A stretch of DNA of 64,000 nucleotides from Candidatus Omnitrophota bacterium (GTDB taxonomy: Bacteria > Omnitrophota > Gorgyraeia > JABMRN01 > RBG-13-46-9), in assembly GCA_016782425.1 (NCBI GenBank), contig JADHYN010000002.1, forward strand, positions 40,807 through 104,806, in the 5' to 3' direction. The notes under the pieces were generated by a model, which was not told the origin of the DNA, searched no databases, and worked only from the letters and a program-made list of their open reading frames with translations. This document shows positions 1 through 64,000 of this stretch, piece after piece; within the stretch, counting starts at the first letter, position 1; each line of letters opens with the position of its first letter. The position numbers and the translations under genes were made by a program.

Positions 1-353
1 TTCGGGGGCCTGCCGGAAGTCGGAGAAAGCTTCCAAATGTTATATTGTTTTTTGTAACGTTTCTTTATATCCTTTATGCACAATCCCTGCCAGACACCGT
101 GATTAAGTTCGTTAAGTTCGTTTAATTTTTTGATTTTGATATTATGAGGTATTGCTATTTCTCTGGCTGTTGAGACGCTGCAGGATACAGGGCTTGAATA
201 GATATTGTCAATTTTGAATTTTGAAAGCTCCACAGAAATTTTCTGCGCCTCTTTTTCACCTTCGGCGTTTAGGGGTATATCGAGCGCGCCCTGAACCCTC
301 TTTTCCCTGTCCCAGTTTGTCTGTCCGTGTCTTATAAGTATCAACTGTGCCAT
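1..353 (-). CDS. histidine phosphatase (phosphoglycerate-mutase-like) family protein, N-terminal part only; runs off the left edge
   Basis: Own translation of the minus strand from ATG at 353 gives MAQLILIRHGQTNWDREKRVQGALDIPLNAEGEKEAQK..., with the RHG catalytic motif. It is absent from the ORF track because there is no stop in the window. Confidence 0.7.
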   Translation of the reverse strand, partial: MAQLILIRHGQTNWDREKRVQGALDIPLNAEGEKEAQKISVELSKFKIDNIYSSPVSCSVSTAREIAIPHNIKIKKLNELNELNHGVWQGLCIKDIKKRYKKQYNIWKLSPTSGRPP

Positions 354-355
354 TT

Positions 356-1831
356 CTAAATCTTTAAAGCGAATTTCTCTCCGAAATCAATAAGCTTGAG
401 TGCTTCTTTCTCGTTGCGTCCTTCAGAATATATGCGCAACTTCGGTTCGGTACCGGAGGGCCTCAGCATGAGCCAGCTTCCGTTGGAACGCATGAATTTG
501 AAACCGTCGAACGACTTTACATTAACTACGTGCATGCCAAGGATTTTTTTAAACGGTCGTGTCCCTAATTTTGCTACCAGGCGTTTCTTTTTACCCGACG
601 AAAGGGGCAGGTCATGGCGTTTATAAACATAGGTGCCATACATTTTATTTATGTCTTCTACAATTTTTGCGAGGGGCTTCTTTCTTGAGGCTATCATCTC
701 TAAAATGAGTAGCCCCGATACTATGGCGTCTCTTTCCGGTAACCAGTTCTTGACCGCAACGCCTCCTGTTTCTTCCCCGCCTACTAATATGTCCTCTTTT
801 TTAATGATTTCAGCTATGTATTTAAAGCCGACGGATGTTTCGTAGGTTTTAAGACGGTACCTCTTGCATATCTTGTCTATTAACGCGGTACCGCAAATAG
901 TCTGAACAACGCCGCCCTTCAGGCCTCTGTCCTCAAAAAGATAGAGTAAAAGCAGTGTCATGACCTTGTGCCCGCTCAAAACTTTTCCGGTTGCAAGTAT
1001 TATGCCGAGTCTGTCAGCGTCTCCGTCGGTAACCAGGCCGATGTCAAAACGGCCTTTTTTGACGGCTGCTGCCGTCTCTTTCAAAAGCCGCTCATTGGGC
1101 TCGGGTGCTCTTCCGCCGAAATATGGATCTCTTGTACCGTTTATCGTGGTAACTTTATTACCCGTGCCTTTGAGTACCTCTTCTAGGTATTTCGCACCTG
1201 CTCCGTTCATGCTGTCTACTAAAACTTTTAATTTTGCTTTTTTCAAGAGTGCCATATCTGCATATTTTTTCGCGTATTTAAGGTGGAGCGGAATGATGTT
1301 CTCGAATTTTATAAGCCCTTTCTTTGTGGCTACTTCTTTGTCCATAAATTTTACTTTTGATTTGTATAGCCTGGATTCCATGAAGTCCGTCGCCTTCTTA
1401 CCAGCAGAACCTCCAAAGCACCCTTTGTATTTTATGCCGTTATACTGCGCCGGGTTGTGGCTTGCCGTGACCATAACCCCGCCGATAAGTTTTTTGTGTT
1501 TTATCTTGAAACTTACAGACGGTGTAGGTGTGGGTCTATCCGCCAAAATCACTTTTATGCCGTTTGCGGCAAATACGCAGGAGATGAGTTCTGCATACCT
1601 CTCCGATAAGAAGCGTGTGTCGTAACCGACAACGACGGTAAATTTTCTTCCGTAAAACTCGTATTTTTTATTTTTGATTTTTTCCGCCCGAGGCGGATCC
1701 GCCTTTGGCGGAGATTTTTGATTTTTAATGTAGTCCGCTATCGCCTGCGCGACAATTTCAACATTTTCAAAAGTAAAGTCCTCGCTTATAACGGCTCTCC
1801 ATCCGTCTGTCCCGAATTTAATTTTGTCCAT
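356..1831 (-). CDS. phosphoglucomutase/phosphomannomutase family protein
   Basis: GTDGWRA N-terminus, active-site loop TASHNPAQYNGIK, and Mg site DGDADR. Start moved to ATG 1831 (MDKIKFGTDGWR) behind a GAAGGGGG SD; the track start at 1846 is a TTG. Confidence 0.9.
   Translation of the reverse strand: MDKIKFGTDGWRAVISEDFTFENVEIVAQAIADYIKNQKSPPKADPPRAEKIKNKKYEFYGRKFTVVVGYDTRFLSERYAELISCVFAANGIKVILADRPTPTPSVSFKIKHKKLIGGVMVTASHNPAQYNGIKYKGCFGGSAGKKATDFMESRLYKSKVKFMDKEVATKKGLIKFENIIPLHLKYAKKYADMALLKKAKLKVLVDSMNGAGAKYLEEVLKGTGNKVTTINGTRDPYFGGRAPEPNERLLKETAAAVKKGRFDIGLVTDGDADRLGIILATGKVLSGHKVMTLLLLYLFEDRGLKGGVVQTICGTALIDKICKRYRLKTYETSVGFKYIAEIIKKEDILVGGEETGGVAVKNWLPERDAIVSGLLILEMIASRKKPLAKIVEDINKMYGTYVYKRHDLPLSSGKKKRLVAKLGTRPFKKILGMHVVNVKSFDGFKFMRSNGSWLMLRPSGTEPKLRIYSEGRNEKEALKLIDFGEKFALKI
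1662..1726. repeat. heptamer-flanked double CCGCC-N3-GGCGG hairpin element, in-frame inside the phosphohexomutase CDS
   Basis: Reads (TATTTTT)2 GATTTTT T CCGCC CGA GGCGG AT CCGCC TTT GGCGG A (GATTTTT)2. A sister copy lies at 12227-12269. Confidence 0.8.
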
Positions 1832-1890
1832 GTTTACCCCCTTCAATGAGACTTGTACTTATGAAAATTTCTTTGAACTTCTTCTGTGAA

Positions 1891-1921
1891 CCCCGTTAGA
1901 AATATCTTATTTCTAACGGGG
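1891..1921. repeat. perfect 13-bp-stem hairpin CCCCGTTAGAAAT-atctt-ATTTCTAACGGGG (member of a repeat family)
   Basis: Read directly. The same arms recur at 19635-19646, 19738-19767 and 19789-19800, with a variant at 59061-59110. No T-run follows on either strand here. Confidence 0.8.
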
Positions 1922-1939
1922 TGAAGGAACGAATTGAAT

Positions 1940-2992
1940 TTACCGTTTGGTTGTCATTACCGAATATACCCTTGATATATCCTCAATTGTAGCTACGGCT
2001 ATTACAGCATTGTTTTTTACCACGGGGAGCGCTCTCATGTCGTTATCCTGCATTAAATTTTGGGCTTTATCTAACGAATCGGACTCCCTCAAAACGGGAA
2101 TATTTTTCCTCATGATATCAGAAACAGGCGCTGACATACCGCGCTGATGTATCCCGCCTATGATGTCCTTGCGCGTGACAAAACCGATCATCTGCCCGCC
2201 TTCAATAATAGGAAAGTCCTCCTGGTGGCTATGAAAAATAAGTTCCAGCACCTTTGATAGCGTCGCCGTCTTTTCTAACGTAAGAAACTGAGAAGATACG
2301 ATGTCCTTAATAGTAAATTTTTTTAATGTCTCCTTGATATCCACCTGCAGTTCTTCTGAAGAGGCTGCCATGTAAATAAATACCGCTATGACAATGAGAA
2401 TTATATGTCCGTGGATAAGGCCTATGTATCCAAATAGAAGCGCAAAAACGTGGCCGAAATTTACGGCTATTCTTGTGGCTTTTTGAAAACCCATTCTTTG
2501 CGCCAAAATGGACCTCAGGATCCTCCCGCCATCCATTGGAAAAGCCGGTATGAGGTTGAATGCCGCCAGTATCAGATTGATCCAGTATATGTGCGCAATC
2601 GTATGTTTAAAGGTCCTCACCGAAAGCGGGCTAAACAGAATTTCCGGTCCTAATAGATAATATAGAGGGAAGAAAAACACAAGAACAACAGTTATGTTCA
2701 AGAGCGGCCCTGCCAGCGATATCAGAAATTCCTGATAGGGTTTATCCGGTATTTTGCTCATTGACGCAACACCGCCGATTGGAAGAAGCGTGATCTCCTT
2801 GACCTGAATGCCGAATTTCTTCGCCACAAGGCTGTGGGCAAGTTCGTGTAGAACAACAAAAAAGAATATCGCCACAATAAGAAAAAGCCATTTGAGCCCC
2901 AATCCCAAGACGAGAAACAAAAGGAGAAAGAATGTAATATGAACTTTTATTGATATGCCGGCAATTTCAAATAACTTTATTGATCTTCTCAT
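1940..2992 (-). CDS. site-2 protease (M50 family) with C-terminal CBS pair
   Basis: HELAHS (HExxH) within hydrophobic helices, several TM segments, NLIPAFPMDGG second motif, and C-terminal CBS-like repeats. Confidence 0.85.
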   Translation of the reverse strand: MRRSIKLFEIAGISIKVHITFFLLLFLVLGLGLKWLFLIVAIFFFVVLHELAHSLVAKKFGIQVKEITLLPIGGVASMSKIPDKPYQEFLISLAGPLLNITVVLVFFFPLYYLLGPEILFSPLSVRTFKHTIAHIYWINLILAAFNLIPAFPMDGGRILRSILAQRMGFQKATRIAVNFGHVFALLFGYIGLIHGHIILIVIAVFIYMAASSEELQVDIKETLKKFTIKDIVSSQFLTLEKTATLSKVLELIFHSHQEDFPIIEGGQMIGFVTRKDIIGGIHQRGMSAPVSDIMRKNIPVLRESDSLDKAQNLMQDNDMRALPVVKNNAVIAVATIEDISRVYSVMTTKR

Positions 2993-4257
2993 AAGGTTAG
3001 TGCCTTTTTTAGTCTATTTTTATCGCTTGCGTTTATTGGCCCGATCGCCGCAAAATTCAGATTTTTCTTATTGAAAATCATATTTGCTATCCTTTTTATA
3101 TCAAGGACGCTTACCTTCTCTACATTCTTAAATATTTCCCTGACCGACGGCGCTTTCTCTTCTGAGGTTATCCTCTCACCCAGCCACAGCATCCTTGCAG
3201 TCGTGTCCTCCAGTGCAAGAAGAAGCTGGCCTCTTATATATTCTTTCGCGCGATACAATTCGTCGGGGGTAACAAAGTTGTTTTTTATATTTTTGAGCTC
3301 GTGGATGATCTCCGTCGAGGCTTCTAGGAATTTGTTCTTGCCGATGCCGGCGTGCACGACAAAAGCACCTGTCTCCTTATATTTTTTTACGCTTGAGGAT
3401 ATGTCATAGCATAACGGTTTTTTCTCCCGGAGTCTCTCAAAAAGTCGCGACGACATGTTGCCGCCGAGAATAATGTTTAAAAGCGCAATGGCGTATCTCA
3501 TTTTATGAGTCCGGTTTATGCTGTGGAGACCAAAGGCTACATGTATCTGTTCTGCACGTTTGTATAAAAGTCTGATGTTTTTTTTCCTTTTTGTCTTTTT
3601 GGCTGGGTGGTAGGCGAAATTTTTTCTTGCCGAAGGCATGAAAAAAGTACCTTTGGCAAATTTGAGAGTTTTTTTGCTATCAACTTTACCTGTTACCACG
3701 ATAGACATGTTGGCGGGTTGGTAATACCGGTCTTTAAAATCGGCGAGATCCCCTCTTTTGAAATTTTTTACGGTATTTATATATCCTGCAATGGGGCGGC
3801 CTAACGCGTGATCCGGCCACATTGTCTCTGCAAGGATATCAAATACGTGATGGGACGGCTGGTCGATATACATCTTTATCTCTTCCGAGATAACACGTTT
3901 TTCTTTCTCCAATTCGGCGGGGTCTAGTTGCGGATTTAATACCATATCACTCAGTATATCAAGACCGAGCCCCAAGTACTTAGACGGCAATTTAACGAGA
4001 TAACATGTTACTTCCTCGCTTGTAAAACCGTTAAAGCTACCGCCTACCCCTTCTATTGCTTCTTTCAGGGCGTCTCTTGTCCTTGAATAAGTGCCTTTAA
4101 ATAACATGTGTTCCAGGAGATGGCTCATGCCGCAAAACTTACTATCTTCGTATCTTCCCCCCACGCCGATCCATACGCCTATGGAGACCGAATCCATGTG
4201 CGGCATGTTTGATGTTATAATCTTTAATCCGTTCTTTAGAACTTCTTTCCTATACAT
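2989..4257 (-). CDS. M16 (pitrilysin) family zinc peptidase
   Basis: HLLEHMLFKG is the inverted zinc motif HxxEH. The 422-aa two-lobe length fits the family. 4-nt overlap with the next gene. Confidence 0.85.
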   Translation of the reverse strand: MYRKEVLKNGLKIITSNMPHMDSVSIGVWIGVGGRYEDSKFCGMSHLLEHMLFKGTYSRTRDALKEAIEGVGGSFNGFTSEEVTCYLVKLPSKYLGLGLDILSDMVLNPQLDPAELEKEKRVISEEIKMYIDQPSHHVFDILAETMWPDHALGRPIAGYINTVKNFKRGDLADFKDRYYQPANMSIVVTGKVDSKKTLKFAKGTFFMPSARKNFAYHPAKKTKRKKNIRLLYKRAEQIHVAFGLHSINRTHKMRYAIALLNIILGGNMSSRLFERLREKKPLCYDISSSVKKYKETGAFVVHAGIGKNKFLEASTEIIHELKNIKNNFVTPDELYRAKEYIRGQLLLALEDTTARMLWLGERITSEEKAPSVREIFKNVEKVSVLDIKRIANMIFNKKNLNFAAIGPINASDKNRLKKALTL

Positions 4258-4259
4258 GT

Positions 4260-4301
4260 TACCTGTTACCTGCTACCTGCTACCTGCTACCTGTTACCTG
4301 C
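4260..4301. repeat. tandem heptamer array (TACCTGY)x6
   Basis: Read directly. It fills the ruvX-stop/M16-start spacer and contains the ruvX stop codon (TAG on the minus strand). Confidence 0.9.
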
Positions 4302-4706
4302 CTGTGCGTTCAAATAGCTTTGCAGTATGACCTGTGCGGCGAGTTTATCAATTTTCTTCTTTCTCTTACTCCTCGAAGTGCCGGCATCGATCATGATCCG
4401 CTCAACTTGCATCGTGCTCATTCTTTCATCCCACAGTTTTATGGGAATATCAAATCTTTGTTTAAGTGTATCTGTAAAAGAAATTGCATCCTTGGCCTGG
4501 GGACCGTATGAGCCGTTCATGTTAAGCGGAAGGCCCACCACGATTTCTTTAACTGCTTCTTTTGATACGATCTTCCTTAGCTCTTCAAAAAGATCTTCGT
4601 CTTTTTGCCTTTCAAGGATCGATAATCCTTGCGCAGTAATGCCGAGCGCATCGCTTATTGCTACGCCTATTCTTTTGGATCCCATATCAATACCCAGTAT
4701 CTTCAT
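4287..4706 (-). CDS. ruvX: Holliday junction resolvase-like protein RuvX/YqgF
   Basis: 139 aa; MKILGIDMGSKRIGVAISD N-terminus typical of the YqgF family. Confidence 0.9.
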   Translation of the reverse strand: MKILGIDMGSKRIGVAISDALGITAQGLSILERQKDEDLFEELRKIVSKEAVKEIVVGLPLNMNGSYGPQAKDAISFTDTLKQRFDIPIKLWDERMSTMQVERIMIDAGTSRSKRKKKIDKLAAQVILQSYLNAQAGNR

Positions 4707-4707
4707 T

Positions 4708-5739
4708 TTAACTTTTTTCTAAACCGGCTACGAGTTTCTTAACACTTTCGGCGTTTTTCTTATCGCATACAAGTGTACCGTTCCGGGTGTGTACTACTAT
4801 TACATTCTCAAGTCCCACTACGCCCAGGGCGTCTTTTCCGGAATTATATATAATAGAATCACTGGTATCCATCAAAACTGTTTTACCAAAACAGATATTG
4901 CCTTTTCTGTCTTTTTTGAAGAGCTCTTTTACGCTCTTCCAGCTTCCCAGATCGCACCATGGGAAGTCCCCTTTTATGCAATAAAGATTTTTTGCTTTTT
5001 CCATGATCTGGTAATCTATTGATACGTCTTTCATGCGCGAATATGCTTTTCTTTTATCGCGTTTATTCTTTTTTATCCGCAGGAGCTCTCTGTGTAAAAG
5101 AGGGGTGTATCTTCTCATTGCCTCCAGAATGTCTTCTGCCCTAAAAATAAATATGCCCGCGTTCCAGAGATAATTAGGGCTTTTTACGAGCCTGGCTGCT
5201 ACTTTTGCCTTCGGTTTTTCTATAAATTTTGCTATTGAGTAAATCCTGCCGCGCTTTCGGGATCTTAAGTGTATATAGCCGTATGCCGTGCTTGGCTCTT
5301 TAGGTTTTATGCCGATGCACAACAACGCGTTTTTTGTATTGCTTACGAAATCTACGCCGCTTTTTATGAGTTTCCTAAAAGCTTTTGATTCGTTTATCAA
5401 GGCATCCGTGGGTAGCACCACCATTATATCTTCCGGATTGCGCTCGATTGCCGCAAGGCCAATGGCGCTTGCAGTACTCCTGCCGAAGGGTTCTGCTAAA
5501 ATATTTCGTCCTGGAATGCCCTTCGTAAATCTTCTTAACAGTCCTTCTTGCGCTTTATCGACTACGACGATTATGTTTTTTCTTTTTATTAATCCGCCAA
5601 GCCTCTCAACGGTCTCTATGAAAAGTGGTTTTCTTTTTCCTATCCTTATGAAGGATTTGGAAAGTTTTTTTGTCGACAGCGGCCAGAGTCGCGTGCCTTT
5701 CCCGCCAGCCAATAGGCATGCATAAACGTTCTTTTTCAT
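4708..5739 (-). CDS. mannose-1-phosphate guanylyltransferase (sugar nucleotidyltransferase)
   Basis: LAGGKGTRLWPLS nucleotidyltransferase motif. The 343-aa length fits GDP-mannose pyrophosphorylase without a PMI domain. Confidence 0.75.
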   Translation of the reverse strand: MKKNVYACLLAGGKGTRLWPLSTKKLSKSFIRIGKRKPLFIETVERLGGLIKRKNIIVVVDKAQEGLLRRFTKGIPGRNILAEPFGRSTASAIGLAAIERNPEDIMVVLPTDALINESKAFRKLIKSGVDFVSNTKNALLCIGIKPKEPSTAYGYIHLRSRKRGRIYSIAKFIEKPKAKVAARLVKSPNYLWNAGIFIFRAEDILEAMRRYTPLLHRELLRIKKNKRDKRKAYSRMKDVSIDYQIMEKAKNLYCIKGDFPWCDLGSWKSVKELFKKDRKGNICFGKTVLMDTSDSIIYNSGKDALGVVGLENVIVVHTRNGTLVCDKKNAESVKKLVAGLEKS

Positions 5740-6548
5740 TTTCCGTCAATTCCTTTCCTTAAACTATTCGTAAATTTGGAAACTTTTTTATACAAATCCT
5801 TGCTTTTTGCATTCTCTTCAATAACTTTAATAACGGCGCTTCCGACAATAACGCCGTCTGCAAGATGCGATATTCTTCTTGCCTGTTTCGGGTTCGAAAC
5901 ACCGAATCCGACACAAACGGGTTTTTTTGTGATTTTTTTAAGTCTTTTGACGTTTTTAATTATATCGCTTGGTAGCCTTGTTCTCGTGCCTGTTACGCCT
6001 GTCAGGGAAACATAGTAAATAAACCCCCTGCTTTTTGCTGCTATATTTTTGAGCCTCTTTTTCGTGCTTGTCGGCGCTGCTAAAAAAACGGTTGCGAAAT
6101 CTCTTTTCTTGGCGGCACCTATAAGTTCCTTTGCTTCTTCCGGCGGTAGATCCGGGACGATAACGCCATCGACACCTGCATTTTTGGAGTCCTTAACAAA
6201 ATTTTTTATGCCGTAATGAGAAACGAGGTTATAATACGTCATAAATACGAGGGGTAGCTTAACCTTTTTTCTTACCGAGTGCACCATTTGCAAAATAGAT
6301 TTTATGTTGGCGCCGCTTAGAATTGCCCTCTGGGATGCCCTTTGTATTGTAGGGCCATCAGCGAGGGGGTCAGAAAACGGTATGCCAAGCTCGACCAAAT
6401 CCACCCCGTTTTTTTCAAGTTCCGCGACAAGCTTTCCTGTCTTTTTAAGATCCGGATCGCCTGCTGTTATGTAAACTATGAATGCTTTTTTACGCTGTTT
6501 TTTTAGTTTCGTGAATAATTTATCTATTCTGTTCATTTTAGTCCTCAT
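5736..6548 (-). CDS. trpA: tryptophan synthase alpha chain
   Basis: [15 protein letters not shown] motif; position after trpB with a 4-nt overlap. Confidence 0.9.
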
Positions 6549-7744
6549 TCGAACTTTATATGTTCCTTAACAATATCTATATCCTTATCGCCCCGTCCTG
6601 ACAGGCAAAGAATGACTATCTTATCTTTCTGCAATCTAGGCGCCAGTTTCAACAGATGATATATTGCGTGTGACGGCTCCAGCGCCGGAATAATACCCTC
6701 GTATTCGGACAGGAGCCTGAATCCGCGAAGGGCGTCTCTATCCGTAACAGCAAAATATTTAGCTCTCTTGATATGCTTATAGTAAGAATGTTCCGGCCCG
6801 ACGCCTGGGTAATCAAGGCCCGCTGAAATAGAATGGGCGATGTTAATCTGGCCGTCTCTATCCTGCAACAGGCAACTTCTCGATCCATGCAGGACTCCCA
6901 CTTCTCCCTTAAGTAGCGCTGCTGCGTGTTTTTTCGTTGCAATCCCGGAACCGCCTGCTTCCACGCCGATAAATTTCACTTTTTTATCATTAAAAAACGG
7001 ATGAAACAGCCCGATGGAATTGCTACCGCCGCCGACACATGCAACGAGATAGTCGGGAAGCCTTTTTTCCATTTTTAGAATCTGGGACTTTGCCTCTTTT
7101 CCGATTACAGATTGAAACTCCCTGACCATAAAGGGATACGGATGAGGGCCTACTACTGAACCCAGGACATAATGCGTATCTCTCACATTGGTAACCCAGT
7201 CTCTTATTGCTTCATTCGTGGCGTCTTTTAATGTTTGTGAACCACCCTCAACCGGGATAACCCGCGCTCCCATAAGCTTCATCCTGTAGACATTCAGGGA
7301 TTGCCGTTTTATATCTTCGGTGCCCATATATATATCACAGACAAATCCGAACATCGCAGCTACCGTAGCTGTTGCTACGCCGTGCTGGCCTGCTCCGGTT
7401 TCCGCGATGAGACGGCGCTTACCCATTTTCTTCGCAAGAAGCGCCTGTCCTATGGTATTGTTTATTTTATGCGCGCCGGTATGAGCGAGGTCTTCGCGTT
7501 TTAGATAAATCTTGGCGCCTTTTAATTTCTTTGTAAGGCGCTCTGCAAAATAGAGAGGCGTGGGTCTTCCTGCGTATTTACTTAAATAATAGCCGAATGC
7601 CTTTTGGAACTTTTTGTCTTTTAACGCTTTCTTTAACTCGTGTTCCAGTTCCTCCAGCGCGTGCATGAGTGTCTCCGGCACGAATTTCCCGCCGAAACCG
7701 CCGAAATAACCGCTTCTCGTCGGTAATTTATATCTTTTTCGCAT
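6545..7744 (-). CDS. trpB: tryptophan synthase beta chain
   Basis: HTGAHKINN (PLP lysine) and GGGSNSIG; 399 aa. Confidence 0.95.
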
Positions 7745-8348
7745 TATCTATGAACTCCTTTAAAAGTTTGTAATCTTTCTTTCCCGGCGATTTCTCGACG
7801 CCGCTCGCCACATCTACAGCGTATGGCGATATCTTGCTTATTGCCGCTCTTACGTTTTCAGGCATGAGCCCACCTGCTATAAAAACGGGCTTTTTAAAAA
7901 CCTTTCCTTTTAAAATATCCCAGTTAAAGCTTTTCCCTGTTCCGCCGGGGGTACCCTTCACGTATGTGTCGAAAAGATAATAGTCCACGTTATCGTATTT
8001 ATCCACATCTTTTATGCTCGTTGCATCTTTCACCTTAAAGGATTTTATTATTTCAAAATCCTTCTTTAGTTTTTTGCAATAAGCCGGGTCTTCATTCCCG
8101 TGCAGCTGTAGTAGATCGAGATGGCACCTCTTGGCTATGGACCTTACGTTTTCGGGGTCCTGATTTAAAAATAGCCCTACTTTTAGTATATCCTTTGGCA
8201 AATCTTCGATGATAACACGCGCGTCTGCTGGGTCTACTCTCCTTGGGCTTTTCTCAAAAAAAATAAACCCCACAAAATCGGCCCCTAATTCGTGCGCTTT
8301 TAAAGCATCTCTTAAGCCGGTGATACCGCAGATTTTGACCTTTATCAC
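7728..8348 (-). CDS. trpF: phosphoribosylanthranilate isomerase
   Basis: KICGIT N-terminus, 206-aa TIM-barrel length, operon context. Confidence 0.9.
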
Positions 8349-8351
8349 AGT

Positions 8352-9128
8352 TTAATACCTGAGAATCTCTCTCATTTTAGCGGCAATATCATCGGTCTCC
8401 ATGAATGCCTCTCCGATCAGGACAGCGTTTATGCCCAAGCTCTTCAAAAACATTACGTCCTCGTATGTCTTTATGCCGCTTTCGGAAACCCTGACCTTGC
8501 CCTCGGGAATAAGCCTTATCAACCTTTGAGTAGTGGAAAGATCCACCTTGAATGTACTGAGTTCTCTATTGTTTATTCCTATGATTGAAGCGCCTGTTTT
8601 TAGGGCTTTCTCAACGTCTTCCTCGTTGTGGACTTCCATTAAAACATCCATGCCTAAATTCTTGGCTATCTTATAAAAACCTGTAAGCTCTGCTTCTGTC
8701 AATATCTGGGCTATGAGGAGGATAGCATCTGCGCCATAATATAGGGATTCGTAAACCTGGTATTCATCTATAATAAAATCCTTGCGAAGAAGCGGAATGG
8801 TAATCTTTCCCTTGATATCTTTAAGCGTTTTTAAGTTTCCTTCGAAAAATCTTTCATCCGTCAAGACAGAAACGGCGCCAGCGCCGTTGGCCTGATACGT
8901 CAGGGCAATTTTTAGCGGATTAAAGTCGCCCCTTATAATACCCCTCGAAGGAGAAGCCTTTTTCAGCTCAGCGATTAAATTTATATGGTGCGGCCGCGCT
9001 ATATTCCGCTTAAAGGCGCTTTTTATATAAATCTTCTTCGCAAGCCCTTTAAGCTTCTGCTCGGGCATCTCAACCCGGGCTCTTTCAATTTCTTTTCTCT
9101 TTTCGTTTATTATCTTTGAGAGTATCAT
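8352..9128 (-). CDS. trpC: indole-3-glycerol phosphate synthase
   Basis: IAELKKASPSRG and IGINNRELSTF motifs. Confidence 0.9.
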   Translation of the reverse strand: MILSKIINEKRKEIERARVEMPEQKLKGLAKKIYIKSAFKRNIARPHHINLIAELKKASPSRGIIRGDFNPLKIALTYQANGAGAVSVLTDERFFEGNLKTLKDIKGKITIPLLRKDFIIDEYQVYESLYYGADAILLIAQILTEAELTGFYKIAKNLGMDVLMEVHNEEDVEKALKTGASIIGINNRELSTFKVDLSTTQRLIRLIPEGKVRVSESGIKTYEDVMFLKSLGINAVLIGEAFMETDDIAAKMREILRY

Positions 9129-9130
9129 AA

Positions 9131-9165
9131 TAACAGCTATAAGCTATACGCTTTAAGTTTTAAGC
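9131..9165. repeat. tandem heptamer array TAACAGC TATAAGC TATACGC TTTAAGT TTTAAGC
   Basis: Read directly. It fills the trpD-stop/trpC-start spacer and contains the trpD stop codon. Unit family AAGYTNT, as at 32334-32368 and 32720-32754. Confidence 0.8.
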
Positions 9166-10172
9166 TTATTGGTTAGCTCTTTTAATTTCTCTAATTTTTC
9201 TAGCGCGGCGCCTGAGTCGATCGACTCCTTGGCTTTCTTTATCCCGTCTCTCAGCGTATCGGCTATACCTGTAATGTAAATAGCCGCGCCCGCATTTAAC
9301 GTAACAATATCCCGCTTAAAACCCTTCTTTTTGTTAAGTATATCCAGCGTCACTCTTACGTTAAAAGCAGTATCGCCGCCTTTTAACTCTTCTTTTTTTG
9401 AACGCGGAAGGCCCAAATCCTCCGGTTTTATGGTATATATTTTGACTTTTTTATCTTTAAGTTCCGCAACAGTGGTTGAGTCCGTGGTTGTCATTTCATC
9501 TAACCCGTCTTTTCCGTGCACTATCATCGCCCTCTCGGATCCCAGGTTATTGAGAACGTTCGCCAATGTTTCCACGAGATCTTCGTCGTAAACGCCCAAA
9601 AGCTGATATTCGGCGCCTGCTGGATTTGTCAACGGCCCTAAAATATTAAAAATTGACCGCGCTTTGATCTTTTTCCGTGCAGGCATGGCATATTTCATGG
9701 CAAGGTGGAGCTTCGGTGCAAAAAGAAAACCTATGCCAACCTCGTCAATGCATTTCTCAATTGTGTCTTTTTCAATAGCTATATTCACGCCGAGACACTC
9801 CAAAAGGTCCGCACTTCCGCATTTACTTGATACTGCTTTATTGCCGTGCTTGGCAACGCTGCAACCCGCGCCCGAAGCAACAAAGGCGCTGATTGTCGAG
9901 ATATTAAACGTATTGGCCGAGTCGCCACCTGTGCCGCAGGTATCGAGTAAATGCGGCTTTTTGGGGTTTATTTTCGTGGCGAACTTGCGCATGATGCGCG
10001 CGGCGCCCGTTATTTCTTCTACAGTTTCTTTCTTCTCTTTAAGCGCCAAGAGAAAAGACGCAATATCATCTACTTCTGCTTTTCCGCCCATAATCTCGGT
10101 AAAAACCGCTTCTGTCTCGTTTTCCGAGAGGTTCTCTTTTCTCTTTGCCTTTTCTGTAGCTTTTTTTATCAC
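9153..10172 (-). CDS. trpD: anthranilate phosphoribosyltransferase
   Basis: DTCGTGGDS motif; 339 aa. Confidence 0.9.
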   Translation of the reverse strand: MIKKATEKAKRKENLSENETEAVFTEIMGGKAEVDDIASFLLALKEKKETVEEITGAARIMRKFATKINPKKPHLLDTCGTGGDSANTFNISTISAFVASGAGCSVAKHGNKAVSSKCGSADLLECLGVNIAIEKDTIEKCIDEVGIGFLFAPKLHLAMKYAMPARKKIKARSIFNILGPLTNPAGAEYQLLGVYDEDLVETLANVLNNLGSERAMIVHGKDGLDEMTTTDSTTVAELKDKKVKIYTIKPEDLGLPRSKKEELKGGDTAFNVRVTLDILNKKKGFKRDIVTLNAGAAIYITGIADTLRDGIKKAKESIDSGAALEKLEKLKELTNKLKT

Positions 10173-10738
10173 TTTTTTATCTCTAAGAAATTTTTTAATA
10201 TCTTTTTCCCTTCGGAGGTCAAAATTGATTCGGGGTGAAATTGCACTCCCCAGGTGGGGTGTTTCTTATGCTTTATGCCCATGATTTCTTTTTTCTTCGT
10301 CTCGGCGATAATTTCCAGAGTCCTGGGAAGGGACTTTCGTTCTATAATCAAAGAATGATACCGTGTGGCCTCGAACGGGTTTTTAACATTCTTGAAAATC
10401 GTTTTCCTCGTGTGGTGTATAAATGATGTCTTTCCGTGCATTATGTATTTGGCTCTTTTGATCTTCCCGCCGAAAACTTCTCCGATGCACTGGTGTCCGA
10501 GACAAACACCTAAAATAGGAATCGAGCCCGAGAACTTCTTTATTACATTGTTGGAAATGCCCGCATCCCGCGGCATGCCAGGCCCCGGTGATATAATGAT
10601 ACTCCGAGGTTTCATCTTTTTTATTTTGTTCAGTGTCAATGCGTCGTTTCTGAAAACCAAAGGATCCTCTCCCAGCTCACCGAGATACTGGACGAGGTTG
10701 TAGGTAAAAGAGTCGTAATTATCTATTACTAAAATCAC
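10169..10738 (-). CDS. trpG: anthranilate synthase component II (glutamine amidotransferase)
   Basis: GVCLGHQ catalytic Cys and the HPES triad end. Confidence 0.9.
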   Translation of the reverse strand: MILVIDNYDSFTYNLVQYLGELGEDPLVFRNDALTLNKIKKMKPRSIIISPGPGMPRDAGISNNVIKKFSGSIPILGVCLGHQCIGEVFGGKIKRAKYIMHGKTSFIHHTRKTIFKNVKNPFEATRYHSLIIERKSLPRTLEIIAETKKKEIMGIKHKKHPTWGVQFHPESILTSEGKKILKNFLEIKK

Positions 10739-12222
10739 TCTAATCCCCTTTCAGCTTCCTTGAGAGCCTTTAGCATCGCTTTTGATTTATTGAGCGTCTC
10801 CTGGTACTCTCTATCGGGCTTAGAATCAGCAACGATTCCTGCACCCGCCTGAAAATAAGCAGTTTTCCCTTTTATGAAAATAGTCCTGATGGCTATGCAC
10901 GTATCCAGATTTCCTGAAAAACTGAAATATCCGACGCTTCCGGCGTAAATACCCCTTTTGACGTTCTCGAGTTCATCGATTATTTCCATGGCGCGTATCT
11001 TGGGTGCACCTGCTACCGTGCCGGCCGGAAACGAGGCCCTGGCAAGGTCGAATATGTCGCACTTGCGTTTTAAGGTTCCGGATACGTCGCTTACGATATG
11101 CATGACATGGGAGTATTTCTCTATCACCATGAATTCCGAAACCTTTACGGTATCAAACCTCGAGACCCTTCCTATGTCATTTCTCCCGAGGTCAACAAGC
11201 ATGATGTGCTCCGCTCTTTCCTTCGGATCCTTTAAAAGCTCCTTTGCAAGAAGCTTGTCCTCTTTTCTATCCCGGCCTCTTCGCCTCGTTCCGGCGATCG
11301 GCCTGAGTTCTGCTTCTCGGTTTTCGCATCTCACCATGATCTCAGGCGATGCACCGATAAGTTTCAGATTGCCGAACTTTAGGTAAAACATGTAGGGAGA
11401 CGGATTTATGCTTCTAAGTGCGCGGTATATGTCAAAAGAATCGCACTCTACTTCTTTTTTGAATCTCTGAGAAAGAACTACCTGAATAATATCGCCGTTT
11501 CTTATATATTCCTTGGCTTTTTTCACGCTTTGCATGAATTGTGTTCTCGTGAAATTCGATTTTATGGGATTTTTTCTTGCTCTTTTTTTCATTGTTTTCG
11601 AAGCGCCTATCGGCATTCTTTTAGGCATGGATAGGTGTTTTATGATTTCTTCTATCTTCCGCACTGCCTTCTCATATGATGCGGAAGGGCTCTTGCCGAC
11701 AAAGGCATTCGAAACAACCTTTATTTTACGATCCACGTGATCAAAAATAAGAATGGTATCGGTCAGGGCAAAAAGAGAATCAGGCAAGTTTAAATCGTCC
11801 TTATTTCTGTCCGGTATCTTCTCGAAGAATCTGACAACGTCATAACCCATGTATCCGACCAACCCCCCGGAAAACCTGGGAAGCCCTTTAACCGGCACGT
11901 AAGAGAATTTCTTCATGATCTTCTTGATTTCAGCAAGCGGATCTTTCTGCATCTTATAAACCTTTTTTTTCTTGCCCTCCAGTATTGTAATTTTCTTGCC
12001 CTTGCTAATGAAAATTAATGAGGGATTGCTGCCAAGAAAGGAGTAACGCGCTATTCTTTCTCCGCCCTCGACGGATTCGAGAAGATAGGAAAATTTTCCT
12101 TTGTTTATTTTTGTAAAAGCAGAAAGCGGCGTCTCAAAATCAGCCAGTATCTCCCTGTAAACGGGGATGAGATTTCCCTTCTTCGCCAGCTTTATGAATT
12201 CTTTCTTACTTGGGTAATGCAT
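10735..12222 (-). CDS. trpE: anthranilate synthase component I
   Basis: LVDLGRNDIGRV and GAGIVADS chorismate-binding motifs; 495 aa. Confidence 0.9.
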   Translation of the reverse strand: MHYPSKKEFIKLAKKGNLIPVYREILADFETPLSAFTKINKGKFSYLLESVEGGERIARYSFLGSNPSLIFISKGKKITILEGKKKKVYKMQKDPLAEIKKIMKKFSYVPVKGLPRFSGGLVGYMGYDVVRFFEKIPDRNKDDLNLPDSLFALTDTILIFDHVDRKIKVVSNAFVGKSPSASYEKAVRKIEEIIKHLSMPKRMPIGASKTMKKRARKNPIKSNFTRTQFMQSVKKAKEYIRNGDIIQVVLSQRFKKEVECDSFDIYRALRSINPSPYMFYLKFGNLKLIGASPEIMVRCENREAELRPIAGTRRRGRDRKEDKLLAKELLKDPKERAEHIMLVDLGRNDIGRVSRFDTVKVSEFMVIEKYSHVMHIVSDVSGTLKRKCDIFDLARASFPAGTVAGAPKIRAMEIIDELENVKRGIYAGSVGYFSFSGNLDTCIAIRTIFIKGKTAYFQAGAGIVADSKPDREYQETLNKSKAMLKALKEAERGLE

Positions 12223-12226
12223 TTTT

Positions 12227-12269
12227 GATTTTTTCCGCCCTAGGCGGAGATATTTGATATTTGATATTA
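12227..12269. repeat. heptamer-flanked CCGCC-CTA-GGCGG hairpin element (intergenic copy)
   Basis: Reads GATTTTT T CCGCC CTA GGCGG A GATATTT GATATTT GATATTA. It occupies the trpE-start/hisI-stop spacer and includes the hisI stop. Confidence 0.8.
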
Positions 12270-12644
12270 TTTTCTATATACGTCTTTCGGATCAAATATG
12301 CGTTTTTCGACTATCTTTTCATTCCCGCTCTTATCGATCTCTCTATAGTAGCACGTAAAATACCCTTTGTGGCAGGCAGCGGTTTTCTGCTCGACTTTAA
12401 AAAGAAGCGAGTTATCCGTACAATCGACCAGGACTTCCTTTACGATCTGCACATTTCCCGATGTTTCCCCTTTCAGCATGACCCTGTTTTTTGACCTTCT
12501 AAAAACATAGACCTTGCCTTCTTTAATAGTTTTCTCGAGAGCCTCTTTATCCATGTAGCAAAGGGTCAGTACTTTATTTGTCTTGCAATCCTGCACGACA
12601 GCGGGTATTAAACCTTTTTCGTTAAAGATTAGCTTATTTATCAT
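12267..12644 (-). CDS. hisI: phosphoribosyl-AMP cyclohydrolase (HisI only, no HisE fusion)
   Basis: 125 aa; [17 protein letters not shown] core and conserved C-terminal Cys residues ([11 protein letters not shown]). Confidence 0.85.
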
Positions 12645-13396
12645 TGTCTTACCTCTACGCCTTTTGATTTTAGATACTCTTTAACCTCACCTATCGTGAA
12701 CTCTTTGAAATGAAAAACGCTTGCAACGAGCGCCGCGTCTGCTTTACCTTCTGTTAGGGCTTCGTAAAAATGTTCCAAACTGCCGCAGCCACCGCTTGCT
12801 ATAATGGGTATGTTAACTGCTTCTGCTATTTTTTTATTAAGTTCTATATCATAACCTTCTTTTGTGCCGTCTCTATCCATGCTTGTAAGTAAAATCTCTC
12901 CTGCACCCAAAGAAGCGACCTTCCTTGCCCATTCTATCGCGTCTAATCCCGTAGGGATACGCCCGCCGTTTATATAGACTTCCCACTTTCCATTCGTTTT
13001 TTTAGCATCGATGGCAACTACGATGCATTGTGTCCCGAATTTATCGGAGGCCTCTTTTATAAACTCCGGCCTTTTGACTGCCTGGGTATTCAGCGAAACT
13101 TTATCGCAGCCCGCATTTAAAAGATTTCTTATGTCCGCGAGCGAACCGATGCCGCCTCCAACGGTAAACGGCATGAAAACCTCCTCGGCAACGCGTCTCA
13201 CCACTTCCACCATTGTTTTTCGTTTTTCAAAGCTGGCTGTTATGTCCAAAAACACAAGTTCATCCGCGCCTTCATCGTTGTAAACTTTGGCATTCTCGAC
13301 GGGATCGCCGGCATCTCTAAGGTTTACGAAATTTATCCCCTTTACGACTCTTCCCTCCTTAACATCAAGACATGGAATAATTCTCTTAGCCAACAC
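12641..13396 (-). CDS. hisF: imidazole glycerol phosphate synthase cyclase subunit
   Basis: RIIPCLDV N-terminus, SGGCGS; 251 aa. Confidence 0.95.
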
Positions 13397-14105
13397 TTAA
13401 GGCCTCCTTTAGATCGAGTTTCCCTTCGTAAAGGGCTTTGCCTACGATAACCGCCTGAAGAATTCCTTTTTCAAGCCCTTTAAGAGTTTTTATATCGTTT
13501 ATACTCGAGATTCCACCCGATGCTGTTACTTTCAATGACGTTGACTGTAAAATCGACTTTAATGTTTCCAGGTTTGGTCCGGTCATCATGCCATCCCTGG
13601 ATATATCCGTATATATGATTCTGGTTGCGCCGAGTTCTTCCAGCTTTTTAATGTATTCTGAAACATCCTTTTCGGAAATCTCTCTCCATCCTTTTATTGC
13701 AACTTTTCCTTCTTTGGTGTCAACCGCAAAAATTATTTTATCGTGAAATTTTCCCACTAAGCGCTTGCAAAAAGCCTCATCCGTAACAGCGCTCGTACCG
13801 ACAACAGCAAAATGTACCCCTATTTTTAAAGCGCTGTCTATGTCCTTCTCGGTTCTTAAACCGCCTCCTAATTCGATATCAATTCCGACATCCTTGACTA
13901 TTTCACTTATAACATCTGTGTTTACAGGCTTTCCAATTCTTGCGCCGTCCAGATCGACAATATGCAAGAGTCGTGCTCCGAGGTCCTTCCATTTTCTGGC
14001 GGTTAAGATAGGGTTTTCCGAATAAACCTTTTCCTTATCGAACTCGCCGCGCTGGAGCCTTACTACTTTTTTGTCGATAATGTCTATTGCGGGGATTATG
14101 TTCAT
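13386..14105 (-). CDS. hisA: ProFAR isomerase
   Basis: IIPAIDI N-terminus; HisA/HisF barrel repeats. Confidence 0.9.
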
Positions 14106-14111
14106 GATTCG

Positions 14112-14726
14112 TTATAACTTAACAAAGTTCTCCAATAACTTAAGTCCTAAATCCTGGCTCCTCTCCGGATGAAACTGAACAGCGTATATGTTATCTTTAC
14201 ACACCATGGATGTAAAATTCGTGCCATAGCTTGTCGTAGCTGCTACAATATCCTTATCGTCTGGGTCAGCATAATAAGAGTGATCGAAATAGAAATACGA
14301 ACCATCCTTAATATCCTCAAGAAGTCTTTGGTTTTTAGCATTCGGTCTTTGGTCTATACTGTTCCATCCCATGTGCGGTACTTTGATTCCGCTTCCTTCG
14401 GTGAAACGTTTAATCTTACCTTTAAATATGCCTAAACCTTTCGCATTGCCTTCTTCGCTCTCCTCGAAAAGGATCTGAAGCCCAAGGCATATTCCCAGAT
14501 AGACTCCTCCCGAATCAAGGAATTGCCTTAGCGGCTCGATAAGACCCCTCTTCTTAAGCCCTGTCATGGCATCCCCAAATGCGCCTACACCGGGTAAAAC
14601 AAGTTTATCTGCCTTTTCTACATCCTTGGGGGATTCGCTTATTTTTGGCTTCCCTTTCAGGAAATTCAGCGCGTTGTATACGCTACGCAGGTTCCCCAAA
14701 CCGTAGTCGATTACGATGATGCCCAT
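14112..14726 (-). CDS. hisH: imidazole glycerol phosphate synthase glutaminase subunit
   Basis: PGVGAFG, GICLGLQ catalytic Cys, FHPE. Confidence 0.9.
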   Translation of the reverse strand: MGIIVIDYGLGNLRSVYNALNFLKGKPKISESPKDVEKADKLVLPGVGAFGDAMTGLKKRGLIEPLRQFLDSGGVYLGICLGLQILFEESEEGNAKGLGIFKGKIKRFTEGSGIKVPHMGWNSIDQRPNAKNQRLLEDIKDGSYFYFDHSYYADPDDKDIVAATTSYGTNFTSMVCKDNIYAVQFHPERSQDLGLKLLENFVKL

Positions 14727-14729
14727 TTC

Positions 14730-15380
14730 TTAAAGAATACCCTTCGTTGATGGTACAGCCTTTTGTCTTCTCGGATCGATTTCGGTGGCGCGGTCCAGGG
14801 CTATAGCAAGCGCCTTAAATACTGCTTCCAGCATGTGGTGCATGTCGCTTCTTGATATAACATCCACATGTAAGTTCATGCCTATGTTCTTGGCTAACGT
14901 CTCAAGGAAATCATTTCCGTCTACCATCGAATAGTTCTCGCCAGGCTTATTGCTTCGTATTTCAGAAAGCTTAGGTTGCATGCCTCCCATCATGGGGAAT
15001 TTTATTCCTTCGTATGCGAATCTATTGCTTATGTCAATGGCTACCCGCGCGCGTGCCTGGTCCATAGGTACTTCCGAAGAACCGAATCGCCTGATTCCCC
15101 TACATGCGCCTAGGGCCTTTTTAAACGCCTGGCCGATGCAAATAGCCACGTCCTCGTTCGTGTGGTGCATGTCCACCTCCAGGTCGCCCTTGACCTTCAG
15201 TTTTAGGTCAAATAACCCGTGAAAAGCAAAAAGGGTGAGCATGTGATCGAGAAAGCCTATGCCTGTTTTTACATCGCCTTTGCCTTTACCGTCAATGATG
15301 AGCTCGCCTGCTATTTTTGTCTCGGTTGTTTTTCTGTGAATTTTTGCTTTTCTTTTTTTGGAACTCTTCTTTTTCGCCAT
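14730..15380 (-). CDS. hisB: imidazoleglycerol-phosphate dehydratase
   Basis: DMHHTNEDV and HHMLEAVFKA metal-binding motifs. Confidence 0.9.
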   Translation of the reverse strand: MAKKKSSKKRKAKIHRKTTETKIAGELIIDGKGKGDVKTGIGFLDHMLTLFAFHGLFDLKLKVKGDLEVDMHHTNEDVAICIGQAFKKALGACRGIRRFGSSEVPMDQARARVAIDISNRFAYEGIKFPMMGGMQPKLSEIRSNKPGENYSMVDGNDFLETLAKNIGMNLHVDVISRSDMHHMLEAVFKALAIALDRATEIDPRRQKAVPSTKGIL

Positions 15381-15393
15381 CTATTTACCTCCC

Positions 15394-16614
15394 TTATTTG
15401 AACCTCACATTCACTGAATCCATGTGTTTCGGAAGTCCCTCAAGTCCTGTAAGTTTTTCGATGGAGGGCTTTACTTCCTCTAATGCCTTTTTCGTATACG
15501 AGATAATGTGTGAGCTTTTCACAAAATCCTCTATTCCAAGACCTGAGAAGAACCTTGCCGTTCCGCCGGTAGGCAAAACATGGCTTGGACCTGCTACATA
15601 ATCTCCGACTGCAACTGGTGTGTAAGGGCCAATGAAAATTGCACCCGCGTTCCTAATCTTTTTCAATACGTTTCTCGGGTTTTTAACCATGATTTGAAGG
15701 TGTTCGGGTGCCAGGCGGTTTGTAACTTCTATAGCTTCATCCATATTTCTGGTTAGAATAACACATCCTCTATCAACCTCTCTTTTTACCGCTTTTACAA
15801 GCCTTTTTGAAGGCGTTACCAATACTGCAAACCCCTTGTAGTGCTCTGCCTGCGCCAAAAGATCGGTTTTCACGTATTGCGCATCGGCATGTTTGTTGGC
15901 CAGGATCACGACTTCGCTCGGACCGGCAAGCATGTCTATATCACAATAACCGAATACCTGGCGTTTCGCTTCCGTAACGTACATATTGCCCGGCCCTACA
16001 ATTTTATCTACCTTCGGCACGGTCTTTGTCCCGAATGCAAGCGCCGCAATGCCCTGCGCGCCGCCAATCTTGTAGATCTCGTCAACTTTAAGGAGGTTCG
16101 CCATAACCAGTATGTAGGGGTTAATCGAACTGAATCTGTTAGGCGGCGAAACAATAACTATTCGTTTGACCCCGGCGATCCTTGCAGGGAGAACCGTCAT
16201 GTATACGCTGGATACAAGAGGAACTGTCCCGCTTGGCACATAAGCACCAATGCTGTCTATCGGTGTAATTTTCTCTCCGAGTATGATGCCGTCCTTGCCC
16301 TTGGTCTTCCAGGATTTTTTAATCTGTTTTTTGTAAAACTTGTTTATATTCTCGGTAGCTGTCTTGAGAGCAGTTACAATCTCCGGTTTGATATCCTGAT
16401 ACGCGCCGGAAATCTCGCATTCTGTCACCTTTATATCCTTCGGTTTCATTTTCACTTTGTCGAACTTCCGCGTGTACCGGATTACCGCCTCGTCGCCGTA
16501 AAGCCGCACGTCGTCCAGAATCTTCTTTACGCTTTCGGTAACTCTTTTTTTAAAGTGCGAGTTACGATTGACCAGTTTCTCAAAATTTGCACTTCCTATT
16601 TTTACAAGTTTCAT
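15394..16614 (-). CDS. hisD: histidinol dehydrogenase
   Basis: GPGNMYVTEAKR, AGPSEV, QAEH motifs; 4-nt overlap with the alaS stop. Confidence 0.9.
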   Translation of the reverse strand: MKLVKIGSANFEKLVNRNSHFKKRVTESVKKILDDVRLYGDEAVIRYTRKFDKVKMKPKDIKVTECEISGAYQDIKPEIVTALKTATENINKFYKKQIKKSWKTKGKDGIILGEKITPIDSIGAYVPSGTVPLVSSVYMTVLPARIAGVKRIVIVSPPNRFSSINPYILVMANLLKVDEIYKIGGAQGIAALAFGTKTVPKVDKIVGPGNMYVTEAKRQVFGYCDIDMLAGPSEVVILANKHADAQYVKTDLLAQAEHYKGFAVLVTPSKRLVKAVKREVDRGCVILTRNMDEAIEVTNRLAPEHLQIMVKNPRNVLKKIRNAGAIFIGPYTPVAVGDYVAGPSHVLPTGGTARFFSGLGIEDFVKSSHIISYTKKALEEVKPSIEKLTGLEGLPKHMDSVNVRFK

Positions 16615-19178
16615 TTCGAAGTTCCTCCGATAATATCTGTGGCTGATTTTTCAGCAAATTCAAACACTTCGCCGAGCTTTGAAGGATTTTTACCTCCGGC
16701 CTGGGCGAAATCCGGCCTGCCGCCGCCCGAACCCCCAACTATTTTTGCCATATCTTTTATCCATTTAGAAGCATCAAGCCCCTGCAAAATTAAATCTTTT
16801 GTAATTGCTACGACAAGATTTGTCTTACCATCGATTCTGCTACCGAGCACAACAATTGAACTTTTTTCCTTTGACTTTATTTTATCTGATAAACTGCGTA
16901 AAATCTCCATATCTGCGTTTTTTATTTCTTTTGTAATCAATTTTGTATTTTTTATCTTCTTTGCCTTTTTAATAATAAGATCTATGTTTTCTGTAGCTTC
17001 TTTGAGTTTTTCTTTCGCAAGGATTTTTTCCCTTTCTTTCTTCGTAAGCGCCCTTGCCTTGTCTTTTTCTATCTTTTTTTGTTCTTTTATCCATTCACAC
17101 GCTTTGTCAGATGTTACAGCTTCTATTCTTCTTATGCCGGATGCAACGGAGCCCTCACGTACGATTTTAAAAATACCTATCTCTTTTGTATTATCTACGT
17201 GTGTCCCGCCACATACTTCTTTCGATACGCCCCCGGCCGAGACAACAGTAACTTCTTTCTTGTATTTTTCGCCAAAGAGGGCGATGGCGCCTCCGGCTTT
17301 GGCATCCTCAAGTGATTTTTTCTCCTTTTTTATCGGAGTCGCTTTTTTTATCTCTTCATTTACGATTGATTCTACCTTTTCAAGCTCCCTCTCGGTCAGC
17401 TTTTTCATGTGCGTAAAATCAAATCTCAATCTATCCTCGGCTACCAGAGACCCCGCCTGGTGAACATGTTCTCCTAAAACCTTCCGCAGGGCGCTATGTA
17501 AAAGATGGGTTGCGGTGTGATTTTTGGCGATATTCTCTTTTCTCTCTCTGTACAGTGCTATTTCAACCGGATTCCCATCCGCAACGCTTCCTTTTACAAC
17601 CTTTGCGACATGAACAACTTTATCGTCTATTTTAACGGTATTAAGGATTTCCAGCTTTCCGCTATTGGCTTTTATGGTTCCTGTATCTCCGATCTGGCCT
17701 CCTGCCTCTGTATAAAATGAAGCCCCTTGCGGATCTGTCATAAGTTCCACTATATCGCCCTCACCTGCGGTTTTCACGACTTCCTTTCCTTTAACCATAA
17801 AGGCAATTTTCGCCTTCAAGGGTATCTTATCGGAACGCGGTACTTTCGGCGCTTTCGCAAAAAGATTAAGCGCAAAAATATCCTCTTCGATTTTACTCTT
17901 TTTTCGCGAAAGCGCTTTTCTTTTTTCCATCAGCTTTTCAAATGCAACTATATCTATATTTACCTTTATCTTTTTTGCTGCATTTTCTATAACTTCTAAA
18001 GGAAGCCCATATGTATCGACCAATTTGAATATATCGTTGCCATCAAGCGTTTTAGTTTTATCTTTAACAGCCTCTAGATTTTCGTGTAGAATAGGCAATG
18101 CGACAGAAAGTGTGTGTCTAAACTTTTCTTCTTCTTCTTTTACTATGAAGCATATCCCTTCTCTTTTGCTTAATAACTCCGGATAAGCATCTTTCATAAT
18201 TTCTACGACTTTTGGCACAATATTGAATAGAAAGGGAACTTGTGTTTTTCCACGAATATAAGCTTTTCTTATAAGTTTTCTTATTACATATCCGCGTTCT
18301 TCGTTTGAAGGAGCCACGCCATCACATATAGCGAATGTTGCAGCTCGTATGTGATCGGCAATTGCACAATAGTCCTCCTTCTTTTTAAGAAACGGATTAT
18401 GGTTTTTAATTGCTTCTATAATCGGCGTAAAAAGGTCCGTCTCGAAATTTGTCTTAACGCCCTGCATGAGAGACGCAATTCTTTCAAGCCCCATGCCCGT
18501 GTCAATACTTTTAGTTGGAAGCGGGACAATCTTTCCGCCGTCTTTTCTGTCAAATTGCGTAAATACCAGATTCCAGACCTCCACGAATCTGCCGCAGCTA
18601 CACGATGGATCGCATCCCTTTCTCTTGCAACCTACGTTTTTACCCCAATCGTAAAATATCTCGGAGCACGGCCCGCAGGGGCCGTTCGGCCCTTTTTTCG
18701 GAGCGTTGCTGGGCCAGAAATTATCCTTGGCGCCGAGTTTTACAATCCTTTCCTCCGGTACTTTTATTATATCCTTCCAAATATTGTAAGATTCCTGGTC
18801 TTCTTCGTAGACGGATGCCCACAGCTTCTTTTTTTCTAAACCCATGGTCTTTGTCATGAACTCCCACGCCCATTCGATTGCTTCTTTTTTAAAATAATCG
18901 CCGAACGAAAAATTGCCTAACATCTCGAAAAAAGTATGATGAGAAGGCGTTTTTCCCACTTTTTCCAGGTCCGCCGTCCTCAGGCACTTCTGCGAAGAAG
19001 CCGCTCTTTTATACTTTACATTGTGACCGAGGAATTGTTCCTTAAACTGGTTCATCCCGGCACTCGTAAATAAAAGCGTGGGATCGGCTTTGGGAACCAG
19101 CGAATCGCTCTCTACGACCTGGTGCTTTTTTGATTTAAAAAAATCCAAAAACTTTTTTCGTATGTCCTTGCTGAGCAT
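16611..19178 (-). CDS. alaS: alanine--tRNA ligase
   Basis: FTSAGMNQFK, HHTFFEMLGNFSFGDYFK, and a C-terminal DHHA1-type GGGRPDFAQAGG. Confidence 0.95.
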   Translation of the reverse strand: MLSKDIRKKFLDFFKSKKHQVVESDSLVPKADPTLLFTSAGMNQFKEQFLGHNVKYKRAASSQKCLRTADLEKVGKTPSHHTFFEMLGNFSFGDYFKKEAIEWAWEFMTKTMGLEKKKLWASVYEEDQESYNIWKDIIKVPEERIVKLGAKDNFWPSNAPKKGPNGPCGPCSEIFYDWGKNVGCKRKGCDPSCSCGRFVEVWNLVFTQFDRKDGGKIVPLPTKSIDTGMGLERIASLMQGVKTNFETDLFTPIIEAIKNHNPFLKKKEDYCAIADHIRAATFAICDGVAPSNEERGYVIRKLIRKAYIRGKTQVPFLFNIVPKVVEIMKDAYPELLSKREGICFIVKEEEEKFRHTLSVALPILHENLEAVKDKTKTLDGNDIFKLVDTYGLPLEVIENAAKKIKVNIDIVAFEKLMEKRKALSRKKSKIEEDIFALNLFAKAPKVPRSDKIPLKAKIAFMVKGKEVVKTAGEGDIVELMTDPQGASFYTEAGGQIGDTGTIKANSGKLEILNTVKIDDKVVHVAKVVKGSVADGNPVEIALYRERKENIAKNHTATHLLHSALRKVLGEHVHQAGSLVAEDRLRFDFTHMKKLTERELEKVESIVNEEIKKATPIKKEKKSLEDAKAGGAIALFGEKYKKEVTVVSAGGVSKEVCGGTHVDNTKEIGIFKIVREGSVASGIRRIEAVTSDKACEWIKEQKKIEKDKARALTKKEREKILAKEKLKEATENIDLIIKKAKKIKNTKLITKEIKNADMEILRSLSDKIKSKEKSSIVVLGSRIDGKTNLVVAITKDLILQGLDASKWIKDMAKIVGGSGGGRPDFAQAGGKNPSKLGEVFEFAEKSATDIIGGTSK

Positions 19179-19179
19179 C

Positions 19180-19635
19180 TTATATTTCTCTCACAATCTC
19201 CTCGATAATATCGAAACGGAACCCGCGTCTTGCAAGAAAATCAAAAAGCTTTTTTCTTGCCTTTTGTTTCGGTAAACTTTTCAAGCTTTCTATTTTTTTC
19301 TCTGCGATACTTCTTGCGGTATGGCTCTCGTTTTCGCCCTTCTCGGACAATGCCTTATCAATAAGAGAGCCTGATATTCCTTTATCCCTTAGCTCCCTGC
19401 GAAGAAGAATATCCCCTTTAGGGTTTCGGCGCATTCTTGACTCGATCCACAGCTTCGCAAACTTAACATCATTTATAATCTTTTTTTCTTTTAAAAGGGA
19501 AATAACCCTTTGGGCAGTTTTGTGGTCAAAACCTTTTTTGTACAACCTGTCTTTTAATTCTTTTTCGCTCCTTGGCCTGATACTAAAAAGTCTATAGGCG
19601 TAGGCCGCCGCCCTCTCGGTCTTATCTTTTTTCAC
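19180..19635 (-). CDS. recX: RecX-like regulatory protein (GTG start)
   Basis: 151 aa of repeated three-helix units, basic, in the classical position next to alaS and downstream of recA. The call is by resemblance and context only. Confidence 0.7.
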   Translation of the reverse strand: MKKDKTERAAAYAYRLFSIRPRSEKELKDRLYKKGFDHKTAQRVISLLKEKKIINDVKFAKLWIESRMRRNPKGDILLRRELRDKGISGSLIDKALSEKGENESHTARSIAEKKIESLKSLPKQKARKKLFDFLARRGFRFDIIEEIVREI

Positions 19636-19732
19636 CCCGTTAGAACCCTTCCATATCTTCGCAATACATCTTATTTGTGTCCTTTTTACAAACGTAACTT
19701 CCTTATTTTAAAAATTGCCTTATTCAACCTCC

Positions 19733-19767
19733 AAAAAATTTCTAACGGGGTTCAGCCCGTTAGAAAT
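19733..19767 (-). terminator. intrinsic terminator after htrA, built from the CCCGTTAGAAAT repeat
   Basis: The minus strand reads ATTTCTAACGGG-ctgaac-CCCGTTAGAAAT followed by TTTTT(T): a 12-bp stem plus U-run, 25 nt after the htrA stop. Confidence 0.75.
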
Positions 19768-19792
19768 TTGTGTACAACAAATATTAAAATTT

Positions 19793-21322
19793 CTAACGGG
19801 CTTCATCTTCCCTAACGGTAAAATAGCCTCGATCGGTCCTCACGAGAGTAAGCCCTTCTGCCTCATTTGTAACGTCGATATAGCCCGAAAGATTTCTTAT
19901 CGTTGTCCTGTTTATCTCTCTTATCACATCGCCCTTTCTCAATCCCGCTTCGTAACCGGGGCTTGAAGGGTCGATATCGATAATAACCACCCCTTCTTTA
20001 TCTTTGAGATTCAATTCGCGGCTCATTTCATTGGTAATATCGGAAACCGTAAGTCCCCGCCATTTTTTAGATTCTTGCGGAGTCCTGGTTTCCCTCCTCT
20101 GTGCGAGTTCAACCCTTGATGGCCTTTTCCCGATCCTAACCGGTACTGTTTTTTTAACCCTGTCGCGTATGACTTCAACTTGGGCAATCTGGCCGATTTC
20201 TGCATTTGTCGCCTCTTTTAAAAGATCAGTAACCGCAGCTATTTTCTTGCCGTTAAATGCTATTACGATATCTCCTTCCTTCAAGCCGCCTTTTTCTGCG
20301 GGGCTATCCGGTGTTACCTGTGAAATCAACGCGCCTTTCCGATCCGGCAAATTGAAATATTCCGCCATCTCGGGCGTTATCTCCTGCACTGCAACCCCAA
20401 GCCAGCCATAGACGATCTCTTTTCCTTCTATTAAATCGTCCAAAATGCGCCTTGCTGCGTTTATCGGAATGGCAAATCCCACGCCTTGATAACCGCCGCT
20501 TGTAGAAAATATAGCGACGTTTATACCTATTACCTTCCCGCTCAAATCGCAAAGGGGCCCTCCGCTGTTACCCGGGTTTATGGCAGCATCCGTTTGTATC
20601 ATGTCAACATGTCCTATTTCTCCACCGGGAGCGGGTATCTGCCTGTGCAGGGCGCTGATAACACCAACCGTAACAGTGGGCTTCGGGCTTCTTATGATAT
20701 GGCCGAAGGGATTTCCAAGTGCCACAGCCCATTCGCCTATCTGAACAAGATCCGAATCTCCGAGCTCAACTGTTGGTAAATTTTTGGCCTTTATCTTAAC
20801 GATTGCCAGATCGCTTCTCGGGTCTTTACCCTTTACGGTACCGGCAAAGCTTCTTCCATCGGGAAGGGTTATGCTAATTTTTTCTGCCCCTTCTATCACG
20901 TGATTATTGGTCAGTATATAACCTTTTTTGTCGATGATAAAACCGCTACCTAATCCGCTTTGTTTGAATTCTCTCTCAGGGAATTGATTGAAGAAATCCT
21001 CGAAAAATTTCTCAAACGGATCTTCTCCGTTATCAAACGGGCTTTTAAAGCGCTTAAATCGGAAGCGCGAGCTCGGAATTCCCACTTTCTGAGTACGTTC
21101 TGTAGATACGGCGACAACGGCCTTTCCGACTTTGTCGGCTACGTTTATAAAGGCGTTTTGGATATCAACCTCGCCTCTTACGTCTTTCACCTTAGTGCTT
21201 GTAACGGCTGGCCTAGCGTTTTTACCCGTTTTTGTCCTTACGGGTCTGGGGCGCAATGATAAAATGAAAATCAAAGCAAGCGCGACCATCAGTATAACGA
21301 GATAAAAAACGGATCTTCTCAT
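19793..21322 (-). CDS. HtrA/DegP-family periplasmic serine protease with two PDZ domains
   Basis: N-terminal TM/signal segment, TNNHV (His), GNSGGPL (Ser), and two PDZ-like repeats. The start overlaps the recA stop (ATGA). Confidence 0.9.
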
Positions 21323-22353
21323 TTTGAGCTACCCCCTTTTCCGATCTCTGCCATTACTTCTTTCTCGATTTTGTTTAAAATACTCGAGTTCTCCTTCAGG
21401 AAAAGCCTTGCGTTTTCTTTGCCCTGGCCTAATTTCTCTTCGCCATAGGCGTACCATGTGCCGACTTTTTTTACGATGCTTTTTGATTCTGCGATATCCA
21501 ATACATTTGCAGATCTCGAAATTCCCTCGTCATACATTATGTCAAACTCGGCCTTCCGGAAAGGAGGGGCTACTTTATTTTTAACAATATTCGCGCGAAC
21601 CCTGTTTCCGACTACTTCATCACCTTTTTTAAGCGATGCGATTCTTCTTAGGTCTATTCTTACCGATGCGTAAAACTTAAGGGCCCGGCCGCCCGGTGTC
21701 GTCTCGGGATTTCCCCACACGATGCCGATTTTTTCCCGGATCTGGTTTATGAAAATAACGCATGTCTTCGACTTGCTTATGGCTCCTGATAATTTCCTGA
21801 GCGCCTGGCTCATGAGCCGCGCTTGCATGCCCATAAATGACTGCCCCATCTCGCCTTCGATTTCGGCTCTCGGTGTAAGCGCCGCAACAGAATCTATCGC
21901 GATTACGTCAATGGCGCTACTTCTCACCAGCGTTTCCGCTATCTCGAGTGCTTGCTCACCCGTGTCAGGCTGTGAGATCAAGAGGTTATCCAGGTTTACG
22001 CCTATTTTTTTGGCATACGTTGCGTCAAAAGCGTGTTCTGCATCGATAAATGCTGCCTGGCCGCCTCTTTTCTGAACATTTGTGATTATATTCAGCGTGA
22101 GGGTCGTCTTGCCACTGGCTTCGGGTCCGTATACTTCTATCACCCTGCCGCGCGGCACCCCACCGATACCCAATGCAATATCCAGCGCAATCGATCCTGT
22201 CGGAATAGCTGGTATATCCAGCTTAAAGTCCTGCCCAAGTTTCATAATCGAACCCTTCCCGAACTGTTTCTCGATTTGATTAAGGGCAAGCTCCAGCGCC
22301 TTTGCCTTTGTCATGTCGAGGTTCTCTTCCATTTTTTTCTTTGTTTTTGGCAT
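21319..22353 (-). CDS. recA: recombinase RecA
   Basis: [10 protein letters not shown] Walker [15 protein letters not shown]; 344 aa. Confidence 0.97.
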
Positions 22354-22438
22354 AAATTACCTCCTCTTAAATAGTGTTACTTATACCCTACACTATAACC
22401 CTTTATATTACCTTGAAATAGGTTATATATTATACATA

Positions 22439-22468
22439 GGCACCCCCCTCCTTGTAAAGCATTTTTCA
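22439..22468 (-). promoter_or_regulatory. candidate recA promoter TTTACA-N18-TATAAT
   Basis: Hexamers read on the minus strand about 85 nt upstream of the recA ATG. Confidence 0.35.
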
Positions 22469-22489
22469 CTGAGACCTGTCCTTGCCTGG

Positions 22490-22512
22490 TTGGCGACCGC
22501 GTCGGTCGCCAA
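22490..22512. repeat. REP palindrome copy A
   Basis: 9-bp GC-rich stem with a 5-nt loop; ends 4 nt before the RAYT stop codon. Confidence 0.9.
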
Positions 22513-22516
22513 GTGG

Positions 22517-23155
22517 TTAATCAAACAGCAAAGTCTTTATTTCCGCTAATTCCCGTTGATAAGAAATTCCATTTATAACAAATCCTTTGTACCAACCTGC
22601 TTCTATGTGTAAAAGACCTTCATATCTGCACAATTTTTCCTTGTCGTTGTTTTCCGGTATATACTCTCGATAGGAAGAATGCTTCCATTCTTCTGGTTTC
22701 TCAACAAGATACGCTGTAACTGGATTTAAATGTACATATCGTGTTAAATGGAGTAACTGTTCATCAGTCTCAACCAATACCTTCTTGGACCTACTTTCCC
22801 ATAACGGCCCTTTTCGTTTATGCTTAAGGTTAAAATAACGGGTATAACTGTTAAGAAGGTTATTTGTAAAAATTGATATTCCATATTCCCTTAACGGTTG
22901 TAATATAAAATGCAAATGGGTAGGCATAAGACAATATGCGATTATTTCTGCAAGCTTTTCTTTTCCAATTAAAAAACTAGCTTTATTACTAAGGTAATTT
23001 GTTTTAGTCGTATATGATCTTGCAAATTTCGAAAAATTAACTGCTGGATTTTCTACCTGATAATAGTAGACCGCGGCCATCATCCGTAAGTAATCATAGT
23101 TATTGTTAAAAATCTTAAATCCTGCTATGCTTTTATTAAAAACATGATAAACCAT
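22517..23155 (-). CDS. IS200/IS605-like Y1 transposase of the REP-associated (RAYT) type
   Basis: HUH motif MPTHLHFIL; catalytic Tyr context LTRYVHLNPV; 212 aa; AAGGAG SD 5 nt upstream; REP copies on both sides. Confidence 0.8.
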   Translation of the reverse strand: MVYHVFNKSIAGFKIFNNNYDYLRMMAAVYYYQVENPAVNFSKFARSYTTKTNYLSNKASFLIGKEKLAEIIAYCLMPTHLHFILQPLREYGISIFTNNLLNSYTRYFNLKHKRKGPLWESRSKKVLVETDEQLLHLTRYVHLNPVTAYLVEKPEEWKHSSYREYIPENNDKEKLCRYEGLLHIEAGWYKGFVINGISYQRELAEIKTLLFD

Positions 23156-23172
23156 CTCTACTCCTTAACCCC

Positions 23173-23194
23173 TTGGCGACCGCGTCGGTCGCCA
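23173..23194. repeat. REP palindrome copy B
   Basis: Same sequence as copy A with the last base changed; directly upstream of the RAYT SD. Confidence 0.9.
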
Positions 23195-23268
23195 CGAGGT
23201 CCCCTTCATATATAAGACAACTGAAATGTAATTTTGCTGCAAAATTTTTTAAAATATTTTCGAGCTGC

Positions 23269-23291
23269 TTGGCGACCGACGCGGTCGCCAA
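23269..23291. repeat. REP palindrome copy C (loop inverted)
   Basis: Identical over 26 nt (TTGGCGACCGACGCGGTCGCCAAATG) to the copy at 46402. Confidence 0.9.
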
Positions 23292-23304
23292 ATGGTCTTT
23301 CTCC

Positions 23305-23332
23305 TTGAATTATTTCTACTGAGCGATATAAT
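23305..23332 (+). promoter_or_regulatory. candidate cinA promoter TTGAAT-N16-TATAAT
   Basis: The -10 hexamer ends 8 nt before the cinA ATG, and no SD lies in between. Confidence 0.45.
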
Positions 23333-23340
23333 AACTCTGT

Positions 23341-24585
23341 ATGCGTGCAGAAATTATTTCGATAGGAACGGAAATCCTTTTAGGCCATATCGTAAATACA
23401 AACACCGCTTATCTATCAAAAAAAATGGCTCTTTTAGGAATAGACGTGTATCGCCATACCACTGTAGGCGATAATCCGATGAGGATTGTTTCTTTATTGA
23501 AGGAGGCGCTTTCGCGATCTGATATCGTGTTTACGACTGGAGGGTTGGGCCCTACGGTCGATGATATCACGCTAAACGCCATAGGTAGTGCTCTTTCCCG
23601 GTCGTTGGTATTCAACAAGGGAATAGAAAAAAGTATTGCAAAACACTTCAGAAAAAGAGGACTTAAGAAGGCACCCAAAGACGCCGTAAAGCAGGCATAT
23701 ATCCCCCGGGGCGCGCGATGGTTCGAAAATAAGGTAGGTACTGCCCCTGCGGTTCTTGTTGAATACGGAAAAAAATTAATAGTCGCCCTTCCCGGCCCTC
23801 CCAGAGAACTAATCCCTTTATGTGAAAAGAATATTATACCTTATTTAAAGAGAAAAGGGCTTGCCGGAAACTGGACCATAAAGACAAAGGCGATAAAAAC
23901 CGTCGGGCTCGTCGAGGCAGAGGTAAACAGGGCTGTAAAGGATCTTCTCTCCATGGGTCCCGAAACGACGGTGGGAATCTACGCGCATCTTGGTGAAGTA
24001 GATCTTAAAATAACCTCAAAAGCAAAAAGTGAAAAAAGCGCTAACCGCGATATCAAAAAAGTCGAGAAAACGATAAGAAAAAGACTTGGCAAATATATAT
24101 ATGGCACGGATACGGAAACCCTGGAATATGCGCTGGGGACAATGCTTGAAAAAAAGAAAAAGACGCTCGCTATCGCCGAGTCCTGCACCGGGGGCCTCAT
24201 AGCTAACCGAATAACAAATATAAGCGGCAGCTCCAAGTACTTTAAAATGGGTGTGGTTGCCTATTCGAATAAATCAAAAATCAATTTACTCGGTGTTTCA
24301 GATGCTAAAATCAAAAAGTCCGGCGCGGTATCAGGAGGGGTTGCTCTCGATATGGCAAAGGGCATAAAAAATCTATCGAAATCGGATATTGCTATAGGCA
24401 TAACAGGTATTGCCGGTCCAAAAGGTAAAGCAAAGAAAAAACCCATCGGCCTGGTATATATTGCGCTGATAAGCGATAAGGTAAAAGTGGTAAAAGAATA
24501 TCGTTTTAAAGGAACTCGCGAAGAAATAAAACTCCAGTCTTCAATTGCGGCTCTTGATCTCGCAAGGCAACATGGCTCAAAATGA
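23341..24585 (+). CDS. cinA: competence/damage-inducible protein CinA (MoCF-like N domain plus PncC-type C domain)
   Basis: MRAEIISIGTEILLGHIVNTN N-terminus; C-terminal ESCTGGL motif; 414 aa. Confidence 0.9.
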   Translation: MRAEIISIGTEILLGHIVNTNTAYLSKKMALLGIDVYRHTTVGDNPMRIVSLLKEALSRSDIVFTTGGLGPTVDDITLNAIGSALSRSLVFNKGIEKSIAKHFRKRGLKKAPKDAVKQAYIPRGARWFENKVGTAPAVLVEYGKKLIVALPGPPRELIPLCEKNIIPYLKRKGLAGNWTIKTKAIKTVGLVEAEVNRAVKDLLSMGPETTVGIYAHLGEVDLKITSKAKSEKSANRDIKKVEKTIRKRLGKYIYGTDTETLEYALGTMLEKKKKTLAIAESCTGGLIANRITNISGSSKYFKMGVVAYSNKSKINLLGVSDAKIKKSGAVSGGVALDMAKGIKNLSKSDIAIGITGIAGPKGKAKKKPIGLVYIALISDKVKVVKEYRFKGTREEIKLQSSIAALDLARQHGSK

Positions 24586-25142
24586 GAACATTTATAGCAT
24601 TAGAACTATCTGATGAAATAAAAGAAGAATTTTCGCGTCTAGAGGAGAAGCTTAAAACCGCTGAAGCAGACGTGAAATGGGTCAAGCCGCATAATATACA
24701 CCTTACACTGAAATTCCTGGGAGACGTCGAAGAAAGTAAAATCGGGCAAATTAAAAACGTTCTCGACGGGATTTCAGCCCAAAATAACTCCTTCGAGATA
24801 AGTCTTTTCAAGCTGGGTGCCTTTCCAAATTTAAATCAATTGCGCGTCCTGTGGGTGGGGCTTGAGAAGGGTTTTTCTGAGGCAGAAAAAATTGCAAATT
24901 CAATTGAAGATAATTTAGAAAAAATAGGCTTCCCCAAGGAAAAAAGGCCGTTCAGTGCTCATTTTACTCTCGGAAGGGTAAAATCCGGCAAGAACAAAAA
25001 TCAATTAAAAGAATTAATTAGTTCCCTCGAAGTCCGGCCAAAATCCTGCGTAATAAAACATATTACGCTTTTCCAATCTACGTTGACGCCGAAAGGACCG
25101 ATTTACGCTTCGCTCCACAGAGCGAAACTTACGGATAGGTAG
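24582..25142 (+). CDS. thpR: RNA 2',3'-cyclic phosphodiesterase (2H family)
   Basis: Two HxT/S motifs, HLTLKF and HFTLGR; 186 aa. Confidence 0.85.
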   Translation: MRTFIALELSDEIKEEFSRLEEKLKTAEADVKWVKPHNIHLTLKFLGDVEESKIGQIKNVLDGISAQNNSFEISLFKLGAFPNLNQLRVLWVGLEKGFSEAEKIANSIEDNLEKIGFPKEKRPFSAHFTLGRVKSGKNKNQLKELISSLEVRPKSCVIKHITLFQSTLTPKGPIYASLHRAKLTDR

Positions 25143-25671
25143 GGTACGAAACGAGTCTGGGAAAGGGTATTTTCTTTATTCTTTTACTCTTAAGGATCGT
25201 TTTGACGCCCGGTATGATCTGAAAACCTATTTTTGAATCTTCGAATATACCTTCACAAAAAACTTCAAATTTTGGCATGCGGTGTTTTTCCCTTACATCA
25301 AAAATCCTGATTATAAAATCCTTCCCGTTTACTGTAAACGGGTAATACCGGGTAAAGCCTTTTCTCTTGAAATCGATATTATCGAGATCAAAGCTAATGC
25401 CGAATTCCCTCTCCCAGATAGCGGAATCCAGGGTCATCTTCTCTTTTATTTTTGCCTTCGATAGACGTTCTCTGGCGTCTAGTTGATATAGACCAAGGGC
25501 AAAAGTTAAAACATTAAATTCCTTAAGAAATGTCAGGGCTTGGCTGGTTTCTATTGGACTAACTTTTTGATTTAACCGTAAGGGTGAGGTCCCTATATTC
25601 GAAGATGTGGCTACTGTAGCATGAACCAAAAACAAACAAATCAATATTAACAAGAGCTTGTCTTTGTTCAC
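25129..25671 (-). CDS. hypothetical secreted protein
   Basis: N-terminal signal-like segment LLLILICLFLVHA; no recognisable motif; 14-nt convergent overlap with thpR. Confidence 0.4.
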   Translation of the reverse strand: MNKDKLLLILICLFLVHATVATSSNIGTSPLRLNQKVSPIETSQALTFLKEFNVLTFALGLYQLDARERLSKAKIKEKMTLDSAIWEREFGISFDLDNIDFKRKGFTRYYPFTVNGKDFIIRIFDVREKHRMPKFEVFCEGIFEDSKIGFQIIPGVKTILKSKRIKKIPFPRLVSYPTYP

Positions 25672-25772
25672 TTTATCTCGCTTGCTTTTTATTAGTTTTA
25701 TTATACCAAATTAATTACCGTTTATCAAGTAAAAAAACTGATTTATTTTATTGATTTTTTATCAAATTGATA

Positions 25773-25800
25773 TTGACAAACCTGAAATATGCGCTATACT
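25773..25800 (+). promoter_or_regulatory. sigma70-type promoter TTGACA-N16-TATACT
   Basis: Consensus -35 and near-consensus -10 read directly, about 135 nt upstream of the XRE-cupin gene. Confidence 0.6.
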
Positions 25801-25811
25801 TAAATGAGGAC

Positions 25812-25848
25812 ACTACTTGCGTAAACCCATTGGGTTTACGCAAGTAGT
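25812..25848. promoter_or_regulatory. 37-bp perfect palindrome ACTACTTGCGTAAACCCA-T-TGGGTTTACGCAAGTAGT (candidate operator or leader hairpin)
   Basis: Read directly; begins about 5 nt after the predicted transcription start. Confidence 0.6.
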
Positions 25849-25862
25849 ATATCCGAATTTAT

Positions 25863-25903
25863 CCAGCACTTATTTCAATGCATATTTCCGAAATAAGTGC
25901 TGG
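25863..25903. promoter_or_regulatory. inverted repeat CCAGCACTTATTTC-N13-GAAATAAGTGCTGG
   Basis: 14-bp perfect arms; ends 18 nt before the GGAGG SD of the XRE-cupin gene. Confidence 0.55.
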
Positions 25904-25935
25904 GTTCACTGGAGAAATTTGGAGGAAATAAACTT

Positions 25936-26487
25936 ATGAAGATTGGAAAAAAAATAAAAACTTTCAGAAAAGAACGGAAAATAACACTTAAGGAACTCTC
26001 GGAAAAAAGCGGTGTGCAGATTGCCACCTTAAGCCGGATAGAAAACGACATCATGACAGGCACCCTCCAGTCGCATATCGGCATCTGTAAAGCGCTCGGC
26101 ATCTCGTTATCTGACTTTTATCGAGAAGTGGAAGAGGACCACAAAACACTTTCTTTAATTAGGCAAAAAGAAAAACGCCAGTCTTTCGTTCATTCAAAGA
26201 AATCTTCAACGGAAATGCTGGCGGCAAAAGTCATGAGTAAGCAGATGATGCCGCTTCTAATTAAAATTCAAAAGGGTGGCGAAACCCACAAAGAAGAAAA
26301 TAAAGTCGGAACAGAAAAATTCGTATATGTGCTGGAAGGCAAGCTTCGCGCAAAGATAGGAAAAGAAGAGTACCGCCTCTCAAAGGGTGACAGCATATAT
26401 TTCGAGGCTTCTCTCCCTCATGTTTTTTATAATAACAGCAAAGGCGAGGCACGCGTTATTGTTGTATTAACTCCACCGTCATTTTAA
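25936..26487 (+). CDS. XRE-family HTH transcriptional regulator with C-terminal cupin domain
   Basis: HTH_3-like ITLKELSEKSGVQIATLSRIEN and cupin-like VLEGKLRAKIG...GDSIYFEASLPH. ATG 25936 is preferred (GGAGG 10 nt upstream) over the track's GTG at 25897. Confidence 0.8.
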   Translation: MKIGKKIKTFRKERKITLKELSEKSGVQIATLSRIENDIMTGTLQSHIGICKALGISLSDFYREVEEDHKTLSLIRQKEKRQSFVHSKKSSTEMLAAKVMSKQMMPLLIKIQKGGETHKEENKVGTEKFVYVLEGKLRAKIGKEEYRLSKGDSIYFEASLPHVFYNNSKGEARVIVVLTPPSF

Positions 26488-26500
26488 TAAGGGGGTAAAT

Positions 26501-26863
26501 ATGTCTATAAGAAAGAAAATTTTAATTTGTGATGACGAAGAAGGTGTGAGAGAATCGTTAAAACTTATTCTTGAAGATGACTATGATTTGGCTTTCGCAT
26601 CAACCGGGATTGAAGTAATCGATAATTTAAAAAAAGAACCTATCGATCTTATAATGCTCGATATCAAAATGCCAAAGATGAATGGCCTTGAAACACTAAG
26701 GGAACTAAAAAATGTCTCCCCTAAAACAAAAGTTGTAATCGTAAGCGGGTATCGTTCCGTAGAAGCTGCAAATGAGGCCATAAAAAGCGGTGCAAGCGAT
26801 TACATGGTTAAGCCATTTGACACCGACCAGATTTTAAAAACCCTTAATAAAATCCTACAATAA
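26501..26863 (+). CDS. receiver-only response regulator (CheY-like)
   Basis: ILICDDEE, LDIKMPKMNG, VSGY, MVKPF; 120 aa with no output domain. Confidence 0.85.
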   Translation: MSIRKKILICDDEEGVRESLKLILEDDYDLAFASTGIEVIDNLKKEPIDLIMLDIKMPKMNGLETLRELKNVSPKTKVVIVSGYRSVEAANEAIKSGASDYMVKPFDTDQILKTLNKILQ

Positions 26864-26864
26864 A

Positions 26865-28478
26865 ATGAACTGGTATGGAATAGTCCAGCTGACAAATGGG
26901 ATTTTCAGTTTTTTTATTGGTATTTTTGTATTGACGCGGGACGTTAAAAACAAAATATACAGACTGTTTAGTATATTTTGTTTTTTTATTTCTATTTGGT
27001 GCGTTAGCTATTCCCTGTGGTGTTTACAAGCCGAGGTTAAGCCGGCTCTTTTCTGGTTTAAAATGTTAATATTTGGGGCTATCTTTATACATACTTTTTA
27101 TTTACATTTTGCTCTTTTATTGCTTGATAAAATTAGGGAGTTAAAATATATTCTATTTTTTTCATATGCCATAAGTATTTTATTTGCCATTCTGGATTTC
27201 ACACCTTTTCTTATAGTAAATTTTAATCAAGCTAAATTTTCTTTTAAATTTTGGCCTGATGCTAATTTGTTAATGTCATCATTTATCTTTATCGAAGTAT
27301 TTATTGCTTATTACACGGGATATTTGTTTTATAGAGAATACCGTGCGACTAGTGACTATTCTAGAAAAAATCAAATGAAATATTTATTCATACTTACATT
27401 TCTGGGGTTTAGCGGGGGTTTCACAAATTGGTTTTATTGGTATGACATACCGATATCTCCTTTTGGAAATGTCCTTGTTACGGTGTATTTATCATTAACG
27501 ACTTATGCCATTCTAAAACATCATCTGCTCGATATCGATTTAGTTATACGTAAGGGGTTAATCTATTCTGTGTTGGTGACAATAATTTCGATAGCATATC
27601 TTTTATTGGTATTTGCAAGTGAAACCATATTCAGGGGATTTATGGGGTATAAATCTATCCCATGGACTTTGTCTATAATATTGCTGTTTGCCATTCTGTT
27701 TCAACCGTTGAAAAGTAAAATTCAATATTTTGTAGACAGAATATTTTTTAAGAAGACAACCCAAGAAATGGAGCAGGAAAATATACGATTGCGTGAAGAA
27801 CTACAAAGAAGTGAAAAACTGAAGGCTGTTGGAACGCTGGCTGCCGGAATGGCGCATGAAATCAAAAATCCGCTCACCAGTATTAAAACATTTACCGAAT
27901 ATCTACCCAAGAAATATAATGATAAAAAATTTATAGACAAATTCCAGAGAATAGTTAGTTCCGAAGTTGACAAGATTAATGATATCGTTGGACAATTATT
28001 AGATTTTGCTAAACCTAAGCCGCTTGATTTAAAAGATTGGAATATACAGAACCTGCTTGACGAAACATTAGATTTTTTATCGAATGATCTAATAAAACAT
28101 AAGATAAAAGTCATAAAAAATTATACAGTTTTGAATCCTACGATACGAATCGACCCCAGACAAATAAAACAGGCAATTCTAAATATAATATTGAATGCTA
28201 TTGATGCTATGAAGAATAAAGGCGGGCAATTAATGGTTTTTTTACATAAAGACAGCGAACAATATAAGATTGGAATTGAAGATACTGGTTGCGGAATTAA
28301 CAGGAAAGATTTGCCGCATCTTTTTGACCCATTCTATTCCACTAAAGATACAAATACCGGATTAGGTTTAAGTATCGTTCACGGAATTATTGAAAAACAT
28401 AACGGAAGGATCGAGGTAGAAAATGCGTTAGGAAAAGGAACAAAATTCACTATTTATCTACCAAAAATCTCACCCTGA
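26865..28478 (+). CDS. sensor histidine kinase with N-terminal multi-TM (7TM-type) sensor
   Basis: About 7 hydrophobic helices, H-box AAGMAHEIKNPLT, and N/G boxes (NAIDAM, GTGLGLSIV). Confidence 0.85.
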   Translation: MNWYGIVQLTNGIFSFFIGIFVLTRDVKNKIYRLFSIFCFFISIWCVSYSLWCLQAEVKPALFWFKMLIFGAIFIHTFYLHFALLLLDKIRELKYILFFSYAISILFAILDFTPFLIVNFNQAKFSFKFWPDANLLMSSFIFIEVFIAYYTGYLFYREYRATSDYSRKNQMKYLFILTFLGFSGGFTNWFYWYDIPISPFGNVLVTVYLSLTTYAILKHHLLDIDLVIRKGLIYSVLVTIISIAYLLLVFASETIFRGFMGYKSIPWTLSIILLFAILFQPLKSKIQYFVDRIFFKKTTQEMEQENIRLREELQRSEKLKAVGTLAAGMAHEIKNPLTSIKTFTEYLPKKYNDKKFIDKFQRIVSSEVDKINDIVGQLLDFAKPKPLDLKDWNIQNLLDETLDFLSNDLIKHKIKVIKNYTVLNPTIRIDPRQIKQAILNIILNAIDAMKNKGGQLMVFLHKDSEQYKIGIEDTGCGINRKDLPHLFDPFYSTKDTNTGLGLSIVHGIIEKHNGRIEVENALGKGTKFTIYLPKISP

Positions 28479-30075
28479 CCAAAGCTCCGTCCCCCTCTCC
28501 GCTCTCTATAGCAATCACACCTTTATTATTCTCTATTATTTGATGAACTATGAATAGACCCAGGCCTGTTCCTTTTTCTTTAGTTGTATAGAAGGGGTTG
28601 AAGATGTCTTTTAGTTTTTCTTTGGGGATGCCTTTCCCCGTATCCTGGATAGATATTTCAAGGGTATTGTTTATATCTTGAGTCTTAATGGAAAGCTCTC
28701 CCCCTTCCGGCATGGCCTCTATGCTATTTAGGATTATGTTAATGAAGGCTTGTTTTAACTGGTTTTCATCGCAGGTTATACTGGGGTATTTTGAGTTATA
28801 GCTTTTATTTAGTTTGATATGCTTTTTTATGAATTCATTACTGTATAAGTCCAATACATAGTTTAAGATATTGTGTATATTGTAGGGTTTTAGATTTATC
28901 TTATCTGTCTTTGAGTAGTCTAAGAGCTGATTTATTATATTTGTGATTTTATCTATCTCTTTAGGGACTATGGATTTAAACTTTTCCTTAAATTCAGGAT
29001 CCTGGTATTTCTTATCAACATATTCTACGAATGTCTTTATGCTTGTCAGGGGGTTCTTTATCTCGTGTGCCATGCCTGCAGCAAGGGTGGATACTGTCTT
29101 AAGGCGCTCGCTTCTTTCAAGTTCTGTCTCAAGGAGGCGCTTTTCTCTCTCGATCTGGTCTATTGTCCCTTTGAAGAAGTATTTATCAATAGATCGCTGT
29201 ATCTTATTCTTTAAGGGGGTAAACATTATCGAAAATAGGGCTATTATAGCGATAGCCAGTGGAATAGAGTGATAGCCCGCTACTACGCTAAAGATTCTTT
29301 CTAACAGATATACTACGATAAAGTAAAGAATCGTTATAATGGATATCAAAATGGAATAAATGAAGGTTTTTTTGATAACGACTTCGATATTGAGAAGGTG
29401 ATGTTTTAAAATGGCGTAGGCAATAATAAAAAGTGAAACTAGAATAAAAATAAATCCGAAAGGATAGCATTCTACGCCATAATTGACAACAAAATCCAAT
29501 GATGCTGGTATGAAAAAAATCAGTGATAATAAAATATATTTAATTTGATTACGTTTCTTAATATCTGGTGAAGTTTTGAATTCTTTAAATAAAGAAATGG
29601 CACCATGCAAAGCAAGAAAAGCCAGAAGTACCAAATAAAATGGATGAAGAAAACTGGCCTTGGGGTAATAGCCCCAAAAGTATTTATAATATCCGGATGT
29701 AAAAAGACTAGTAAACCAGGTTAGTAATAAAAATATAGTGCCGAATATATACGCGGTAAAAATAATCTTATTTTCTTTATTTAAAAAAGACATTAAAAAA
29801 TGATAATAAACAATTGGGAGAAATATTACGCCAGAATAGCCGATTTTTAGTAAGACCGGTATTAATCTTTCATAAGGGAAGCTAAATAGAATAAACCAGG
29901 AAAACTGCCATATAAATGTTGCCAGACAAAGTGAGAAAAAGGTCACATTGGTCTTTGACGTTCTATTTTTCAATAACACAAAGGTGCCTAAAAGAATAAA
30001 AAGCGACGCACTTATTAATGGAGGAAATATATATTTTATCATTCCTGTTTTTGTTGATTTAAAAAATCGGGACAC
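28450..30075 (-). CDS. sensor histidine kinase, paralog of 26865-28478
   Basis: Same architecture, with H-box AAGMAHEIKNPLT identical to the paralog. The convergent 3' ends overlap by 29 nt. Confidence 0.85.
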   Translation of the reverse strand: MSRFFKSTKTGMIKYIFPPLISASLFILLGTFVLLKNRTSKTNVTFFSLCLATFIWQFSWFILFSFPYERLIPVLLKIGYSGVIFLPIVYYHFLMSFLNKENKIIFTAYIFGTIFLLLTWFTSLFTSGYYKYFWGYYPKASFLHPFYLVLLAFLALHGAISLFKEFKTSPDIKKRNQIKYILLSLIFFIPASLDFVVNYGVECYPFGFIFILVSLFIIAYAILKHHLLNIEVVIKKTFIYSILISIITILYFIVVYLLERIFSVVAGYHSIPLAIAIIALFSIMFTPLKNKIQRSIDKYFFKGTIDQIEREKRLLETELERSERLKTVSTLAAGMAHEIKNPLTSIKTFVEYVDKKYQDPEFKEKFKSIVPKEIDKITNIINQLLDYSKTDKINLKPYNIHNILNYVLDLYSNEFIKKHIKLNKSYNSKYPSITCDENQLKQAFINIILNSIEAMPEGGELSIKTQDINNTLEISIQDTGKGIPKEKLKDIFNPFYTTKEKGTGLGLFIVHQIIENNKGVIAIESGEGDGALVRVRFLVDK

Positions 30076-30209
30076 ATCCTATTATTATTTCACTTGCGTT
30101 GTCTTGTACCGTTTCCGGTTTTTCATTCAACCTGTCCCCAAAAGTGAACTTAAAACTGTCCCTATACAGAAGCAAGATAGTCCTCCTACTTCGTATCCCT
30201 TTGATAACA

Positions 30210-31580
30210 TTATTTCTTATTACTATTTAAGATTTTCCCTTTTTCGTAGGCAAGTAGGAAAGCGCTTACAACGATGGGATCGAATTGTGTGCCTGAAGAT
30301 GCCTGAATTTCCTGGATGGCAGCATCTGTCATCTGCCGGTGGCGATAGGACCTGTTTGTCGTAATGGCATCGAAAGCATCGCACACGGCTATAATTCTTG
30401 CTATAAGCGGTATTTGGCCTCCTTTTAATCCTTCCGGATACCCTTTTCCGTCATAGCGTTCCTGGTGATATCTAATTTCCCGGGCCACGCTGCCTAATTC
30501 CTTAATGGGGGTAAGAATGGCCGCGCCTATGGCGGGGTGTTCTTTTATTTTCACATATTCTTTCTTTGTAAGTCTGGTCTTTTTACTTAATATGGCGTCT
30601 GGAATACCGATTTTACCGACATCATGTAGAAGTGCCGATATATGTAGCGTTTCCTTAAAATTCTTATACGCCAGGGCCTCCGGAATCCCTTCTAATTCGC
30701 TTGCCGCAGCCAGGCAATATCCTGTTACCCTCTCAGTATGGCCGTGTGTATAGGGGTCTCTTGCGTCTATCGCTGTTGCCAGTGCAATAGCGGTATGCAT
30801 AAAAACGCGGTGTTCCTTGTTGTATAACTCTTTAATCTCCTCGATCCGCTCTTGTAAGCTTTGAATGAGCTGAGCATTGGCAATGGCCATAGAGGCATCG
30901 TTGGCCAATGTCATGAAAAATCCTATCTCTTGTCTTGTAAACTTTTGTTTTGAGATTTTATCGCCTAAAACGAGAATGCCTATTAAACCTTTTTTGTAAT
31001 AAAGCGGTATGCACATATTCGCTTTTAAAATGTCCATCTGCCTCAGAACAAGCTCTATTAAACCGGCCAGATCCTTGTGCTTTTCAAGTGATTCTTTATT
31101 TTTCAAAAGAGCGGCAATCTCCTCGCTAACTAATACCCCGTTTTCGGAAAGTACATAGTTTTTTCTTTCGTCAAACATTTTAATTAAAGGATTCTCAAAC
31201 GTCATTCTGATAAAACCAACCGGGATCTTCGTGCCACCTTCACCCTTGCTATCAATTAAAATAAAAGCATTTTTGTCTTCTTTATACAAAAGAACCGCTG
31301 TGTGGGTAATCCCGAGCTGTTCATCAATAATGTTAACTATCATTTTTATCAGGTGCTCGGGTTTCTTAAAACGGATCATAAGCCTTGAGGCATTTTCCAG
31401 AAACACCTGATAATCCTTTTCCGCCTTTGGCCATTTTTGCACGTTTTCGGCGCCCATGGGTATCAGCGCGCCTTCTGTATCGGTTAATTTATCCAGCATC
31501 CACTGCTGAATCTTAAACCAGCCTTTGTGGTCGATTTTATTCTTAATAAGATCTCTATGCATTTTTCCCCTCTTTTGCAT
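30210..31580 (-). CDS. GAF domain plus HD-GYP phosphodiesterase (c-di-GMP hydrolase family)
   Basis: HDVGKIGIP (HD) and HQERYDGKGYPEGL (GYP); central GAF-like region. Confidence 0.85.
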   Translation of the reverse strand: MQKRGKMHRDLIKNKIDHKGWFKIQQWMLDKLTDTEGALIPMGAENVQKWPKAEKDYQVFLENASRLMIRFKKPEHLIKMIVNIIDEQLGITHTAVLLYKEDKNAFILIDSKGEGGTKIPVGFIRMTFENPLIKMFDERKNYVLSENGVLVSEEIAALLKNKESLEKHKDLAGLIELVLRQMDILKANMCIPLYYKKGLIGILVLGDKISKQKFTRQEIGFFMTLANDASMAIANAQLIQSLQERIEEIKELYNKEHRVFMHTAIALATAIDARDPYTHGHTERVTGYCLAAASELEGIPEALAYKNFKETLHISALLHDVGKIGIPDAILSKKTRLTKKEYVKIKEHPAIGAAILTPIKELGSVAREIRYHQERYDGKGYPEGLKGGQIPLIARIIAVCDAFDAITTNRSYRHRQMTDAAIQEIQASSGTQFDPIVVSAFLLAYEKGKILNSNKK

Positions 31581-31926
31581 ATGACATGACTATTGATTCT
31601 AAGTTTTCCAGTACAAGTGGCTTCGTAATATATTCAAGGGCTCCTATTTTACGCGCGGTATCCATTTTATCCTGGTCTTCGATAGCGGTTACCATTATCA
31701 CTTTCGCTTTTTTATTAACGCCTTTCATTTTTCTTAGTGTTTCGATGCCGTCCATTTCCTTCATTCTAACATCCAAGAGCACTATGTGCGGTTTTTCTCT
31801 TTTGAATATTCTTAAGCCCTCGGATCCGTTTAGTGCCGTAAAAACCTGGAAGTTTCTTTCTTCGAAAAAACTCCTTACAAAATCGCAAACGTCTATTTCA
31901 TCGTCAACAACAAGGATTTTTGTCAT
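31555..31926 (-). CDS. receiver-only response regulator
   Basis: ILVVDDE, LLDVRMKEMDG, ITKPL; 123 aa. Confidence 0.85.
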   Translation of the reverse strand: MTKILVVDDEIDVCDFVRSFFEERNFQVFTALNGSEGLRIFKREKPHIVLLDVRMKEMDGIETLRKMKGVNKKAKVIMVTAIEDQDKMDTARKIGALEYITKPLVLENLESIVMSYAKEGKNA

Positions 31927-32297
31927 AAATCCTCCTTAAGAGATTTTCCGGAATACGCCTTGCTTATAACGTCCTCTAATACCTTTAAAGAATTAAGCGG
32001 TTTGTCCAGATAAGCGTAAGCGCCGGCATTTAACATACGGGCTTTTGTCTTTCCTGCGTCATCGAACGCCGTTACAAAAATCACTTTTGTCTTTGGCTGT
32101 TTGGATTTCAGCAAACCTAATATTTCGTCACCGCTTATTCCTGGCATCTTAAGATCCAATATGGCAATATCCGGATTTTTATTATTGATTAATTCGATAC
32201 CTTGCACTGCTTTGGAGGCAACGTGTATTTCATACCCTCGCAATTCAAAATACTCCTTTAACATCTCGATGAACTCAAGTTCATCGTCTACGGCCAC
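31923..32297 (-). CDS. receiver-only response regulator (start uncertain; GTG at 32297 clips strand beta-1)
   Basis: ILDLKMPGISG, VTAF, LDKPL. The frame stays open upstream (..IIEKKPRIVAVDDE) but has no ATG/GTG/TTG there. Confidence 0.7.
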   Translation of the reverse strand: MAVDDELEFIEMLKEYFELRGYEIHVASKAVQGIELINNKNPDIAILDLKMPGISGDEILGLLKSKQPKTKVIFVTAFDDAGKTKARMLNAGAYAYLDKPLNSLKVLEDVISKAYSGKSLKEDL

Positions 32298-32333
32298 TAT
32301 CCTCGGCTTCTTTTCTATAATAAACCCCGTTTC

Positions 32334-32368
32334 AGTTTTAAGTAATAAGTTTTAAGTTCTAAGTTTTT
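32334..32368. repeat. heptamer array AGTTTTA AGTAATA AGTTTTA AGTTCTA AGTTTTT
   Basis: Read directly; overlaps the last codons and the stop of the four-helix-bundle gene. Confidence 0.85.
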
Positions 32369-32705
32369 TGGAAAAAGAATAAAGCATTCTACTTATTTCT
32401 TTTCCATTAACTATATGTTTTTCAGTTTCTTTTATATTTATCAATTTTAATCTTGCGGATAAATCTAATGCTGTTAATACCTCATTAACAGATCTATAGG
32501 CATAAGATATAAACTGTAAAAACTCTTTATTGCTTGACGTTCCGGCACCTTCAGCTATATTAAGAGGGATTGAAATAACTGCTCTTTTGATTTGAGATGT
32601 TAAATTATATATTTCCGTGGTCGGTAAACTTTTAGACATTTTATAAATATCCTCGCAGTACTCCATGGCTTTCTTATATATCTGTAATTTTCGATAATCT
32701 TGCAT
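32352..32705 (-). CDS. four-helix-bundle protein (23S rRNA intervening-sequence protein / Avd-like family)
   Basis: LTSQIKRAVISIPLNIAEG core typical of this family; 117 aa; no SD upstream. Confidence 0.8.
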   Translation of the reverse strand: MQDYRKLQIYKKAMEYCEDIYKMSKSLPTTEIYNLTSQIKRAVISIPLNIAEGAGTSSNKEFLQFISYAYRSVNEVLTALDLSARLKLINIKETEKHIVNGKEISRMLYSFSKKLRT

Positions 32706-32719
32706 AATCTAAACAATAA

Positions 32720-32754
32720 CTTATAACTTACAACTTAAAACTTATAACTATTTA
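32720..32754. repeat. heptamer array CTTATAA CTTACAA CTTAAAA CTTATAA CTATTTA (inverted relative to 32334-32368)
   Basis: Read directly. Its reverse complement is (AAGTTNT)n, the same unit as the left array. It overlaps the stop of the upstream kinase gene. Confidence 0.85.
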
Positions 32755-34893
32755 CGCGCTTACTTTTTTGGCAGAGGCTGGGAATTCGAGCGTAAACACC
32801 GTTCCGTCGCCTACTTTGCTTTTAACGGATATTTTGCCGCCATTTTTTTCCACAACCTGGCGAACGATAAAAAGGCCAAGCCCCGTTCCTTTGCCCGGTT
32901 CTTTTGTCGTATAGAATGGATTGAATATCTGCCCGAGTTTATCTTCGGGTATTCCATGACCTGTATCTTCGATGTCTATGAAAACTTTACCGCCTGTTTC
33001 TCTTGCTTTTATTACGATCCTTCCTCTTTCTTTTATCGCTTGTGCGGCATTTCGTAGCAAATTGAAAAATATCTCCTGAAGCTGTTTCTTATCGCCGGAG
33101 ATAAGCGATAAATTCTCGCCTATTTCTTTTATGATATCGATTTTATCCAGTTTTAACTCATAACCAACTAACGCTAAAACTTCGTCTATTTCTTCCTTTA
33201 TATCTATATCGTGAGAGACCAGCCCTTTTGATGGTTTCGCAAAACTGGAAAGCCTTTTTGTTATAGCTGTTGCCCTGTCGGTTTCATGTATGACCTTTTC
33301 CATGATCTTTTGTGCTTTTTCGAGAAGTTCATCAGGGGTCTTGTTCTTATATAACCCGTCTTTCATGTTCAATATAAACACTTCGCACTGTCCTCTTGCG
33401 ATCCCCAAGGGATTGCATATTTCGTGATTTATTCCGGCTGAAAGCGTTCCTATGACTGCCATTTTTTCCCTTTGCGCGGCTTCTGCCTGCGTTTTCCCTA
33501 ATTCTTCAAACATTTCGGCGTTGCTTAACGCTATAGCAAGCGTTCTCGCTAATGGCAACAGTATGTCCATATCATCCTGGGTATACTCCTCATCAGATTT
33601 TTTCTTGCCGAGAGTAAGAATGCCCATCATCCCCCCTTGCGATGTTGCAAGCGGTATTGCGAGTTCCAGTTTTAAACGATTCATGTCCTCTATAATTTTT
33701 TCCGGCATCTTGTATTCTTTTATGTGCGCACTTACTGAAAGGCACGTTTTTGTTCTCGCAAGAAATGACGCAAGGGTGTTATCTATTTTTAACACCATAT
33801 TCTTCTCTTTTATTCCCTGTGAAGCCATTAAATTATATTCGTTTTTATCTTCATTTAGAAGGAAAACTCCGCAACTCTGGAGTTTTATAATGTCTGAGAG
33901 TTTGTTTACCGTTAATTTTACAAGCCTGTTTAAATCTAAAACTGTTAATACCTCGCTTGTAAATGTCTTGAGCAATTCTTTGTAATCGTATTTCTTCTGA
34001 AAGAGGTATTTGTCAGTTACGTTTATAAGGAAATTTTCGATTTTTCTTAATGAGAAGATAATTAGTATACTACTTAATATAAGACCTGCTACTCTATCGC
34101 CAAGGCCAGCGCTTTGTGATATGAATTCTTGAATAACTAATGTAGGTAATACAAGCATCGCGGATACCGCTGCTAAAAGACCCGCAAACACAAGGGTCTT
34201 CTTGATAATAACTTCTATGTCCATCAATTGATGGCGAACGATGGCATAACCCATTAATAGAGGATAAAAAAATACGCCAAAATTGCCAAATGGATATATA
34301 TAAACACCAAAACATGGCAAAAAACATAAAAAGCCCCCGCCCCAACCGAGTGCAGCTCCAATGAAAAAGTACGTTATCTGCATTCGTTTCCTCATGTCAT
34401 GAGTTTTCCTATACGCAGCATACAACTCATAGTGACTATAAATTATCAATCCATATATTGAAGCAAATATAAACAAATATAATAAAGGTCCGGGCGGGTT
34501 GACCCAATAAAATTGTGAGAACAAAAACTTTACATTTCCAATAAATAGGTTCTTACTAAATAGGTCATAAAAAAGAAATATAAAACAGGATATATAACTA
34601 AGTATAATTAGTAATCTGCGTTTAATATCCAAAAAAGTACAAACAAAATGTAAAAATAAAGTAGGCAAGAAAATAATTCCTATATATGTTAACTGCCACC
34701 ATAAAAATGCATCATTTGGATTATCATGGATAGTAGATAGTTTTAATCCTCCAAAAGCCCATATCGCGACCCCTAAACTATATGCTGTCCATATATTATT
34801 GAGTTTCTTGCCCTGGCCTTTAATAGCAAGAAATATTGCCATTGATAGACTAGACAGCCCCACCAGTAAACTTGATAAACCAAAAGCATTCAT
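32752..34893 (-). CDS. sensor histidine kinase: 7TM-type N domain, GAF, HisKA, HATPase
   Basis: The N-terminal helices share the AIVRHQLMDIEVIIKK block with the other two kinases. H-box SAGINHEICNPL; GTGLGLFIV. Confidence 0.85.
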   Translation of the reverse strand: MNAFGLSSLLVGLSSLSMAIFLAIKGQGKKLNNIWTAYSLGVAIWAFGGLKLSTIHDNPNDAFLWWQLTYIGIIFLPTLFLHFVCTFLDIKRRLLIILSYISCFIFLFYDLFSKNLFIGNVKFLFSQFYWVNPPGPLLYLFIFASIYGLIIYSHYELYAAYRKTHDMRKRMQITYFFIGAALGWGGGFLCFLPCFGVYIYPFGNFGVFFYPLLMGYAIVRHQLMDIEVIIKKTLVFAGLLAAVSAMLVLPTLVIQEFISQSAGLGDRVAGLILSSILIIFSLRKIENFLINVTDKYLFQKKYDYKELLKTFTSEVLTVLDLNRLVKLTVNKLSDIIKLQSCGVFLLNEDKNEYNLMASQGIKEKNMVLKIDNTLASFLARTKTCLSVSAHIKEYKMPEKIIEDMNRLKLELAIPLATSQGGMMGILTLGKKKSDEEYTQDDMDILLPLARTLAIALSNAEMFEELGKTQAEAAQREKMAVIGTLSAGINHEICNPLGIARGQCEVFILNMKDGLYKNKTPDELLEKAQKIMEKVIHETDRATAITKRLSSFAKPSKGLVSHDIDIKEEIDEVLALVGYELKLDKIDIIKEIGENLSLISGDKKQLQEIFFNLLRNAAQAIKERGRIVIKARETGGKVFIDIEDTGHGIPEDKLGQIFNPFYTTKEPGKGTGLGLFIVRQVVEKNGGKISVKSKVGDGTVFTLEFPASAKKVSA

Positions 34894-35037
34894 AATTATA
34901 TTTTATCCTTTTTCCAGTTATAATCCTTTAATAAAGTAATCCAAAATCTTGGCAATTAATATTCCAATCTTAATATTATTCTAAAGTTGGCTTCAACATT
35001 CTTCAATTGTATACTATTCCATAGAATGTAATTGAGT

Positions 35038-36474
35038 CTAATAGAATTTTTTATTCTTTAGAATTAATTTTGCAGCTCTCCTGCCAGAATACGCCACTGA
35101 AGTTATGCCCCCTTGTCCCAAACCGCTAGTTGACCAATGTCCGGCTAAATATAATCCTTGTACGTCAGTCTCTTTTGGCACTAAAAAGTTAGCTATTTGA
35201 TTTACCGTGGACGCCCATCCATACATTGCACCTTGTCGATTTAGCGTATATTTATTAAAATCAAGGGGCGTTGCTATTGCTTTCACTTCTATAAAATCCG
35301 AAAGATTAGGTATCAATTTTTCAGCTTTTCTAATCATTTTTCTATATATTATTTCTTTATATTTTTTCCAGAATTTTTCATTATGAAACGGCGCACATAC
35401 ATATATCTGCATTGTGCTCTTATTTTTAGGAGATAAACTAGAATCGTGTAATGAAGGAAAAGTACATACTATATAATCAAGCTCTGGTTTTAATATGTTA
35501 ACTGCATAATGTTCATAACAACTGTCTATATTCCATGTATTAAAATACCAAATGGCACAATGGTCTTTTAGAATCTTTTTTAAATCAACTTTTAATCCCA
35601 AAAATACCGCAAAAACAGATGGAGATACCTCCATATTGTTTACTTTTTTCAAAAATTTTTTCTCTTTTATGTCTAATAAATTATTAAATGTATGGGTTGC
35701 ATCTGCATTTGAAACAACAAATTTCGACATTATAATCTCTCCATTTTCTAATCCTATGCCTTGAATGCGTTTATTTTCTGTTATTATCCTTGTAACTTTT
35801 TCTGATAATCTTACACTGCCTCCATAATCATTAAATCTTTGCCCCAAAGAATCGGCAAAGACTTGCGTTCCACCTTTTGGATAATAACCTCCATCTAAAA
35901 TATATTCCCTATATAAAGTGATACCAGTAATAGCGGACAGTCTCGCTGCCGGCAAACCCATATTCCCTAAAAGCACACTTAAACTTGCTATCAATTTTTT
36001 GTCATTAAAATATTGATTAAGAAGATGTTTAAAAGTCTTTTTTTTAGTTTTGGAATATATATGAAGAAAATTCTTTTTTAAAATAAAAGTAAAAAAATTT
36101 TCGATGTTTTCTTTTTCATGTGGAAATTTTTTTTTGATTTCCATTATAGTGTTTCTTCGGTCTTTTCTGATATAAATAACTTTATTTGGTAATACGATTT
36201 TATCGCATGGATCTATTTGTACAAATTCAAAATACTTCTTTAAATTATGTTCTGTAATAAGTCTTCCTATTTCACCACCGTTTCTGCCTCCACCTATATA
36301 ATGAACAGCAACATCGAAAGTAAAACCATTTCTAGTAAAAGACGAACAATATCCTCCCAGTTTATTATGCTGCTCTACAATCAAAACTCTCATTCCTGCT
36401 TTCGCCAAATAGCAACCACAAACCAACCCCCCTATCCCTGCCCCGATTATTACAACATCATATTTAGTATCCAT
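35038..36474 (-). CDS. FAD-dependent oxidoreductase of the phytoene-desaturase (CrtI-like) family
   Basis: YDVVIIGAGIGGL dinucleotide fold followed by VLIVEQHNKLGGY; 478 aa. Confidence 0.75.
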   Translation of the reverse strand: MDTKYDVVIIGAGIGGLVCGCYLAKAGMRVLIVEQHNKLGGYCSSFTRNGFTFDVAVHYIGGGRNGGEIGRLITEHNLKKYFEFVQIDPCDKIVLPNKVIYIRKDRRNTIMEIKKKFPHEKENIENFFTFILKKNFLHIYSKTKKKTFKHLLNQYFNDKKLIASLSVLLGNMGLPAARLSAITGITLYREYILDGGYYPKGGTQVFADSLGQRFNDYGGSVRLSEKVTRIITENKRIQGIGLENGEIIMSKFVVSNADATHTFNNLLDIKEKKFLKKVNNMEVSPSVFAVFLGLKVDLKKILKDHCAIWYFNTWNIDSCYEHYAVNILKPELDYIVCTFPSLHDSSLSPKNKSTMQIYVCAPFHNEKFWKKYKEIIYRKMIRKAEKLIPNLSDFIEVKAIATPLDFNKYTLNRQGAMYGWASTVNQIANFLVPKETDVQGLYLAGHWSTSGLGQGGITSVAYSGRRAAKLILKNKKFY

Positions 36475-36480
36475 ATCAGT

Positions 36481-37074
36481 CTATATATAATCTACTGTGT
36501 CGGAAATTGGTTTTCTCGGTGAACGTTTACCCTTTTCTGCTGAATAACCAAACGTCAAAATTGCTATCAATTCATTATTGGTATTAAAAATTTTGTTAAT
36601 TTCATTTTTGCAGAACAAGGGGGTATCAAGCCAACAAGAACTAATTCCTAAATCTTCCGCAACGAGTATCATATTTTGAATTGCTGCTGAAATTGCAGAA
36701 AGCTGGGCTGCCTTAATTATTCGCGCAAATTTTGAATAAATTAGTTTGAATTTTTCCTTTAATTTTTCTAAATCTTTTGAATTGTAAACAACAATTATAA
36801 ATGGGGCCTTATCGATTATATTTGCTGCTGAAGATAACATGATATTAATCGCTATACCTGTTTTTTTAGACTTTTTAAGAAGCTCAGTAATTTGCTTTAT
36901 TCTTTTTTTCTCTGTCACAACAACAAATTTCCAAGGTTGTATCTTTAGAAAACTGGGTACTGATGGGCCCCAAATTCCTGCCTCTACAATTTTATCAATT
37001 ATTTCTTTTGGAATTGGCTTATCTTTATATTTTCTTATAGTTTTTCTGTCTTTAATTAAGCTAAAAATATCCAT
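36481..37074 (-). CDS. nitroreductase family protein
   Basis: DRKTIRKYKDKPIP N-terminal motif and 197-aa length typical of the family. Confidence 0.7.
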   Translation of the reverse strand: MDIFSLIKDRKTIRKYKDKPIPKEIIDKIVEAGIWGPSVPSFLKIQPWKFVVVTEKKRIKQITELLKKSKKTGIAINIMLSSAANIIDKAPFIIVVYNSKDLEKLKEKFKLIYSKFARIIKAAQLSAISAAIQNMILVAEDLGISSCWLDTPLFCKNEINKIFNTNNELIAILTFGYSAEKGKRSPRKPISDTVDYI

Positions 37075-37081
37075 CTTGTTA

Positions 37082-38356
37082 TTATTCTATTGTTTTCCCA
37101 AACCACTTCGCTAAAGCAACCAAAGTTAACATCGGAGGTATGCCAGGTGCATATGGTAAAACGCTTGCATCGCAGATAAAGAGATTTTTTATTTGCGTTT
37201 CTAACCTATTATTAACTACCTTTCCAATTGCCGCTGTTCCACCCGGATGAGCACCGCGGGGTTTCGTTATAAGTATACTTTTGGGATCGACGCCACATTT
37301 TATAAGAATTTCCTTAGCGATATCGCTACCCTTCTTTAATTTTTCCAGATCATCAGGGGTGGGGTCTTTTTCAATTCTGCCATCTTTACGAACTTTGCCA
37401 ATATTATCATCCCTTATCTTGGTCATAATTCCTAACATCTTATTAAGCTTAAATATTTTCCAGATATATTTTGCTTCTACGCTGGGAAAAAATCCTACAA
37501 TATTATCAACGAATGGCGATAGAATAAATCCCCCTTCTTGATGATACCTATCACATACCACTGCCATTGCTACTTCTTTCGTTTGATTAAAGCCTTCTCT
37601 AAATCCATAAGTTACATTGAACAAATCTACAAACAAATTTTCTCCTGCTTCAATCCCGGAATTCTGTAAAATAATAGGTGTTCCGATTCCCCCTGCACAA
37701 AGAATAGTTTTGTCCGCAAAAAAAGTCTTTTTCATAAAATTCGATTTGCTTCCTTCGATGCCTATGGCTTCCCTATCAGAAACCAAAACTTTTTTAACAG
37801 AAAACCTGGGGACTATATCGACCCTTTCTTTATCTATATCCTTTAGAAGTTCTACTGCAGTCCATTTTGCTCCGTATTTACATCCTAAGGCACAACCCCC
37901 GCAGGAATTACATCTGTTAATTGCGCCAAATTTTGGCATGATACGCGTTTTATGGCCCAACTTATTTGCCGTCATCATGATCTCGGTGGAAGCCTTGCCA
38001 ATAGGGAAGTCCTCTGCATTGACAGAACATTCTTTTTTTGCCAAATTCAGTTCTTCTTTGAGGTCAATTCCAATTTTATCCATCCCTTCTTCGGAGGGCT
38101 CCACCGCGTTGCCGCAACTTACAATACTTGTGCCTCCTACACCAAAAACTCTATAAATCAAAGTCCCCTGAACGCTTCTTGCAAGAGCAAATCTGTCATA
38201 AAATAATGCCGCGTATGCAATGTTACCTAAAGATTTTACGAAATTTCCTTTTTCCACTATAAGGACTTTCTTATTATTTTTGCAAAGCTCCTTTGCAAGG
38301 GCTAACCCGCTTAAACCCGCTCCTACAAGTATGTAATCATATTTCCTTTGCATCAA
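37082..38356 (-). CDS. GMC-like FAD oxidoreductase
   Basis: YDYILVGAGLSGLALA...VLIVEKG, a Cys-rich CNSCGGCALGCKYGAKW block, and C-terminal GAHPGGTAAIG...ICDASVLP. Confidence 0.7.
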   Translation of the reverse strand: MMQRKYDYILVGAGLSGLALAKELCKNNKKVLIVEKGNFVKSLGNIAYAALFYDRFALARSVQGTLIYRVFGVGGTSIVSCGNAVEPSEEGMDKIGIDLKEELNLAKKECSVNAEDFPIGKASTEIMMTANKLGHKTRIMPKFGAINRCNSCGGCALGCKYGAKWTAVELLKDIDKERVDIVPRFSVKKVLVSDREAIGIEGSKSNFMKKTFFADKTILCAGGIGTPIILQNSGIEAGENLFVDLFNVTYGFREGFNQTKEVAMAVVCDRYHQEGGFILSPFVDNIVGFFPSVEAKYIWKIFKLNKMLGIMTKIRDDNIGKVRKDGRIEKDPTPDDLEKLKKGSDIAKEILIKCGVDPKSILITKPRGAHPGGTAAIGKVVNNRLETQIKNLFICDASVLPYAPGIPPMLTLVALAKWFGKTIE

Positions 38357-39447
38357 GTGCCTATTTTACTCATATATTTATCTATCAAGAAATATTGTAG
38401 GATTTTTGAAAAAACCTGGGCATTACACTCAGGCATAACAAAACCGTAATTTTCCAGAATTTCAGTTGTATATCGAGAGTCCAGTTTTGCATTGGAATTC
38501 AAAGCAAAAATGCTGTTTTGCAATATCGCTCTTTGCGCGGGTGTACACTTGTTTATATTAAAGTTATTCAAGGAAACTATTTTTGGTTTTTTGAATTCCA
38601 TTATTTCGCTGGCTGATTCTATGATATCTGACATCGAAACCTGTCCTTCAGGAAATGGGTGATAATTTTTATTCTTTTCTTTCGTATGCAAAGAAATGAT
38701 ATATATCCCAAATGCAACACTATCTACCGGAACAAGGTTTATATGGGTATCCAAAAGTGGCAACGCATCGAAAATACCCACTTTACAAAGATCGATAAAA
38801 TTATATATATTTCTAGATTGAAGAATTTTGCCGGTTGTCGATTCTCCAATAACTAAAGACGGCCTGAATACATCTATCCAAAGCCCGCCTTTTCGATATT
38901 TCGCAACCAATTTTTCTCCCTCAAATTTGCTTTGTTCATAAGAGGTATTAAATTTCTGTCCTACGTCTAAATCTTTTTCATTAAATCTTTTCCTGCAATC
39001 GCCACAGACATAGGCGGTACTAAAATAGTTTATTTTCTTGAGTTTTCCTTTTTTCTGATATTCACAAGCCAGATCCAAGACATTCCTTGTTCCGCCCACG
39101 TTCACCTTTTTTATTTCTTTGAGCGGCCAATTTACATCAGTAACTGCAGCACTGTGAAATATTTCATCTATTTCGTTCTTTAGTAAATCTCTTGATTTTT
39201 TATTAAAACTCAGATTTTTTTTTGTTATATCACCTTCAAGGATTATTAAATTATCGAGTTTACCGGATATATTTTTATTGCCCCAAAAATTGAGAACACC
39301 TATTACTCTATCTCTGGCTTTTTTACCATTTTTACTTCTGGAAAGTACATAGACTTTGTGTCCCTTTTGTAAAAAAATTTTTACCAGATAGGAACCGATC
39401 AACCCTGTCGCGCCGGTTAGAAATATGGTATTCTTATTTTCGCCCAT
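38353..39447 (-). CDS. thioester-reductase-type SDR (NAD_binding_4 / fatty acyl reductase-like)
   Basis: TGATGLIGSYL Rossmann motif; catalytic YEQSK (YxxxK); 364 aa. Confidence 0.75.
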   Translation of the reverse strand: MGENKNTIFLTGATGLIGSYLVKIFLQKGHKVYVLSRSKNGKKARDRVIGVLNFWGNKNISGKLDNLIILEGDITKKNLSFNKKSRDLLKNEIDEIFHSAAVTDVNWPLKEIKKVNVGGTRNVLDLACEYQKKGKLKKINYFSTAYVCGDCRKRFNEKDLDVGQKFNTSYEQSKFEGEKLVAKYRKGGLWIDVFRPSLVIGESTTGKILQSRNIYNFIDLCKVGIFDALPLLDTHINLVPVDSVAFGIYIISLHTKEKNKNYHPFPEGQVSMSDIIESASEIMEFKKPKIVSLNNFNINKCTPAQRAILQNSIFALNSNAKLDSRYTTEILENYGFVMPECNAQVFSKILQYFLIDKYMSKIGT

Positions 39448-40682
39448 TATTGGTCTTCTCTAATTTTGTTAGCGGGTTTTCCAAAAGCAGTGCAGGCATT
39501 ATTGCCTCCAAAAGCAAAACTGTTATTTAAAACAGTGTTCAATTTCACTTTTCTGGCTTTATTCGGAACGCAATCTATATCGCATTCGGGATCCGGAGTT
39601 TCAAAATTTATTGTTGGCGGAATTATTCCTTCCTTTATGGCTAAACAGCAAGATAGGGCTTCAATAGCGCTTGCTGCTCCCATTGTATGGCCTAACATTG
39701 ATTTTATTGAACTTACAGGAGGAAGTTTCTTGGAGCTATTGCCAAAAACCTCTTTAATTGCCTGACATTCCGTTTTATCATTCGGGATTGTGCCGGTTCC
39801 GTGGGCGCTTATGTAATCAACATCATTTGGTTTAATGCCTGCATTTTTCATTGTTTTTATCATAACCTTTTTGATTCCTTTAAGACTGGGAATGGTCATA
39901 TGGTAGGCATCGCAACTTAATCCATATCCTAAAATTTCAGCGTAAATATTTGCACCTCTTTTCCTTGCAGATTCTAATTCTTCCAGGATTAAAACCGCTG
40001 CTCCTTCGCCAACCATCATTCCTTTTCTATCTTTATCAAACGGCTTGCATAAATTTGGCGACATAGCATACAAACGACCGAAACCCGTAAATCCTATTCT
40101 TGAAAATGGGTCTGATCCGCCTATCAAAGCGCAATTAACCATCTTTTCTCTGATTAAATCATAGCCGTATCCTACGGAATAATTTCCTGCTGCACAGGCC
40201 GTGGGTATTACAACACTCATACCTTTTAATTTAAAAAATCGATTAACATTATTTGATATTGCGCTGCTTTGATATTTTGAAACAGTGATAGCCCATACAT
40301 CGTCTTCACCTAATGCCGCCCAATGCCTATCAATCTCTTCAATCATACCTCCTTCACCCATCGTCGTTCCGAATATTACAGCAATTTTATTTTTGGATAA
40401 TTGAGATGTCTTTAATCCGGTGTCGTTTAATGCCTCCTTTGTCGCCGCCACAGCAAATTGGGATGCCCGTCCAAAATCTCGCAGTCTACTTTTTGGAATA
40501 AAATTTATTGGATCAAAATTTTTTATCTCACCGCCCCTCTGAATATCATAATTTGAGATATCAAACGCAGTTACCTTGCTTATTCCTGATTTTCCATCTA
40601 TAAGATTTTTCCAGAATTCATCTTTACCAATTCCAATGGATGACACAATTCCTAATCCGGTTACAACAACACGTCTTTTCAT
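39447..40682 (-). CDS. beta-ketoacyl-ACP synthase (FabF/KS-alpha type, catalytically complete)
   Basis: Cys in PTACAAGN, His in SAHGTGT, His in GHTMGAAS. Confidence 0.9.
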   Translation of the reverse strand: MKRRVVVTGLGIVSSIGIGKDEFWKNLIDGKSGISKVTAFDISNYDIQRGGEIKNFDPINFIPKSRLRDFGRASQFAVAATKEALNDTGLKTSQLSKNKIAVIFGTTMGEGGMIEEIDRHWAALGEDDVWAITVSKYQSSAISNNVNRFFKLKGMSVVIPTACAAGNYSVGYGYDLIREKMVNCALIGGSDPFSRIGFTGFGRLYAMSPNLCKPFDKDRKGMMVGEGAAVLILEELESARKRGANIYAEILGYGLSCDAYHMTIPSLKGIKKVMIKTMKNAGIKPNDVDYISAHGTGTIPNDKTECQAIKEVFGNSSKKLPPVSSIKSMLGHTMGAASAIEALSCCLAIKEGIIPPTINFETPDPECDIDCVPNKARKVKLNTVLNNSFAFGGNNACTAFGKPANKIREDQ

Positions 40683-41104
40683 TGTATTGCCTTAAAAGTA
40701 AATTCTCCTTTTGCGACAGTTTTACCGTTAACCGACGCTATTGCATTAATAATCCCGGCATCTTTTGTAATTTTTACCGGTGTAACTTCAACCCTTAACG
40801 TATCACCTGGAACAACAGGTTGAAGAAAACGCGTTTTTATACTTCCTAAATAATATGTTGGGTTTTCTTTTTTATCTTCATCATAAAATAACATCGCTCC
40901 TGTCTGGGCCATTACTTCAGAAATAAGAACGCCCGGCATAATTTTTCTTTCCGGGAAGTGCCCTTGGAAAAAGGGTTCATTTACAGAGACATTTTTTATG
41001 CCGATGGCGCGTTTCCCTTTCTCAAATTCTATAACTCTATCTACCATCAAGAAAGGATAACGCTGATGTAAAGCTTTTTTAATTGTATTTAATCCTAATT
41101 CCAT
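40679..41104 (-). CDS. 3-hydroxyacyl-ACP dehydratase (FabZ-like hot-dog)
   Basis: HFPERKIMPGVLISEVMAQTG motif. Confidence 0.85.
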   Translation of the reverse strand: MELGLNTIKKALHQRYPFLMVDRVIEFEKGKRAIGIKNVSVNEPFFQGHFPERKIMPGVLISEVMAQTGAMLFYDEDKKENPTYYLGSIKTRFLQPVVPGDTLRVEVTPVKITKDAGIINAIASVNGKTVAKGEFTFKAIQ

Positions 41105-41125
41105 AATAAATTCCTATTTAATAAA

Positions 41126-41380
41126 TTATTTATTTACGAGATCTTTTACAAGTTCTAATGTTTGCTTTAAATTCGTTAACTTCATTAGGTTTTCTTCGGG
41201 AATTTTGATTTTATATTTTTTCTCAAGAGATGCCAGGATCTCTAAAGCCATCATTGAGTCCATTCCTAAATCTTCTACAAAATTTGCTTCGGGAGTAATT
41301 TTTTCTGGTTCTACCTCGGCAATTTCTGAAATAACGGATTTAATCTCTTTTTCCAAATTCTGCATATTTATTTTAGGCAT
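41126..41380 (-). CDS. acyl carrier protein
   Basis: 84 aa; LGMDSMMALEI phosphopantetheine-attachment Ser. Confidence 0.85.
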   Translation of the reverse strand: MPKINMQNLEKEIKSVISEIAEVEPEKITPEANFVEDLGMDSMMALEILASLEKKYKIKIPEENLMKLTNLKQTLELVKDLVNK

Positions 41381-41393
41381 GTATCGCTACCTC

Positions 41394-42137
41394 CTACATG
41401 GCCAAGCCGCCATCTATGGTTATTACCTGTCCTGTTATATATTTTGCTTCATCCGAAGCAAGAAATGCCGCAACTTTGGCGACCTCATCTGCTTTACCAA
41501 ATCTATTCAAAGGAATCCTTTTTAATAATTCTTTTCTATAATTTTCTTTTAAACCCTGCACCATATCTGTGTCAATATAACCCGGTGCAATTGCGTTCAC
41601 TCTTACATTGTAAGGTCCAACTTCTTTTGCCAATGCCTTTGTAAGGCCTATAATGCCGGCTTTACTGGCCGAATAATTTACTTGCTTTGGCATGCCTTTT
41701 AAACCAGCCACCGATGTTAGATTTATAATATTTCCGCTTTTCTGCTTCATAAAAGTGACTATAGCCGCTCGTACAAGATTAAACGCTCCTGATAAGTTTG
41801 TAGATATAACATCTTCCCAATCCTGTTCCTCCATGAGCATAAGCGCTTTATCGCGCAGTATGCCGGCATTGTTTACTATTATATCAAGTCTTCCGAAATG
41901 GCTTTTGACGCCCTCAACCATAACTTTTATGGAATCGTATTCTTTTACGTCCTGTCGAAACGTGAGCACCTTACCACCTTTTTCTTCGATTTCTTTTTTT
42001 ACTTTGAGGGCTTTGTCTTCGCTTTTTAGAAAATTAAATGCTACATTTACCCCTTGTCTGGCAAATTCCCGCACAATAGCCTCACCTATGCCGCGCGAAC
42101 CACCTGTTACTATCGCAACCTTATCTTTTAAAAGCAT
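41394..42137 (-). CDS. 3-oxoacyl-ACP reductase (FabG-like SDR)
   Basis: TGGSRGIG, NNAG, YSASKAG. Confidence 0.9.
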   Translation of the reverse strand: MLLKDKVAIVTGGSRGIGEAIVREFARQGVNVAFNFLKSEDKALKVKKEIEEKGGKVLTFRQDVKEYDSIKVMVEGVKSHFGRLDIIVNNAGILRDKALMLMEEQDWEDVISTNLSGAFNLVRAAIVTFMKQKSGNIINLTSVAGLKGMPKQVNYSASKAGIIGLTKALAKEVGPYNVRVNAIAPGYIDTDMVQGLKENYRKELLKRIPLNRFGKADEVAKVAAFLASDEAKYITGQVITIDGGLAM

Positions 42138-43379
42138 TTATAGTTTCCCTATCGTCAGACTCGAATTGTTCCCTGTAGGACTAAAAGAATTTACTAAAAT
42201 ATTATTGATCTCCTGTTCCCTTGTCTTATTAGGTACACAGTCAAGATCGCATCTTCTATCCAGTTTTTTGTAATTTACCGTTGGAGGAAGGAAGTTCTCC
42301 TCCATAACCCCTATGCTAGCTCCCAGGTTCATCGCGCCTGATGCGGAAAAACTATCGCCAATCATCGACTTGATAGAGCTTATCGGGATCTTTTTCGCCT
42401 TTTTTCCAAATACATTTTTAACGGCTCTTGTTTCCATAACGTCGCAGTCAAGTGTGGAATTCGCACTTGCGCTTATATAAGCGATATCGCCTTCCTTGAG
42501 ACCCATATCTTCCAAGCAATATTTAATTGACTCCGTAGCGCCTTTTGCTTTCGGGCTATATATGTTTTTGCTCTCGGGGTCAAACGAAGTGCCATAGCCG
42601 AGAACTTCCGCGTAGACTTTAGCGTCTCTTGCGCGAGCGTGCTCTAGCTCTTCCAGAACAACTATACAAGCACCTTCACCCATTACTATGCCGTTTCGCC
42701 GCTTATCAAAGGGGCAATCGATTTCCTCTTTCCCCGGTCTGGAGCCGGCTAAGTGCCCGATCTTGTGAAATCCTTTATATGTCTGTTCGCAAAGCTCTTC
42801 AACGCCGCCTGTTAAAACAACTTTATATTCATATAGGTTTATCATGTTCATCGCATAATAGATAGCGTCTAAACTTGAACAAAACCCTGTAGCGATGGTG
42901 CTATTAAATCCTTGTATATTAAACTTAATTGAAATATGGCTTGCGGGTGAATTTATAACGGTATTTGGGAAAAGCGCCGGATTTACAGCCCTTGGTCCTT
43001 CACGAAGTGCCTCTTTATCAAATTCGCTTATTGAGCGTACGCTACCCATTGTAGAACCAAGGGATACGCCACATATATCCGTATCCTTCTCAGGAACAGG
43101 ACAAGGTAATTTTGCATCTTCCAAGGCCAATTTTGAGGCACACAAAACCAATAATGTTGTCCTATCTAAATTACGTAATCCTTTTTGGCCCAAAATCGTC
43201 TTTGGGTTAAAATTCGATATCTCACCGGCAAGTTTTGTCCTAAGGTTAGAAGTGTCAAAAAGTGTAACCGGCTTTACTCCTGAAGCGCCTTTTTTCAATG
43301 CACTCCAGAATTCATGCTTCCCAATCCCATTGGGCGCCAGAACTCCTATGCCGGTTATAACTATTCTTTTTTTCATCAT
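42138..43379 (-). CDS. ketosynthase-like partner protein (chain-length-factor-like; both catalytic His residues replaced)
   Basis: KS fold. Cys is kept (ATGFCSS), but the His positions read SASANST and SMIGDSFSASG. Start moved to ATGATG at 43379 (MMKKRIVITGIG), removing a 37-aa extension. Confidence 0.8.
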   Translation of the reverse strand: MMKKRIVITGIGVLAPNGIGKHEFWSALKKGASGVKPVTLFDTSNLRTKLAGEISNFNPKTILGQKGLRNLDRTTLLVLCASKLALEDAKLPCPVPEKDTDICGVSLGSTMGSVRSISEFDKEALREGPRAVNPALFPNTVINSPASHISIKFNIQGFNSTIATGFCSSLDAIYYAMNMINLYEYKVVLTGGVEELCEQTYKGFHKIGHLAGSRPGKEEIDCPFDKRRNGIVMGEGACIVVLEELEHARARDAKVYAEVLGYGTSFDPESKNIYSPKAKGATESIKYCLEDMGLKEGDIAYISASANSTLDCDVMETRAVKNVFGKKAKKIPISSIKSMIGDSFSASGAMNLGASIGVMEENFLPPTVNYKKLDRRCDLDCVPNKTREQEINNILVNSFSPTGNNSSLTIGKL

Positions 43380-43413
43380 TAAAAATCCTTCAAAAAAAAT
43401 ATACCTATGACAA

Positions 43414-43617
43414 TCAGCGATTGTTTGAGTTCTCTTTACCCGCAATCCATTTATCAATAGTTGACTTCTTGAATCGCCACGCAGAGCCAACCTTGAAACC
43501 GGGTACTTTGCCTTCTTGAGCGTGCTTGTATATCGTAACCTTCTTCATTCTCAAGTACTTAGCAAGCTCATCGATCGTCATTAGGCTGAATTTGCTTTTG
43601 TCGGTCATTTTAGACAC
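43414..43617 (-). CDS. small excisionase-family (MerR-superfamily) HTH DNA-binding protein
   Basis: MTIDELAKYLRMKKVTIYKHAQEGKVPGFKVGSAWRFKKSTIDKWI; 67 aa. Confidence 0.7.
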   Translation of the reverse strand: MSKMTDKSKFSLMTIDELAKYLRMKKVTIYKHAQEGKVPGFKVGSAWRFKKSTIDKWIAGKENSNNR

Positions 43618-43705
43618 CTCTTCTTATTATTACTAGTTAATACTTATTGTTATTTCGTAATATATTATATTACAAAGTGGTATAAAGAAATATGGGGTGC
43701 TATTA

Positions 43706-43733
43706 AGTATAATGACGAAATCGGATTTGTCAA
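43706..43733 (-). promoter_or_regulatory. sigma70-type promoter TTGACA-N16-TATACT for the HTH/lipid operon
   Basis: Read on the minus strand, about 85 nt upstream of the HTH ATG. Confidence 0.6.
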
Positions 43734-43741
43734 GCGGGGGC

Positions 43742-43771
43742 AAAAAAATAGCCCCATCTGTTAGTGGGGCC
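43742..43771 (-). terminator. intrinsic terminator after the GGDEF gene
   Basis: The minus strand reads GCCCCA-ctaacaga-TGGGGC followed by TATTTTTTTG. Confidence 0.7.
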
Positions 43772-43800
43772 TGTTAAATTTCTATCTAAACTCTCTTACC

Positions 43801-44682
43801 TTACCTTAATATATAGCAATTACCCCCTTTTGATTTCGCTTCATATAGTGCTTCGTCAGCGCGTTTTAGCAGGTAATTCATTTCCACCTTCTTTATATCT
43901 TTGACCTCTATTACACCCATGCTAATTGAAGTATTAATCTTGTTCTTCTCAAATATAATCGGCTTTTTCATGGCCTTTTGCAGCCTTTCCGCCGCAACAA
44001 GGGCCTCTTCCTTTCTTTTATGTGAGAGCATAACCATGAATTCATCCCCGCCAAAGCGGCCTATCAGGTCTATTTTACGCGTTTGGCGTTTTAGTCTTTC
44101 TGCAAATTCGCGTATGACCTTATCGCCTGCGAGATGCCCCAAGGTATCGTTTATTTCTTTAAAATTATCTATATCCATTAAAATAAATGTTAACGGTATA
44201 TTATTACGAAGTGATTTTTCAAGCTCTTCTTCTGCCTTTTTTAAAAAATAACCTTTATTAAAAGTACCTGTCATCCAGTCAAATGTCGCTTCGTCCTTTA
44301 ATTTATCGTGCTTTTCCTTTAATTCTAGAAAATTCTTTATTCGGGCGGTGAGTTCATCGGGAGATACCGGTTTTACGAGATAATCAACCGCTCCGCCGTG
44401 GAGCGCCCTTAACTTATCGTCTATCTTAATGCTTGCAGTAAGAAATATGACGGGAATATATCTTTCTCCGAAATAAGTCCTTATCTTATCCAGGACCTCA
44501 AAGCCCGTCATCCCCGGCATAGAAACATCCAGAATAATGAGATTCGGTGATTCCTTCTTAAAAATCTCGATTGCCTCCATGCCATTTTTTGCTGCTACAA
44601 CCTCATAACCTTCCGATAATAGTATTGTCTTGAGAACTTCTAAAATGCTTGAATCATCATCGCAAACTAGAATCTTGATCAT
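43801..44682 (-). CDS. response regulator-diguanylate cyclase (REC-GGDEF)
   Basis: ILVCDDD, LDVSMPGMTG, and GGDEF in RFGGDEFMV with an RxxD I-site (RKID) five residues upstream. Confidence 0.9.
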   Translation of the reverse strand: MIKILVCDDDSSILEVLKTILLSEGYEVVAAKNGMEAIEIFKKESPNLIILDVSMPGMTGFEVLDKIRTYFGERYIPVIFLTASIKIDDKLRALHGGAVDYLVKPVSPDELTARIKNFLELKEKHDKLKDEATFDWMTGTFNKGYFLKKAEEELEKSLRNNIPLTFILMDIDNFKEINDTLGHLAGDKVIREFAERLKRQTRKIDLIGRFGGDEFMVMLSHKRKEEALVAAERLQKAMKKPIIFEKNKINTSISMGVIEVKDIKKVEMNYLLKRADEALYEAKSKGGNCYILR

Positions 44683-44759
44683 TTTCCACCTCTAAGCCTA
44701 ATATTTTATTATAGGTGATATTACCTGCTGCCATTCTATACAATATTAACATATTTAAA

Positions 44760-45803
44760 TCATACCTGCAAATCGTATTCAACGCTCATTAAATCTTCTT
44801 CGGCTTCCTTTGTTTTTCCCATTTTCTCCAATATCTGAGCCCGTTGTCCCCGTAAATACGGCATATACGGATTATCCTTATCTTTACTAATTATACCCGT
44901 AATATACAGATACGCATCTTCATACCTTTTTTGGTCTTTAAGCAATATTGCACGATAATACTCAACCCGGCGAATAACAGATAAACTACGGGAATTCATA
45001 ATAACGTCCTTATATAGCTTTTCACTCTTTTTATAATAGCCGAGAAGATGGTATGTTCGGGCTTTTGTCATCTTGAATTCATAGATATCTTTCATTTCGG
45101 GCTTGATCTTATTAAGATATCTTTCATTAATTATATATACAATGGGGCGAATTAACCTCAATGGTATAAATCTTAAAAAATCAAACCTCACCCCTTCTTT
45201 CGTTATTACATATGTAGGTAAATTGCAGTATACGGCCAAATAAGAAGGGTCAGCCCATCTTTTTTCGTATTCTGCTCTCAGCTTAACCCTCTTATTATCG
45301 GCAATAATGCTTAAATCTTCTTTTATGTCGGACTGAGTGGCAAAATTGCCGTTTTTATTCACAAGATCAAGCTTGTAAGCCGGGTCTACAATTATCCATT
45401 TCTTATCAGGCGCGAGAACCTCTGCTATAGAATGCGGTGAGGCACCTGATGCTGATTGAAGAAATAGAAGCCTTGAGGTTATTCCGATACTCCTGGCCAA
45501 TTGCATAAATACACGTGCCTGCTGGTCACACCATCCAATACCGTAAATCAGCTTCTCGATAGCGCAAGTAGCCAGCCTATTATGATAGCCGTGGATGGAA
45601 AGGACATTTTCATGGACGAAATCCCTGATAGCAACCACCTTATCGTAAAAATTTTCCGATTTATCGGTAAGGCTTCTGGTAATAACGTAAGACATAATCT
45701 TGTTGTACCTTTTTTCAGAAATTGAGGAAAAAAATAGGAAATAAGAAGGGGCGGTTAGTAAAATAATAATTATTATAAGAAAAATAAAACCCTTTTTTTT
45801 CAT
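44760..45803 (-). CDS. membrane-anchored transglutaminase-like protein with C-terminal TPR repeats
   Basis: GWCDQQARVF (Cys), PHSIAEV (His), IIVDP (Asp) core and TPR-like YY..A repeats. Start set at ATG 45803 (MKKKGFIFLIII) with AGGAG 7 nt upstream, rather than 45950. Confidence 0.6.
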   Translation of the reverse strand: MKKKGFIFLIIIIILLTAPSYFLFFSSISEKRYNKIMSYVITRSLTDKSENFYDKVVAIRDFVHENVLSIHGYHNRLATCAIEKLIYGIGWCDQQARVFMQLARSIGITSRLLFLQSASGASPHSIAEVLAPDKKWIIVDPAYKLDLVNKNGNFATQSDIKEDLSIIADNKRVKLRAEYEKRWADPSYLAVYCNLPTYVITKEGVRFDFLRFIPLRLIRPIVYIINERYLNKIKPEMKDIYEFKMTKARTYHLLGYYKKSEKLYKDVIMNSRSLSVIRRVEYYRAILLKDQKRYEDAYLYITGIISKDKDNPYMPYLRGQRAQILEKMGKTKEAEEDLMSVEYDLQV

Positions 45804-45985
45804 AGGATTACTCCTGTATGGGAGATATTGTAGCATTTTTTGGAGTAAATTCCACTTTTTTATTATTACATATATCCTTTCGCCGCACGTTCGGACCGGT
45901 TTCCTGTCTAAATAAGCCAATTCAACAAAGTAATTTAAAAAATCCACCATTTAGGGTATAATCTCAATAACATAAGGATTTTCGC

Positions 45986-48727
45986 ATGGACCGAAATCTA
46001 CCGGAAAAATTTAAAAAGATCTCATCCGAATATAGCAATCAAATTGCAATCAAGTATAAAAAGGATAATAAATGGGCTACTATTACCTACGGTGATTTTA
46101 ATAACACCCTTGAATCGCTATGCAACTTTTTATTAACAAAAAATATTAAAAAGGATGATAAGATCGCTATCCTCCTGAAAAACAGGCCTGAATGGCCGCT
46201 TGTATTTTTCGCATCGCTTTCCATAGGGGCTGCCTGTGTACCTATGAATCCCGAATTAACCCAGAAGGAAATCCAAAATATACTTAATAATTCTGAGTCA
46301 AAAATCGTCTTTACGGACGACGGGTTTTTACGTCTAAAAAAGGAAATCCTGCAAAACTGCCCTTCTGTAAAAGAAGTTATTTCCGTGGATTCAGAATCAG
46401 TTTGGCGACCGACGCGGTCGCCAAATGTTAGTAGCGACCGCCATGCCGATCCGGGTGATACAGCATGCATTCTATACACCTCGGGTACCACTGATGAGCC
46501 AAAAGGCGTTATGCTTTCGCACAAGAATTTGCTTTCGAACTGCGAATCGCTTTATAAATTAAACCTGATTACCCGGAAAGACAGCGTAGTTTCCATTCTT
46601 CCGCTCCACCATACCTATCCGCTAACCATAACGATGCTTCTCCCGCTTTTATACGGCGGCATGATAGTCTATCCCGGTACGCTGCGCGGAGAAGCCGTTT
46701 TACAAGCATTAAAAGAGACCAATCCTACTGTTTTTGTTGCCGTGCCGCAGATTTTTTATACGTTTCATCAAAAGATTGTGGATCTACTGAAGAATATCCC
46801 CTTTCCCCTAAAGCTCTTGCTTAATGCTACAACCAATCTTTTATATCGGATTCGGCGTAAAACACGCATCAATTTATCACGCTACCTATTTTTCAGTCTC
46901 CAAAAAAAATTCGGAAAATCGATGCGTTTATTTGTAAGCGGGGGCGCGAAGCTCGATGAAAACGTCGAACAGGACCTTTTCAAATTCGGATTTACGATAT
47001 TGGAAGGTTACGGCCTTACGGAAACCTCGCCTGTCTTAGCCTTGAATCCTTTAAAAAATCCAAAAATAGGTTCGGTAGGACTTGCGATACCAGAGGTGGA
47101 ATTAAGAATAATAAATAAGGATGAGAATGGCCTGGGTGAGGTCATAGCGCGCGGCCCGAATATTATGGAAGGATACTACAAAAGAAGTGATTTAACCGCC
47201 GATGTGATAAAAGACGGGTGGTTTTATACGGGTGATTTAGGATTTTTTGATAAAGACGGCTATTTGTTTTTGACCGGGAGGTCGAAGGATATAATTGTAT
47301 TGAGTTCGGGTAAGAATATATATCCGGAAGAAATAGAAGAGGCTTACTCTAAAGACGTGCCTGCAGAGGAAATATGCGTATTCGAAGTGCCGTCTAAAAA
47401 GGGAGCCAAAGAAACGGAAGTCCTATGGGCTGTTATTGTTCCCGATCTTAAATTCTTCAAAAAATACGGAGAGGTGAATTTAAAAAATGTTATAAAAGAA
47501 AGAATTGACAATGTATCGAGATCCTTACCTCCCCACAAAAGGCTTATGGGTTTTTCCATAACGCTTGATGAGCTTCCGCGTACGCTTTTGGGTAAAGTTA
47601 AAAGGTTTGCCGTTAAAGAAATTTACATACCAAAGATACTAGAGGAAGAAAAAACCATACCGGAAAAAGAGGACTTATCCCGGGAAGACCGTGAATTAGT
47701 AAATACCTATTTCGGTAAAAAGATAATAGATTATCTTAAAAAAACGGCCAAAGTTGACAAGGCGATTGTCCCGGCTAATTCGCTGGAACTCGACCTCGGG
47801 ATAGATTCATTAGGCAGAATTGACCTTGCCTTCGGCCTTGAAAAGCTGTTTGGAACGGAAATAGAAGATGAAATTATCGGCCGTTCGTTTACGGTAAAGG
47901 ACTTAATTCTGGGCTGCATGGAATCGCTTTTGCCGAAAGATACCAAAACCAAGCGGGAAGGCAAAAAAGGAATAGATTTTGGGCCTGATTACTGGGTAAA
48001 ACTTCTCCGGGTTCCCCCAAAAAAGGAAAGCCTGGATAAAATTGATTTAAACCCGGGTTTTGGCGCCTGGCTGGGTGGCTTTATTTTCACGTTATTGCAT
48101 TGGTTGGTCTATAAATTGTTTTATAGCCTAAAAGTAGAAGGAAAGGAAAATTTTCCCGAAAGCGGACCATATATATTATACGTGAATCATTCGAGTTACT
48201 TCGACGGGTTCCTTGTTGCGGTGTCTTTGCCTAAATTTCCGAGATTAGAGTTATTTTTTGTAGGCTTCAGGCCGTATTTTACCGTACCCATTATCAGGAA
48301 CCTCGTAAAAATAGGAAGAATCATACCGCTTGACTTCTCCTCGCACCTTTTAGAGGCCTTACGAAGCTCGTATTATGTCGTTAAAAAAGGTAAAAGCCTG
48401 TGTTTATTCCCCGAGGGCTTGCGTACGCTTGACGGAGAGATAAAAGAATTTAAGAAAGGGTTCGGTATACTGGTAAAAGAAACGCAGGCAAAGCTTGTGC
48501 CGGTTGTTCTAGAAGGCGCTTACGAAGCATGGCCGAGGACTTCCAAATTTCCCAGACGCCACCCTATAAAGGTAAAGTTCGGCAAGCCACGGGATCCCGG
48601 AGATATGGAAAGAGAAGGCTATAAAATGGGCGCTAAAGACAGCTATGAAGCTATATGCCTTGCAGCAAGGGATGTGCTGGTAACGCTAAAAGAAACCACA
48701 ACTTATGGAGGCCGAAGGCCAACTTAA
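45986..48727 (+). CDS. tridomain protein: AMP-dependent acyl ligase, carrier (PP-binding) domain, and 1-acylglycerol-3-phosphate-type acyltransferase
   Basis: LYTSGTTDEPKGV, GYGLTETS, and YTGDLG adenylation motifs; LGIDSLGRIDL carrier Ser; NHSSYFD (HX4D) and FPEGLRT acyltransferase motifs. Confidence 0.85.
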   Translation: MDRNLPEKFKKISSEYSNQIAIKYKKDNKWATITYGDFNNTLESLCNFLLTKNIKKDDKIAILLKNRPEWPLVFFASLSIGAACVPMNPELTQKEIQNILNNSESKIVFTDDGFLRLKKEILQNCPSVKEVISVDSESVWRPTRSPNVSSDRHADPGDTACILYTSGTTDEPKGVMLSHKNLLSNCESLYKLNLITRKDSVVSILPLHHTYPLTITMLLPLLYGGMIVYPGTLRGEAVLQALKETNPTVFVAVPQIFYTFHQKIVDLLKNIPFPLKLLLNATTNLLYRIRRKTRINLSRYLFFSLQKKFGKSMRLFVSGGAKLDENVEQDLFKFGFTILEGYGLTETSPVLALNPLKNPKIGSVGLAIPEVELRIINKDENGLGEVIARGPNIMEGYYKRSDLTADVIKDGWFYTGDLGFFDKDGYLFLTGRSKDIIVLSSGKNIYPEEIEEAYSKDVPAEEICVFEVPSKKGAKETEVLWAVIVPDLKFFKKYGEVNLKNVIKERIDNVSRSLPPHKRLMGFSITLDELPRTLLGKVKRFAVKEIYIPKILEEEKTIPEKEDLSREDRELVNTYFGKKIIDYLKKTAKVDKAIVPANSLELDLGIDSLGRIDLAFGLEKLFGTEIEDEIIGRSFTVKDLILGCMESLLPKDTKTKREGKKGIDFGPDYWVKLLRVPPKKESLDKIDLNPGFGAWLGGFIFTLLHWLVYKLFYSLKVEGKENFPESGPYILYVNHSSYFDGFLVAVSLPKFPRLELFFVGFRPYFTVPIIRNLVKIGRIIPLDFSSHLLEALRSSYYVVKKGKSLCLFPEGLRTLDGEIKEFKKGFGILVKETQAKLVPVVLEGAYEAWPRTSKFPRRHPIKVKFGKPRDPGDMEREGYKMGAKDSYEAICLAARDVLVTLKETTTYGGRRPT
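46402..46424. repeat. REP palindrome copy D, in-frame inside the ligase CDS
   Basis: TTGGCGACCGACGCGGTCGCCAA, translated as VWRPTRSPN just upstream of the LYTSGTT motif. Confidence 0.9.
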
Positions 48728-48944
48728 GTTGTATGGCTTAAGTTTACCCCCACACCACTTTCTATACTATGTACAAAAATGGTGATAATGTATTATGATA
48801 GAGACAAAGCCTTTAATGACAAGAAATTGTAATTTTAGAAAGTGGTGGGGGATTAATTCGACAGTTCGGAGATGCATAACGTAGGAGATGGACTTATGAA
48901 AACCATAGATTTTCATAAGTCCAGGTCTCATTAAAGGAGAAAAA

Positions 48945-49742
48945 ATGAAGCTACTTTTGTGGCTTGTTATCTCTATTATTATTTTCTTGGTGGGCATAAG
49001 ATACATCGAAAAGCATAGTATATATTTTCCCATGAAGGAGATGTCTATCACACCCGAAGAAATAGGATTACCTTATGAAGATATTTACTTCGAAACACCC
49101 GATAACAAGAAATTAAACGGATGGTTTGTTCCGCATGATAACGCAAAATTCACAATCCTTTTTGTTCATGGAAATGCCGGAAATATAAGCCATAGATTAG
49201 AGAAAATTCTAATCTTTCATAACCTCGGGCATAATATATTTATCTTTGATTATCGCGGTTATGGAAAAAGCAATGGCTCGCCTTCTGAGGCGGGTCTATA
49301 TAAAGACGCAGAAGCTGCGTATAATTATTTGATAAATGAGCGCAAAATCCCGGAAGATAATATTATTCTTTATGGAGAATCGATTGGCGGAGCTGTTATT
49401 ATTGATCTCGCCAATAAAGTCAAAGTGCGCGCTTTGATCACAGAAGAGGTGTTTACATCGGTCAAGGACATGGCTAAAATCGCGTATCCTTTTCTCCCCT
49501 ACTTTATATTCTCAAGCAGATTTGATTCTATTCCCAAAATAAAAGGAGTAAAATGCCCTAAACTTATGATTCACAGCATAGATGACGAGATTGTGCCGTT
49601 TCGCCTGGGAGAGAAACTATTCAATGCCGCCAATCCACCAAAGACATTTCTTAAAATAAGGGGTTCTCACAACACGGCTTTTTTGGATTCGGAAGAGCAG
49701 TTTAAAGAAGGAATAAAAACTTTTTTAAACGGCCTCAAGTAA
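48945..49742 (+). CDS. alpha/beta hydrolase with N-terminal membrane anchor
   Basis: HGNAGN oxyanion region, GESIGG nucleophile elbow, and C-terminal D...H pattern. AAAGGAG SD. Confidence 0.8.
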   Translation: MKLLLWLVISIIIFLVGIRYIEKHSIYFPMKEMSITPEEIGLPYEDIYFETPDNKKLNGWFVPHDNAKFTILFVHGNAGNISHRLEKILIFHNLGHNIFIFDYRGYGKSNGSPSEAGLYKDAEAAYNYLINERKIPEDNIILYGESIGGAVIIDLANKVKVRALITEEVFTSVKDMAKIAYPFLPYFIFSSRFDSIPKIKGVKCPKLMIHSIDDEIVPFRLGEKLFNAANPPKTFLKIRGSHNTAFLDSEEQFKEGIKTFLNGLK

Positions 49743-49761
49743 TGGCGGGTGCCTCGGGTGA

Positions 49762-50343
49762 TTATTTATTAATCACGATAGTTCCGAGGGAAGTACCTTC
49801 TTTTTCTTTCTTTATCTCTTCTATTCTTCTATTTAATTCCTCTATTTTTGCCTCGGCTCCGGCTTTTTCATTATTCAGCGCCTCTATCTCTGTCTTGATA
49901 TCATCGAAGGCCTTATTTGCTAACTCAAGCGGTTTTAAGAGGCTTGTCTTTTCCTTTTGATGTTGCGTGACGCTGGCGCTCAATCTGTTTATCCGGTCGT
50001 CTTTTTGCTTTATTGAATCGGCAAACTTTTGGCTTTTATTGGTCTCGGCGGTTAATTGTCCGGTAAGGCTTTTTACGTTTGCCCTGGAAATTTCAAGCTG
50101 TCGTTCGGCGTTCTTTTTTGATTCCTCGATTTCCTCCAAGGTCTCGGTAAGCGCCATCTTATCCTGCATGAGCTCTTCGAAGCTTGCCTGGAGCGCTTCC
50201 TTTTCTTCATTTATATTTTTCTTCGTAATAAATAAAAAAGTCGCAACTAAAATGGAAATCACGCATAGCGCGATTAATGCCGCCAGAGTAGTCTTATCGC
50301 GATTATTAATGATGTAATTTTTTATTTTATTTATCAGGCTCAT
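49762..50343 (-). CDS. membrane-anchored coiled-coil protein
   Basis: One N-terminal TM helix, then heptad-rich Glu/Lys/Leu sequence. 17-nt overlap with the secretin 3' end. Confidence 0.45.
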   Translation of the reverse strand: MSLINKIKNYIINNRDKTTLAALIALCVISILVATFLFITKKNINEEKEALQASFEELMQDKMALTETLEEIEESKKNAERQLEISRANVKSLTGQLTAETNKSQKFADSIKQKDDRINRLSASVTQHQKEKTSLLKPLELANKAFDDIKTEIEALNNEKAGAEAKIEELNRRIEEIKKEKEGTSLGTIVINK

Positions 50344-52288
50344 AGATTATATATAAACTGAAATCTTTCTTATGCTCCCTGATCGCCTGTGGAAATACCG
50401 GAAATGGAGCTGCTTTCTCTACGGCAGCTATTGCTATATCGTTAAAGAAAAAGTTTGTTGATTCCTTTACCCTGGGTTTGGAGGCGAGATTCCCTCCTGA
50501 GTATAAAGAAAATTTTATTCTGACTTTGTCACCCCTTAATATATGCGAATCTTTTTTGGGTACATAAATGTTATCCATTATTTTATTCTTTATGGTATAG
50601 AAATACTCCGCCGCACTTGAGATTTCTGCTTCCGGGGCTCTCTTTTCCCTTGCTTCTTTGATTTTTTTAGCCTTTTTCATCGGAATATCTTCTCTCAGAT
50701 AACCCGTTGATACTTCTATCGGTTTTCTTCTATCAAAAGTTGGTTTCTCCTGCATTGTAAATTTTCCTTTGCCATCAGGATACGAAGGAGGCGTCTTTAG
50801 ATAATCTGTCTCGCCCGAAATAATGTGCGGGGTAAGAAATATTACAAGCTCCTTCTTTGTCACCGAATCCTCCGTCTTAGAGAAAATCTGACCGACAAGG
50901 GGAATATCCCCCAAGAAAGGTACTTTGTTGGTTGTGCTCTTACGCTCATCTTTTATCAAACCGGCAATAATTATCGTTATCCCGTCTTTTACCATGACGC
51001 TTGTCTCAGCGTGGGTTGTGTCGACAATAGGAACTGTTGTAGACGGATCGCCGTATGTATAACTGCTTGTTGAGGAACTTACCTCCGGTCTTATTTTCAT
51101 GGAAACAAAACCATCGCGATTTATGGTTGGAGTAACGTATAGTTTTACCCCTATATCCAGGAAGTTAAGTTCCGTCGCTACTGTTGTAGTAGACGTTCCC
51201 TGCGTTACCGTATTCGTGGCATACGGCTCGCTTGAACCAACAAGTATCTTGGCTTCCTCATTATTTAAAACCGTGATCCTTGGACTTGATAAAATATTGG
51301 CATCGCCGACTTTTTTTAAGGCCTGGACCATTGCGGCATAATCGCCCTCGCCAAAGGCCCCTATCATAATTTCACCGCCCGGAACAAGCCCGCCGGCGGA
51401 AGCTAATTTGAATTGACTTTTTATCCCTATATCTTTTGATAAGACTTTTTGGAATTCATTGCTCACCACTTCCCAATCAATGCCCAATTTGTATTCATCG
51501 CTTAAGTTTATTTCGAGTATTTTCGCCTCGATCAGAACCTGTTGCACTTTGTCATCCAGAGCGCTTATTATTTCTTCTATTTCATCCATTCTTTCTTCTA
51601 AATCTGTGATAATGATTTTGTTTGTTCTCTCATCGATCTGCACCATTCCCACGCCCTTGGTGAGATTCTCCCCGATTTTATCCTTTATATCCGCTGTATT
51701 GGCATAATTCAGCTCAAATATCTTTGTAGTCGTGGGTTTATCTATTCTTTTTACCAGTTCGACCGCTTGCAAAACAGCCTGTGGCGCATCTATAATAACA
51801 ATGGTATTTGACGCTTCATCTACTATAACCTTCCCTATTTTTGTTTTTATCTGATTTAACGCCTTGTTTACCTCGGCGGGTTTTGCGTATTTGAGCTGTA
51901 TTATTTTTGCTTCTTTTTTATCGGCGTATTTCCTCCCGTACAGCGCTTCGTAATCTCTCTCGGTCATGACATATACGATATCGCCCTTTTTGTCGCTTGC
52001 GAGGTTATTTGCCAATAGAATTATCTCGAAGGCCTCCTTAACGTCCACATCTTTCAGAAACATGGTAACCCTGCCGCGGACATTGCTCCCCACGACAAGA
52101 TTCATTTTGCCTTTCGAGGCCAGTGTTTTTAAGACCTCAACGATATCCATGCCTTTTAAATCCAATGATATGGTGTCTTCGCTATCAATGGCACTCAGGC
52201 TCTCACCCGGGTGAAACTGTGCAAACGCGAAGGTGGAAGCAAAAAATACTGCCGACGCAAAGGCTATATATACAAAATATTTTTTCAT
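50327..52288 (-). CDS. secretin (GspD/PilQ family) with C-terminal TonB-C-like extension
   Basis: Signal peptide MKKYFVYIAFASAVFFASTFAFA and secretin core ...PFLGDIPLVGQIFS...ELVIFLTPHII, plus a 160-aa tail. Start ATG 52288 has GGAG 8 nt upstream; the alternative is 52306 (ATGA overlap). Confidence 0.85.
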   Translation of the reverse strand: MKKYFVYIAFASAVFFASTFAFAQFHPGESLSAIDSEDTISLDLKGMDIVEVLKTLASKGKMNLVVGSNVRGRVTMFLKDVDVKEAFEIILLANNLASDKKGDIVYVMTERDYEALYGRKYADKKEAKIIQLKYAKPAEVNKALNQIKTKIGKVIVDEASNTIVIIDAPQAVLQAVELVKRIDKPTTTKIFELNYANTADIKDKIGENLTKGVGMVQIDERTNKIIITDLEERMDEIEEIISALDDKVQQVLIEAKILEINLSDEYKLGIDWEVVSNEFQKVLSKDIGIKSQFKLASAGGLVPGGEIMIGAFGEGDYAAMVQALKKVGDANILSSPRITVLNNEEAKILVGSSEPYATNTVTQGTSTTTVATELNFLDIGVKLYVTPTINRDGFVSMKIRPEVSSSTSSYTYGDPSTTVPIVDTTHAETSVMVKDGITIIIAGLIKDERKSTTNKVPFLGDIPLVGQIFSKTEDSVTKKELVIFLTPHIISGETDYLKTPPSYPDGKGKFTMQEKPTFDRRKPIEVSTGYLREDIPMKKAKKIKEAREKRAPEAEISSAAEYFYTIKNKIMDNIYVPKKDSHILRGDKVRIKFSLYSGGNLASKPRVKESTNFFFNDIAIAAVEKAAPFPVFPQAIREHKKDFSLYIIYEPDK

Positions 52289-52302
52289 GTCTTTACTCCG
52301 TT

Positions 52303-52929
52303 TCATAAAACAAGTATTATTTGTCTTCCCTTATAGCTCAACACTACTTTCCCTCCGCCGATCTCGAGAATATCGACACCACTGAAAGACTGGCCTTTAT
52401 ACAGGTAATGGGTTTTTTGCGCTTCTTTATCTTCTATTATGGCCTGCGGTTCGTCACCGGCTATAATTCCCACCAGGTTGAATCTCTTGGTTATATCTAT
52501 CTCGGGAACCTGAGATTCTTCTTCTTTAATAAACGGGGCGCTGAAGAGATTCTTTCCTTTTATCTGCCTCGAATAGGTTGAATAATCCTTTACGTGTGGC
52601 GATACTGGTCTTTCCGGCGGTGCAAGATCTGTGCCAACGCGGCCGGTCTCTCCGGGAGGAACAATGGAACCGATGTCCTTATACGGACTGTACAAAAAAC
52701 TGTCGAGAAAATATATGGAAGCTATTATCAAAACAGCTACCAGGATCCTGTTTATGGGCTTCAGGAATACAGGTTTGAATATTTTATTCTTGAGGAAAAT
52801 CTTTTTGACGGCTTCGGTAAACAATGATTTTTGCGCCACGGCCGGTGTCGCCTCGCCCGTGTCGCTTCTCTTCTTATATTTTCCTTTTATAAGGTGGAGT
52901 AGCCGGTCTTCGGGCGAATCTGGTCTCAT
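52303..52929 (-). CDS. GspC/PilP/GspB-like secretin-associated inner-membrane protein
   Basis: One TM helix and the C-terminal pattern NLVGIIAGDEPQAIIED...GQSFSGVDILEIGGGKVVLSY. Sits between the ExeA-like ATPase and the secretin. Confidence 0.5.
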   Translation of the reverse strand: MRPDSPEDRLLHLIKGKYKKRSDTGEATPAVAQKSLFTEAVKKIFLKNKIFKPVFLKPINRILVAVLIIASIYFLDSFLYSPYKDIGSIVPPGETGRVGTDLAPPERPVSPHVKDYSTYSRQIKGKNLFSAPFIKEEESQVPEIDITKRFNLVGIIAGDEPQAIIEDKEAQKTHYLYKGQSFSGVDILEIGGGKVVLSYKGRQIILVL

Positions 52930-53745
52930 CTATATATCCTCTTTTTTTATGATTTCGAAAATCATCTGTTCGTCAACAATGTCTTTTTGTTTTATTATTA
53001 ACTCTTCAAGCGAATTATGGCACAAAACAGCGATTTTTCTCGGATAGCCCTGGCTGTATTCAAATATACGTTTTACGCTTTCCGGGGTAAATAAGTGCCT
53101 GTCCCTGGAAAGCCCCGCCTGTTTTAATCTGAAATTTATCATCTCTTTCGTTTCGTTCATATCGAGCGGATTTATTATGTACTTTAATGCAATCCTGTCA
53201 TAGAAATTTTTTACCCGCTTTATTTTGGGTAAGAGTTCCATCTGGCTCATTATGACAAGCTGCAGAAGTTTATATTCGTTCGTTTCATAGTTGAGAAGCG
53301 TTCTTAATACTTCTAAAAAATTAGAATGGAGCTTCTGCCCTTCATCGATCAAGAGAACTATTGTCTTATGTTCATCGATACCTTTTTTAAACAGGTATTT
53401 TTCTATCTCTTCCTTGTAATCGTGCGTCGTCCTTGTATCGGGCGTTATCCCGAATATCTTGACAAGTGTTTCTAAAAGCTGAAATTCGGAATTGTAGTCC
53501 GGATCAAGTATCATGTGGAAGACAAAATCGTTGTCGTTCGAAAATTCCTGCAGAAGGGCCCGTGAAAGTGTTGTCTTGCCGGTACCGACATCCCCAAGGA
53601 TTAAGCTTAAACCCCTCCTAAGGCGGATTCCTATTTCAAGCCTTTTCAGGACGGAATTATGGGCGGAAGAGCGGTATAAAAATGCCGGATCCGGGCTTGT
53701 GGAAAACGGTTCTTTTTTTAAATTCAGAACTTCGTAATAACCCAT
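52930..53745 (-). CDS. ExeA/GspA/MshM-like AAA ATPase
   Basis: Walker A GDVGTGKTTL and Walker B VLLIDEGQ; 271 aa. Confidence 0.8.
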   Translation of the reverse strand: MGYYEVLNLKKEPFSTSPDPAFLYRSSAHNSVLKRLEIGIRLRRGLSLILGDVGTGKTTLSRALLQEFSNDNDFVFHMILDPDYNSEFQLLETLVKIFGITPDTRTTHDYKEEIEKYLFKKGIDEHKTIVLLIDEGQKLHSNFLEVLRTLLNYETNEYKLLQLVIMSQMELLPKIKRVKNFYDRIALKYIINPLDMNETKEMINFRLKQAGLSRDRHLFTPESVKRIFEYSQGYPRKIAVLCHNSLEELIIKQKDIVDEQMIFEIIKKEDI

Positions 53746-53760
53746 ATTTATAGGCCTTTT

Positions 53761-53982
53761 TTAGAGCAAGTCTTTGATCTTGCGTAACGATTTTTTCTCT
53801 TTTCGATAATTTCGTATTCTGTTTAGCCTTTGAATCGTAGAGTCGTCAAAATACCTAAAATTTGTCTCCGGGCTTCTTCCGGTCTCTTTTATCAATCCGA
53901 GCTTCAAGTAATACTTTACTGTATAAATAGATAAGCCAGAAAACCGCGCGATATCCTTTATTAAATATAGTTTAGAAGTCAT
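53761..53982 (-). CDS. small MerR-family HTH protein
   Basis: YLIKDIARFSGLSIYTVKYYLKLGLI; 73 aa. Confidence 0.7.
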   Translation of the reverse strand: MTSKLYLIKDIARFSGLSIYTVKYYLKLGLIKETGRSPETNFRYFDDSTIQRLNRIRNYRKEKKSLRKIKDLL

Positions 53983-53985
53983 ATA

Positions 53986-54029
53986 TACTCTCTAAGTAGA
54001 GAGTAATGCTGTGCTCTCTACGTAGAGAG
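53986..54029. promoter_or_regulatory. two palindromic operator candidates of form CTCTCTA-N2-TAGAGAG
   Basis: TACTCTCTA-AG-TAGAGAGTA at 53986-54005 and CTCTCTA-CG-TAGAGAG at 54014-54029, with centres 26 bp apart. Confidence 0.6.
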
Positions 54030-54055
54030 TATACCATATCTTTTTGATTTGTCAA
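54028..54055 (-). promoter_or_regulatory. sigma70-type promoter TTGACA-N16-TATACT inside the secretion cluster
   Basis: Read on the minus strand. The -10 hexamer overlaps the distal palindrome. Confidence 0.6.
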
Positions 54056-54085
54056 GGGTTGGGACGTTTTTGGCTTTTGGGGTGG

Positions 54086-54619
54086 TTAGCCGAGGATGAT
54101 CTTGCCTATAAGGAATATGCCTTTAAGCCTATGTGAAGAGCTCAATCGTGAGGTTATTGTGAATTGTCGCACCCTCAGGTGCTCGGTGGATGCCTCTATT
54201 TCGTATAAAAACCGCGATAGTTCATCAAGGCTACCGCCTGTTGTAATCTCGAAGAGTATTTCTTTATAATTGCCTAATTTTCTTGAAGCCCTCGGCCGTA
54301 TATTAACTATATGGCAGGCGCTTTTCTTCGAAACATTCTCTATTTCCCTCAAGGCCTTTGCCTGTTCTTCTTCCTCGTTTTTACTTATCTCTATAACACC
54401 GTGGTATTTAGCGTATTCTTCCTCCAGCGATTGGTACATGTTGAGAAGTTTTGTATTTTTGTTTAATTGAACGATCTTTGATACTAATTGGGCATTGAGC
54501 GTTTTCCAGCGTCTGAGGACAGGCTCTATAATCAAGCTATACAGAATAGCTACCGTTGCCAGGGTTATGCAAATTGCTAATAGCGTTCGTTCGTTTTTCC
54601 CCAGATTTCTTATAAACAT
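54086..54619 (-). CDS. PilO/GspM-like bitopic assembly protein
   Basis: N-terminal TM helix, then coiled coil, then a small C-terminal domain. Lies directly after the PilM-PilN gene. Confidence 0.5.
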   Translation of the reverse strand: MFIRNLGKNERTLLAICITLATVAILYSLIIEPVLRRWKTLNAQLVSKIVQLNKNTKLLNMYQSLEEEYAKYHGVIEISKNEEEEQAKALREIENVSKKSACHIVNIRPRASRKLGNYKEILFEITTGGSLDELSRFLYEIEASTEHLRVRQFTITSRLSSSHRLKGIFLIGKIILG

Positions 54620-54623
54620 GGTT

Positions 54624-56054
54624 TTATACCCTGGATAACTGGCATATTATCTCAAACTCGGTTACCTGACTGCCTGATATGGATCTTTTCGCGGTATATT
54701 TTACCTTCACGTTTTCGAAATACTGCGATTTTTCCAATATTGTTATAAATTTAATGACTGCATCGAGAGACGGCGCGGTTCCCCTTAACGCTAAAGATCT
54801 ATCACTTTCATAGTCTATCAAATTGAAAGTTACGCCACCGGGTGTAACCTTGTAAATCTCGGCAACCACGTCGATTGCGAGCGGCTTTTTCTGCACCACG
54901 TTCTTTATTATCCTGATATCTTCCCTCATTCTTTTTGCCTTTTTAACCTTCGGCTCCATGGTCTTGATTTTTGAGTTCAAAAGGCCGAGATAACGAGATT
55001 TATCGAATATCTTTTTCGCTATGATTGTAAAAAAGATCAATGCGACGCAGGATAATAGAATTAATGTTTTTGAAAGATTCTTTTTTAAAACGGCAAGCTC
55101 GTTATCTTCTATCATGTTTACCGGAAGGAGATTGATCTCCATTTCCTTATCCTTCAAACAAAGACCGACGAGTCCGGCAAAAGACGTATCGCCTAAACTG
55201 GCTTCTACGTTTTTATCGAGTGTTATATTTTTAGACTGGTCTATCACCTCAAGCGGTATGCCCAATTCTTCTCTTAAAACAGGCTCTATCGCTTTGACTA
55301 TGTTTCTCGCGCCTGTAATAATTACCTTCTCGACGGTTGATTTCTTTTCTTTCTGGTATGTTTCGATTGATTGTTTTATTTCATCGAGGGTGTCTTTATT
55401 AAAAGGCATTTCTACTTTGCTATATGTGAAAGCCCTGGTAAAGGCGAGTTTTCCTTTTTCAATGATATCTACATCTATATATGTTGAATCCACGTTTATG
55501 AGAGCAATGTTATTTTTCGACTCTCCTTTTGTCTTCTCCTTCATCGCCAAATACCAACCGAATAAGGACTCGGAACTAAGCACCATCTTTTTCACCATTA
55601 GATTGGCTCCCTTTAAAGTCTTGATAAAGAGGTTTATGGTGCTCGCCTGGGCAATGGCCATTAAAACATCGGAATAACCGTCCTTCAATTTCTCGATTAT
55701 CCTGTAGCCGACGATGATGTCCTCGTCCCTGTATGGCATCTGCCTTGCCGACTCCATTTCAACCATGCTTTTTATTTCATCGTCGTTCGTTGACGGAAGG
55801 CGCGCGCTCCTTGCCATTATGAGGTGTCTTGGAACGTTCAGGTATATTCTGCCGATGGGGAATTTGTGTGTCTTGAAAAGATTTGCTATTTCTTTTAGGA
55901 TGACTTCACTTTCTCTTGAAAAGAATTCTTTCTTCACAAGGCGGAATGCGGGCTCTTTCTTGGAGAAAATGATCCCAGCTACCTTTATGAAATCATTGTA
56001 TAGTTCAACCGAGACCGGCGCACCTTTAAGATTGAGCTTGTTCTTTTTTGCCAT
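54624..56054 (-). CDS. PilM-PilN fusion (actin-like ATPase fold fused to a PilN-type TM protein; GspL analogue)
   Basis: PilM-like N-terminal ~320 aa, then the INLLPV hallmark, a TM helix (TLILLSCVALIFFTII) and a PilN-like periplasmic part. Confidence 0.8.
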   Translation of the reverse strand: MAKKNKLNLKGAPVSVELYNDFIKVAGIIFSKKEPAFRLVKKEFFSRESEVILKEIANLFKTHKFPIGRIYLNVPRHLIMARSARLPSTNDDEIKSMVEMESARQMPYRDEDIIVGYRIIEKLKDGYSDVLMAIAQASTINLFIKTLKGANLMVKKMVLSSESLFGWYLAMKEKTKGESKNNIALINVDSTYIDVDIIEKGKLAFTRAFTYSKVEMPFNKDTLDEIKQSIETYQKEKKSTVEKVIITGARNIVKAIEPVLREELGIPLEVIDQSKNITLDKNVEASLGDTSFAGLVGLCLKDKEMEINLLPVNMIEDNELAVLKKNLSKTLILLSCVALIFFTIIAKKIFDKSRYLGLLNSKIKTMEPKVKKAKRMREDIRIIKNVVQKKPLAIDVVAEIYKVTPGGVTFNLIDYESDRSLALRGTAPSLDAVIKFITILEKSQYFENVKVKYTAKRSISGSQVTEFEIICQLSRV

Positions 56055-56114
56055 GTAACAACCTTATTTTCTTTTATATATTATACATGGAAGAAGTGCA
56101 TTCTTCAATCTTAA

Positions 56115-57143
56115 CTATTCCTCATGATAATATTTTATTTCTTCGTTTTCTCTTCCTACGACGCAGGTTATGATTTTCCCTATTTTGTGCACTTCCCCGT
56201 GTGATGTAATGCGGAAATTATCCGCCTTAAAAATAAAGTAATCCGCTACTTGAGTCAGTCTCGCGGATTCGCCGGGTTCTACATTTGGTATGGTCCCTAA
56301 ATCTTTAATGGGTCTATCGTCCTTGGTGGTTTCTTTGCCGTCAAAGCCTCTTCTATAGTGTATGATTTTATCGGCGAGATTCGGATAGGCATCCCCTTCA
56401 TCGTTTAATATCGCATTGAGCACTTCCCGGGAGGCAGTGTTTATGTTTATTTTACCCTCGGTGTAAACCGTTACATTGTCTTTGATCTCGTTAAAGATTT
56501 CCCTGGTAATACCTTTTACGAGGAGAAGTTCTTCTACAAGTTCAAAATCCCCGTTTTTGCATCCGTACGGATGTTCCAGGGATTCGCTATAATATGTGTT
56601 CTCGGCACCGCCCGGCGTAGAGGCTTCCGAATCACTATCCTGCCAATCTACCATGGCACTAATTATCTCGTCGGTAAGATCTGGGGATAAGCGTTTTAGT
56701 ATATTTTTATAATCTTCCTTTTTTTGATAGCAGCTTAATTTTATATTGATCTTTCTCTCCTCGTCCGCCATGCCGTAATAGGTGTATTCTTTTTCGTCGA
56801 TATCGCTTTTTTGTCTATAGAATACGCAAAATCTGCCATTTCCTAATTTATTAAAATTCGGACTGAATATGCTCTCGGGGGTTTCGTTTATTTTTAACGA
56901 TATTCCGCATTCGTATAAAGTATCGTAATCTTCTTTTCTGTCGCTTGATAGAAATTCTCGTGCTTTTACGATTCCGGCCTTTGCCGCGTAACGGGCCTCC
57001 AGCTCATCCATATTATACTTGGTGAGGCGCACTTCGATCGAAGACCTGAAACCTATGCCCATCGCAAGAAGAGAAAGTATCGCCATAATCCAGAGTGTAG
57101 TTATCAATATGGAGCTCTTATTATCATTCATTGCAAAGCTCAC
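56115..57143 (-). CDS. gspK: GspK-like minor pseudopilin
   Basis: SSILITTLWIMAILSLLAMG N-terminus lacking Glu5; ININTASREVLNAIL helix-hairpin-helix-like segment; 342 aa. Confidence 0.7.
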   Translation of the reverse strand: MSFAMNDNKSSILITTLWIMAILSLLAMGIGFRSSIEVRLTKYNMDELEARYAAKAGIVKAREFLSSDRKEDYDTLYECGISLKINETPESIFSPNFNKLGNGRFCVFYRQKSDIDEKEYTYYGMADEERKINIKLSCYQKKEDYKNILKRLSPDLTDEIISAMVDWQDSDSEASTPGGAENTYYSESLEHPYGCKNGDFELVEELLLVKGITREIFNEIKDNVTVYTEGKININTASREVLNAILNDEGDAYPNLADKIIHYRRGFDGKETTKDDRPIKDLGTIPNVEPGESARLTQVADYFIFKADNFRITSHGEVHKIGKIITCVVGRENEEIKYYHEE

Positions 57144-57772
57144 GTCTCTTCTTCCTCCTTACCGAGTTTGCCCGTGGGGATAAGGATAATGTTTTCAAAC
57201 GTCTTTTCCGTTTCTCGTAGTTCATCTTTTAATGTAAGCTTGATTTTTACTCCTCGCGGTATCTTATCGTCAAATTCCCATTCATCCCGCCATTCATATT
57301 CGCCTTCGGCTACGGGAGACTCATAACAATACTCGAAAGCCAGGCTTTTCAAACCCTCAAGAAGCGTCTCCTCCTCACCTCCACTTTCACTAAAACCATC
57401 TTTTAAGGTTGCCTGAATTCTCGTAAGTTTCCCATTAGCGTTGTCAAATCGGTACGCAACCTTTGCGAGTTCCCTGCTTATCACGTTGTTGTCGTAAATA
57501 TTTATGACACTCGGAAACGCTACGCTGTCGTTTAGCCATTCATATTCGATGCTGAAATCAGCCTCTCTTGCAAAATTGGCTGCGGCATTTTGCATGTCTT
57601 TGGATACAGCGTCAAAAAATATCCGCAGTCTTTGGTTATCCTCTATTATGGAATTTCCTCTTTGCCATATCCTGATCCCGGCATTAAAGGTATAATAAAT
57701 GCTTGCTGCAATGATGGAAAATATGGTCAATGCCACTAATAGCTCGATGAATGTAAACGCTTTTTTTCTCAT
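57140..57772 (-). CDS. GspJ-like minor pseudopilin
   Basis: Prepilin N-terminus MRKKAFTFIELLVALTIFSII; size and order fit GspJ. Confidence 0.65.
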   Translation of the reverse strand: MRKKAFTFIELLVALTIFSIIAASIYYTFNAGIRIWQRGNSIIEDNQRLRIFFDAVSKDMQNAAANFAREADFSIEYEWLNDSVAFPSVINIYDNNVISRELAKVAYRFDNANGKLTRIQATLKDGFSESGGEEETLLEGLKSLAFEYCYESPVAEGEYEWRDEWEFDDKIPRGVKIKLTLKDELRETEKTFENIILIPTGKLGKEEEET

Positions 57773-58137
57773 TCGGTTTTATTTTTAAGGTAGGTTGTGA
57801 TAAAGTATTTTGTAATTTCGGGTTGTTCTTTCTGGAAGGCCTCCAGCCTGACAAGGTTAAGATCCGAATCTTCGAGGCGCTCTGATGCCAGCTTCCAGGA
57901 ATATCCCTCGTCTTCTTCGAAATCCCCGCTTTCTCGGCCCTCTTCTATCTTGCCTTTCTCCTCAAATCCCCACATCTTTTGTTCCAATAAAAGCGATACT
58001 TTAAAGACTTCGGTTGAGCGCTCTATGGATTCTTTTGCCGACGAGAACGCGCGCATTACAAAAAGAACGCCGGCGGTGATTATAACGATGCTTATCACAA
58101 CTTCAAACAGCAAGAATCCTTTATTCTTTATCTTCAT
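57769..58137 (-). CDS. GspI-like minor pseudopilin
   Basis: MKIKNKGFLLFEVVISIVII prepilin-type N-terminus; 122 aa. Confidence 0.6.
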   Translation of the reverse strand: MKIKNKGFLLFEVVISIVIITAGVLFVMRAFSSAKESIERSTEVFKVSLLLEQKMWGFEEKGKIEEGRESGDFEEDEGYSWKLASERLEDSDLNLVRLEAFQKEQPEITKYFITTYLKNKTE

Positions 58138-58696
58138 CTTCTATTATATCTTTTATTTCTATCTCGCTTCCGAATCCCTTTACGTGCAATATGCGGCCTT
58201 CCCCGTTTTTATCGACTATTTTTATTTCGGCTTCATTCGACCGGCCGTCCGGATAAAAGACTATTTTTTTAACCTTGTCGCCAAACCGAAGCCCTTCCGG
58301 AAGCGAAAAGGTTCTTCCGTATCTTCCTCCGATTCTCTTGTAAACAGGCTTCTCGCCGAAGGAATCGAGTTTCATAATCCAATATGTCCCTTTTTTATGA
58401 TCGAGATTTAGTTTGTAGTTCGCCCTTTCGATAATGGCTATCTCCCGCATGTAATTTATCATTCTAGCCATGTTAAAGGCGGTATTTTTAAGCTGAATAT
58501 CCGAAAAAGTTCTTCTGAATAAAGGCGTCGAAAGGCTTATCAGGATGGATATGAGAAGGGCTACGAGTATTAGTTCTATTAATGTGAACCCGGCCCTTCC
58601 TGCCCCAAATAACTTCTTCTCAGTAAGGAAGGGCGGGGTGAATCCCCTGCCGGAATTATTATTGTGTTCCTTCTTCGTCCCAATTGGTGATGTCAT
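58121..58696 (-). CDS. GspH-like minor pseudopilin with long leader
   Basis: GRAGFTLIELILVALLISILISL prepilin motif preceded by a 36-aa leader. No in-frame alternative start lies closer. Confidence 0.65.
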   Translation of the reverse strand: MTSPIGTKKEHNNNSGRGFTPPFLTEKKLFGAGRAGFTLIELILVALLISILISLSTPLFRRTFSDIQLKNTAFNMARMINYMREIAIIERANYKLNLDHKKGTYWIMKLDSFGEKPVYKRIGGRYGRTFSLPEGLRFGDKVKKIVFYPDGRSNEAEIKIVDKNGEGRILHVKGFGSEIEIKDIIEDEDKE

Positions 58697-59141
58697 CGTC
58701 TCCGCCCTCTACGCCGTTTCTGCCGTAGGAGTATAAATCGTAGTCCACATTACGGGTACCGGGATATTTATAGACATAGGGGTTTCCCCAGGGGTCTACG
58801 GGTCTTTTTTTCAAATAAGGCCCCCTCCAGTTCGGCGCGCTTGTCGGCTTTGTTAAAAGGGCGTTCAGGCCTTCTTCTGTCTTGGGATAAGCACCGTTAT
58901 CGAGTTCATAGAGATCAAGGGCTGAGCCGATATTCAACTCTATATCTGCCTTGGCGGCTGCTTCTCTTGCCTGTTCGGTTCTCCCGGCGAGTCTGGGCAT
59001 GACCATAGCCACCAGAATGCTTATTATGATGACTACAAGCATGAGTTCTACAAGCGTAAACCCCGTTAGAGATTTCTTAACTACAGGTCTTGTCCCGATC
59101 TCTAACCGGGTAAATCCTTTTTTGTTCCGATGTGATTTCAT
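58659..59141 (-). CDS. gspG: type II secretion major pseudopilin GspG
   Basis: TGFTLVELMLVVIIISILVAMVMP..., AKADIELNIGSALDLYELDNGAYP, and WGNPYVYKYPG. Start set at ATG 59141 (GGAGG 5 nt upstream) rather than 59171. Confidence 0.9.
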   Translation of the reverse strand: MKSHRNKKGFTRLEIGTRPVVKKSLTGFTLVELMLVVIIISILVAMVMPRLAGRTEQAREAAAKADIELNIGSALDLYELDNGAYPKTEEGLNALLTKPTSAPNWRGPYLKKRPVDPWGNPYVYKYPGTRNVDYDLYSYGRNGVEGGDDDITNWDEEGTQ

Positions 59142-59163
59142 ATATACCTCCGGGTATTTAATA

Positions 59164-60381
59164 TTATCCAACCAAAAAATTTATCTCAAAAATGGGGAGA
59201 AGCATTGATATTACGATAAAACCCACAACTAAACCAAGCACTAAAATCAAAACCGGTTCTAAAAGTGACATCATGACTTTGACGGCGGCGTCTGTTTCCC
59301 TTTCATAACTTTCGGCTATTTTAAAAAGGGATTTCTCAACCCTGCCGCTTTCTTCTCCGACCGCTATCATGTTCACTACAAACGGCGGAATAATAGAACT
59401 TTTGGAAAAACCGAATGCAAGATTCGCCCCGCCTCGTACATGCGTTGATACTTTATTTACTTCTTTCTTTACGACAGCGTTATTTACCGTATCCAGGACA
59501 ACATCAAGAGACTGGAGTATCGGAACGCCGTTATTTAAAAGAGTAGCGAGTGTCCTTGTAAATCTTGCTATCTCCACTTTCTTTATGAGATTACCGAAAA
59601 GCGGCATATTCATTTTAAAATTATCTATGGCAAGCCTGCCGTCTCTCGTTTTATACAACCTCATAAAAATGAAACTTGCCAGTATAATAAAAAATAAAAT
59701 CAGCCACCAGTATCTTTTTATGGTATTGCTTATGCCGATCAGGACCAATGTCGGAATCGGCAGATTCTGGCCCAGATCGCCGAACATCGTTATCATCTTC
59801 GGTATTACAAACGTAAGTAAGACGACTATCGTAATCCCGCCCACGGCCGACATGAGAATAGGATAGGCAAGGGCCGAGCGGATCTTCGTCTGAATCTCAA
59901 GCTGCTTCTCGTTAAAGTCGGAGAGGCGCTTTAATATGTTCTCGAGCGCTCCCCCTGTCTCGCCGGATCTTACCATGCTGACGAATAAATTTGAAAATAT
60001 TTTCGGGTGCCTGGCAAGGGCTGTTGAAAGCGAATTTCCGTCGATACAAAAATCTCGCACATCCGCTACGACATCCTTAAGGCGCCTATTTTCCGTCTGG
60101 TCGTGTAGTATATCAAGCGCCTTTACGATGGTAAGCCCGCCTTCCAGCAAGTCCGAAAGCTGCCTTGTAAAGTTTGTTATGTCTTTAAGACTGGCTCTTT
60201 CCCGGAAAAATCCGGATTTTTTCTCGAGGGCTTTCCTTGATTTTATGTACTCGTCGATGGAGAGAAGATAATACCCCATGTTGGATATCTTCTGAATGGC
60301 AGAGCCCTTGTTATCGGCTACTATGGTACCCTCTACGACGTCGGAAGGACTTTTTTTCGCCTTGTAAATAAATTTAGGCAT
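59164..60381 (-). CDS. gspF: type II secretion/T4P platform protein (GspF/PilC family)
   Basis: 405 aa with two T2SSF repeats and three TM segments. Confidence 0.9.
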   Translation of the reverse strand: MPKFIYKAKKSPSDVVEGTIVADNKGSAIQKISNMGYYLLSIDEYIKSRKALEKKSGFFRERASLKDITNFTRQLSDLLEGGLTIVKALDILHDQTENRRLKDVVADVRDFCIDGNSLSTALARHPKIFSNLFVSMVRSGETGGALENILKRLSDFNEKQLEIQTKIRSALAYPILMSAVGGITIVVLLTFVIPKMITMFGDLGQNLPIPTLVLIGISNTIKRYWWLILFFIILASFIFMRLYKTRDGRLAIDNFKMNMPLFGNLIKKVEIARFTRTLATLLNNGVPILQSLDVVLDTVNNAVVKKEVNKVSTHVRGGANLAFGFSKSSIIPPFVVNMIAVGEESGRVEKSLFKIAESYERETDAAVKVMMSLLEPVLILVLGLVVGFIVISMLLPIFEINFLVG

Positions 60382-60385
60382 TATC

Positions 60386-62098
60386 TTATTCTGCGTGCTC
60401 TTCCTGCTGGGTTACCCTTATAACTTCAGAAGGGGTGGTAATCCCCATTTTTACCTTTTGCCATCCGTCCTGACGTAACGTATGCATGCCGAGGGAGACG
60501 GCTTTTCTCTTGATCTCGTCGGATGCGGCCCTGTCGAGTATCACCTTTCTTATTTCTTCGGTTACGACCAATACCTCGTAGATGGCGGTTCTGCCTTTAT
60601 ACCCTGTATATTTACACGACTCGCATCCCTTGCCTTCAAGCATCTTTACTTTTAAGGCTTCTTTTTTTGTTACCTCCAATTCCCTCAGGATCTCTTTATC
60701 GGGTTTCGATTCTCTTTTGCATTCAGGGCATATAACCCTTACGAGTCTTTGCGCGAGAAAAGCGTTTACAGATGAGGCCACAAGAAACGGTTCCACCCCC
60801 ATGTCGACAAGCCTTGTTATGCCGCCGGCCGCGTCATTCGTGTGGAGAGTGGAAAATACAAGGTGCCCTGTGAGGGCAACTCTTATTGTTATCTCCGCTG
60901 TCTCATAATCCCTTACCTCTCCTACCATCATGATATCCGGGTCGTGCCTCAACATCGTTCTTAATCCGTTCGAAAATGTAAGGCCTATTTTGGGATAGAC
61001 CTGTATCTGCGTTATACCTTTCATCTGGTATTCGATAGGGTCTTCTATGGTGAGAATTTTCTTTTCTTTGTCGTTTATCTTGCTTAATGCCGCGTAAAGA
61101 GTGGTGGTTTTCCCGCTTCCGGTAGGGCCGGTAACAAATATTATGCCGTGAGGGGCTTTTATTAATTTTTCGAATATCTCCAGGTCTCTTTTGAGAAGCC
61201 CCAGGTTTCCAAGGCCGTATAGCACGTTTGTGGAAAGGAGCCTTATAACAACGGCTTCACCAAACGGCGTGGGAAGCAGGGATATCCTGAGATCGACTTC
61301 GTCCTTGGCTATTTTAATCTTTATCCTTCCGTCCTGCGGAAGCCGCCTTTCGGCAATGTCAAGATTTGCCATTACCTTGATACGCGAAATAATGGCGGAC
61401 TGGAAGCTTTTTATGTTCGGCGGGATTTTCGTGTCGTATAAAATTCCGTCAACCCTGTATCTTATTTTAAGTTCGTCCCCATAAGGCTCTATATGGATAT
61501 CCGTCGCCCTGTCTTTATATGCCTCCAGGAGAATCTGGTTTACGAATTTTATTATAGAGGCGTCTTCGGCTGACCTTGCGATGTCTTCTGTAACCTGCGA
61601 CTGGACGCTTAAGGGTTTTCTATCGGTAACCTCGGGCGTTATCTTCTCTATGGTTTCGGCGCCCACGCCGTAATATTTCTTTATGGCTTCGACGATATCG
61701 CTTTCGCTTGCGAGAACCGTCTTTATTTCTTTCTTTAATAAAAGTTTTAAATCGTCCAGGGTGTGTATGTCGAGCGGATTTGACATGGCGACTGTTATAA
61801 CATTTTTTTCAAAGCGGATCGGGATGAGTTTATAGTGCGTGGCGAATTTGGCGGGGATCTCTTCTATTGTCGAATGAGGTATCTTGAGGTCTTTTAGCTT
61901 TATGTATTTCTTGTCGAACTGCTCTGCCAAAACCTTGTATAATAATTCTTCTGTTACAAATCCTAATTTAATTAATATAGTACCCAATAAGCCGCCTGAG
62001 CTTTCCTGTTCCACCAGGGCACGCTCCAGCTGCTCTATGGTTATCAGGCCCTTTTGTACCAGCAATTGGCCTATAAGTTCGGATCTTCGGAGTGGCAT
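60386..62098 (-). CDS. gspE: type II secretion ATPase GspE with MshEN-type N domain
   Basis: Walker A GPTGSGKTTT, Asp/His boxes, tetracysteine CPECK...CESCK, and an N-terminal double 24-residue repeat. Confidence 0.95.
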   Translation of the reverse strand: MPLRRSELIGQLLVQKGLITIEQLERALVEQESSGGLLGTILIKLGFVTEELLYKVLAEQFDKKYIKLKDLKIPHSTIEEIPAKFATHYKLIPIRFEKNVITVAMSNPLDIHTLDDLKLLLKKEIKTVLASESDIVEAIKKYYGVGAETIEKITPEVTDRKPLSVQSQVTEDIARSAEDASIIKFVNQILLEAYKDRATDIHIEPYGDELKIRYRVDGILYDTKIPPNIKSFQSAIISRIKVMANLDIAERRLPQDGRIKIKIAKDEVDLRISLLPTPFGEAVVIRLLSTNVLYGLGNLGLLKRDLEIFEKLIKAPHGIIFVTGPTGSGKTTTLYAALSKINDKEKKILTIEDPIEYQMKGITQIQVYPKIGLTFSNGLRTMLRHDPDIMMVGEVRDYETAEITIRVALTGHLVFSTLHTNDAAGGITRLVDMGVEPFLVASSVNAFLAQRLVRVICPECKRESKPDKEILRELEVTKKEALKVKMLEGKGCESCKYTGYKGRTAIYEVLVVTEEIRKVILDRAASDEIKRKAVSLGMHTLRQDGWQKVKMGITTPSEVIRVTQQEEHAE

Positions 62099-62221
62099 AT
62101 TGATAGAATATCATATTTAAATACCAAAATCAAGGGTAGCTGCTTGTCAATAAAAAACCCGCAGGTCAGTTAAAACCCGCAGGTTTATGTATGAAGCCTG
62201 CTTTTTGGAAGCTGCTAAAAC

Positions 62222-63457
62222 TTATTTTTCAAATTGGACTTCGTCTATATAAATTATACCTACCTTGTCAATGGCATTCCCGTTTTCGAAGGTAAACACT
62301 AATTCGCTTATACGACTCTTATCGAGAGTTACATTATCCCAGTCTTTGAAACTTGAAAGAGGAATCTTAAATTGCTTCCAGTCTATCGTAACGCGATCAT
62401 CATCGGTTTTGCGGATTACATAGAAGGGCTCGCCTGCGCCGATCCCGGAAAAATCATGGAGTTCGATTTTTATCCCTTCTGGATTATTAGCAGTATCTTC
62501 TGCTCTTATCGAGAAAGATATATAAGTGTAGCTACTGAAATTATGAGATATTTTCGTCCATCTATCGTATCCACCGCCAAAAATAAACGCGCAGTAAGCG
62601 TAGCCGGAATTTACGTTATAGTCCAGTCGTAACCCGCGTGGATAATTGTTCCACCTATCCGAACCGTCATCAAAACCATAACTGCATGAGCCTCCGTCTC
62701 CACCAGAACCTATATTTCCGCCGAGCGCATTTACACCTACGTTGTCGCCGAAATGATCTATTCTCACAATACTTTCTACGGAAACATCTGTAATAAATTC
62801 AATTTTGTCAATGTAAATAGTTCCTTGATCTGGGCTTCCGTTAGTGCGACTATTGTCACCTTCAAATGTAAAAACTAATTCTTTCATCGAACTCCAACTG
62901 CTTATATTTGCGAAGTTGTGGAAAGGAATCGTTACACGCTGCCAGCTTGTTGTAACACCGCCGTCTAAATAGTCAGTAACATACATTGATGCTTGATTTG
63001 TATTATTACTTCCGCCGTTATTTTTAATTTCGATTTTAAAATATTCCCCTCCGACAGCCCCCTTAACATAAAAAGAAACGCCTAGGTACCCACGGGTACT
63101 AAAATTCGTAGATTTCAGTTTAGTATAATATCCGGAATAGCTTGTAAGGGCAGTTACATTGTAATCCAGTTTTAAACAGAAATCTCCATCGAAAGGCGCG
63201 CTTGGATCATTTGAGACAGTACAGGTTCCACCATTACCAGGAAATATGCCTGTCACTCCATCCCAATGATTTTTTATTCCGCCGTCATTAAAATTATCAA
63301 GAACGGGGCTATTCAGATCGATATCTTCAACTTTAGTAGCTCCTGCTCCTACAGAAACAGTTTCATCTATAACAATGGCTGGGCATTCGGTCCATACTCC
63401 CACCGTTGCCATTGTAGTTATCATCAAGATTAACAGTACCCTTACAAATACTTTCAT
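62222..63457 (-). CDS. secreted protein with two tandem beta-sandwich (CBM11/CIA30-like) domains
   Basis: Signal peptide. Internal duplication with each half ending ...ELVFTFE...G(T/I)IYID(K/E)(I/V)(E/Q)F, and each containing L(K/R)LDYNV. Confidence 0.5.
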   Translation of the reverse strand: MKVFVRVLLILMITTMATVGVWTECPAIVIDETVSVGAGATKVEDIDLNSPVLDNFNDGGIKNHWDGVTGIFPGNGGTCTVSNDPSAPFDGDFCLKLDYNVTALTSYSGYYTKLKSTNFSTRGYLGVSFYVKGAVGGEYFKIEIKNNGGSNNTNQASMYVTDYLDGGVTTSWQRVTIPFHNFANISSWSSMKELVFTFEGDNSRTNGSPDQGTIYIDKIEFITDVSVESIVRIDHFGDNVGVNALGGNIGSGGDGGSCSYGFDDGSDRWNNYPRGLRLDYNVNSGYAYCAFIFGGGYDRWTKISHNFSSYTYISFSIRAEDTANNPEGIKIELHDFSGIGAGEPFYVIRKTDDDRVTIDWKQFKIPLSSFKDWDNVTLDKSRISELVFTFENGNAIDKVGIIYIDEVQFEK

Positions 63458-63490
63458 TTCATATCCTTTTTATTAGGTAATATTCTACAA

Positions 63491-64000
63491 TTATTCGTGT
63501 GTTAAGTCAAAATAAATGCTTGCAGAATATTCGCCGGCTGAAGCATTCTTAAATACCCCACCTAAATAAACACGATAAGTAGAATCAACGGGATCTCTCT
63601 CGCCTAATCCAGGCGGAACAGCAGCCAGATGCGCCCAGGTATAGCTACCGTAACACGTTACGGAATATTCCTGGCCGGTCTGATTAGCGCTATCCCAGTC
63701 GCCGTCATTCTTATCTTTTACGTAATTCCAGGTTAAGTTACTGCCGCTGTATATATCCGAATGATTTCTGCAGGGGACACCACCTGCTTGAACATCAGGA
63801 TATACCCTCCATAAAAGCGGAACTCTGTGCCTTCCGTCAGCCGTCATCAACCCATTAAACTGGTCTCCCAGATATTGCGGATCTCCGTTTGTGTTATTGG
63901 TATAAATCCATATCTTCCAGTTTTCTGCGTCAACCCCGTATTTAACCTCTATGTACTGATTGGCCGGGGCGTATTCATTGCCGGGGTTATTATCGAAACT
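63491..64000 (-). CDS. hypothetical (probably secreted) protein, C-terminal part; frame stays open to the right edge
   Basis: Own translation continues upstream of the track's Met (..FDNNPGNEYAPANQYIEVKYGVDAENWKIWIYTNNTNGDPQYLGDQFNGLMTADG..) without stops. Confidence 0.45.
   Translation of the reverse strand, partial: SFDNNPGNEYAPANQYIEVKYGVDAENWKIWIYTNNTNGDPQYLGDQFNGLMTADGRHRVPLLWRVYPDVQAGGVPCRNHSDIYSGSNLTWNYVKDKNDGDWDSANQTGQEYSVTCYGSYTWAHLAAVPPGLGERDPVDSTYRVYLGGVFKNASAGEYSASIYFDLTHE

Follow-up and report, generated by a model that had tools for sequence, protein, structure and literature searches.

The window, a 64,000-nt stretch of DNA, very probably carries at positions 1683-1712 a copy of a dispersed family of GC-rich palindromic insertion elements without coding capacity, and at 12234-12248 a half-size copy of the same family. 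On the best reading, the element is non-autonomous and compatible with open reading frames, and cannot encode its own mobility. Judged from sequence comparison, it looks like an apparently undescribed, extremely small form of selfish DNA, whose 10-residue loop is tolerated by proteins; no description was found in the searchable literature on the sequence, on the peptide or on palindromic coding elements of Patescibacteria and Omnitrophota. The original prediction of a tiny non-autonomous palindromic element that lands harmlessly in ORFs is strongly supported by a 10-residue gap in orthologues, by dozens of in-frame copies and by pairs of filled and empty sites. The window belongs to the Omnitrophota, and its phosphohexomutase is 100% identical to a protein of a Candidatus Omnitrophica MAG. 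Coordinates of the features are given in Table 1.

Table 1 Coordinates of the two element copies, their flanks and the neighbouring genes in the window
Feature	Position	Strand	Comment
Phosphoglucomutase/phosphomannomutase family protein, 491 aa	356..1831	-	Matches PDB homologues (E = 1e-71)
Native heptamer array, 3' part of linker	1662..1682	-	AAAAATC AAAAATA AAAAATA, encodes KIKNKK(Y)
Probable palindromic insertion element (type A doublet, 30 nt)	1683..1712	.	Removal of the 30 nt restores the orthologue reading ..QKS/KIKNKKYE..
Hairpin unit 1	1683..1697		+ strand TCCGCC CGA GGCGGA; 6-bp stem, 3-nt loop
Hairpin unit 2	1698..1712		+ strand TCCGCC TTT GGCGGA; inverted relative to unit 1, by loop
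Native heptamer array, 5' part of linker	1713..1726	-	AAAAATC AAAAATC, encodes (I)KNQK(S)
trpE (anthranilate synthase component I)	10735..12222	-	Downstream of spacer copy
Spacer heptamers beside trpE start	12223..12233	-	AAAAATC AAAA, then ATG
Probable single 15-nt unit, same family	12234..12248	.	Minus strand TCCGCC TAG GGCGGA; in hisI-trpE spacer
Spacer heptamer array overlapping hisI stop	12249..12269	-	TAATATC AAATATC AAATATC; TRF period 7, 2.9 copies, 100% matches
hisI (phosphoribosyl-AMP cyclohydrolase)	12267..12644	-	Upstream of spacer copy; PF01502 on the identical gene in L207

The + strand reads (TATTTTT)2 GATTTTT, TCCGCC CGA GGCGGA, TCCGCC TTT GGCGGA, (GATTTTT)2 at 1662-1726, and TTTTGATTTTT, TCCGCC CTA GGCGGA, GATATTT GATATTT GATA TTA at 12223-12269. 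The CCGCC hairpins are present at both sites as originally described and are far from chance: CCGCCNNNGGCGG (CCGCC-N3-GGCGG) has 3 exact matches in the 64 kb against 0.02 expected, and none of 100 dinucleotide-preserving shuffles gave 3 matches. With up to one mismatch allowed, AAAAATCAAAAAT gave 7 matches, where 1.5 would be expected. The window holds only one doublet and one singlet. A match with one mismatch at 12061-12075 in TrpE (TCCGCCCTCGACGGA) was rejected as a copy, being the conserved LLESVEGGE motif of anthranilate synthase. A different palindrome, GGCGACCG, was seen within an AMP-binding gene, in a region that is variable in solved homologues.

The basic unit of the family is a 15-nt perfect hairpin, TCCGCC-NNN-GGCGGA. 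Its stem is 6 bp (TCCGCC/GGCGGA), not the 5-bp CCGCC of the original prediction, and the AT read there as a spacer between hairpins is the last A of one unit and the first T of the next, so that the units abut. Units commonly come as a 30-nt inverted doublet, TCCGCC-NNA-GGCGGA-TCCGCC-TNN-GGCGGA (pattern TCCGCCNNNGGCGGATCCGCCNNNGGCGGA), with GGATCC at its centre. Type B, a different 30-nt element, shares the 6-bp terminal inverted repeat of type A. On the minus (coding) strand, 1683-1712 reads TCCGCC AAA GGCGGA TCCGCC TCG GGCGGA, and its predicted translation in phase 2 is (S)PPKADPPRAE. Two folds are possible for the doublet, namely two 6-bp hairpins or a single 6+5-bp hairpin with a 2x2 internal loop. 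Folded as DNA, 1683-1712 gave -12.8 kcal/mol (z = -4.4), and the consensus doublet a 13-bp hairpin at -16.9 kcal/mol or, alternatively, two 6-bp hairpins. The GC content of the element is 67%, that of its hosts 30-55% (mean 41%). The element never truncates an ORF because it is 10 codons long and all six frames of its consensus are free of stop codons.

The 30-nt insert lies in frame in the mutase ORF on the minus strand (predicted reading ..IKNQKSPPKADPPRAEKIKNKKYE..), which confirms its original placement in this gene. Orthologues of 481 aa (63-78% identical) lack exactly the 10 residues PPKADPPRAE and read QKS/KIKNKK. The segment KIKNKKSE is conserved in insert-free orthologues and is encoded by the same heptamers; their DNA has five heptamers in an uninterrupted row, with ..GTC^AAAAATA.. 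and ..AGC^AAAAATC.. at the site, and in the window the insertion point is the heptamer boundary ..ATC^AAAA... Comparison of the filled with the empty site gives a gain of exactly 30 nt and no duplicated flank. The heptamers are therefore ruled out both as part of the element and as a target-site duplication. The heptamer-flanked architecture and the boundaries 1662-1726 of the original prediction did not survive this comparison: the inserted piece is only 1683-1712, the heptamers belong to a native, conserved Lys-rich linker, and heptamer-periodic flanks occur at only 3 of 38 copies of the family, about 15 times the 0.5% found at control positions but too few to define the family.

Nor is a short linker the norm where the original prediction had assumed one, since the close clade of the mutase has a hypervariable, heptamer-encoded linker of 13 residues. 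One orthologue has 12 tandem heptamers in the linker, and two others carry the type B insert there, in opposite orientations and one heptamer apart. Compensatory changes preserve palindromy in type B and in a variant at locus L211. The window insert forms residues 40-49 of the mutase, in the loop between the helix at 21-39 and the strand at 63-70. An AlphaFold2 model (mean pLDDT 88.8) has pLDDT below 50 at residues 42-48. By this model the insert maps to a tolerated place, a low-pLDDT loop in a disordered Lys-rich linker.

The second copy was also correctly placed, in the spacer of 44 nt that runs from the hisI stop (12267-12269) to the trpE ATG (12220-12222). It does not share the architecture of the first, as had been supposed, but is half of it, one unit rather than two. 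An independently made assembly of this strain (L207, 99.97% identity) has the copy unchanged, and in the relatives L208 and L209 the spacer is unrelated (32 nt) or absent. Across these assemblies, the hisI-trpE spacer is lineage-specific.

Metagenome contigs were scanned with the flanks fixed (ATC...AAAA) and a variable gap of 3-18 nt, so that target preference is biased and copy numbers are lower bounds. Among the 80 loci listed, the gap was 18 nt in 25 matches against about 5 expected under even lengths, and among the matches listed doublets outnumbered singlets by about 8 to 1. The listed copies have ATC or TTT on one side and AAA, GAT or GAA on the other. Copies with up to 3 mismatches to the 30-mer were then tallied in 120 fetched loci, two viral contigs and the window. 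At least 38 were counted including that of the window, so the further copies anticipated by the original prediction number at least 37 in metagenome contigs. Single units also occur in frame within genes elsewhere.

Of the 38 copies listed, 34 fall within ORFs of 100 aa or more, and the genes concerned are unrelated housekeeping genes with no common regulon; the hosts include AroA, FtsA, RseP, TypA, RsmE, PolX, TrmD, SMC, DnaJ, AtpA, LeuRS, IleRS, RelA/SpoT, MurB and Ddl, among others. The decapeptide appears as a gap against solved homologues in AtpA and TrmD, where the inserts fall in loops. Copies are at two different sites in two lineages in PolX, and likewise in TrmD. The organisms that carry the other copies are Patescibacteria (the Parcubacteria group, with Azam-, Falkow- and Liptonbacteria), and on these assignments the family spans two phyla, Omnitrophota and Patescibacteria. 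The predicted translation is in phase 0, as SA-x-GGSA-x-GG, for 31 of the 34 copies within ORFs (binomial p = 3e-12); the window copy and three others are read in another frame (PPKADPP..). Intergenic copies include that at 12234 in the window and those at loci L114 and L155. In the S11 gene of locus L213, a second palindrome is nested inside the element. Possible sister families are type B, a nested CGCCTG..CAGGCG element and the GGCGACCG palindrome.

Conservation is concentrated in the stems. Over the 38 copies there were 6 mismatches in 456 inner-stem positions, which were free in the search, and 7 in 912 positions of the whole stems. Loop positions 7, 8, 23 and 24 vary freely, and loop sequences differ between lineages. 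Position 9 is A and position 22 is T in 36 of 38 copies. The loop-loop covariation expected of a long hairpin was not found (53 complementary pairs against 54.4 expected, p = 0.75), but a hairpin with a 2x2 internal loop could still form because the A at position 9 and the T at position 22 are conserved. Synonymous sites are invariant, with GC-rich codons, despite the low-GC hosts, a pattern by which the constraint acts on the nucleotides and not on the protein.

Filled and empty sites were compared in relatives, in line with the presence/absence differences proposed at the outset. The RseP gene of Azambacteria reads AAT TTT [30 nt] GAT GAA, and an 86%-identical orthologue AAC TTT ^ TCT GAG; the filled gene is longer by exactly 30 nt and shows neither a duplicated flank nor terminal direct repeats. 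A ProRS-like synthetase reads IEI[SARGGSALGG]KSS against IEL-KSS in an 82%-identical orthologue, which likewise lacks the insert precisely. Neither a target duplication nor an excision footprint that would define a mechanism was found at the filled and empty pairs. Three copies lie in a 21-kb Azambacteria region, and a relative has none in 18 kb, including two comparable genes. Activity is not demonstrably ongoing, because no presence/absence polymorphism was seen within clusters of at least 90% identity.

The element enters DNA by an exact gain of 15 or 30 nt without target-site duplication. Judged from eight copies with unconstrained flanks, it may prefer sites with T-rich sequence 5' of the insertion point and A- or GA-rich sequence 3' of it, approximately TTY^RAA. 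The heptamer arrays of the mutase linker and the hisI-trpE spacer are a favoured landing context outside the element. Copies probably persist mostly where the added peptide is harmless, in frame 0, as a flexible Gly/Ser/Ala surface loop; the Pro-rich frame is kept less frequently, here in a disordered Lys-rich linker. We suggest that a trans-acting enzyme may spread the element by recognising the folded hairpin or hairpins on single-stranded DNA. The closest analogy for such spread may be the movement of REPINs by RAYT/IS200-type HUH transposases, which is duplication-free and acts on hairpin doublets. Single units may be products of doublet decay or deletion, or a less efficient substrate. 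A domain scan of 40 window ORFs (19.8-63.5 kb) turned up no transposase, RAYT (Y1_Tnp) or integrase; by synteny, the rest of the window is a his/trp operon.

It is highly improbable that the palindromes arose locally, by slippage or template switching (quasi-palindrome mutation) in an unstable heptamer microsatellite, the same array giving the same product with no mobile family. Both window copies do sit in AAAWATC heptamer arrays, the linker is hypervariable and reaches 12 tandem heptamers, and no target is duplicated. Such an origin is, however, already contradicted by the dispersed copies, since there are at least 37 further sites with the identical 30-mer, 35 of them without heptamer context, and these belong to another phylum; moreover, the flanking A/T heptamers offer no template for the TCCGCC/GGCGGA stem. 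A functional host signal kept by selection, whether an intrinsic terminator, an mRNA-stabilising hairpin or an operator for a dimeric DNA-binding protein, is very unlikely. It would account for strongly conserved stems with drifting loops and for the stable RNA folds (-21.8 and -9.9 kcal/mol), and both window copies are terminator-like on the + strand. The element also has a shared position in two LeuRS genes, and again in two DnaJ genes; these could be ancient insertions maintained by selection, which would hint at a host function, and not repeated landings at a hotspot. An intrinsic (Rho-independent) terminator ends a transcription unit and consists of a GC-rich hairpin with a U-tract behind it on the transcribed strand. 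Here the T-tract follows the stem on the + strand only, which is antisense to all neighbouring genes; on the sense strand the stem runs into A-tracts, and one copy lies mid-gene. The regional count of terminators was 20 against 15.5 +/- 4 in shuffles, with no excess, and the Rfam 15 covariance models gave no match at gathering score anywhere in the window. The position of 34 of 38 copies in the middle of housekeeping ORFs of no common regulon, a placement random relative to operon structure, also speaks against a host signal, as do the orthologues of 82-86% identity that manage without the element.

That selection repeatedly recruited a flexible SAKGGSASGG-type protein linker, with the DNA palindrome incidental, is extremely improbable. 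The single frame that gives a Gly/Ser/Ala loop in 31 of 34 in-ORF copies, and the fall of the inserts in loops, would agree with it; yet a recruited peptide would be encoded by diverse synonymous codons, and none were seen, the synonymous positions being invariant and GC-rich in genomes of 30-45% GC. The copies in the PPKADPP.. frame and the intergenic copies also contradict selection on the peptide, and palindromic DNA alone explains why both orientations give the same peptide. The chance that a palindromic adaptor or linker with a BamHI site was built into contigs during library preparation or assembly is negligible. Such an artefact would be suggested by the central GGATCC and by the presence of GGCGGATCCGCC in cloning primers in the literature, but reading frame and homology are seamless across every insert, 24 contigs that stem from independent projects share the RseP insert, two assemblies agree on the spacer copy and loops differ between lineages. 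The 30-mer had no match among 72,556 plasmid and 50,697 phage records.

Among known systems, the Rickettsia palindromic elements (RPEs; Ogata et al. 2000) are summarised as occurring in Rickettsia only, at about 100-150 bp with about 30-50 added residues (PMC10969869). RPEs resemble the present family as palindromic repeats that lie in frame in many unrelated housekeeping genes, are translated at tolerated positions and have no transposase of their own (PMC10969869). The present element differs in being about five times smaller, at 15 or 30 bp and 5 or 10 residues, in its occurrence in Patescibacteria and Omnitrophota, and in being a perfect palindrome that gives the same peptide from both strands; for an element of 30 nt, any sequence in common with RPEs would be minimal. 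REPs and REPINs are extragenic and carry a GTAG or CGTC tag, and REPINs span about 70-100 nt with a spacer (PMC3116915; PMC3733652). Likenesses to REPINs are the short GC-rich hairpin units and the inverted doublet that folds as one long or two small hairpins (PMC3116915; PMC3733652), the rarer singlets, the lack of target duplication and the non-autonomy. In contrast, the present family is overwhelmingly intragenic, its ends are TCCGCC/GGCGGA without either tag, its units abut within 30 nt and the scanned window ORFs encode no RAYT.

The GC clusters of yeast mitochondria are mostly intergenic and usually have AG/TAG terminal repeats that are read as target duplications; some lie in frame in var1, and ribosomes bypass the byp elements of Magnusiomyces, whose length does not have to be divisible by three (PMC8811140). 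Like the present family, they are short GC-rich palindromes spreading in AT-rich genomes with changes concentrated in loops, can sit in frame in a protein gene and create size polymorphism (PMC8811140). Here, the hosts are bacterial and terminal direct repeats are lacking, and an element of exactly 10 stop-free codons, unlike byp, needs no bypass.

Very small hairpin repeats and nested insertion are features shared with the small dispersed repeats (SDR) of Nostoc, although the hosts there are cyanobacterial and the sequences different. SDR, attributed to Elhai et al. 2008, are said to be hairpin-forming mobile repeats of 21-27 nt, and reportedly insert with precision into HIP1, tandem heptamers and each other. 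To our knowledge, in-frame residence in housekeeping genes is not a hallmark of SDR in cyanobacteria. Classical bacterial MITEs measure 50-500 bp, can be traced to a recognisable IS and duplicate their target site. The present element resembles them in its non-autonomy, its terminal inverted repeats (6 bp) and the occurrence of in-frame intragenic copies, which are occasional in MITEs, but is only 15 or 30 nt long and made no target-site duplication in the mutase and RseP pairs; no parent IS was found for it.

More tentatively, this may perhaps be the smallest protein-coding-compatible selfish DNA described, a family of 15-nt hairpins and 30-nt palindromes that has settled in the essential genes of streamlined, ultra-small bacteria from two or more phyla, is mobilised without target duplication by a putative hairpin- or palindrome-recognising enzyme and, with its sister families, is a significant source of lineage-specific loop insertions. 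If confirmed, it would mean that 30 nt (or 15) of pure palindrome suffices to spread, which constrains what the mobilising machinery must recognise. In CPR/Patescibacteria and Omnitrophota, annotation, alignment and structure prediction are made harder by the many short, odd insertions in the proteins, and the element would supply a concrete mutational cause for some of these. The motif would be a simple practical marker for finding such insertions and for strain typing. The identity of the stems across phyla points to mobile agents or enzymes that ultra-small bacteria living together in groundwater have in common. A flexible 10-residue Gly/Ser/Ala loop placed at many sites in essential proteins would also be a natural experiment, giving a map of insertion-tolerant positions in proteins such as ATP synthase alpha, aminoacyl-tRNA synthetases, S11 and TrmD.

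Both window copies were re-read exactly as given in the original prediction, which described a heptamer-flanked CCGCC hairpin element. On the minus (coding) strand, the copy within the mutase gene reads ATT (AAAAATC)2 [TCCGCC AAA GGCGGA][TCCGCC TCG GGCGGA] AAAAATC (AAAAATA)2, and the spacer copy, in the same-strand reading, TAATATC (AAATATC)2 [TCCGCC TAG GGCGGA] AAAAATC AAAA ATG. The basic unit is a perfect 15-nt hairpin, its 6-bp stem closing a 3-nt loop; the window contains three matches to CCGCC-N3-GGCGG, where 0.02 would be expected. The mutase protein, 100% identical to one from a Candidatus Omnitrophica MAG, was compared with 34 Omnitrophota orthologues. Close-clade members, of 481 aa and 63-78% identity, read ..ADYVKSQKS/KIKNKKSE.., and the window protein ..ADYIKNQKS-PPKADPPRAE-KIKNKKYE..; the extra segment is exactly 10 residues (30 nt) and comprises the two hairpin units only. 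The hairpin pair is thus inserted, as predicted. The heptamers are not: they belong to the gene's own linker, since the insert-free orthologue DNA of loci L205 and L206 carries the same five degenerate A-rich heptamers unbroken (empty sites ..AGAAGTC^AAAAATA.. and ..AAAAAGC^AAAAATC.., respectively). The insertion point is a heptamer boundary, and no target-site duplication was found there relative to the L205 and L206 DNA.

In an AlphaFold2 model of the window mutase (mean pLDDT 88.8), the insert falls in a loop that follows helix 21-39 and precedes strand 63-70, with residues 42-48 at pLDDT <50. The linker is an insertion hotspot. At the same position the orthologue of another Omnitrophota MAG (L014) carries a run of 12 tandem heptamers in frame, (GNCAGAA)12, implying that coding heptamer microsatellites expand in three-unit steps; these encode a 7-residue, QKAEGRR-like peptide repeat. 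Heptamer periodicity was enriched beside the at least 38 listed 30-nt copies compared with control positions (3/38 versus 0.5%). With only three copies so flanked, a heptamer array is a favoured context of the element, not a defining part of its architecture as had been proposed.

The genes flanking the spacer copy are hisI and trpE, and the 44-nt spacer consists wholly of heptamers and one 15-nt unit. It is identical in L207, a separately produced assembly of this strain (99.97% identity). The corresponding spacer in L208 (TrpE 79% identical) is 32 nt of unrelated sequence and L209 has none, indicating that the spacer copy is lineage-specific; the best reading of it is a half-element within a heptamer array.

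Coordinates of the features in the window and in fetched comparison loci
Feature	Sequence	Position	Strand	Context or evidence
30-nt element	window	1683-1712		mutase gene
15-nt unit	window	12234-12248		hisI/trpE spacer
Phosphoglucomutase/phosphomannomutase ORF	window	356-1831	minus	PDB homologues, E = 1e-71
Perfect hairpin	window	1891-1921		M50-peptidase/mutase spacer
Tandem heptamer array	window	4260-4301		operon spacer
Tandem heptamer array	window	9135-9166		operon spacer
Tandem heptamer array	window	12249-12268		operon spacer
Tandem heptamer array	window	32330-32367		operon spacer
Tandem heptamer array	window	32716-32749		operon spacer
23S_rRNA_IVP/four-helix-bundle gene	window	32352-32705	minus	PF05635, E = 4e-33
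TTGGCGACCG/CGGTCGCCAA palindrome	window	22490-22512		
TTGGCGACCG/CGGTCGCCAA palindrome	window	23174-23194		
TTGGCGACCG/CGGTCGCCAA palindrome	window	23269-23291		
TTGGCGACCG/CGGTCGCCAA palindrome	window	46401-46425		
Type B copy	L001	722-751		mutase linker
Type B copy	L002	1563-1592		mutase linker, opposite orientation to L001
Type B copy	L209	123-152		pheT, complete Omnitrophota genome
Coding heptamers	L014	1190-1275		mutase orthologue
30-nt copy	L204	390-419		IMG/VR contig, classed viral
36-nt variant	L211	~540-580		RseP
Nested S11 copy	L213	1055-1109		also in L212, L216

JGI metagenome contigs were scanned with the pattern ATCTCCGCC-N{3,18}-GGCGGAAAAA, and at least 120 stretches matched. Among the matches listed, the gap was 18 in 25 hits from 80 tabulated loci, single units were about 8-fold rarer than doublets, and the gap-18 hits nearly all read TCCGCC-NNN-GGCGGA-TCCGCC-NNN-GGCGGA, though the pattern left the inner 12 bases free. 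Further copies of the palindromic element were present: at least 38 copies of the 30-mer, with up to three mismatches, were counted across all fetched loci, two IMG/VR contigs and the window. The element is 67% GC, in host contigs of 30-55% (mean 41%). Within the at least 38 listed copies the inner stems showed 6 mismatches in 456 positions, and position 9 was A and position 22 T in 36 of 38; positions 7, 8, 23 and 24 were free to vary, with no covariation (p = 0.75). The consensus, TCCGCCAAAGGCGGATCCGCCTTTGGCGGA, a perfect palindrome with GGATCC at its centre, folds into a 13-bp hairpin (-16.9 kcal/mol). As DNA the window copy forms two hairpins (-12.8 kcal/mol, z = -4.4), and as RNA a 6+5-bp hairpin with an internal loop (-21.8 kcal/mol).

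The element can indeed sit in a gene without breaking it, as first proposed: 34 of the 38 listed copies lie inside ORFs of at least 100 aa, and the consensus is stop-free in all six frames. The frame SA-x-GGSA-x-GG, which arises in either orientation because the DNA is palindromic, is used by 31 of these 34 (binomial p = 3e-12), and single 15-nt units occur in frame as SA[KER]GG in L088, L157, L176 and L183. The hosts are unrelated: a PyrK-like protein, AroA, Xaa-Pro peptidase, FtsA, RseP, TypA, RsmE, PolX, TrmD, SMC, NusB-Nudix, DnaJ, AtpA, LeuRS, IleRS, RelA/SpoT, MurB, P-type ATPase, Ddl, TrxB and T9SS-tail proteins. When AtpA and TrmD are aligned with solved structures, the decapeptide shows as a clean gap. 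The window copy is among the few in a Pro-rich frame, and its location in a disordered Lys-rich linker is consistent with survival by tolerance. In L204 the element supplies the final codons of an ORF for a group II intron reverse transcriptase/maturase; L203, the second viral-collection match, is in GC-rich sequence. Patescibacteria TrmD and LeuRS genes (L124, L164) carry AAAAATC-type coding heptamer tracts, with peptides such as KIKNQKSKLKNKIKI, and some such tracts occupy the very loop where an orthologue has the 30-nt element.

Filled and empty sites were found in related genomes. RseP of Candidatus Azambacteria has the element, and the closest relative (86% identical) is shorter by precisely those 10 residues (DNA AAT TTT [30 nt] GAT GAA versus AAC TTT ^ TCT GAG). 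A more distant relative, L211, has at this site a 36-nt variant, TCCGCT AAA GGCGAGATCTCGCC CTCTTGG GGCGGA, in which the inner palindrome is changed to GGCGAGATCTCGCC, still palindromic and centred on AGATCT, not GGATCC. A 21-kb stretch of the Azambacteria genome holds three copies, one each in the genes for S11, RseP and a ProRS-like synthetase; the relative's synthetase (82% identical) lacks the 10 residues, and no 30-nt copy was found in 18 kb of that relative. Nested in the second unit of the S11 copy is another GC-rich palindrome, ..CGCCTG ACGGACGGG CAGGCG.., giving the product SAQGGSPPDGRAGASGGK. The element is at differing positions in differing lineages in PolX and TrmD, and no length polymorphism was found within clusters of at least 90% identity. 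The window itself is Omnitrophota, as is every relative of its mutase and TrpE, the complete genome CP070780 among them, and exact protein look-up assigned other copies to the Parcubacteria group, Azambacteria, Falkowbacteria, Liptonbacteria and 'Patescibacteria group'; the family thus spans two phyla.

A second, different 30-nt insert, type B, reads TCCGCC TTC GCC AA GGC TTC GGCGGA CAGG. Apart from two mismatches, the copy in L002 is the reverse complement of that in L001, and it sits one heptamer further on; one element has thus inserted here twice, independently and in opposite orientations. The pheT copy has a compensatory stem change (TCCCCC...GGGGGA), and type B is read in three frames (RLRQGFGGQA, LVRRSPGEGG and PPSPRLRGTS). 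Another palindrome family in the window, (T)TTGGCGACCG-[CGT/ACG]-CGGTCGCCAA(A), has three copies in spacers around recA, an unknown 212-aa ORF and cinA, and a fourth inside an AMP-binding/acyltransferase ORF (..VWRPTRSPN..); it could be a further small palindromic element or a recA/cinA regulon operator. The perfect hairpin in the M50-peptidase/mutase spacer, CCCCGTTAGAAATA-TCT-TATTTCTAACGGGG, has a 14-bp stem; this spacer is 13-19 nt in L205, L206 and L208, and L209 has a different long compound palindrome. Four low-GC contigs (L118, L121, L131, L146) share a conserved segment 5' of an ORF beginning MAE(I/V)K, TTTTTTTAA ATC TCCGCC GGAG..AAAACAATGAAG GCGGA AAAA; its TCCGCC...GGCGGA ends are common to the 30-nt element, the interior differs, and the segment may represent a leader structure and not an element.

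The tandem heptamer arrays in operon spacers of the window differ in sequence, one example being (TACCTGC)6 on the plus strand between the RuvX and M16-peptidase genes, and are reminiscent of cyanobacterial heptamer STRR repeats. Syntenic relatives (L205, L206, L208, L209) have no spacer or unrelated spacers at these sites. The PF05635 gene, between histidine-kinase and response-regulator genes, has arrays on both sides, as if the bracketed cassette had been inserted whole.

A terminator or regulatory hairpin is a very improbable explanation of the 30-nt element, given that a terminator-like reading is obtained on the antisense strand only, that terminator counts are not above those of shuffled sequences (20 versus 15.5 +/- 4) and that Rfam gave no match. 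Recruitment of a protein-level motif was excluded by invariant synonymous sites, the use of other frames and the existence of intergenic copies, and local slippage by the dispersal of identical copies. Nor is the insert an assembly or library artefact, which was excluded: homology runs seamlessly across inserts, the same insert is found on 24 contigs from independent projects, and plasmid and phage collections gave no match.

Gain of the element is exact, by 15 or 30 nt, without duplication and in either orientation; its stems are conserved at the nucleotide level, proliferation is lineage-specific and survival is skewed to one frame. Eight copies had flanks that the search did not fix; these mostly have TTT/TTC on the left and GAA/AAA on the right, which suggests a quasi-palindromic target, TTY^RAA. 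A trans-acting enzyme recognising the hairpin doublet would mobilise the element. The nearest working model would be REPINs moved by RAYT/IS200-type HUH transposases; REPINs are inverted doublets with two alternative folds, no duplication and rarer singlets (PMC3116915). No transposase-like gene was found in the window by a domain scan of 40 ORFs (19.8-63.5 kb; the remainder is the his/trp operon by synteny). Alternatively, gene conversion might spread the element, a route that has been proposed for the GC clusters of yeast mitochondria (PMC8811140).

The element is built like a minimal REPIN, but lies within genes and has no GTAG tag; in composition it resembles the mitochondrial GC clusters, but without terminal repeats. 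Cyanobacterial SDR elements are reportedly alike in size and nesting. Rickettsia palindromic elements (PMC10969869) are alike in function, whereas the 30-nt element is about 5-fold smaller and found in other phyla. No earlier description of the sequence, peptide or concept in these phyla was found in the literature, of which coverage was incomplete. The two host phyla are ultra-small groundwater and sediment bacteria, and the element, since every family compared has one or more defining features that it lacks, is filed as a new form of in-frame palindromic selfish DNA.

What the first reader, a model, noticed from the sequence alone, without database searches (positions are those of the whole stretch)
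22490..23291. RAYT transposase with its cognate REP palindromes inserted between the divergent recA and cinA promoters
A 212-aa HUH/Y1 protein (MPTHLHFIL; YVHLNPV) is bracketed by TTGGCGACC-GCGTC-GGTCGCCAA at 22490 and 23173. A loop-inverted copy lies 75 bp further on at 23269. The 9-bp GC stems stand out sharply from the AT-rich background. This is the REP/RAYT arrangement described in proteobacteria. Copy A ends about 22 bp upstream of the candidate recA -35 hexamer. Copy C ends 14 bp upstream of the candidate cinA -35 hexamer.
Basis: partly seen in the sequence, partly recalled or inferred. Interest (0 to 1): 0.6.

Follow-up and report, generated by a model that had tools for sequence, protein, structure and literature searches.

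The report
RAYT-like gene with REP hairpins
A single-copy hairpin-cutting enzyme gene of the RAYT type sits between recA and cinA in an uncultured Omnitrophota bacterium, wrapped in copies of its own small DNA hairpin; this is a known kind of domesticated mobile-DNA system, here from a little-studied branch whose hairpin keeps the same loop across several phyla.

Summary
A 23-nt palindrome, TTGGCGACCG-CGT-CGGTCGCCAA, lies at 22490, 23173 (22 of 23 bases) and, loop-inverted, at 23269. It brackets a 212-aa HUH/Y1 gene (22517-23155, minus strand).

The protein matches only Pfam Y1_Tnp, the NCBIfam REP-tyrosine-transposase model (58 bits, below the cutoff of 80) and E. coli TnpAREP (4ER8). It has no IS200 signature.

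In eight other genomes (Omnitrophota, Scalindua, Tritonobacter), homologs about 60% identical are single-copy in the fetched DNA. Each is bracketed by its own hairpins within 65 nt or less of the start and 32 nt or less of the stop. Stems differ with compensatory changes. The core ACC-xCGTx-GGT is kept. Six of the nine genomes have dispersed copies, and one has many REPIN-like doublets.

Two relatives carry the gene in the same recA-cinA slot, so it is an old resident, not a recent insertion.

Verdict: a REPtron-type system. It is a new member, possibly a variant, of a known kind. The genome-wide REP count for this organism could not be obtained.

The parts
22490..22512 (+). REP copy A (loop CGT on the + strand). 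It lies 4 nt past the stop codon of the RAYT-like gene and 31 bp from the recA -35 hexamer.
   Evidence: ssDNA fold -12.7 kcal/mol, z -4.9.
22517..23155 (-). RAYT-like HUH/Y1 gene, 212 aa. HUH motif at H80-L-H82, catalytic Y140 in YVHLNP, WE at 119-120.
23173..23195 (+). REP copy B (22 of 23 bases, same orientation as A). It lies 17 nt upstream of the RAYT start codon, next to the AAGGAG ribosome-binding site. Positionally matching REPs occur in relatives L049 and L051.
23269..23291 (-). REP copy C (exact, inverted relative to A and B). It ends 13 nt before the cinA -35 hexamer and is absent at this position in relatives L049, L050 and L051. With B it can form a 22-bp stem.
46402..46424 (-). 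REP copy D (exact, 11-bp stem with flanking T/A). It lies in frame inside the 913-aa AMP-ligase/acyltransferase gene 45986-48727 and encodes WRPTRSPN in the variable linker before the YTSGTT motif.
22429..22458 (-). recA promoter candidate TTTACA-18-TATAAT. It is conserved in four genomes, including one without the RAYT gene.
23305..23332 (+). cinA promoter candidate TTGAAT-16-TATAAT, conserved in relatives.
23201..23261 (.). Conserved intergenic block (CCCCTTCATATATA-AGACAA...TTTTGCTGC...TTTTTTAAAA) between REP B and REP C. It is also present in L050, which lacks the RAYT gene, so it belongs to the host locus and not to the element. It may hold the promoter of the minus-strand gene or a cinA regulatory site.

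Best explanation
This is a REPtron-type unit. It consists of a chromosomally resident, single-copy class-2 TnpA-Y1 (RAYT-like) HUH endonuclease gene bracketed by its cognate REP hairpins.

Inferred mechanism, by analogy with E. coli TnpAREP and IS200/IS605 TnpA:
- The enzyme binds the REP as a single-stranded DNA hairpin, for example on the lagging-strand template.
- It recognises the conserved top of the stem plus the loop (ACC-GCGTC-GGT here; ACC-xCGTA-GGT in relatives).
- It cuts and rejoins the strand through Tyr140, with His80 and His82 holding the metal.
- This occasionally copies the 23-nt hairpin to new sites. Copies C and D would be such products.

Shown: the motifs, the fold, the hairpin-gene-hairpin layout in nine genomes, the dispersed copies, the compensatory stem changes and the conserved locus.

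Inferred: hairpin binding, cleavage, the cleavage position and mobilisation.

The flanking copies probably also act on expression of the gene. A sits just past the stop codon, ahead of the recA promoter. B sits in the 5' leader next to the ribosome-binding site.
For: 1. Protein family.
- Pfam Y1_Tnp scores 25.9 bits, above the cutoff of 23.
- The only NCBIfam hit is REP_Tyr_transpos, E 8e-16.
- The only PDB sequence hit is 4ER8 TnpAREP.
- The AF2 model (pLDDT 73.5) matches 4ER8 best, then ISDra2, IS608 and IS200 TnpA.
- H80, H82, Y140 and N144 are invariant and P145 is nearly invariant among the 32 family members.

2. REP.
- Four copies occur in 64 kb against 0 expected by chance.
- The ssDNA hairpins are stable, z -4.5 to -6.7.
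- One copy lies 23 kb from the gene.

3. Family-wide association.
- In all 9 genomes examined, the gene has a core-bearing hairpin 65 nt or less upstream and 32 nt or less from the stop.
- L044 carries 6 inverted doublets in 20 kb. Four of them fill short intergenic spacers.

4. Stem covariation. Nine of 13 stem pairs change on both sides across 7 genomes. 89% of cells are paired, against 70% in shuffles and 33-47% when the partner is slid.

5. Not IS-like.
- There is one gene copy per locus in 215 kb of loci.
- The same recA-RAYT-cinA slot is used in L049 (CinA 76% identical) and L051 (68%), with diverged REPs.
- No full-length family member was found on PLSDB plasmids.

6. Recent DNA events at REPs.
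- Copy C is absent in relatives.
- Two strains 99.6% identical differ by a 20-nt hairpin inserted exactly after GCGTA in a REP loop.
Against: - Only one dispersed copy was found in about 70 kb of the source genome. Classical REPs number tens to hundreds. The two public collections scanned did not contain this genome.
- The protein is below the NCBIfam equivalog cutoff (58 vs 80 bits).
- There is no unpaired 5' GT[AG]G foot as in canonical REPs (PMC6006769, PMC3733652).
- Copies A and B are in direct orientation around the gene, as are IS200 ends.
- The hairpin units used for covariation were pre-selected for stems of 7 bp or more, and the core pattern was defined after seeing the data.
- Compensatory changes in a palindrome would also be expected for a site bound by a protein dimer on double-stranded DNA.
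- No biochemical evidence exists for this family.
Confidence: 0.8

Rival explanations
1. It is an autonomous IS200/IS605-type insertion sequence of about 706 bp (22490-23195). Copies A and B are its left- and right-end hairpins. Copies C and D are miniature derivatives (PATE/MITE-like).
For: - A and B are in direct orientation and hug the gene, 4 nt and 17 nt away.
- The unit length resembles IS200.
- The fold is shared with IS200/IS608/ISDra2 TnpA.
Against: - The Y motif is Y---NP, not Y---Q (PMC6006769 Table 1).
- No NCBIfam IS200 model hit was found.
- Each locus holds a single copy.
- The same chromosomal slot is used in relatives whose proteins are only 60-62% identical.
- Hairpin orientation relative to the gene varies between genomes.
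- Solo hairpins and doublets greatly outnumber genes in L044.
Confidence: 0.07
2. The palindromes are cis-regulatory or RNA elements (terminator, insulator, mRNA-stability or leader hairpins) for the gene and its neighbours. They are not substrates of the protein, and the dispersed copies are coincidental or spread by recombination.
For: - A lies between the RAYT stop codon and the recA promoter.
- B lies in the 5' leader.
- C is scored terminator-like just upstream of the cinA -35 hexamer.
- REPs are known to affect mRNA stability and termination (PMC3733652).
Against: - A and B have no T-run after the stem on the transcribed strand.
- Copy D is an exact 23-mer inside a coding region, where a terminator would be harmful.
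- The hairpin co-occurs with this one protein family in nine genomes and three phyla while its stem sequence changes.
- This rival is not exclusive of the main explanation.
Confidence: 0.08
3. The palindromes are double-stranded operator sites bound by a dimeric regulator, possibly the protein's own C-terminal region. This would give autoregulation and co-regulation with recA and cinA.
For: - The arms are perfect 10-bp inverted repeats placed next to three promoters.
- Concerted change of both arms is also what a dimer-binding site would show.
Against: - The conserved part is the asymmetric loop (xCGTA/GCGTC), and its orientation is flipped between copies. A symmetric dimer would not read this.
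- Pfam detects no DNA-binding HTH domain.
- Copies occur inside genes and between operon genes far from promoters.
Confidence: 0.05

Closest known systems
E. coli REPtron: TnpAREP/RayT (YafM, PDB 4ER8) with REP/BIME sequences (subclass 2.2 of PMC6006769; Bertels group 2)
   Same: - HUH plus single-Tyr core.
- WE and Y---NP motifs.
- Best sequence and fold match in the PDB.
- Single-copy gene flanked by its own hairpins, with copies elsewhere in the chromosome.
   Different: - Only 14% identity in the structural alignment.
- 212-240 aa against 165 aa, with conserved N-terminal (YHVFNKSIA...RYYQ) and C-terminal (SYQRELAKIK) regions.
- T-HLH instead of D-HLH.
- The REP is a short perfect hairpin without bulge and without an unpaired 5' GTAG foot. 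The conserved bases are in the loop.
Subclass 2.1 TnpA-Y1 / TIRYT (Bertels group 1; PMC6006769, PMC3733652)
   Same: - Length class (median 238 aa).
- Y[IV]HLNP form of the Y motif.
- Wide distribution outside gammaproteobacteria.
   Different: - Subclass 2.1 is reported with NHVH or NH[YF]H, a C-terminal HTH-like domain, no REPs, and (as TIRYT) long terminal inverted repeats sharing GGGGWSAS.
- Here the motif is THLH, Pfam finds no HTH, and the flanks are short hairpins that are also dispersed.
- Membership was not tested by phylogeny.
Subclass 2.4 TnpAREP (Bertels group 4; Cyanobacteria/Bacteroidetes)
   Same: - REP copies are found in frame inside the tnpAREP gene itself and inside unrelated genes.
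- Seen here in L038 (copy inside the RAYT gene) and in the window (copy D).
- Also non-proteobacterial.
   Different: - Subclass 2.4 has NH[IFV]H/WQ/YIxNNP and long or 'double-foot' REPs with GT[AG]G.
[quoted passage not shown] In L038 the insertion lies before HuH.
IS200/IS605 TnpA with subterminal hairpins (IS608, ISDra2)
   Same: - Fold and catalytic motifs.
- Hairpin-gene-hairpin layout.
- Expected action on single-stranded DNA, with insertion 3' of a short specific sequence.
   Different: - Y---Q signature.
- Multi-copy with near-identical copies.
- No tnpB here.
- Not syntenic between species.

Membership tests
TnpA-Y1 / HUH single-tyrosine superfamily (Pfam PF01797) | HUH motif and one catalytic Tyr on the C-terminal helix; Pfam score above the gathering cutoff | tested here: met
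   HLH at residues 80-82 and Y140. Pfam 25.9 bits against a cutoff of 23. H80, H82 and Y140 are invariant in 32 homologs.
TnpA-Y1 / HUH single-tyrosine superfamily (Pfam PF01797) | Fold of IS200/IS608/TnpAREP | tested here: met
   AF2 model, pLDDT 73.5. The Foldseek PDB top hits are 4ER8, then ISDra2, IS200 and IS608 TnpA, probability about 1.0, TM (target-normalised) 0.5-0.58. The C-terminal 60 residues are low-confidence.
Class 2 TnpA-Y1 = RAYT/TnpAREP sensu lato (PMC6006769) | Y---NP signature (not Y---Q) | tested here: met
   YVHLNP in the window. The family consensus is RYIHLNPV.
Class 2 TnpA-Y1 = RAYT/TnpAREP sensu lato (PMC6006769) | Low copy number per genome, no near-identical duplicates | tested here: inconclusive
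   tblastn finds one copy per locus in nine loci of 8-64 kb. No complete genome was available.
NCBIfam NF047646 REP-associated tyrosine transposase (equivalog) | Score at or above the curated cutoff (80 bits) | tested here: not met
   58.2 bits, E 8e-16, matching only the core, residues 64-160. The protein is related to this equivalog group but is not a member of it.
REPtron (RAYT gene plus cognate REPs) | Gene flanked on both sides by copies of one hairpin family | tested here: met
   Window copies A, B and C. The same layout occurs in 8 other genomes.
REPtron (RAYT gene plus cognate REPs) | The same hairpin dispersed in many, mostly extragenic, copies in the genome, often as inverted doublets | tested here: inconclusive
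   - Source genome: 1 dispersed copy (D, intragenic) in about 70 kb. The genome is absent from the scanned collections.
- Relatives: L044 has 4 dispersed intergenic doublets in 20 kb. L036, L040, L042 and L052 have 1-3 dispersed sites each.
Canonical REP (PMC6006769; GTAG super-family of PMC3733652) | Unpaired 5' GT[AG]G tetranucleotide at the foot of the hairpin | tested here: not met
   The flanks of the four copies share no such motif. In relatives GTAG lies at the loop / 3'-stem junction (GCGTA|GG). In the window it reads GTCG.
CGTC-tagged REPs (PMC3733652) | Unpaired terminal CGTC tag, 8-9 bp stem starting with A-T pairs, CCA tail, no associated transposase | tested here: not met
   CGTC occurs here only inside the loop. 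The stem starts TTGG, there is no CCA tail, and a Y1 gene is adjacent.
IS200/IS605 insertion sequence | Y---Q motif, multiple near-identical copies, variable location between strains and species | tested here: not met
   - The motif is Y---NP.
- There is no NCBIfam IS200 hit.
- The gene is single-copy in the fetched loci.
- The locus is conserved in L049 and L051.
- The locus is identical in five assemblies of the species.

The most novel reading that the evidence does not exclude
This gene represents a distinct, cross-phylum clade of class-2 Y1 enzymes. Its marks are the T-HLH motif, a length of about 220 aa, and its own N- and C-terminal regions. There are 142 clusters at 50% identity with E<=1e-30. 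The clade is not captured by the published subclass signatures.

Its cognate hairpin carries the recognition and cleavage motif in the loop (xCGTA|GG) rather than as a 5' GTAG foot. This loop is conserved from Omnitrophota to Planctomycetota while the stems co-vary.

The strain polymorphism in L040/L041 would then mark the enzyme's cutting and joining position. There, a 20-nt hairpin is inserted exactly after GCGTA.
Probability: 0.3. Interest if true: 0.55.

Novelty: new member of a known kind. Interest (0 to 1): 0.4.

Why it matters
RAYT/REP systems have been characterised almost entirely in Proteobacteria, with surveys reaching Cyanobacteria, Bacteroidetes and a few other phyla.

This locus has several useful properties:
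- The same arrangement exists in uncultured Omnitrophota and in relatives in Planctomycetota and Tritonobacter.
- The protein is unusually conserved, about 60% identity across phyla.
- The hairpin's loop is conserved while its stem co-varies.

Together these give a clean natural data set for asking which hairpin features a Y1 enzyme reads. The position next to recA and cinA, conserved in several lineages, and the in-frame REP copies inside genes are further points of interest.

For annotation, the gene should not be called an active IS200 transposase.

Tried and rejected
- **Genome-wide count.** Exact-pattern scans of genome contigs and metagenome contigs with TTGGCGACCGNNNCGGTCGCCAA gave 14 and 16 single hits. 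None was the source organism: nearly all lie in G+C-rich contigs (one is 44% G+C), and all but one carry a different loop.
- **Extending the window.** Look-ups of terminal proteins added only about 6 kb on the right, with no new copy.
- **Rfam.** No family reached threshold anywhere in the window.
- **CGTC-tagged REPs.** A link to the transposase-less CGTC REPs of Di Nocera et al. was considered because the loop reads GCGTC. It was rejected because the tag position and stem features differ.
- **TIRYT motif.** A link to the GGGGWSAS terminal repeats was considered. GGTGGGACA matches only 6 of 8 positions by eye. The REP core strings are absent from the text-held supplements of both surveys and from the paper library. 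This remains unresolved.
- **Copy D as a net insertion.** Alignment with 39 homologs shows no net length gain. It replaces the conserved D-x-F-K-x-A-L-K stretch in a length-variable linker. An insertion with compensating loss, or a conversion, cannot be told apart.
- **B plus C as a mobile REPIN.** Rejected, because the 73-bp spacer is a host block conserved in relatives that lack C, and in one relative that lacks the gene.
- **Plasmid search.** It found only core-domain matches at 27-43% identity.
- **Promoter of the RAYT gene.** No convincing sigma-70 promoter was found.

Full report
**1. What is in the sequence**

The window is 40% G+C. Three G+C-rich copies of a 23-nt palindrome stand out between recA (21319-22353, minus) and cinA (23341-24585, plus).
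- Copy A lies at 22490-22512.
- Copy B lies at 23173-23195. It matches 22 of 23 bases; the last base is C.
- Copy C lies at 23269-23291, with its loop inverted.

A search allowing three mismatches found one more exact copy. This is D at 46402-46424, in the orientation of C. None was found in 100 shuffles. Only the 23-mer is shared; the flanks are unrelated.

As single-stranded DNA each copy folds into a 10-11 bp stem with a 3-nt loop, at -12 to -13.5 kcal/mol and z -4.5 to -6.7. B and C together can pair over 22 bp.

The ORF between A and B (22517-23155, minus) encodes 212 aa with MPTHLHFIL and YVHLNPV.
- A starts 4 nt after its stop codon.
- B ends 17 nt before its ATG, next to an AAGGAG site.
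- The best promoter matches are TTTACA-18-TATAAT for recA (22458-22429) and TTGAAT-16-TATAAT for cinA (23305-23332).

**2. The protein**

Family and structure searches gave these results:
- Pfam gives only Y1_Tnp, at 25.9 bits.
- NCBIfam gives only REP_Tyr_transpos, at 58 bits. This is below its cutoff of 80, and no IS200 model is hit.
- The only PDB sequence match is 4ER8, E. coli TnpAREP bound to a REP hairpin.
- An AlphaFold model built on 32 homologs has mean pLDDT 73.5, with the C-terminal third poorly defined.
- That model matches 4ER8 best, followed by ISDra2, IS200 and IS608 transposases.

The source is a Candidatus Omnitrophota MAG, where the identical protein is annotated 'transposase'. 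More than 3000 homologs were found. The best 120 are all full-length and 56-64% identical, and those that carry a source name come from Omnitrophota, Ca. Scalindua rubra and Ca. Tritonobacter.

The family consensus is very tight: YHVFNKSIA, RYYQ, AYCxMPTHLHLIL, LNSYTRYFN, RKGPLWEGRFK, TDEQLLHLTRYIHLNPV, SYQRELAKIK. An exhaustive search of 50%-identity representatives found 142 clusters at E<=1e-30 and 4847 at E<=1e-10.

I compared the motifs with Table 1 of PMC6006769.
- The Y---NP motif places the protein in class 2 (TnpAREP-like), not in IS200 (Y---Q).
- YVHLNP is the form listed for subclass 2.1.
- HLH and WE are the forms listed for 2.2.
- The T before HuH is listed for none.

I therefore could not assign a subclass by signature, and I had no reference sequences for a tree.

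**3. The hairpin goes with the gene in other genomes**

I fetched the DNA around homologs from eight other organisms. In every one the gene is bracketed by a hairpin family of its own (table).

| Locus | Homolog | Hairpins seen |
|---|---|---|
| L036 | P0002 | 17-18 bp palindromes ATTCTGACCGCGTAGGTC-TGA-... on both sides |
| L038 | P0029 | ATTTCCCACC-GCGTA-GGTGGGAAAT upstream, downstream (inverted) and once inside the gene itself |
| L040/L041 | P0036 | Core at the start and the stop, plus two or three dispersed sites |
| L042 | P0035, Tritonobacter | TTGTCCCACC-CCGGA-GGTGGGACAA |
| L044 | P0110 | Inverted doublets AACCTTGTCCCACC-TACGC-GGTGGGAC..GTCCCACC-GCGTA-GGTGGGACAAGGTT on both sides, plus four more that fill short spacers between co-directional genes within 20 kb |
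| L049, L051 | P0004, P0093 | See section 4 |
| L052 | P0020, Scalindua | CCCACC-TCGTA-GGTGGGA upstream, at the stop, and 3.4 kb away |

In all nine genomes:
- The loop centre of the nearest copy is 65 nt or less from the start.
- It is 32 nt or less from the stop, or overlaps it.
- The orientation relative to the gene varies.

The shared core is ACC(or ACT)-xCG(T/G)x-GGT(or AGT). The window has the GCGTC form, which it shares with L051.

Taking one or two units per genome, 9 of 13 stem pairs show changes on both sides. 89% of cells pair, against 70% in shuffles and 33-47% when the partner is slid.

Two caveats apply. The units were chosen for stems of 7 bp or more, and the core pattern was written after seeing the data. 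However, the hairpins in each new locus were first picked up by a blind perfect-stem scan.

tblastn finds one gene copy per locus across 215 kb. PLSDB plasmids hold only core-domain relatives at 27-43% identity.

**4. The locus is old, not a fresh insertion**

Relatives were found through CinA.
- L049 (CinA 76% identical) has a 62%-identical homolog divergent from cinA in the same slot; the contig ends before recA could be confirmed.
- L051 (CinA 68%) has recA, a 60%-identical homolog, then cinA.
- L050 (CinA 73%) has an unrelated ORF6N gene in the slot.

The recA and cinA promoters are conserved in all four genomes. So is a block of about 60 bp upstream of cinA (window 23201-23261), and it is present in L050 too.

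The hairpin next to the start codon aligns positionally in the window, L049 and L051, although its stem sequence differs. L051 even repeats the layout 'single REP on the recA side, inverted pair on the cinA side'.

Copy C has no counterpart in the relatives. It sits between the conserved block and the cinA -35 hexamer, so it is a later addition in this lineage.

Five assemblies of the same species carry identical REPs. They differ in this region only by one C in the poly-C tract of the recA promoter spacer.

The most economical reading is long residence at this site with one replacement. Repeated site-specific insertion cannot be formally excluded, because the syntenic homologs are no closer in sequence than non-syntenic ones. 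All sit on a plateau of about 60% identity.

**5. Copy D**

D lies inside a 913-aa AMP-ligase/acyltransferase gene and is read in frame as WRPTRSPN. In 39 homologs this stretch is a length-variable linker just before the YTSGTT adenylation motif.
- The window protein has no net extra length.
- It has lost the D-x-F-K-x-A-L-K motif present in most homologs.

In-frame REPs inside genes, including inside tnpAREP genes, are on record (PMC3733652 abstract; PMC6006769). L038 gives a second example in this family.

**6. A hint at where DNA is cut**

L040 and L041 are 99.6% identical over 20.7 kb. The largest difference is a 20-nt hairpin, CCTGCCTGCCGACAGGCAGG. It is present in L041 exactly between GCGTA and GGTG of a REP that is intact in L040.

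This shows breakage and joining at the 3' edge of the conserved loop in nature. That position is where an IS200/IS605-type enzyme would be expected to act, 3' of a short specific sequence. It is a single event in a relative, and other agents that target REP loops are known (my own knowledge: IS1397, ISKpn1). I treat it as a lead only.

**7. Interpretation**

The alternatives fare less well.
- An autonomous IS200-type element is disfavoured by the Y motif, the single copy number and the conserved locus.
- Purely regulatory hairpins, or operators bound as duplex DNA, do not explain the intragenic and inter-operon copies. They also do not explain the conserved asymmetric loop.
- The flanking copies may well have been co-opted for expression control.

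What departs from the textbook case:
- The phylum.
- The protein's own N- and C-terminal regions and its T-HLH motif.
- The sub-threshold NCBIfam score.
- The absence of a GT[AG]G foot.
- The conservation of the loop across phyla.

The papers I read describe atypical REPs for some subclasses (2.6 and 3), so these differences are of degree. No paper in the library contains the core strings.

**8. What remains open**

- The genome-wide REP count and gene copy number in this organism.
- The subclass placement.
- All biochemistry.

Noticed in passing
window 46402-46424 (within ORF 45986-48727): An exact REP copy lies in frame inside an AMP-ligase/acyltransferase gene. It encodes WRPTRSPN in a variable linker before the YTSGTT motif. 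There is no net length gain compared with 39 homologs.
   Followed up: yes
window 1890-1922, 19736-19802, 59060-59111: A second, unrelated family of AT-richer palindromes is built on CCCGTTAGAAAT (for example ACCCCGTTAGAAATA-TCT-TATTTCTAACGGGGT). There are five exact 12-mers at two sites and a variant pair at a third, all at gene ends. They could be terminators or another REP-like family.
   Followed up: partly
window 22443: The poly-C tract in the recA promoter spacer varies by one C between assemblies of the same species, giving a spacer of 18 or 17 nt. It is the only difference in the whole recA-cinA intergenic region.
   Followed up: partly
window 23201-23261: An intergenic block of about 60 bp upstream of cinA (CCCCTTCATATATA-AGACAA...TTTTGCTGC...TTTTTTAAAA) is conserved in four genomes, including L050, which lacks the RAYT gene. 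It may be a regulatory site or the promoter of the divergent gene.
   Followed up: partly
L050 5346-5909: In one relative (CinA 73% identical) an ORF6N-domain gene occupies the recA-cinA slot instead of the RAYT gene, between the same conserved promoters. It contains a 14-bp-stem palindrome, TTTTTGAGGTCGCAA-T-TTGCGACCTCAAAAA. Similar GAGGTCACAA palindromes lie just upstream of the RAYT doublet in L044 (9860-9916).
   Followed up: no
L041 16965-16984 versus L040 16947-16977: Two strains 99.6% identical differ by a 20-nt hairpin (CCTGCCTGCCGACAGGCAGG). It is inserted exactly between GCGTA and GGTG in the loop of a REP at the 3' end of a radical-SAM gene.
   Followed up: partly
L038 5384-5414: A REP copy lies in frame inside the RAYT homolog itself, in the poorly conserved stretch before the HUH motif.
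   Followed up: partly
protein P0133 (homolog of the 913-aa ligase): This homolog has a 20-residue insertion (GSPTLHSGLSNGVKSHRPL...) at the same linker where the window gene carries REP copy D. It may be an analogous in-frame repeat insertion in another organism.
   Followed up: no
window 25812-25848 and 53984-54033: Two long perfect or near-perfect palindromes were seen. One is ACTACTTGCGTAAACCCA-T-TGGGTTTACGCAAGTAGT, upstream of an HTH/cupin regulator gene. The other is TATACTCTCTAAGTAGAGAG...CTCTCTACGTAGAGAGTATA. Both are single-copy and possibly operators.
   Followed up: no

Follow-up and report, generated by a model that had tools for sequence, protein, structure and literature searches.

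Gene content and boundaries of the unit

The window analysed here is a 64-kb stretch of a Candidatus Omnitrophota genome. A first-pass annotation had proposed a lipid operon of ten minus-strand open reading frames (ORFs), and all ten are present with domains that agree with Pfam and NCBIfam (Table 1). According to ORF coordinates the lipid genes overlap or are spaced by 1-37 bp. The ORF of the ketosynthase (KS)-like partner spans 42138-43490; since its homologues are about 412 aa long, translation probably begins at the ATG at 43376.

Table 1. Features of the lipid unit and its flanks, in the direction of the minus strand.
Feature	Position	Strand	Basis or remark
Receiver-GGDEF diguanylate cyclase	43801..44682	-	domain search; directly 5' of operon
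Terminator-like hairpin and T-run	43750..43771	-	just 5' of promoter-like site; ends upstream GGDEF gene
Promoter-like site TTGACA-16-TATACT	43706..43733	-	5' of HTH gene; 11/12 consensus
HTH_17 (excisionase/MerR-type), small DNA-binding protein	43414..43617	-	Pfam, NCBIfam
Chain-length factor (CLF)-like inactive KS partner, amxFabFmut orthologue	42138..43376	-	triad Phe/Ser/Asp
FabG-type 3-oxoacyl-ACP reductase (KR)	41394..42137	-	TIGR01830 score 316, cut-off 298
Acyl carrier protein (ACP), DSM motif, amxACP-like	41126..41380	-	PP-binding domain
FabZ-type 3-hydroxyacyl-ACP dehydratase (DH)	40679..41104	-	NF000582 score 155, cut-off 113
Active ketosynthase (KS), amxFabF2 orthologue	39447..40682	-	Cys163/His294/His332 intact
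Stand-alone thioester reductase (TR), NAD_binding_4	38353..39447	-	PF07993 E=7e-49; TIGR01746 score 153
Short (424 aa) GMC-family flavoprotein	37082..38356	-	GMC_oxred_N and GMC_oxred_C domains
Nitroreductase-fold FMN protein	36481..37074	-	PF00881 E=2e-28
CrtI/CrtISO-family FAD protein	35038..36474	-	Amino_oxidase domain
HisKA_7TM-GAF-HisKA-HATPase sensor histidine kinase	32752..34893	-	domain search; directly 3' of biosynthetic genes
Four-helix-bundle (23S rRNA IVS-type) protein	32352..32705	-	TIGR02436 score 110
Single-domain response regulator (receiver only)	31923..32297	-	translation
Second single-domain response regulator	31555..31926	-	translation
GAF and HD-GYP (HD_5), putative c-di-GMP phosphodiesterase	30210..31580	-	last gene of conserved unit

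The terminator-like hairpin marks the 5' boundary of the lipid unit. Beyond it the Receiver-GGDEF gene forms a separate transcription unit whose association with the operon is uncertain, and it was not found beside the cluster in nine related Omnitrophota loci. The consensus promoter described earlier is present as the top promoter-like match in 30000-46100, by consensus match only, but such matches as a class occur at chance frequency (58 observed versus 54 expected in shuffled sequence). The 3' end had been placed at 35038. This does not hold: the 144-bp gap between the CrtI-like gene and the kinase gene contains no terminator, the kinase gene is syntenic in every related locus, and the operon runs on into a conserved sensor-kinase/c-di-GMP module that the first-pass annotation had left out.

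The operon encodes its own ACP, KR and DH, as had been proposed, the latter two passing their model cut-offs, and no recognisable enoyl reductase. The KR translation carries TGGSRGIG and YSASK motifs. The ACP scores 62.2, under the NCBIfam housekeeping ACP cut-off of 70.45, and its three best solved structures (7qv0_D, 7auf_A and 9s5i_E) are taken to be anammox-specific ACPs, from sequence match and a preprint rather than from entry titles. The DH is best matched by 8ayd, which we take to be an amxFabZ, with ordinary FabZs almost equal in score. No FabD, FabH, FabI/K or Acc was identified by Pfam or NCBIfam in those window ORFs, all 150 aa or longer, that were scanned, which bears out the reported absence of the first three; for the pathway to run, malonyl and phosphopantetheinyl transferases must come from elsewhere.

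The ketosynthase pair and anammox Cluster I

The partner has Phe/Ser/Asp at the positions where the intact KS has Cys/His/His, and its Phe is invariant in all 119 Omnitrophota orthologues. Since the partner is catalytically dead, the two constitute a KS/CLF pair, in line with the discrete-enzyme FAS/PKS-like system that had been proposed. Among solved structures the partner is closest to 9s5h_C (400 bits), followed at a distance by the best FabF (263 bits), whereas actinorhodin KSβ (1tqy_B), the sole actinomycete CLF among the matches listed, reaches 147 bits. The active KS matches 9s5h_B (462 bits) better than the ishigamide KS Iga11 (6kxd_A, 362 bits) and FabF (315 bits); it passes the FabF subfamily cut-off but scores 429 versus the 494 set for the FabF equivalog (NCBIfam). 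A neighbour-joining phylogeny of the pair, a check that had been suggested, recovers a KS clade with 100% and a CLF clade with 94% bootstrap support, within each of which Omnitrophota and anammox sequences are monophyletic.

Anammox bacteria are the source of the closest characterized counterparts. Five of the ten genes match anammox Cluster I with roughly 36-53% identity, namely the dead KS, KS, ACP, DH and CrtI-like flavoprotein, which correspond to amxFabFmut, amxFabF2, amxACP, amxFabZ and a phytoene-dehydrogenase homologue. In 20 anammox metagenome loci, ordered ACP-dehydratase-KS-CLF-flavoprotein, identity to the window proteins is 37-44% for ACP, 42-49% for DH, 48-54% for KS, 47-52% for CLF and 35-37% for the CrtI-like flavoprotein at the equivalent position. 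The operon, previously labelled an orphan, is hence not a complete one, given that five genes are orthologous to the candidate ladderane Cluster I. The anammox KS pair was recently solved as a KS/CLF-like heterodimer, and a preprint reports that it decarboxylates malonyl-ACP and that CLF Phe135 and Val139 and KS gate Phe394 shape substrate preference (bioRxiv 10.64898/2026.05.19.726425). In the sequence of 9s5h_C the triad reads Val/Asn/Glu, as the preprint gives it for amxFabFmut. Counterparts of all three shaping residues are conserved in the window pair: the tunnel Phe and Val are kept in the partner and the gate motif AFGGNN in the KS. By analogy, the KS and its partner would form a heterodimer too.

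The orthology also raises the possibility that the cluster makes ladderane or related cyclobutane lipids in Omnitrophota, and clusters of this kind in Omnitrophota MAGs carry the antiSMASH label 'ladderane' (PMC9902471). The suggested comparison with ladderane clusters gives a divided result, since the five-gene core matches but neither the window nor any of the nine related Omnitrophota loci has the B12/radical SAM gene found after the flavoprotein in anammox locus L017. Without this gene ladderanes are not expected, and they have been found in anammox bacteria only, so that we grant ladderane production hardly any likelihood.

Conserved core, variable tailoring and the adjacent kinase

Ten distinct Omnitrophota loci, the window and nine related ones, share the order HTH_17, CLF, ketoreductase, ACP, KS, variable tailoring genes, CrtI-like flavoprotein (nine loci) and 7TM kinase (ten loci). 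The HTH_17 gene is the first of the unit and directly 5' of the CLF throughout these ten. An HTH_17 gene is likewise 5' of the KS in L015 and L050-L052. The dead KS is 69-78% identical across Omnitrophota, and the core occurs in more than 120 Omnitrophota sequence clusters at 71% identity or above. The dehydratase is missing from three of the ten loci.

What differs between species is the tailoring, which includes a thioester reductase, a nitroreductase, methyltransferases and an extra KS; methyltransferases are encoded in four loci, in one of which (L003) there is a LuxD-like acyltransferase/methyltransferase fusion. A stand-alone thioester reductase followed by three flavoproteins (GMC, nitroreductase and CrtI-like) had been described correctly for the window. 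The TR has GxxGxxG and YxxxK motifs, is best matched in the PDB by MxaA, the myxalamid terminal reductase (4u7w), and is found at variable positions in five of the ten loci; the nitroreductase likewise occurs in five. The GMC flavoprotein, with an inserted CxxCxxCxxxC motif (CNSCGGCALGC), has the short MftG type as its nearest NCBIfam model, under the cut-off, and no homologue in the nine other loci, which makes it a window-specific accessory. The CrtI-like flavoprotein scores 173 for crtI_fam and 159 for carotenoid isomerase, both far under the cut-offs. The enzyme set listed earlier is thus conserved only in its core; TR, nitroreductase and, above all, the GMC protein are variable accessories. 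As each of the three is lacking in at least half of the related loci, the release chemistry encoded in the window does not characterise the family.

This distribution bears on whether the unit could be the sole FAS II of the organism, in which an unconventional flavoprotein would take the role of enoyl reductase. Both FabG and FabZ score above NCBIfam equivalog cut-offs, and the KS above that of the FabF subfamily, the core is widespread in the phylum, and the scanned ORFs of the window hold no other fab genes. Nevertheless, we deem this very improbable, as the unit lacks FabD, FabH, FabI and Acc, its ACP and KS fall under housekeeping cut-offs, the dehydratase is dispensed with in some loci and gene content varies with species. 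Moreover, anammox bacteria have a canonical FabF alongside the orthologous cluster, and a terminal thioester reductase would draw every chain off phospholipid synthesis. The original view of a unit that does not look like housekeeping FAS II is supported.

Another reading takes the operon for a type II PKS of the highly reducing kind, comparable to the ishigamide and aryl-polyene systems, whose conjugated polyene product would be anchored in the envelope and act as a pigment or antioxidant. Such a system is in keeping with the gene set, which combines KS/CLF with ketoreductase, dehydratase and ACP but has no enoyl reductase. In addition, the active KS has Iga11 as its second-best match among solved structures, and the dehydratase of a related locus has a faint precomputed ApeI-like/ApeP-like Pfam match. 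However, the dead partner is far nearer to FabF than to actinorhodin KSβ, and three loci do without the dehydratase. Known systems do not need a CrtI-like partner to form polyenes; here it is constant. A photoprotective or antioxidant pigment would be of less obvious use to these organisms, whose habitats are dark and anoxic. An aryl-polyene cluster proper, whose logic the first-pass annotation had invoked, is not supported, given the absence of a starter-activating enzyme (starter-unit ligase), a second ACP and LolA/MMPL export genes. A polyene product is an inference, given that the CrtI-like or nitroreductase-fold enzymes could serve as reductases and that the anammox orthologues were examined with saturated cross-linking substrates (C6, C8 and C16) only; overall we judge a protective polyene improbable.

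The 7TM-GAF kinase gene lies 3' of the last biosynthetic gene in all ten loci, usually overlapping it or lying less than 55 bp away; the gap is 144 bp in the window and 0-50 bp elsewhere. Two receivers and the GAF/HD-GYP protein follow the kinase in the window and in four of the nine other loci, those reaching far enough. Syntenic Response_reg genes are found in L001, L003 and L054 (both receivers), and GAF/HD-GYP orthologues with 56-63% identity at the equivalent position in L003, L009, L012 and L054. The four-helix-bundle gene sits between kinase and receivers in the window, with none there in other loci. No transcription-factor output is encoded with the kinase. In other lineages a KS adjoins a HisKA_7TM/GAF kinase in five of five contexts, and several kinase-linked KS loci outside Omnitrophota have a FadL-type porin and a PEMT/ICMT-type methyltransferase. 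In L055 a CrtI-like gene overlaps a HisKA_7TM/GAF-type kinase gene. Conserved gene order suggests that the biosynthetic genes are linked to the kinase; the wider gap and the inserted four-helix-bundle gene of the window speak against such a link.

Proposed pathway and product

From these data we favour, with about even confidence, a specialised lipid of short to medium length, unsaturated and released by reduction, that is functionally coupled to c-di-GMP signalling. The KS/CLF heterodimer would act on the dedicated ACP, priming itself through malonyl-ACP decarboxylation and then elongating, as the characterized anammox orthologues suggest, while the FabG-type reductase and FabZ-type dehydratase of the operon would process every round. 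Because a canonical enoyl reductase is not encoded, an unsaturated chain is expected, unless a flavoprotein of the operon reduces or isomerises it; candidates for this are the CrtI/CrtISO-like and nitroreductase-fold enzymes. The MxaA-like thioester reductase would free the chain from the ACP as an aldehyde or alcohol, which the GMC flavoprotein with its Fe-S motif could interconvert. Unsaturation and a short to medium chain length are an extrapolation, since saturated C6, C8 and C16 cross-linkers were the only probes applied to the anammox heterodimer, which did not proceed beyond acetoacetyl-ACP in vitro.

The product might instead be a special acyl or alkyl chain built into the membrane, such as an unsaturated fatty alcohol destined for ether lipids comparable to the anammox ladderane ethers, with the 7TM kinase reading membrane state and not a signal molecule. 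DesK is a kinase that senses membrane state in this way, and a polytopic kinase is well suited to reading a bilayer. The nearest relatives being proposed anammox membrane-lipid genes, the strong phylum-wide conservation of the core proteins, and the membrane methyltransferases and fatty-acid porins of kinase-linked loci all agree with such a role. Against it, the tailoring is species-dependent, and the methyltransferases and LuxD-like fusion suggest a free acid or methyl ester, not membrane building blocks. Furthermore, a glycerol-phosphate acyl- or alkyl-transferase is not among the conserved genes of the unit, other loci lack synteny for the AMP-ligase/acyltransferase gene (45986-48727), and the output of the Omnitrophota kinase consists of receiver-only proteins and HD-GYP, not of a transcription factor acting on lipid genes. 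On balance we find a structural envelope lipid rather unlikely.

In the favoured reading of a lipid coupled to signalling, the adjacent 7TM-GAF kinase would perceive the released or envelope lipid and feed c-di-GMP signalling. Kinase linkage that is phylum-wide, together with tailoring that is species-specific, makes a small released or envelope lipid most likely. The operon of this uncultured Omnitrophota bacterium thus probably supplies a small, specialised lipid linked with signalling rather than the fatty acids of the bulk membrane.

Gene content, active sites and conservation of the operon

Ten minus-strand ORFs, overlapping or spaced by 1-37 bp, fill the operon, and their Pfam and NCBIfam assignments agree exactly with the content and order that a first-pass annotation of the bare sequence had proposed: HTH_17 regulator, KS-like protein, FabG-type reductase, ACP, FabZ-type dehydratase, ketosynthase (KS), NAD_binding_4 thioester reductase, short GMC flavoprotein, nitroreductase and CrtI-family flavoprotein. 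The KS-like ORF opens with TTG at 43490; since its homologs measure about 412 aa, translation probably begins at the ATG at 43376, which removes the overlap with the HTH gene. The best promoter-like match of the region, TTGACA-16-TATACT, directly follows a terminator-like hairpin that ends the GGDEF gene upstream. It had been read as a consensus promoter and is suggestive only, since such matches are no commoner than in shuffled sequence. FabD, FabH, FabI and Acc were found neither in the unit nor in any window ORF of 150 aa or longer that was scanned, as had been predicted for the first three, and the same holds for an enoyl reductase (FabI/K/L/V). The scanned ORFs encode trp and his operons, AlaRS, RecA, sensor kinases and a type II secretion/pilus cluster, and no tRNA or Rfam family was matched in the window.

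Membership in the unit was rejected for the GGDEF gene and for a ligase/acyltransferase gene, neither of which shows synteny in other loci. The latter lies two genes upstream in divergent orientation, has the reverse domain order of E. coli Aas and points to fatty acids being taken up from outside and recycled. GC content falls to 0.33-0.41 in the signalling and lipid region (24000-46000), compared with 0.41-0.47 in the trp/his/recA part (1-22 kb) and 0.40-0.45 past 46 kb, which could reflect composition bias or horizontal acquisition; a transposase-like gene marks the boundary between the housekeeping block and this low-GC block. The contig that continues past the right window end (L048) carries a giant gene, and the Omnitrophota locus L054 likewise terminates in a 4407-aa gene; Omnitrophota have been reported to possess very long proteins.

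Coordinates of the operon, its surroundings and related loci on other contigs
Feature	Position	Strand	Remark
Ten-gene operon	35038-43617	-	
KS-like partner (CLF)	42138-43376	-	
KS	39447-40682	-	
GMC flavoprotein	37082-38356	-	
HisKA_7TM-GAF kinase	32752-34893	-	
Four-helix-bundle gene	32352-32705	-	23S rRNA intervening-sequence type (TIGR02436); inserted between kinase and receivers
Receiver-only proteins	31923-32297 and 31555-31926	-	
GAF/HD-GYP protein	30210-31580	-	
Sensor kinase	28450-30075	-	HisKA_7TM domain
Sensor kinase	26865-28478	+	HisKA and HATPase only
HTH-cupin regulator	25897-26487		
REP-associated tyrosine transposase-like protein	22517-23155	-	score under curated cut-off
Promoter-like match	43733-43706		
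GGDEF gene	43801-44682		
AMP-dependent ligase/lysophospholipid acyltransferase fusion	45986-48727	+	913 aa
CBM-domain gene	62222-63457		
Giant gene	L048:1-6519		>2172 aa; after CBM-domain gene
Triad-less KS locus	L038:10001-12443		1.17-Mb metagenome contig
CrtI-like flavoprotein and HisKA_7TM-GAF kinase	L055:10001-13641		
KS-kinase module	L015:7818-16700		
KS-kinase modules	L050, L051, L052, L053: around 4000-13000 each		metagenome contigs

The KS carries the catalytic residues Cys163, His294 and His332 in the motifs TACAAG, SAHGTG and GHTMG, while its partner (hereafter CLF) has Phe, Ser and Asp at these positions and has lost all three, which bears out the proposed pairing of a complete KS with a KS-like protein. 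Among 119 Omnitrophota orthologs of the CLF the Phe is invariant (119/119) and followed by Cys in 117, the first His position is Ser, Thr, Ala, Gly or Cys, and the second is Glu, Asp or, once, Asn. The CLF has more than 120 homolog sequence clusters at 71-99% identity, of which the named ones all derive from Candidatus Omnitrophota MAGs, and the CrtI-like flavoprotein is 100% identical to an Omnitrophica MAG protein. Motifs are retained in the reductase (TGGSRGIG and YSASK), the dehydratase (HFP and the Glu in ISEVMAQ), the ACP (DSM) and the thioester reductase (GATGLIG and YEQSK). At about aa 158-168 the GMC protein has CNSCGGCALGC, with ferredoxin-type CxxCxxCxxxC spacing and a weak Fer4_9 match nearby, which suggests an Fe-S/flavin dehydrogenase that works without oxygen.

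The comparison covered ten distinct architectures: the window, L001, L003, L006, L007, L008, L009, L010, L012 and L054, the last retrieved independently, through the flavoprotein. Counts are given over these ten, a small sample partly biased by retrieval route, since a scan of genome contigs with the CLF gave only 12 loci, too few for phylum-wide statistics. HTH_17, CLF, ketoreductase, ACP and KS are common to all ten. The CrtI-like flavoprotein occurs in nine (missing from L006), the dehydratase in seven (missing from L003, L009 and L054), the thioester reductase, at varying position, and the nitroreductase in five each, methyltransferases (class I, ICMT-type or LuxD-like fusion) in four, an extra KS in two and the GMC flavoprotein in the window only. 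Hence the core is conserved and the tailoring species-specific. Greater conservation of the CLF than of the KS, as seen in loci retrieved via the CLF (72-78% versus 60-67%), was dropped as a claim because the values are 69% and 67% in L054; the CLF is at least as conserved. A further locus, L005 (CAYVIU010000032.1), is labelled 'uncultured Planctomycetia', and its cluster identities to the window equal those of JGI contig L001; the label may be a binning or taxonomy mislabel.

With FabG-, FabZ- and FabF-like enzymes and an ACP the operon resembles canonical FAS II, and its FabG and FabZ exceed their equivalog cut-offs. That it represents housekeeping FAS II is nevertheless unlikely. The ACP scores 62.2 against a housekeeping equivalog cut-off of 70.45 (NCBIfam), in line with its earlier assignment, from the DSM motif, to a different type, and the KS scores 428.7 against the FabF equivalog cut-off of 493.75, passing the looser NF005589 subfamily cut-off of 387. 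In addition, the operon is devoid of FabD, FabH, FabI and Acc, its KS has a dead partner subunit in a predicted heterodimer, a terminal reductase is present, gene content is variable, with a dehydratase that is dispensable in some relatives, and anammox orthologs coexist with a canonical FabF. FAS is not treated in the Omnitrophota papers searched.

Five genes are orthologous to anammox Cluster I

Cluster I, the anammox candidate ladderane genes (Kuenenia KustE3603-3608), comprises amxACP, amxFabZ, the KS amxFabF2, the dead KS amxFabFmut, a phytoene-dehydrogenase homolog and a B12 radical SAM protein; amxFabF2 and amxFabFmut are reported to form a KS/CLF-like heterodimer that decarboxylates malonyl-ACP and whose choice of substrate is influenced by CLF Phe135/Val139 and the KS gate Phe394 (bioRxiv 10.64898/2026.05.19.726425). 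The same preprint describes a Val/Asn/Glu triad for amxFabFmut, considers Cluster I unique to ladderane producers and presents its KS/CLF as the first chain-length factor in a fatty-acid pathway.

The best solved structure for the KS is 9s5h_B (462 bits), followed by the ishigamide KS Iga11 (362) and FabF (315), and that for the CLF is 9s5h_C (400 bits; best FabF 263, actinorhodin CLF 147). The 9s5h_C sequence carries the Val/Asn/Glu triad; since the PDB code is missing from the preprint text, we link 9s5h/9s5i to amxFabF2/amxFabFmut by sequence. The positions equal to amxFabFmut Phe135/Val139 are invariant in 119/119 Omnitrophota CLFs, and the gate Phe is likewise present in the window KS, hence the tunnel residues of Cluster I are kept. 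The three best solved relatives of the ACP are 7qv0_D, 7auf_A and 9s5i_E, which we take to be anammox-specific ACPs, to which the operon ACP is nearer than to housekeeping ACPs. The dehydratase matches best 8ayd, taken to be an amxFabZ, with ordinary FabZs scoring nearly equal.

Anammox metagenome loci were retrieved using the 9s5h_C sequence. The order ACP-dehydratase-KS-CLF-flavoprotein is found in 20 of these loci, with identities to the window proteins of 37-44%, 42-49%, 48-54%, 47-52% and 35-37%, respectively, and in L017, which is 100% identical to 9s5h_C, a B12-binding/Radical_SAM gene directly follows the flavoprotein. Pairwise identity is 49-53% for orthologs and 33-36% for paralogs; the window KS and CLF share 52% and 49%, respectively, with the corresponding anammox subunit. 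A phylogeny of the KS pair, as the first-pass annotation had suggested, was built by neighbour joining, a distance-based method, leaving out external references such as FabF/FabB, Iga12 and Kuste2805; it separates a KS clade (bootstrap 100%) from a CLF clade (94%), and each paralog groups with its anammox counterpart, Omnitrophota and anammox being monophyletic within either clade. These mirrored clades fit one old duplication that is older than both lineages. The operon had been called an orphan, which no longer fully holds given five genes orthologous to Cluster I at 36-53% identity. In the same tree the sister group of the Omnitrophota CLFs is a triad-less KS (Phe/Asn/Glu) on metagenome contig L038, 56% identical to the window CLF; a ketoreductase and a dehydratase come next, and neither an active KS nor an ACP was detected there within 10 kb.

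Like Cluster I, the operon clusters ACP, FabZ-type dehydratase, active KS, triad-less KS and CrtI-like flavoprotein. Unlike in Cluster I, the CLF comes first, the two KS genes flank ACP and dehydratase, the operon has its own FabG and adds thioester reductase, GMC/Fe-S flavoprotein and nitroreductase, and the dead KS carries Phe/Ser/Asp instead of Val/Asn/Glu. The host is a member of the Omnitrophota, no anammox organism, and the operon is joined to a sensor-kinase/c-di-GMP module, which the anammox loci lack. Clusters designated 'ladderane' by antiSMASH were already known from Omnitrophota MAGs, with function left open (PMC9902471), as were related clusters outside anammox bacteria, described by Rattray et al. 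(PMC2649909). Ladderane production by the Omnitrophota cluster is, however, very unlikely, since the window operon has no B12/radical SAM gene; a radical SAM gene, cobalamin-dependent or other, was found neither in the window nor in the nine other Omnitrophota loci (0/10). The antiSMASH label outside anammox bacteria should therefore not be equated with ladderane production.

A sensor kinase follows the operon in all ten loci

A HisKA_7TM-GAF-HisKA-HATPase kinase gene follows the last biosynthetic gene in 10/10 loci, overlapping it or separated by up to about 50 bp (144 bp in the window), and the gap between the CrtI-like gene and the kinase gene contains no terminator-like site. The unit, which had been taken to end at the CrtI-like gene (35038), is thus longer. 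Next come two receiver-only proteins and a GAF/HD-GYP protein, both in the window and in each of the four other loci long enough to show them. Two further kinases lie directly downstream of the HD-GYP gene and an HTH-cupin regulator was also observed; L054 has a comparable set of a second HisKA_7TM kinase, a receiver and an HTH-cupin protein. Genes similar to the inserted four-helix-bundle gene (23S_rRNA_IVP) adjoin the related loci L051 and L055.

Assignment of the kinase to the XrtA/PEP-CTERM PrsK type was rejected, as it scores 149.8 with TIGR02916 (cut-off 300) and the match covers nothing beyond the GAF and kinase part; in L015 and L053, from outside the Omnitrophota, the kinases also score under this cut-off.

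A KS beside a 7TM-GAF kinase was found in 5/5 contexts examined outside Omnitrophota, and no curated family naming this module was found. In L015, from a MAG labelled deltaproteobacterium, an intact-triad FabF-like KS lies between HTH_17 and a HisKA_7TM-GAF kinase, an arrangement shared by three metagenome contigs with the same KS family; these loci have a divergent FadL/TodX porin and often an ICMT/PEMT-type methyltransferase. The fifth locus, L053, reads ICMT-B12 radical SAM-KS-kinase-kinase. The recurrent order is porin, HTH_17, optional methyltransferase, KS, kinase and sigma54-type regulators, the B12/radical SAM gene replacing HTH_17 and two kinases being present in L053. In L055 a CrtI-like flavoprotein, 47% identical to that of the window, overlaps a HisKA_7TM-GAF kinase by 4 bp, and no KS gene occurs within 10 kb upstream, so this pairing can exist without the synthase.

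Fatty-acid-derived signals are made beside a membrane sensor kinase in Xanthomonas rpfF/rpfC/rpfG (DSF), Ralstonia phcBSRQ (3-OH-PAME/MAME) and Vibrio/Legionella cqsA/cqsS. As in these systems, lipid-making genes directly adjoin a polytopic histidine kinase and species differ in tailoring; receiver proteins and an HD-GYP output recall Rpf, and the methyltransferase variants of sister loci recall PhcB. Unlike in these systems, the synthase is of the KS/CLF type II and not a crotonase, lone methyltransferase or PLP enzyme, and the kinase has a HisKA_7TM-GAF sensor, its link to the product being drawn from the genes.

Predicted chemistry and significance

By analogy with the anammox biochemistry, KS and CLF would form a heterodimer that is primed by malonyl-ACP decarboxylation and elongates on the dedicated ACP. 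Established FAS/PKS logic predicts that ketoreduction and dehydration without a canonical enoyl reductase yield an enoyl or polyenoyl chain; alternatively, a flavoprotein may reduce or isomerise it. Isomerases and saturases are known members of the CrtI/CrtISO family, and F420 biosynthesis involves the reduction of a C=C bond by a nitroreductase-fold domain. A carotenoid role of the CrtI-like protein is unlikely, since it scores far below every carotenoid equivalog cut-off and its anammox homolog did not substitute for CrtI in vivo (PMC4790861). Release as an aldehyde or alcohol, already proposed from the stand-alone reductase, is what its family suggests, its best solved relative being MxaA, and an oxygen-independent interconversion of aldehyde and alcohol could fall to the GMC enzyme with its Fe-S motif.

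Compared by gene content, the operon resembles highly reducing type II PKSs (ishigamide Iga10-16; ApeO/ApeC) in its KS with inactive partner, discrete ketoreductase, dehydratase and ACP and in its lack of an enoyl reductase, so that this part of the polyene logic originally put forward stands and a protective polyene would fit. The accessory genes and the dispensable dehydratase do not fit such a product. Moreover, the inactive partner is FabF-like and not an actinomycete-type CLF, starter-activating, amide-forming and export genes are absent, and the operon has a constant CrtI-like partner and predicted reductive release. Aryl-polyene clusters activate an aryl starter and, beside KS/CLF, carry two ACPs, LolA-like/MMPL export genes and genes for acyl/glycosyl-transferases; none of these domains occurs in the operon or its flanks, and membership was rejected, so the comparison with aryl-polyene clusters fails on these features. 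Cispentacin (AmcF/AmcE/AmcB) and flexirubin (FlxB) membership was likewise rejected, with scores below cut-off.

Synteny and variable tailoring point to a small released or envelope lipid tied to the 7TM kinase and c-di-GMP turnover. The main rival is a structural membrane lipid with the kinase sensing membrane state, against which speak the methyl-ester-type tailoring of sister loci and the non-transcriptional output of the kinase. A bolder and rather improbable reading is a phylum-wide Omnitrophota lipid autoinducer, in which a species-tailored KS/CLF lipid, an alcohol or aldehyde in the window and methyl esters elsewhere, would be read by the co-transcribed 7TM-GAF kinase, which would switch behaviours under c-di-GMP control, for instance attachment, pili or host-dependent living. 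The anammox ladderane pathway would then be a derived offshoot of an ancient KS/CLF-ACP-FabZ-flavoprotein module by gain of B12/radical SAM, and the Omnitrophota product would thus approximate the long-sought pre-cyclisation intermediate.

New here are the gene-for-gene orthology to the characterised anammox KS/CLF pair, the consistent lack of the radical SAM gene from Omnitrophota loci, the species-specific tailoring of a shared core, and its joining with a 7TM-kinase/HD-GYP module together with the wider KS-kinase association. Ladderane biosynthesis has been unsolved since the discovery of these lipids because anammox bacteria are genetically intractable and E. coli carrying Cluster I made no ladderanes (PMC4790861). 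The five-gene core, widespread in another phylum without radical SAM, is a natural "minus-cyclase" version, whose product could reveal what KS/CLF, ACP, FabZ and flavoprotein make alone and which role the enigmatic CrtI-like enzyme has. The occurrence of lipid genes beside HisKA_7TM-GAF kinases in several lineages points to an uncharacterised lipid-sensor pairing, which could control c-di-GMP-dependent lifestyle switches in the ultra-small, possibly host-dependent Omnitrophota.
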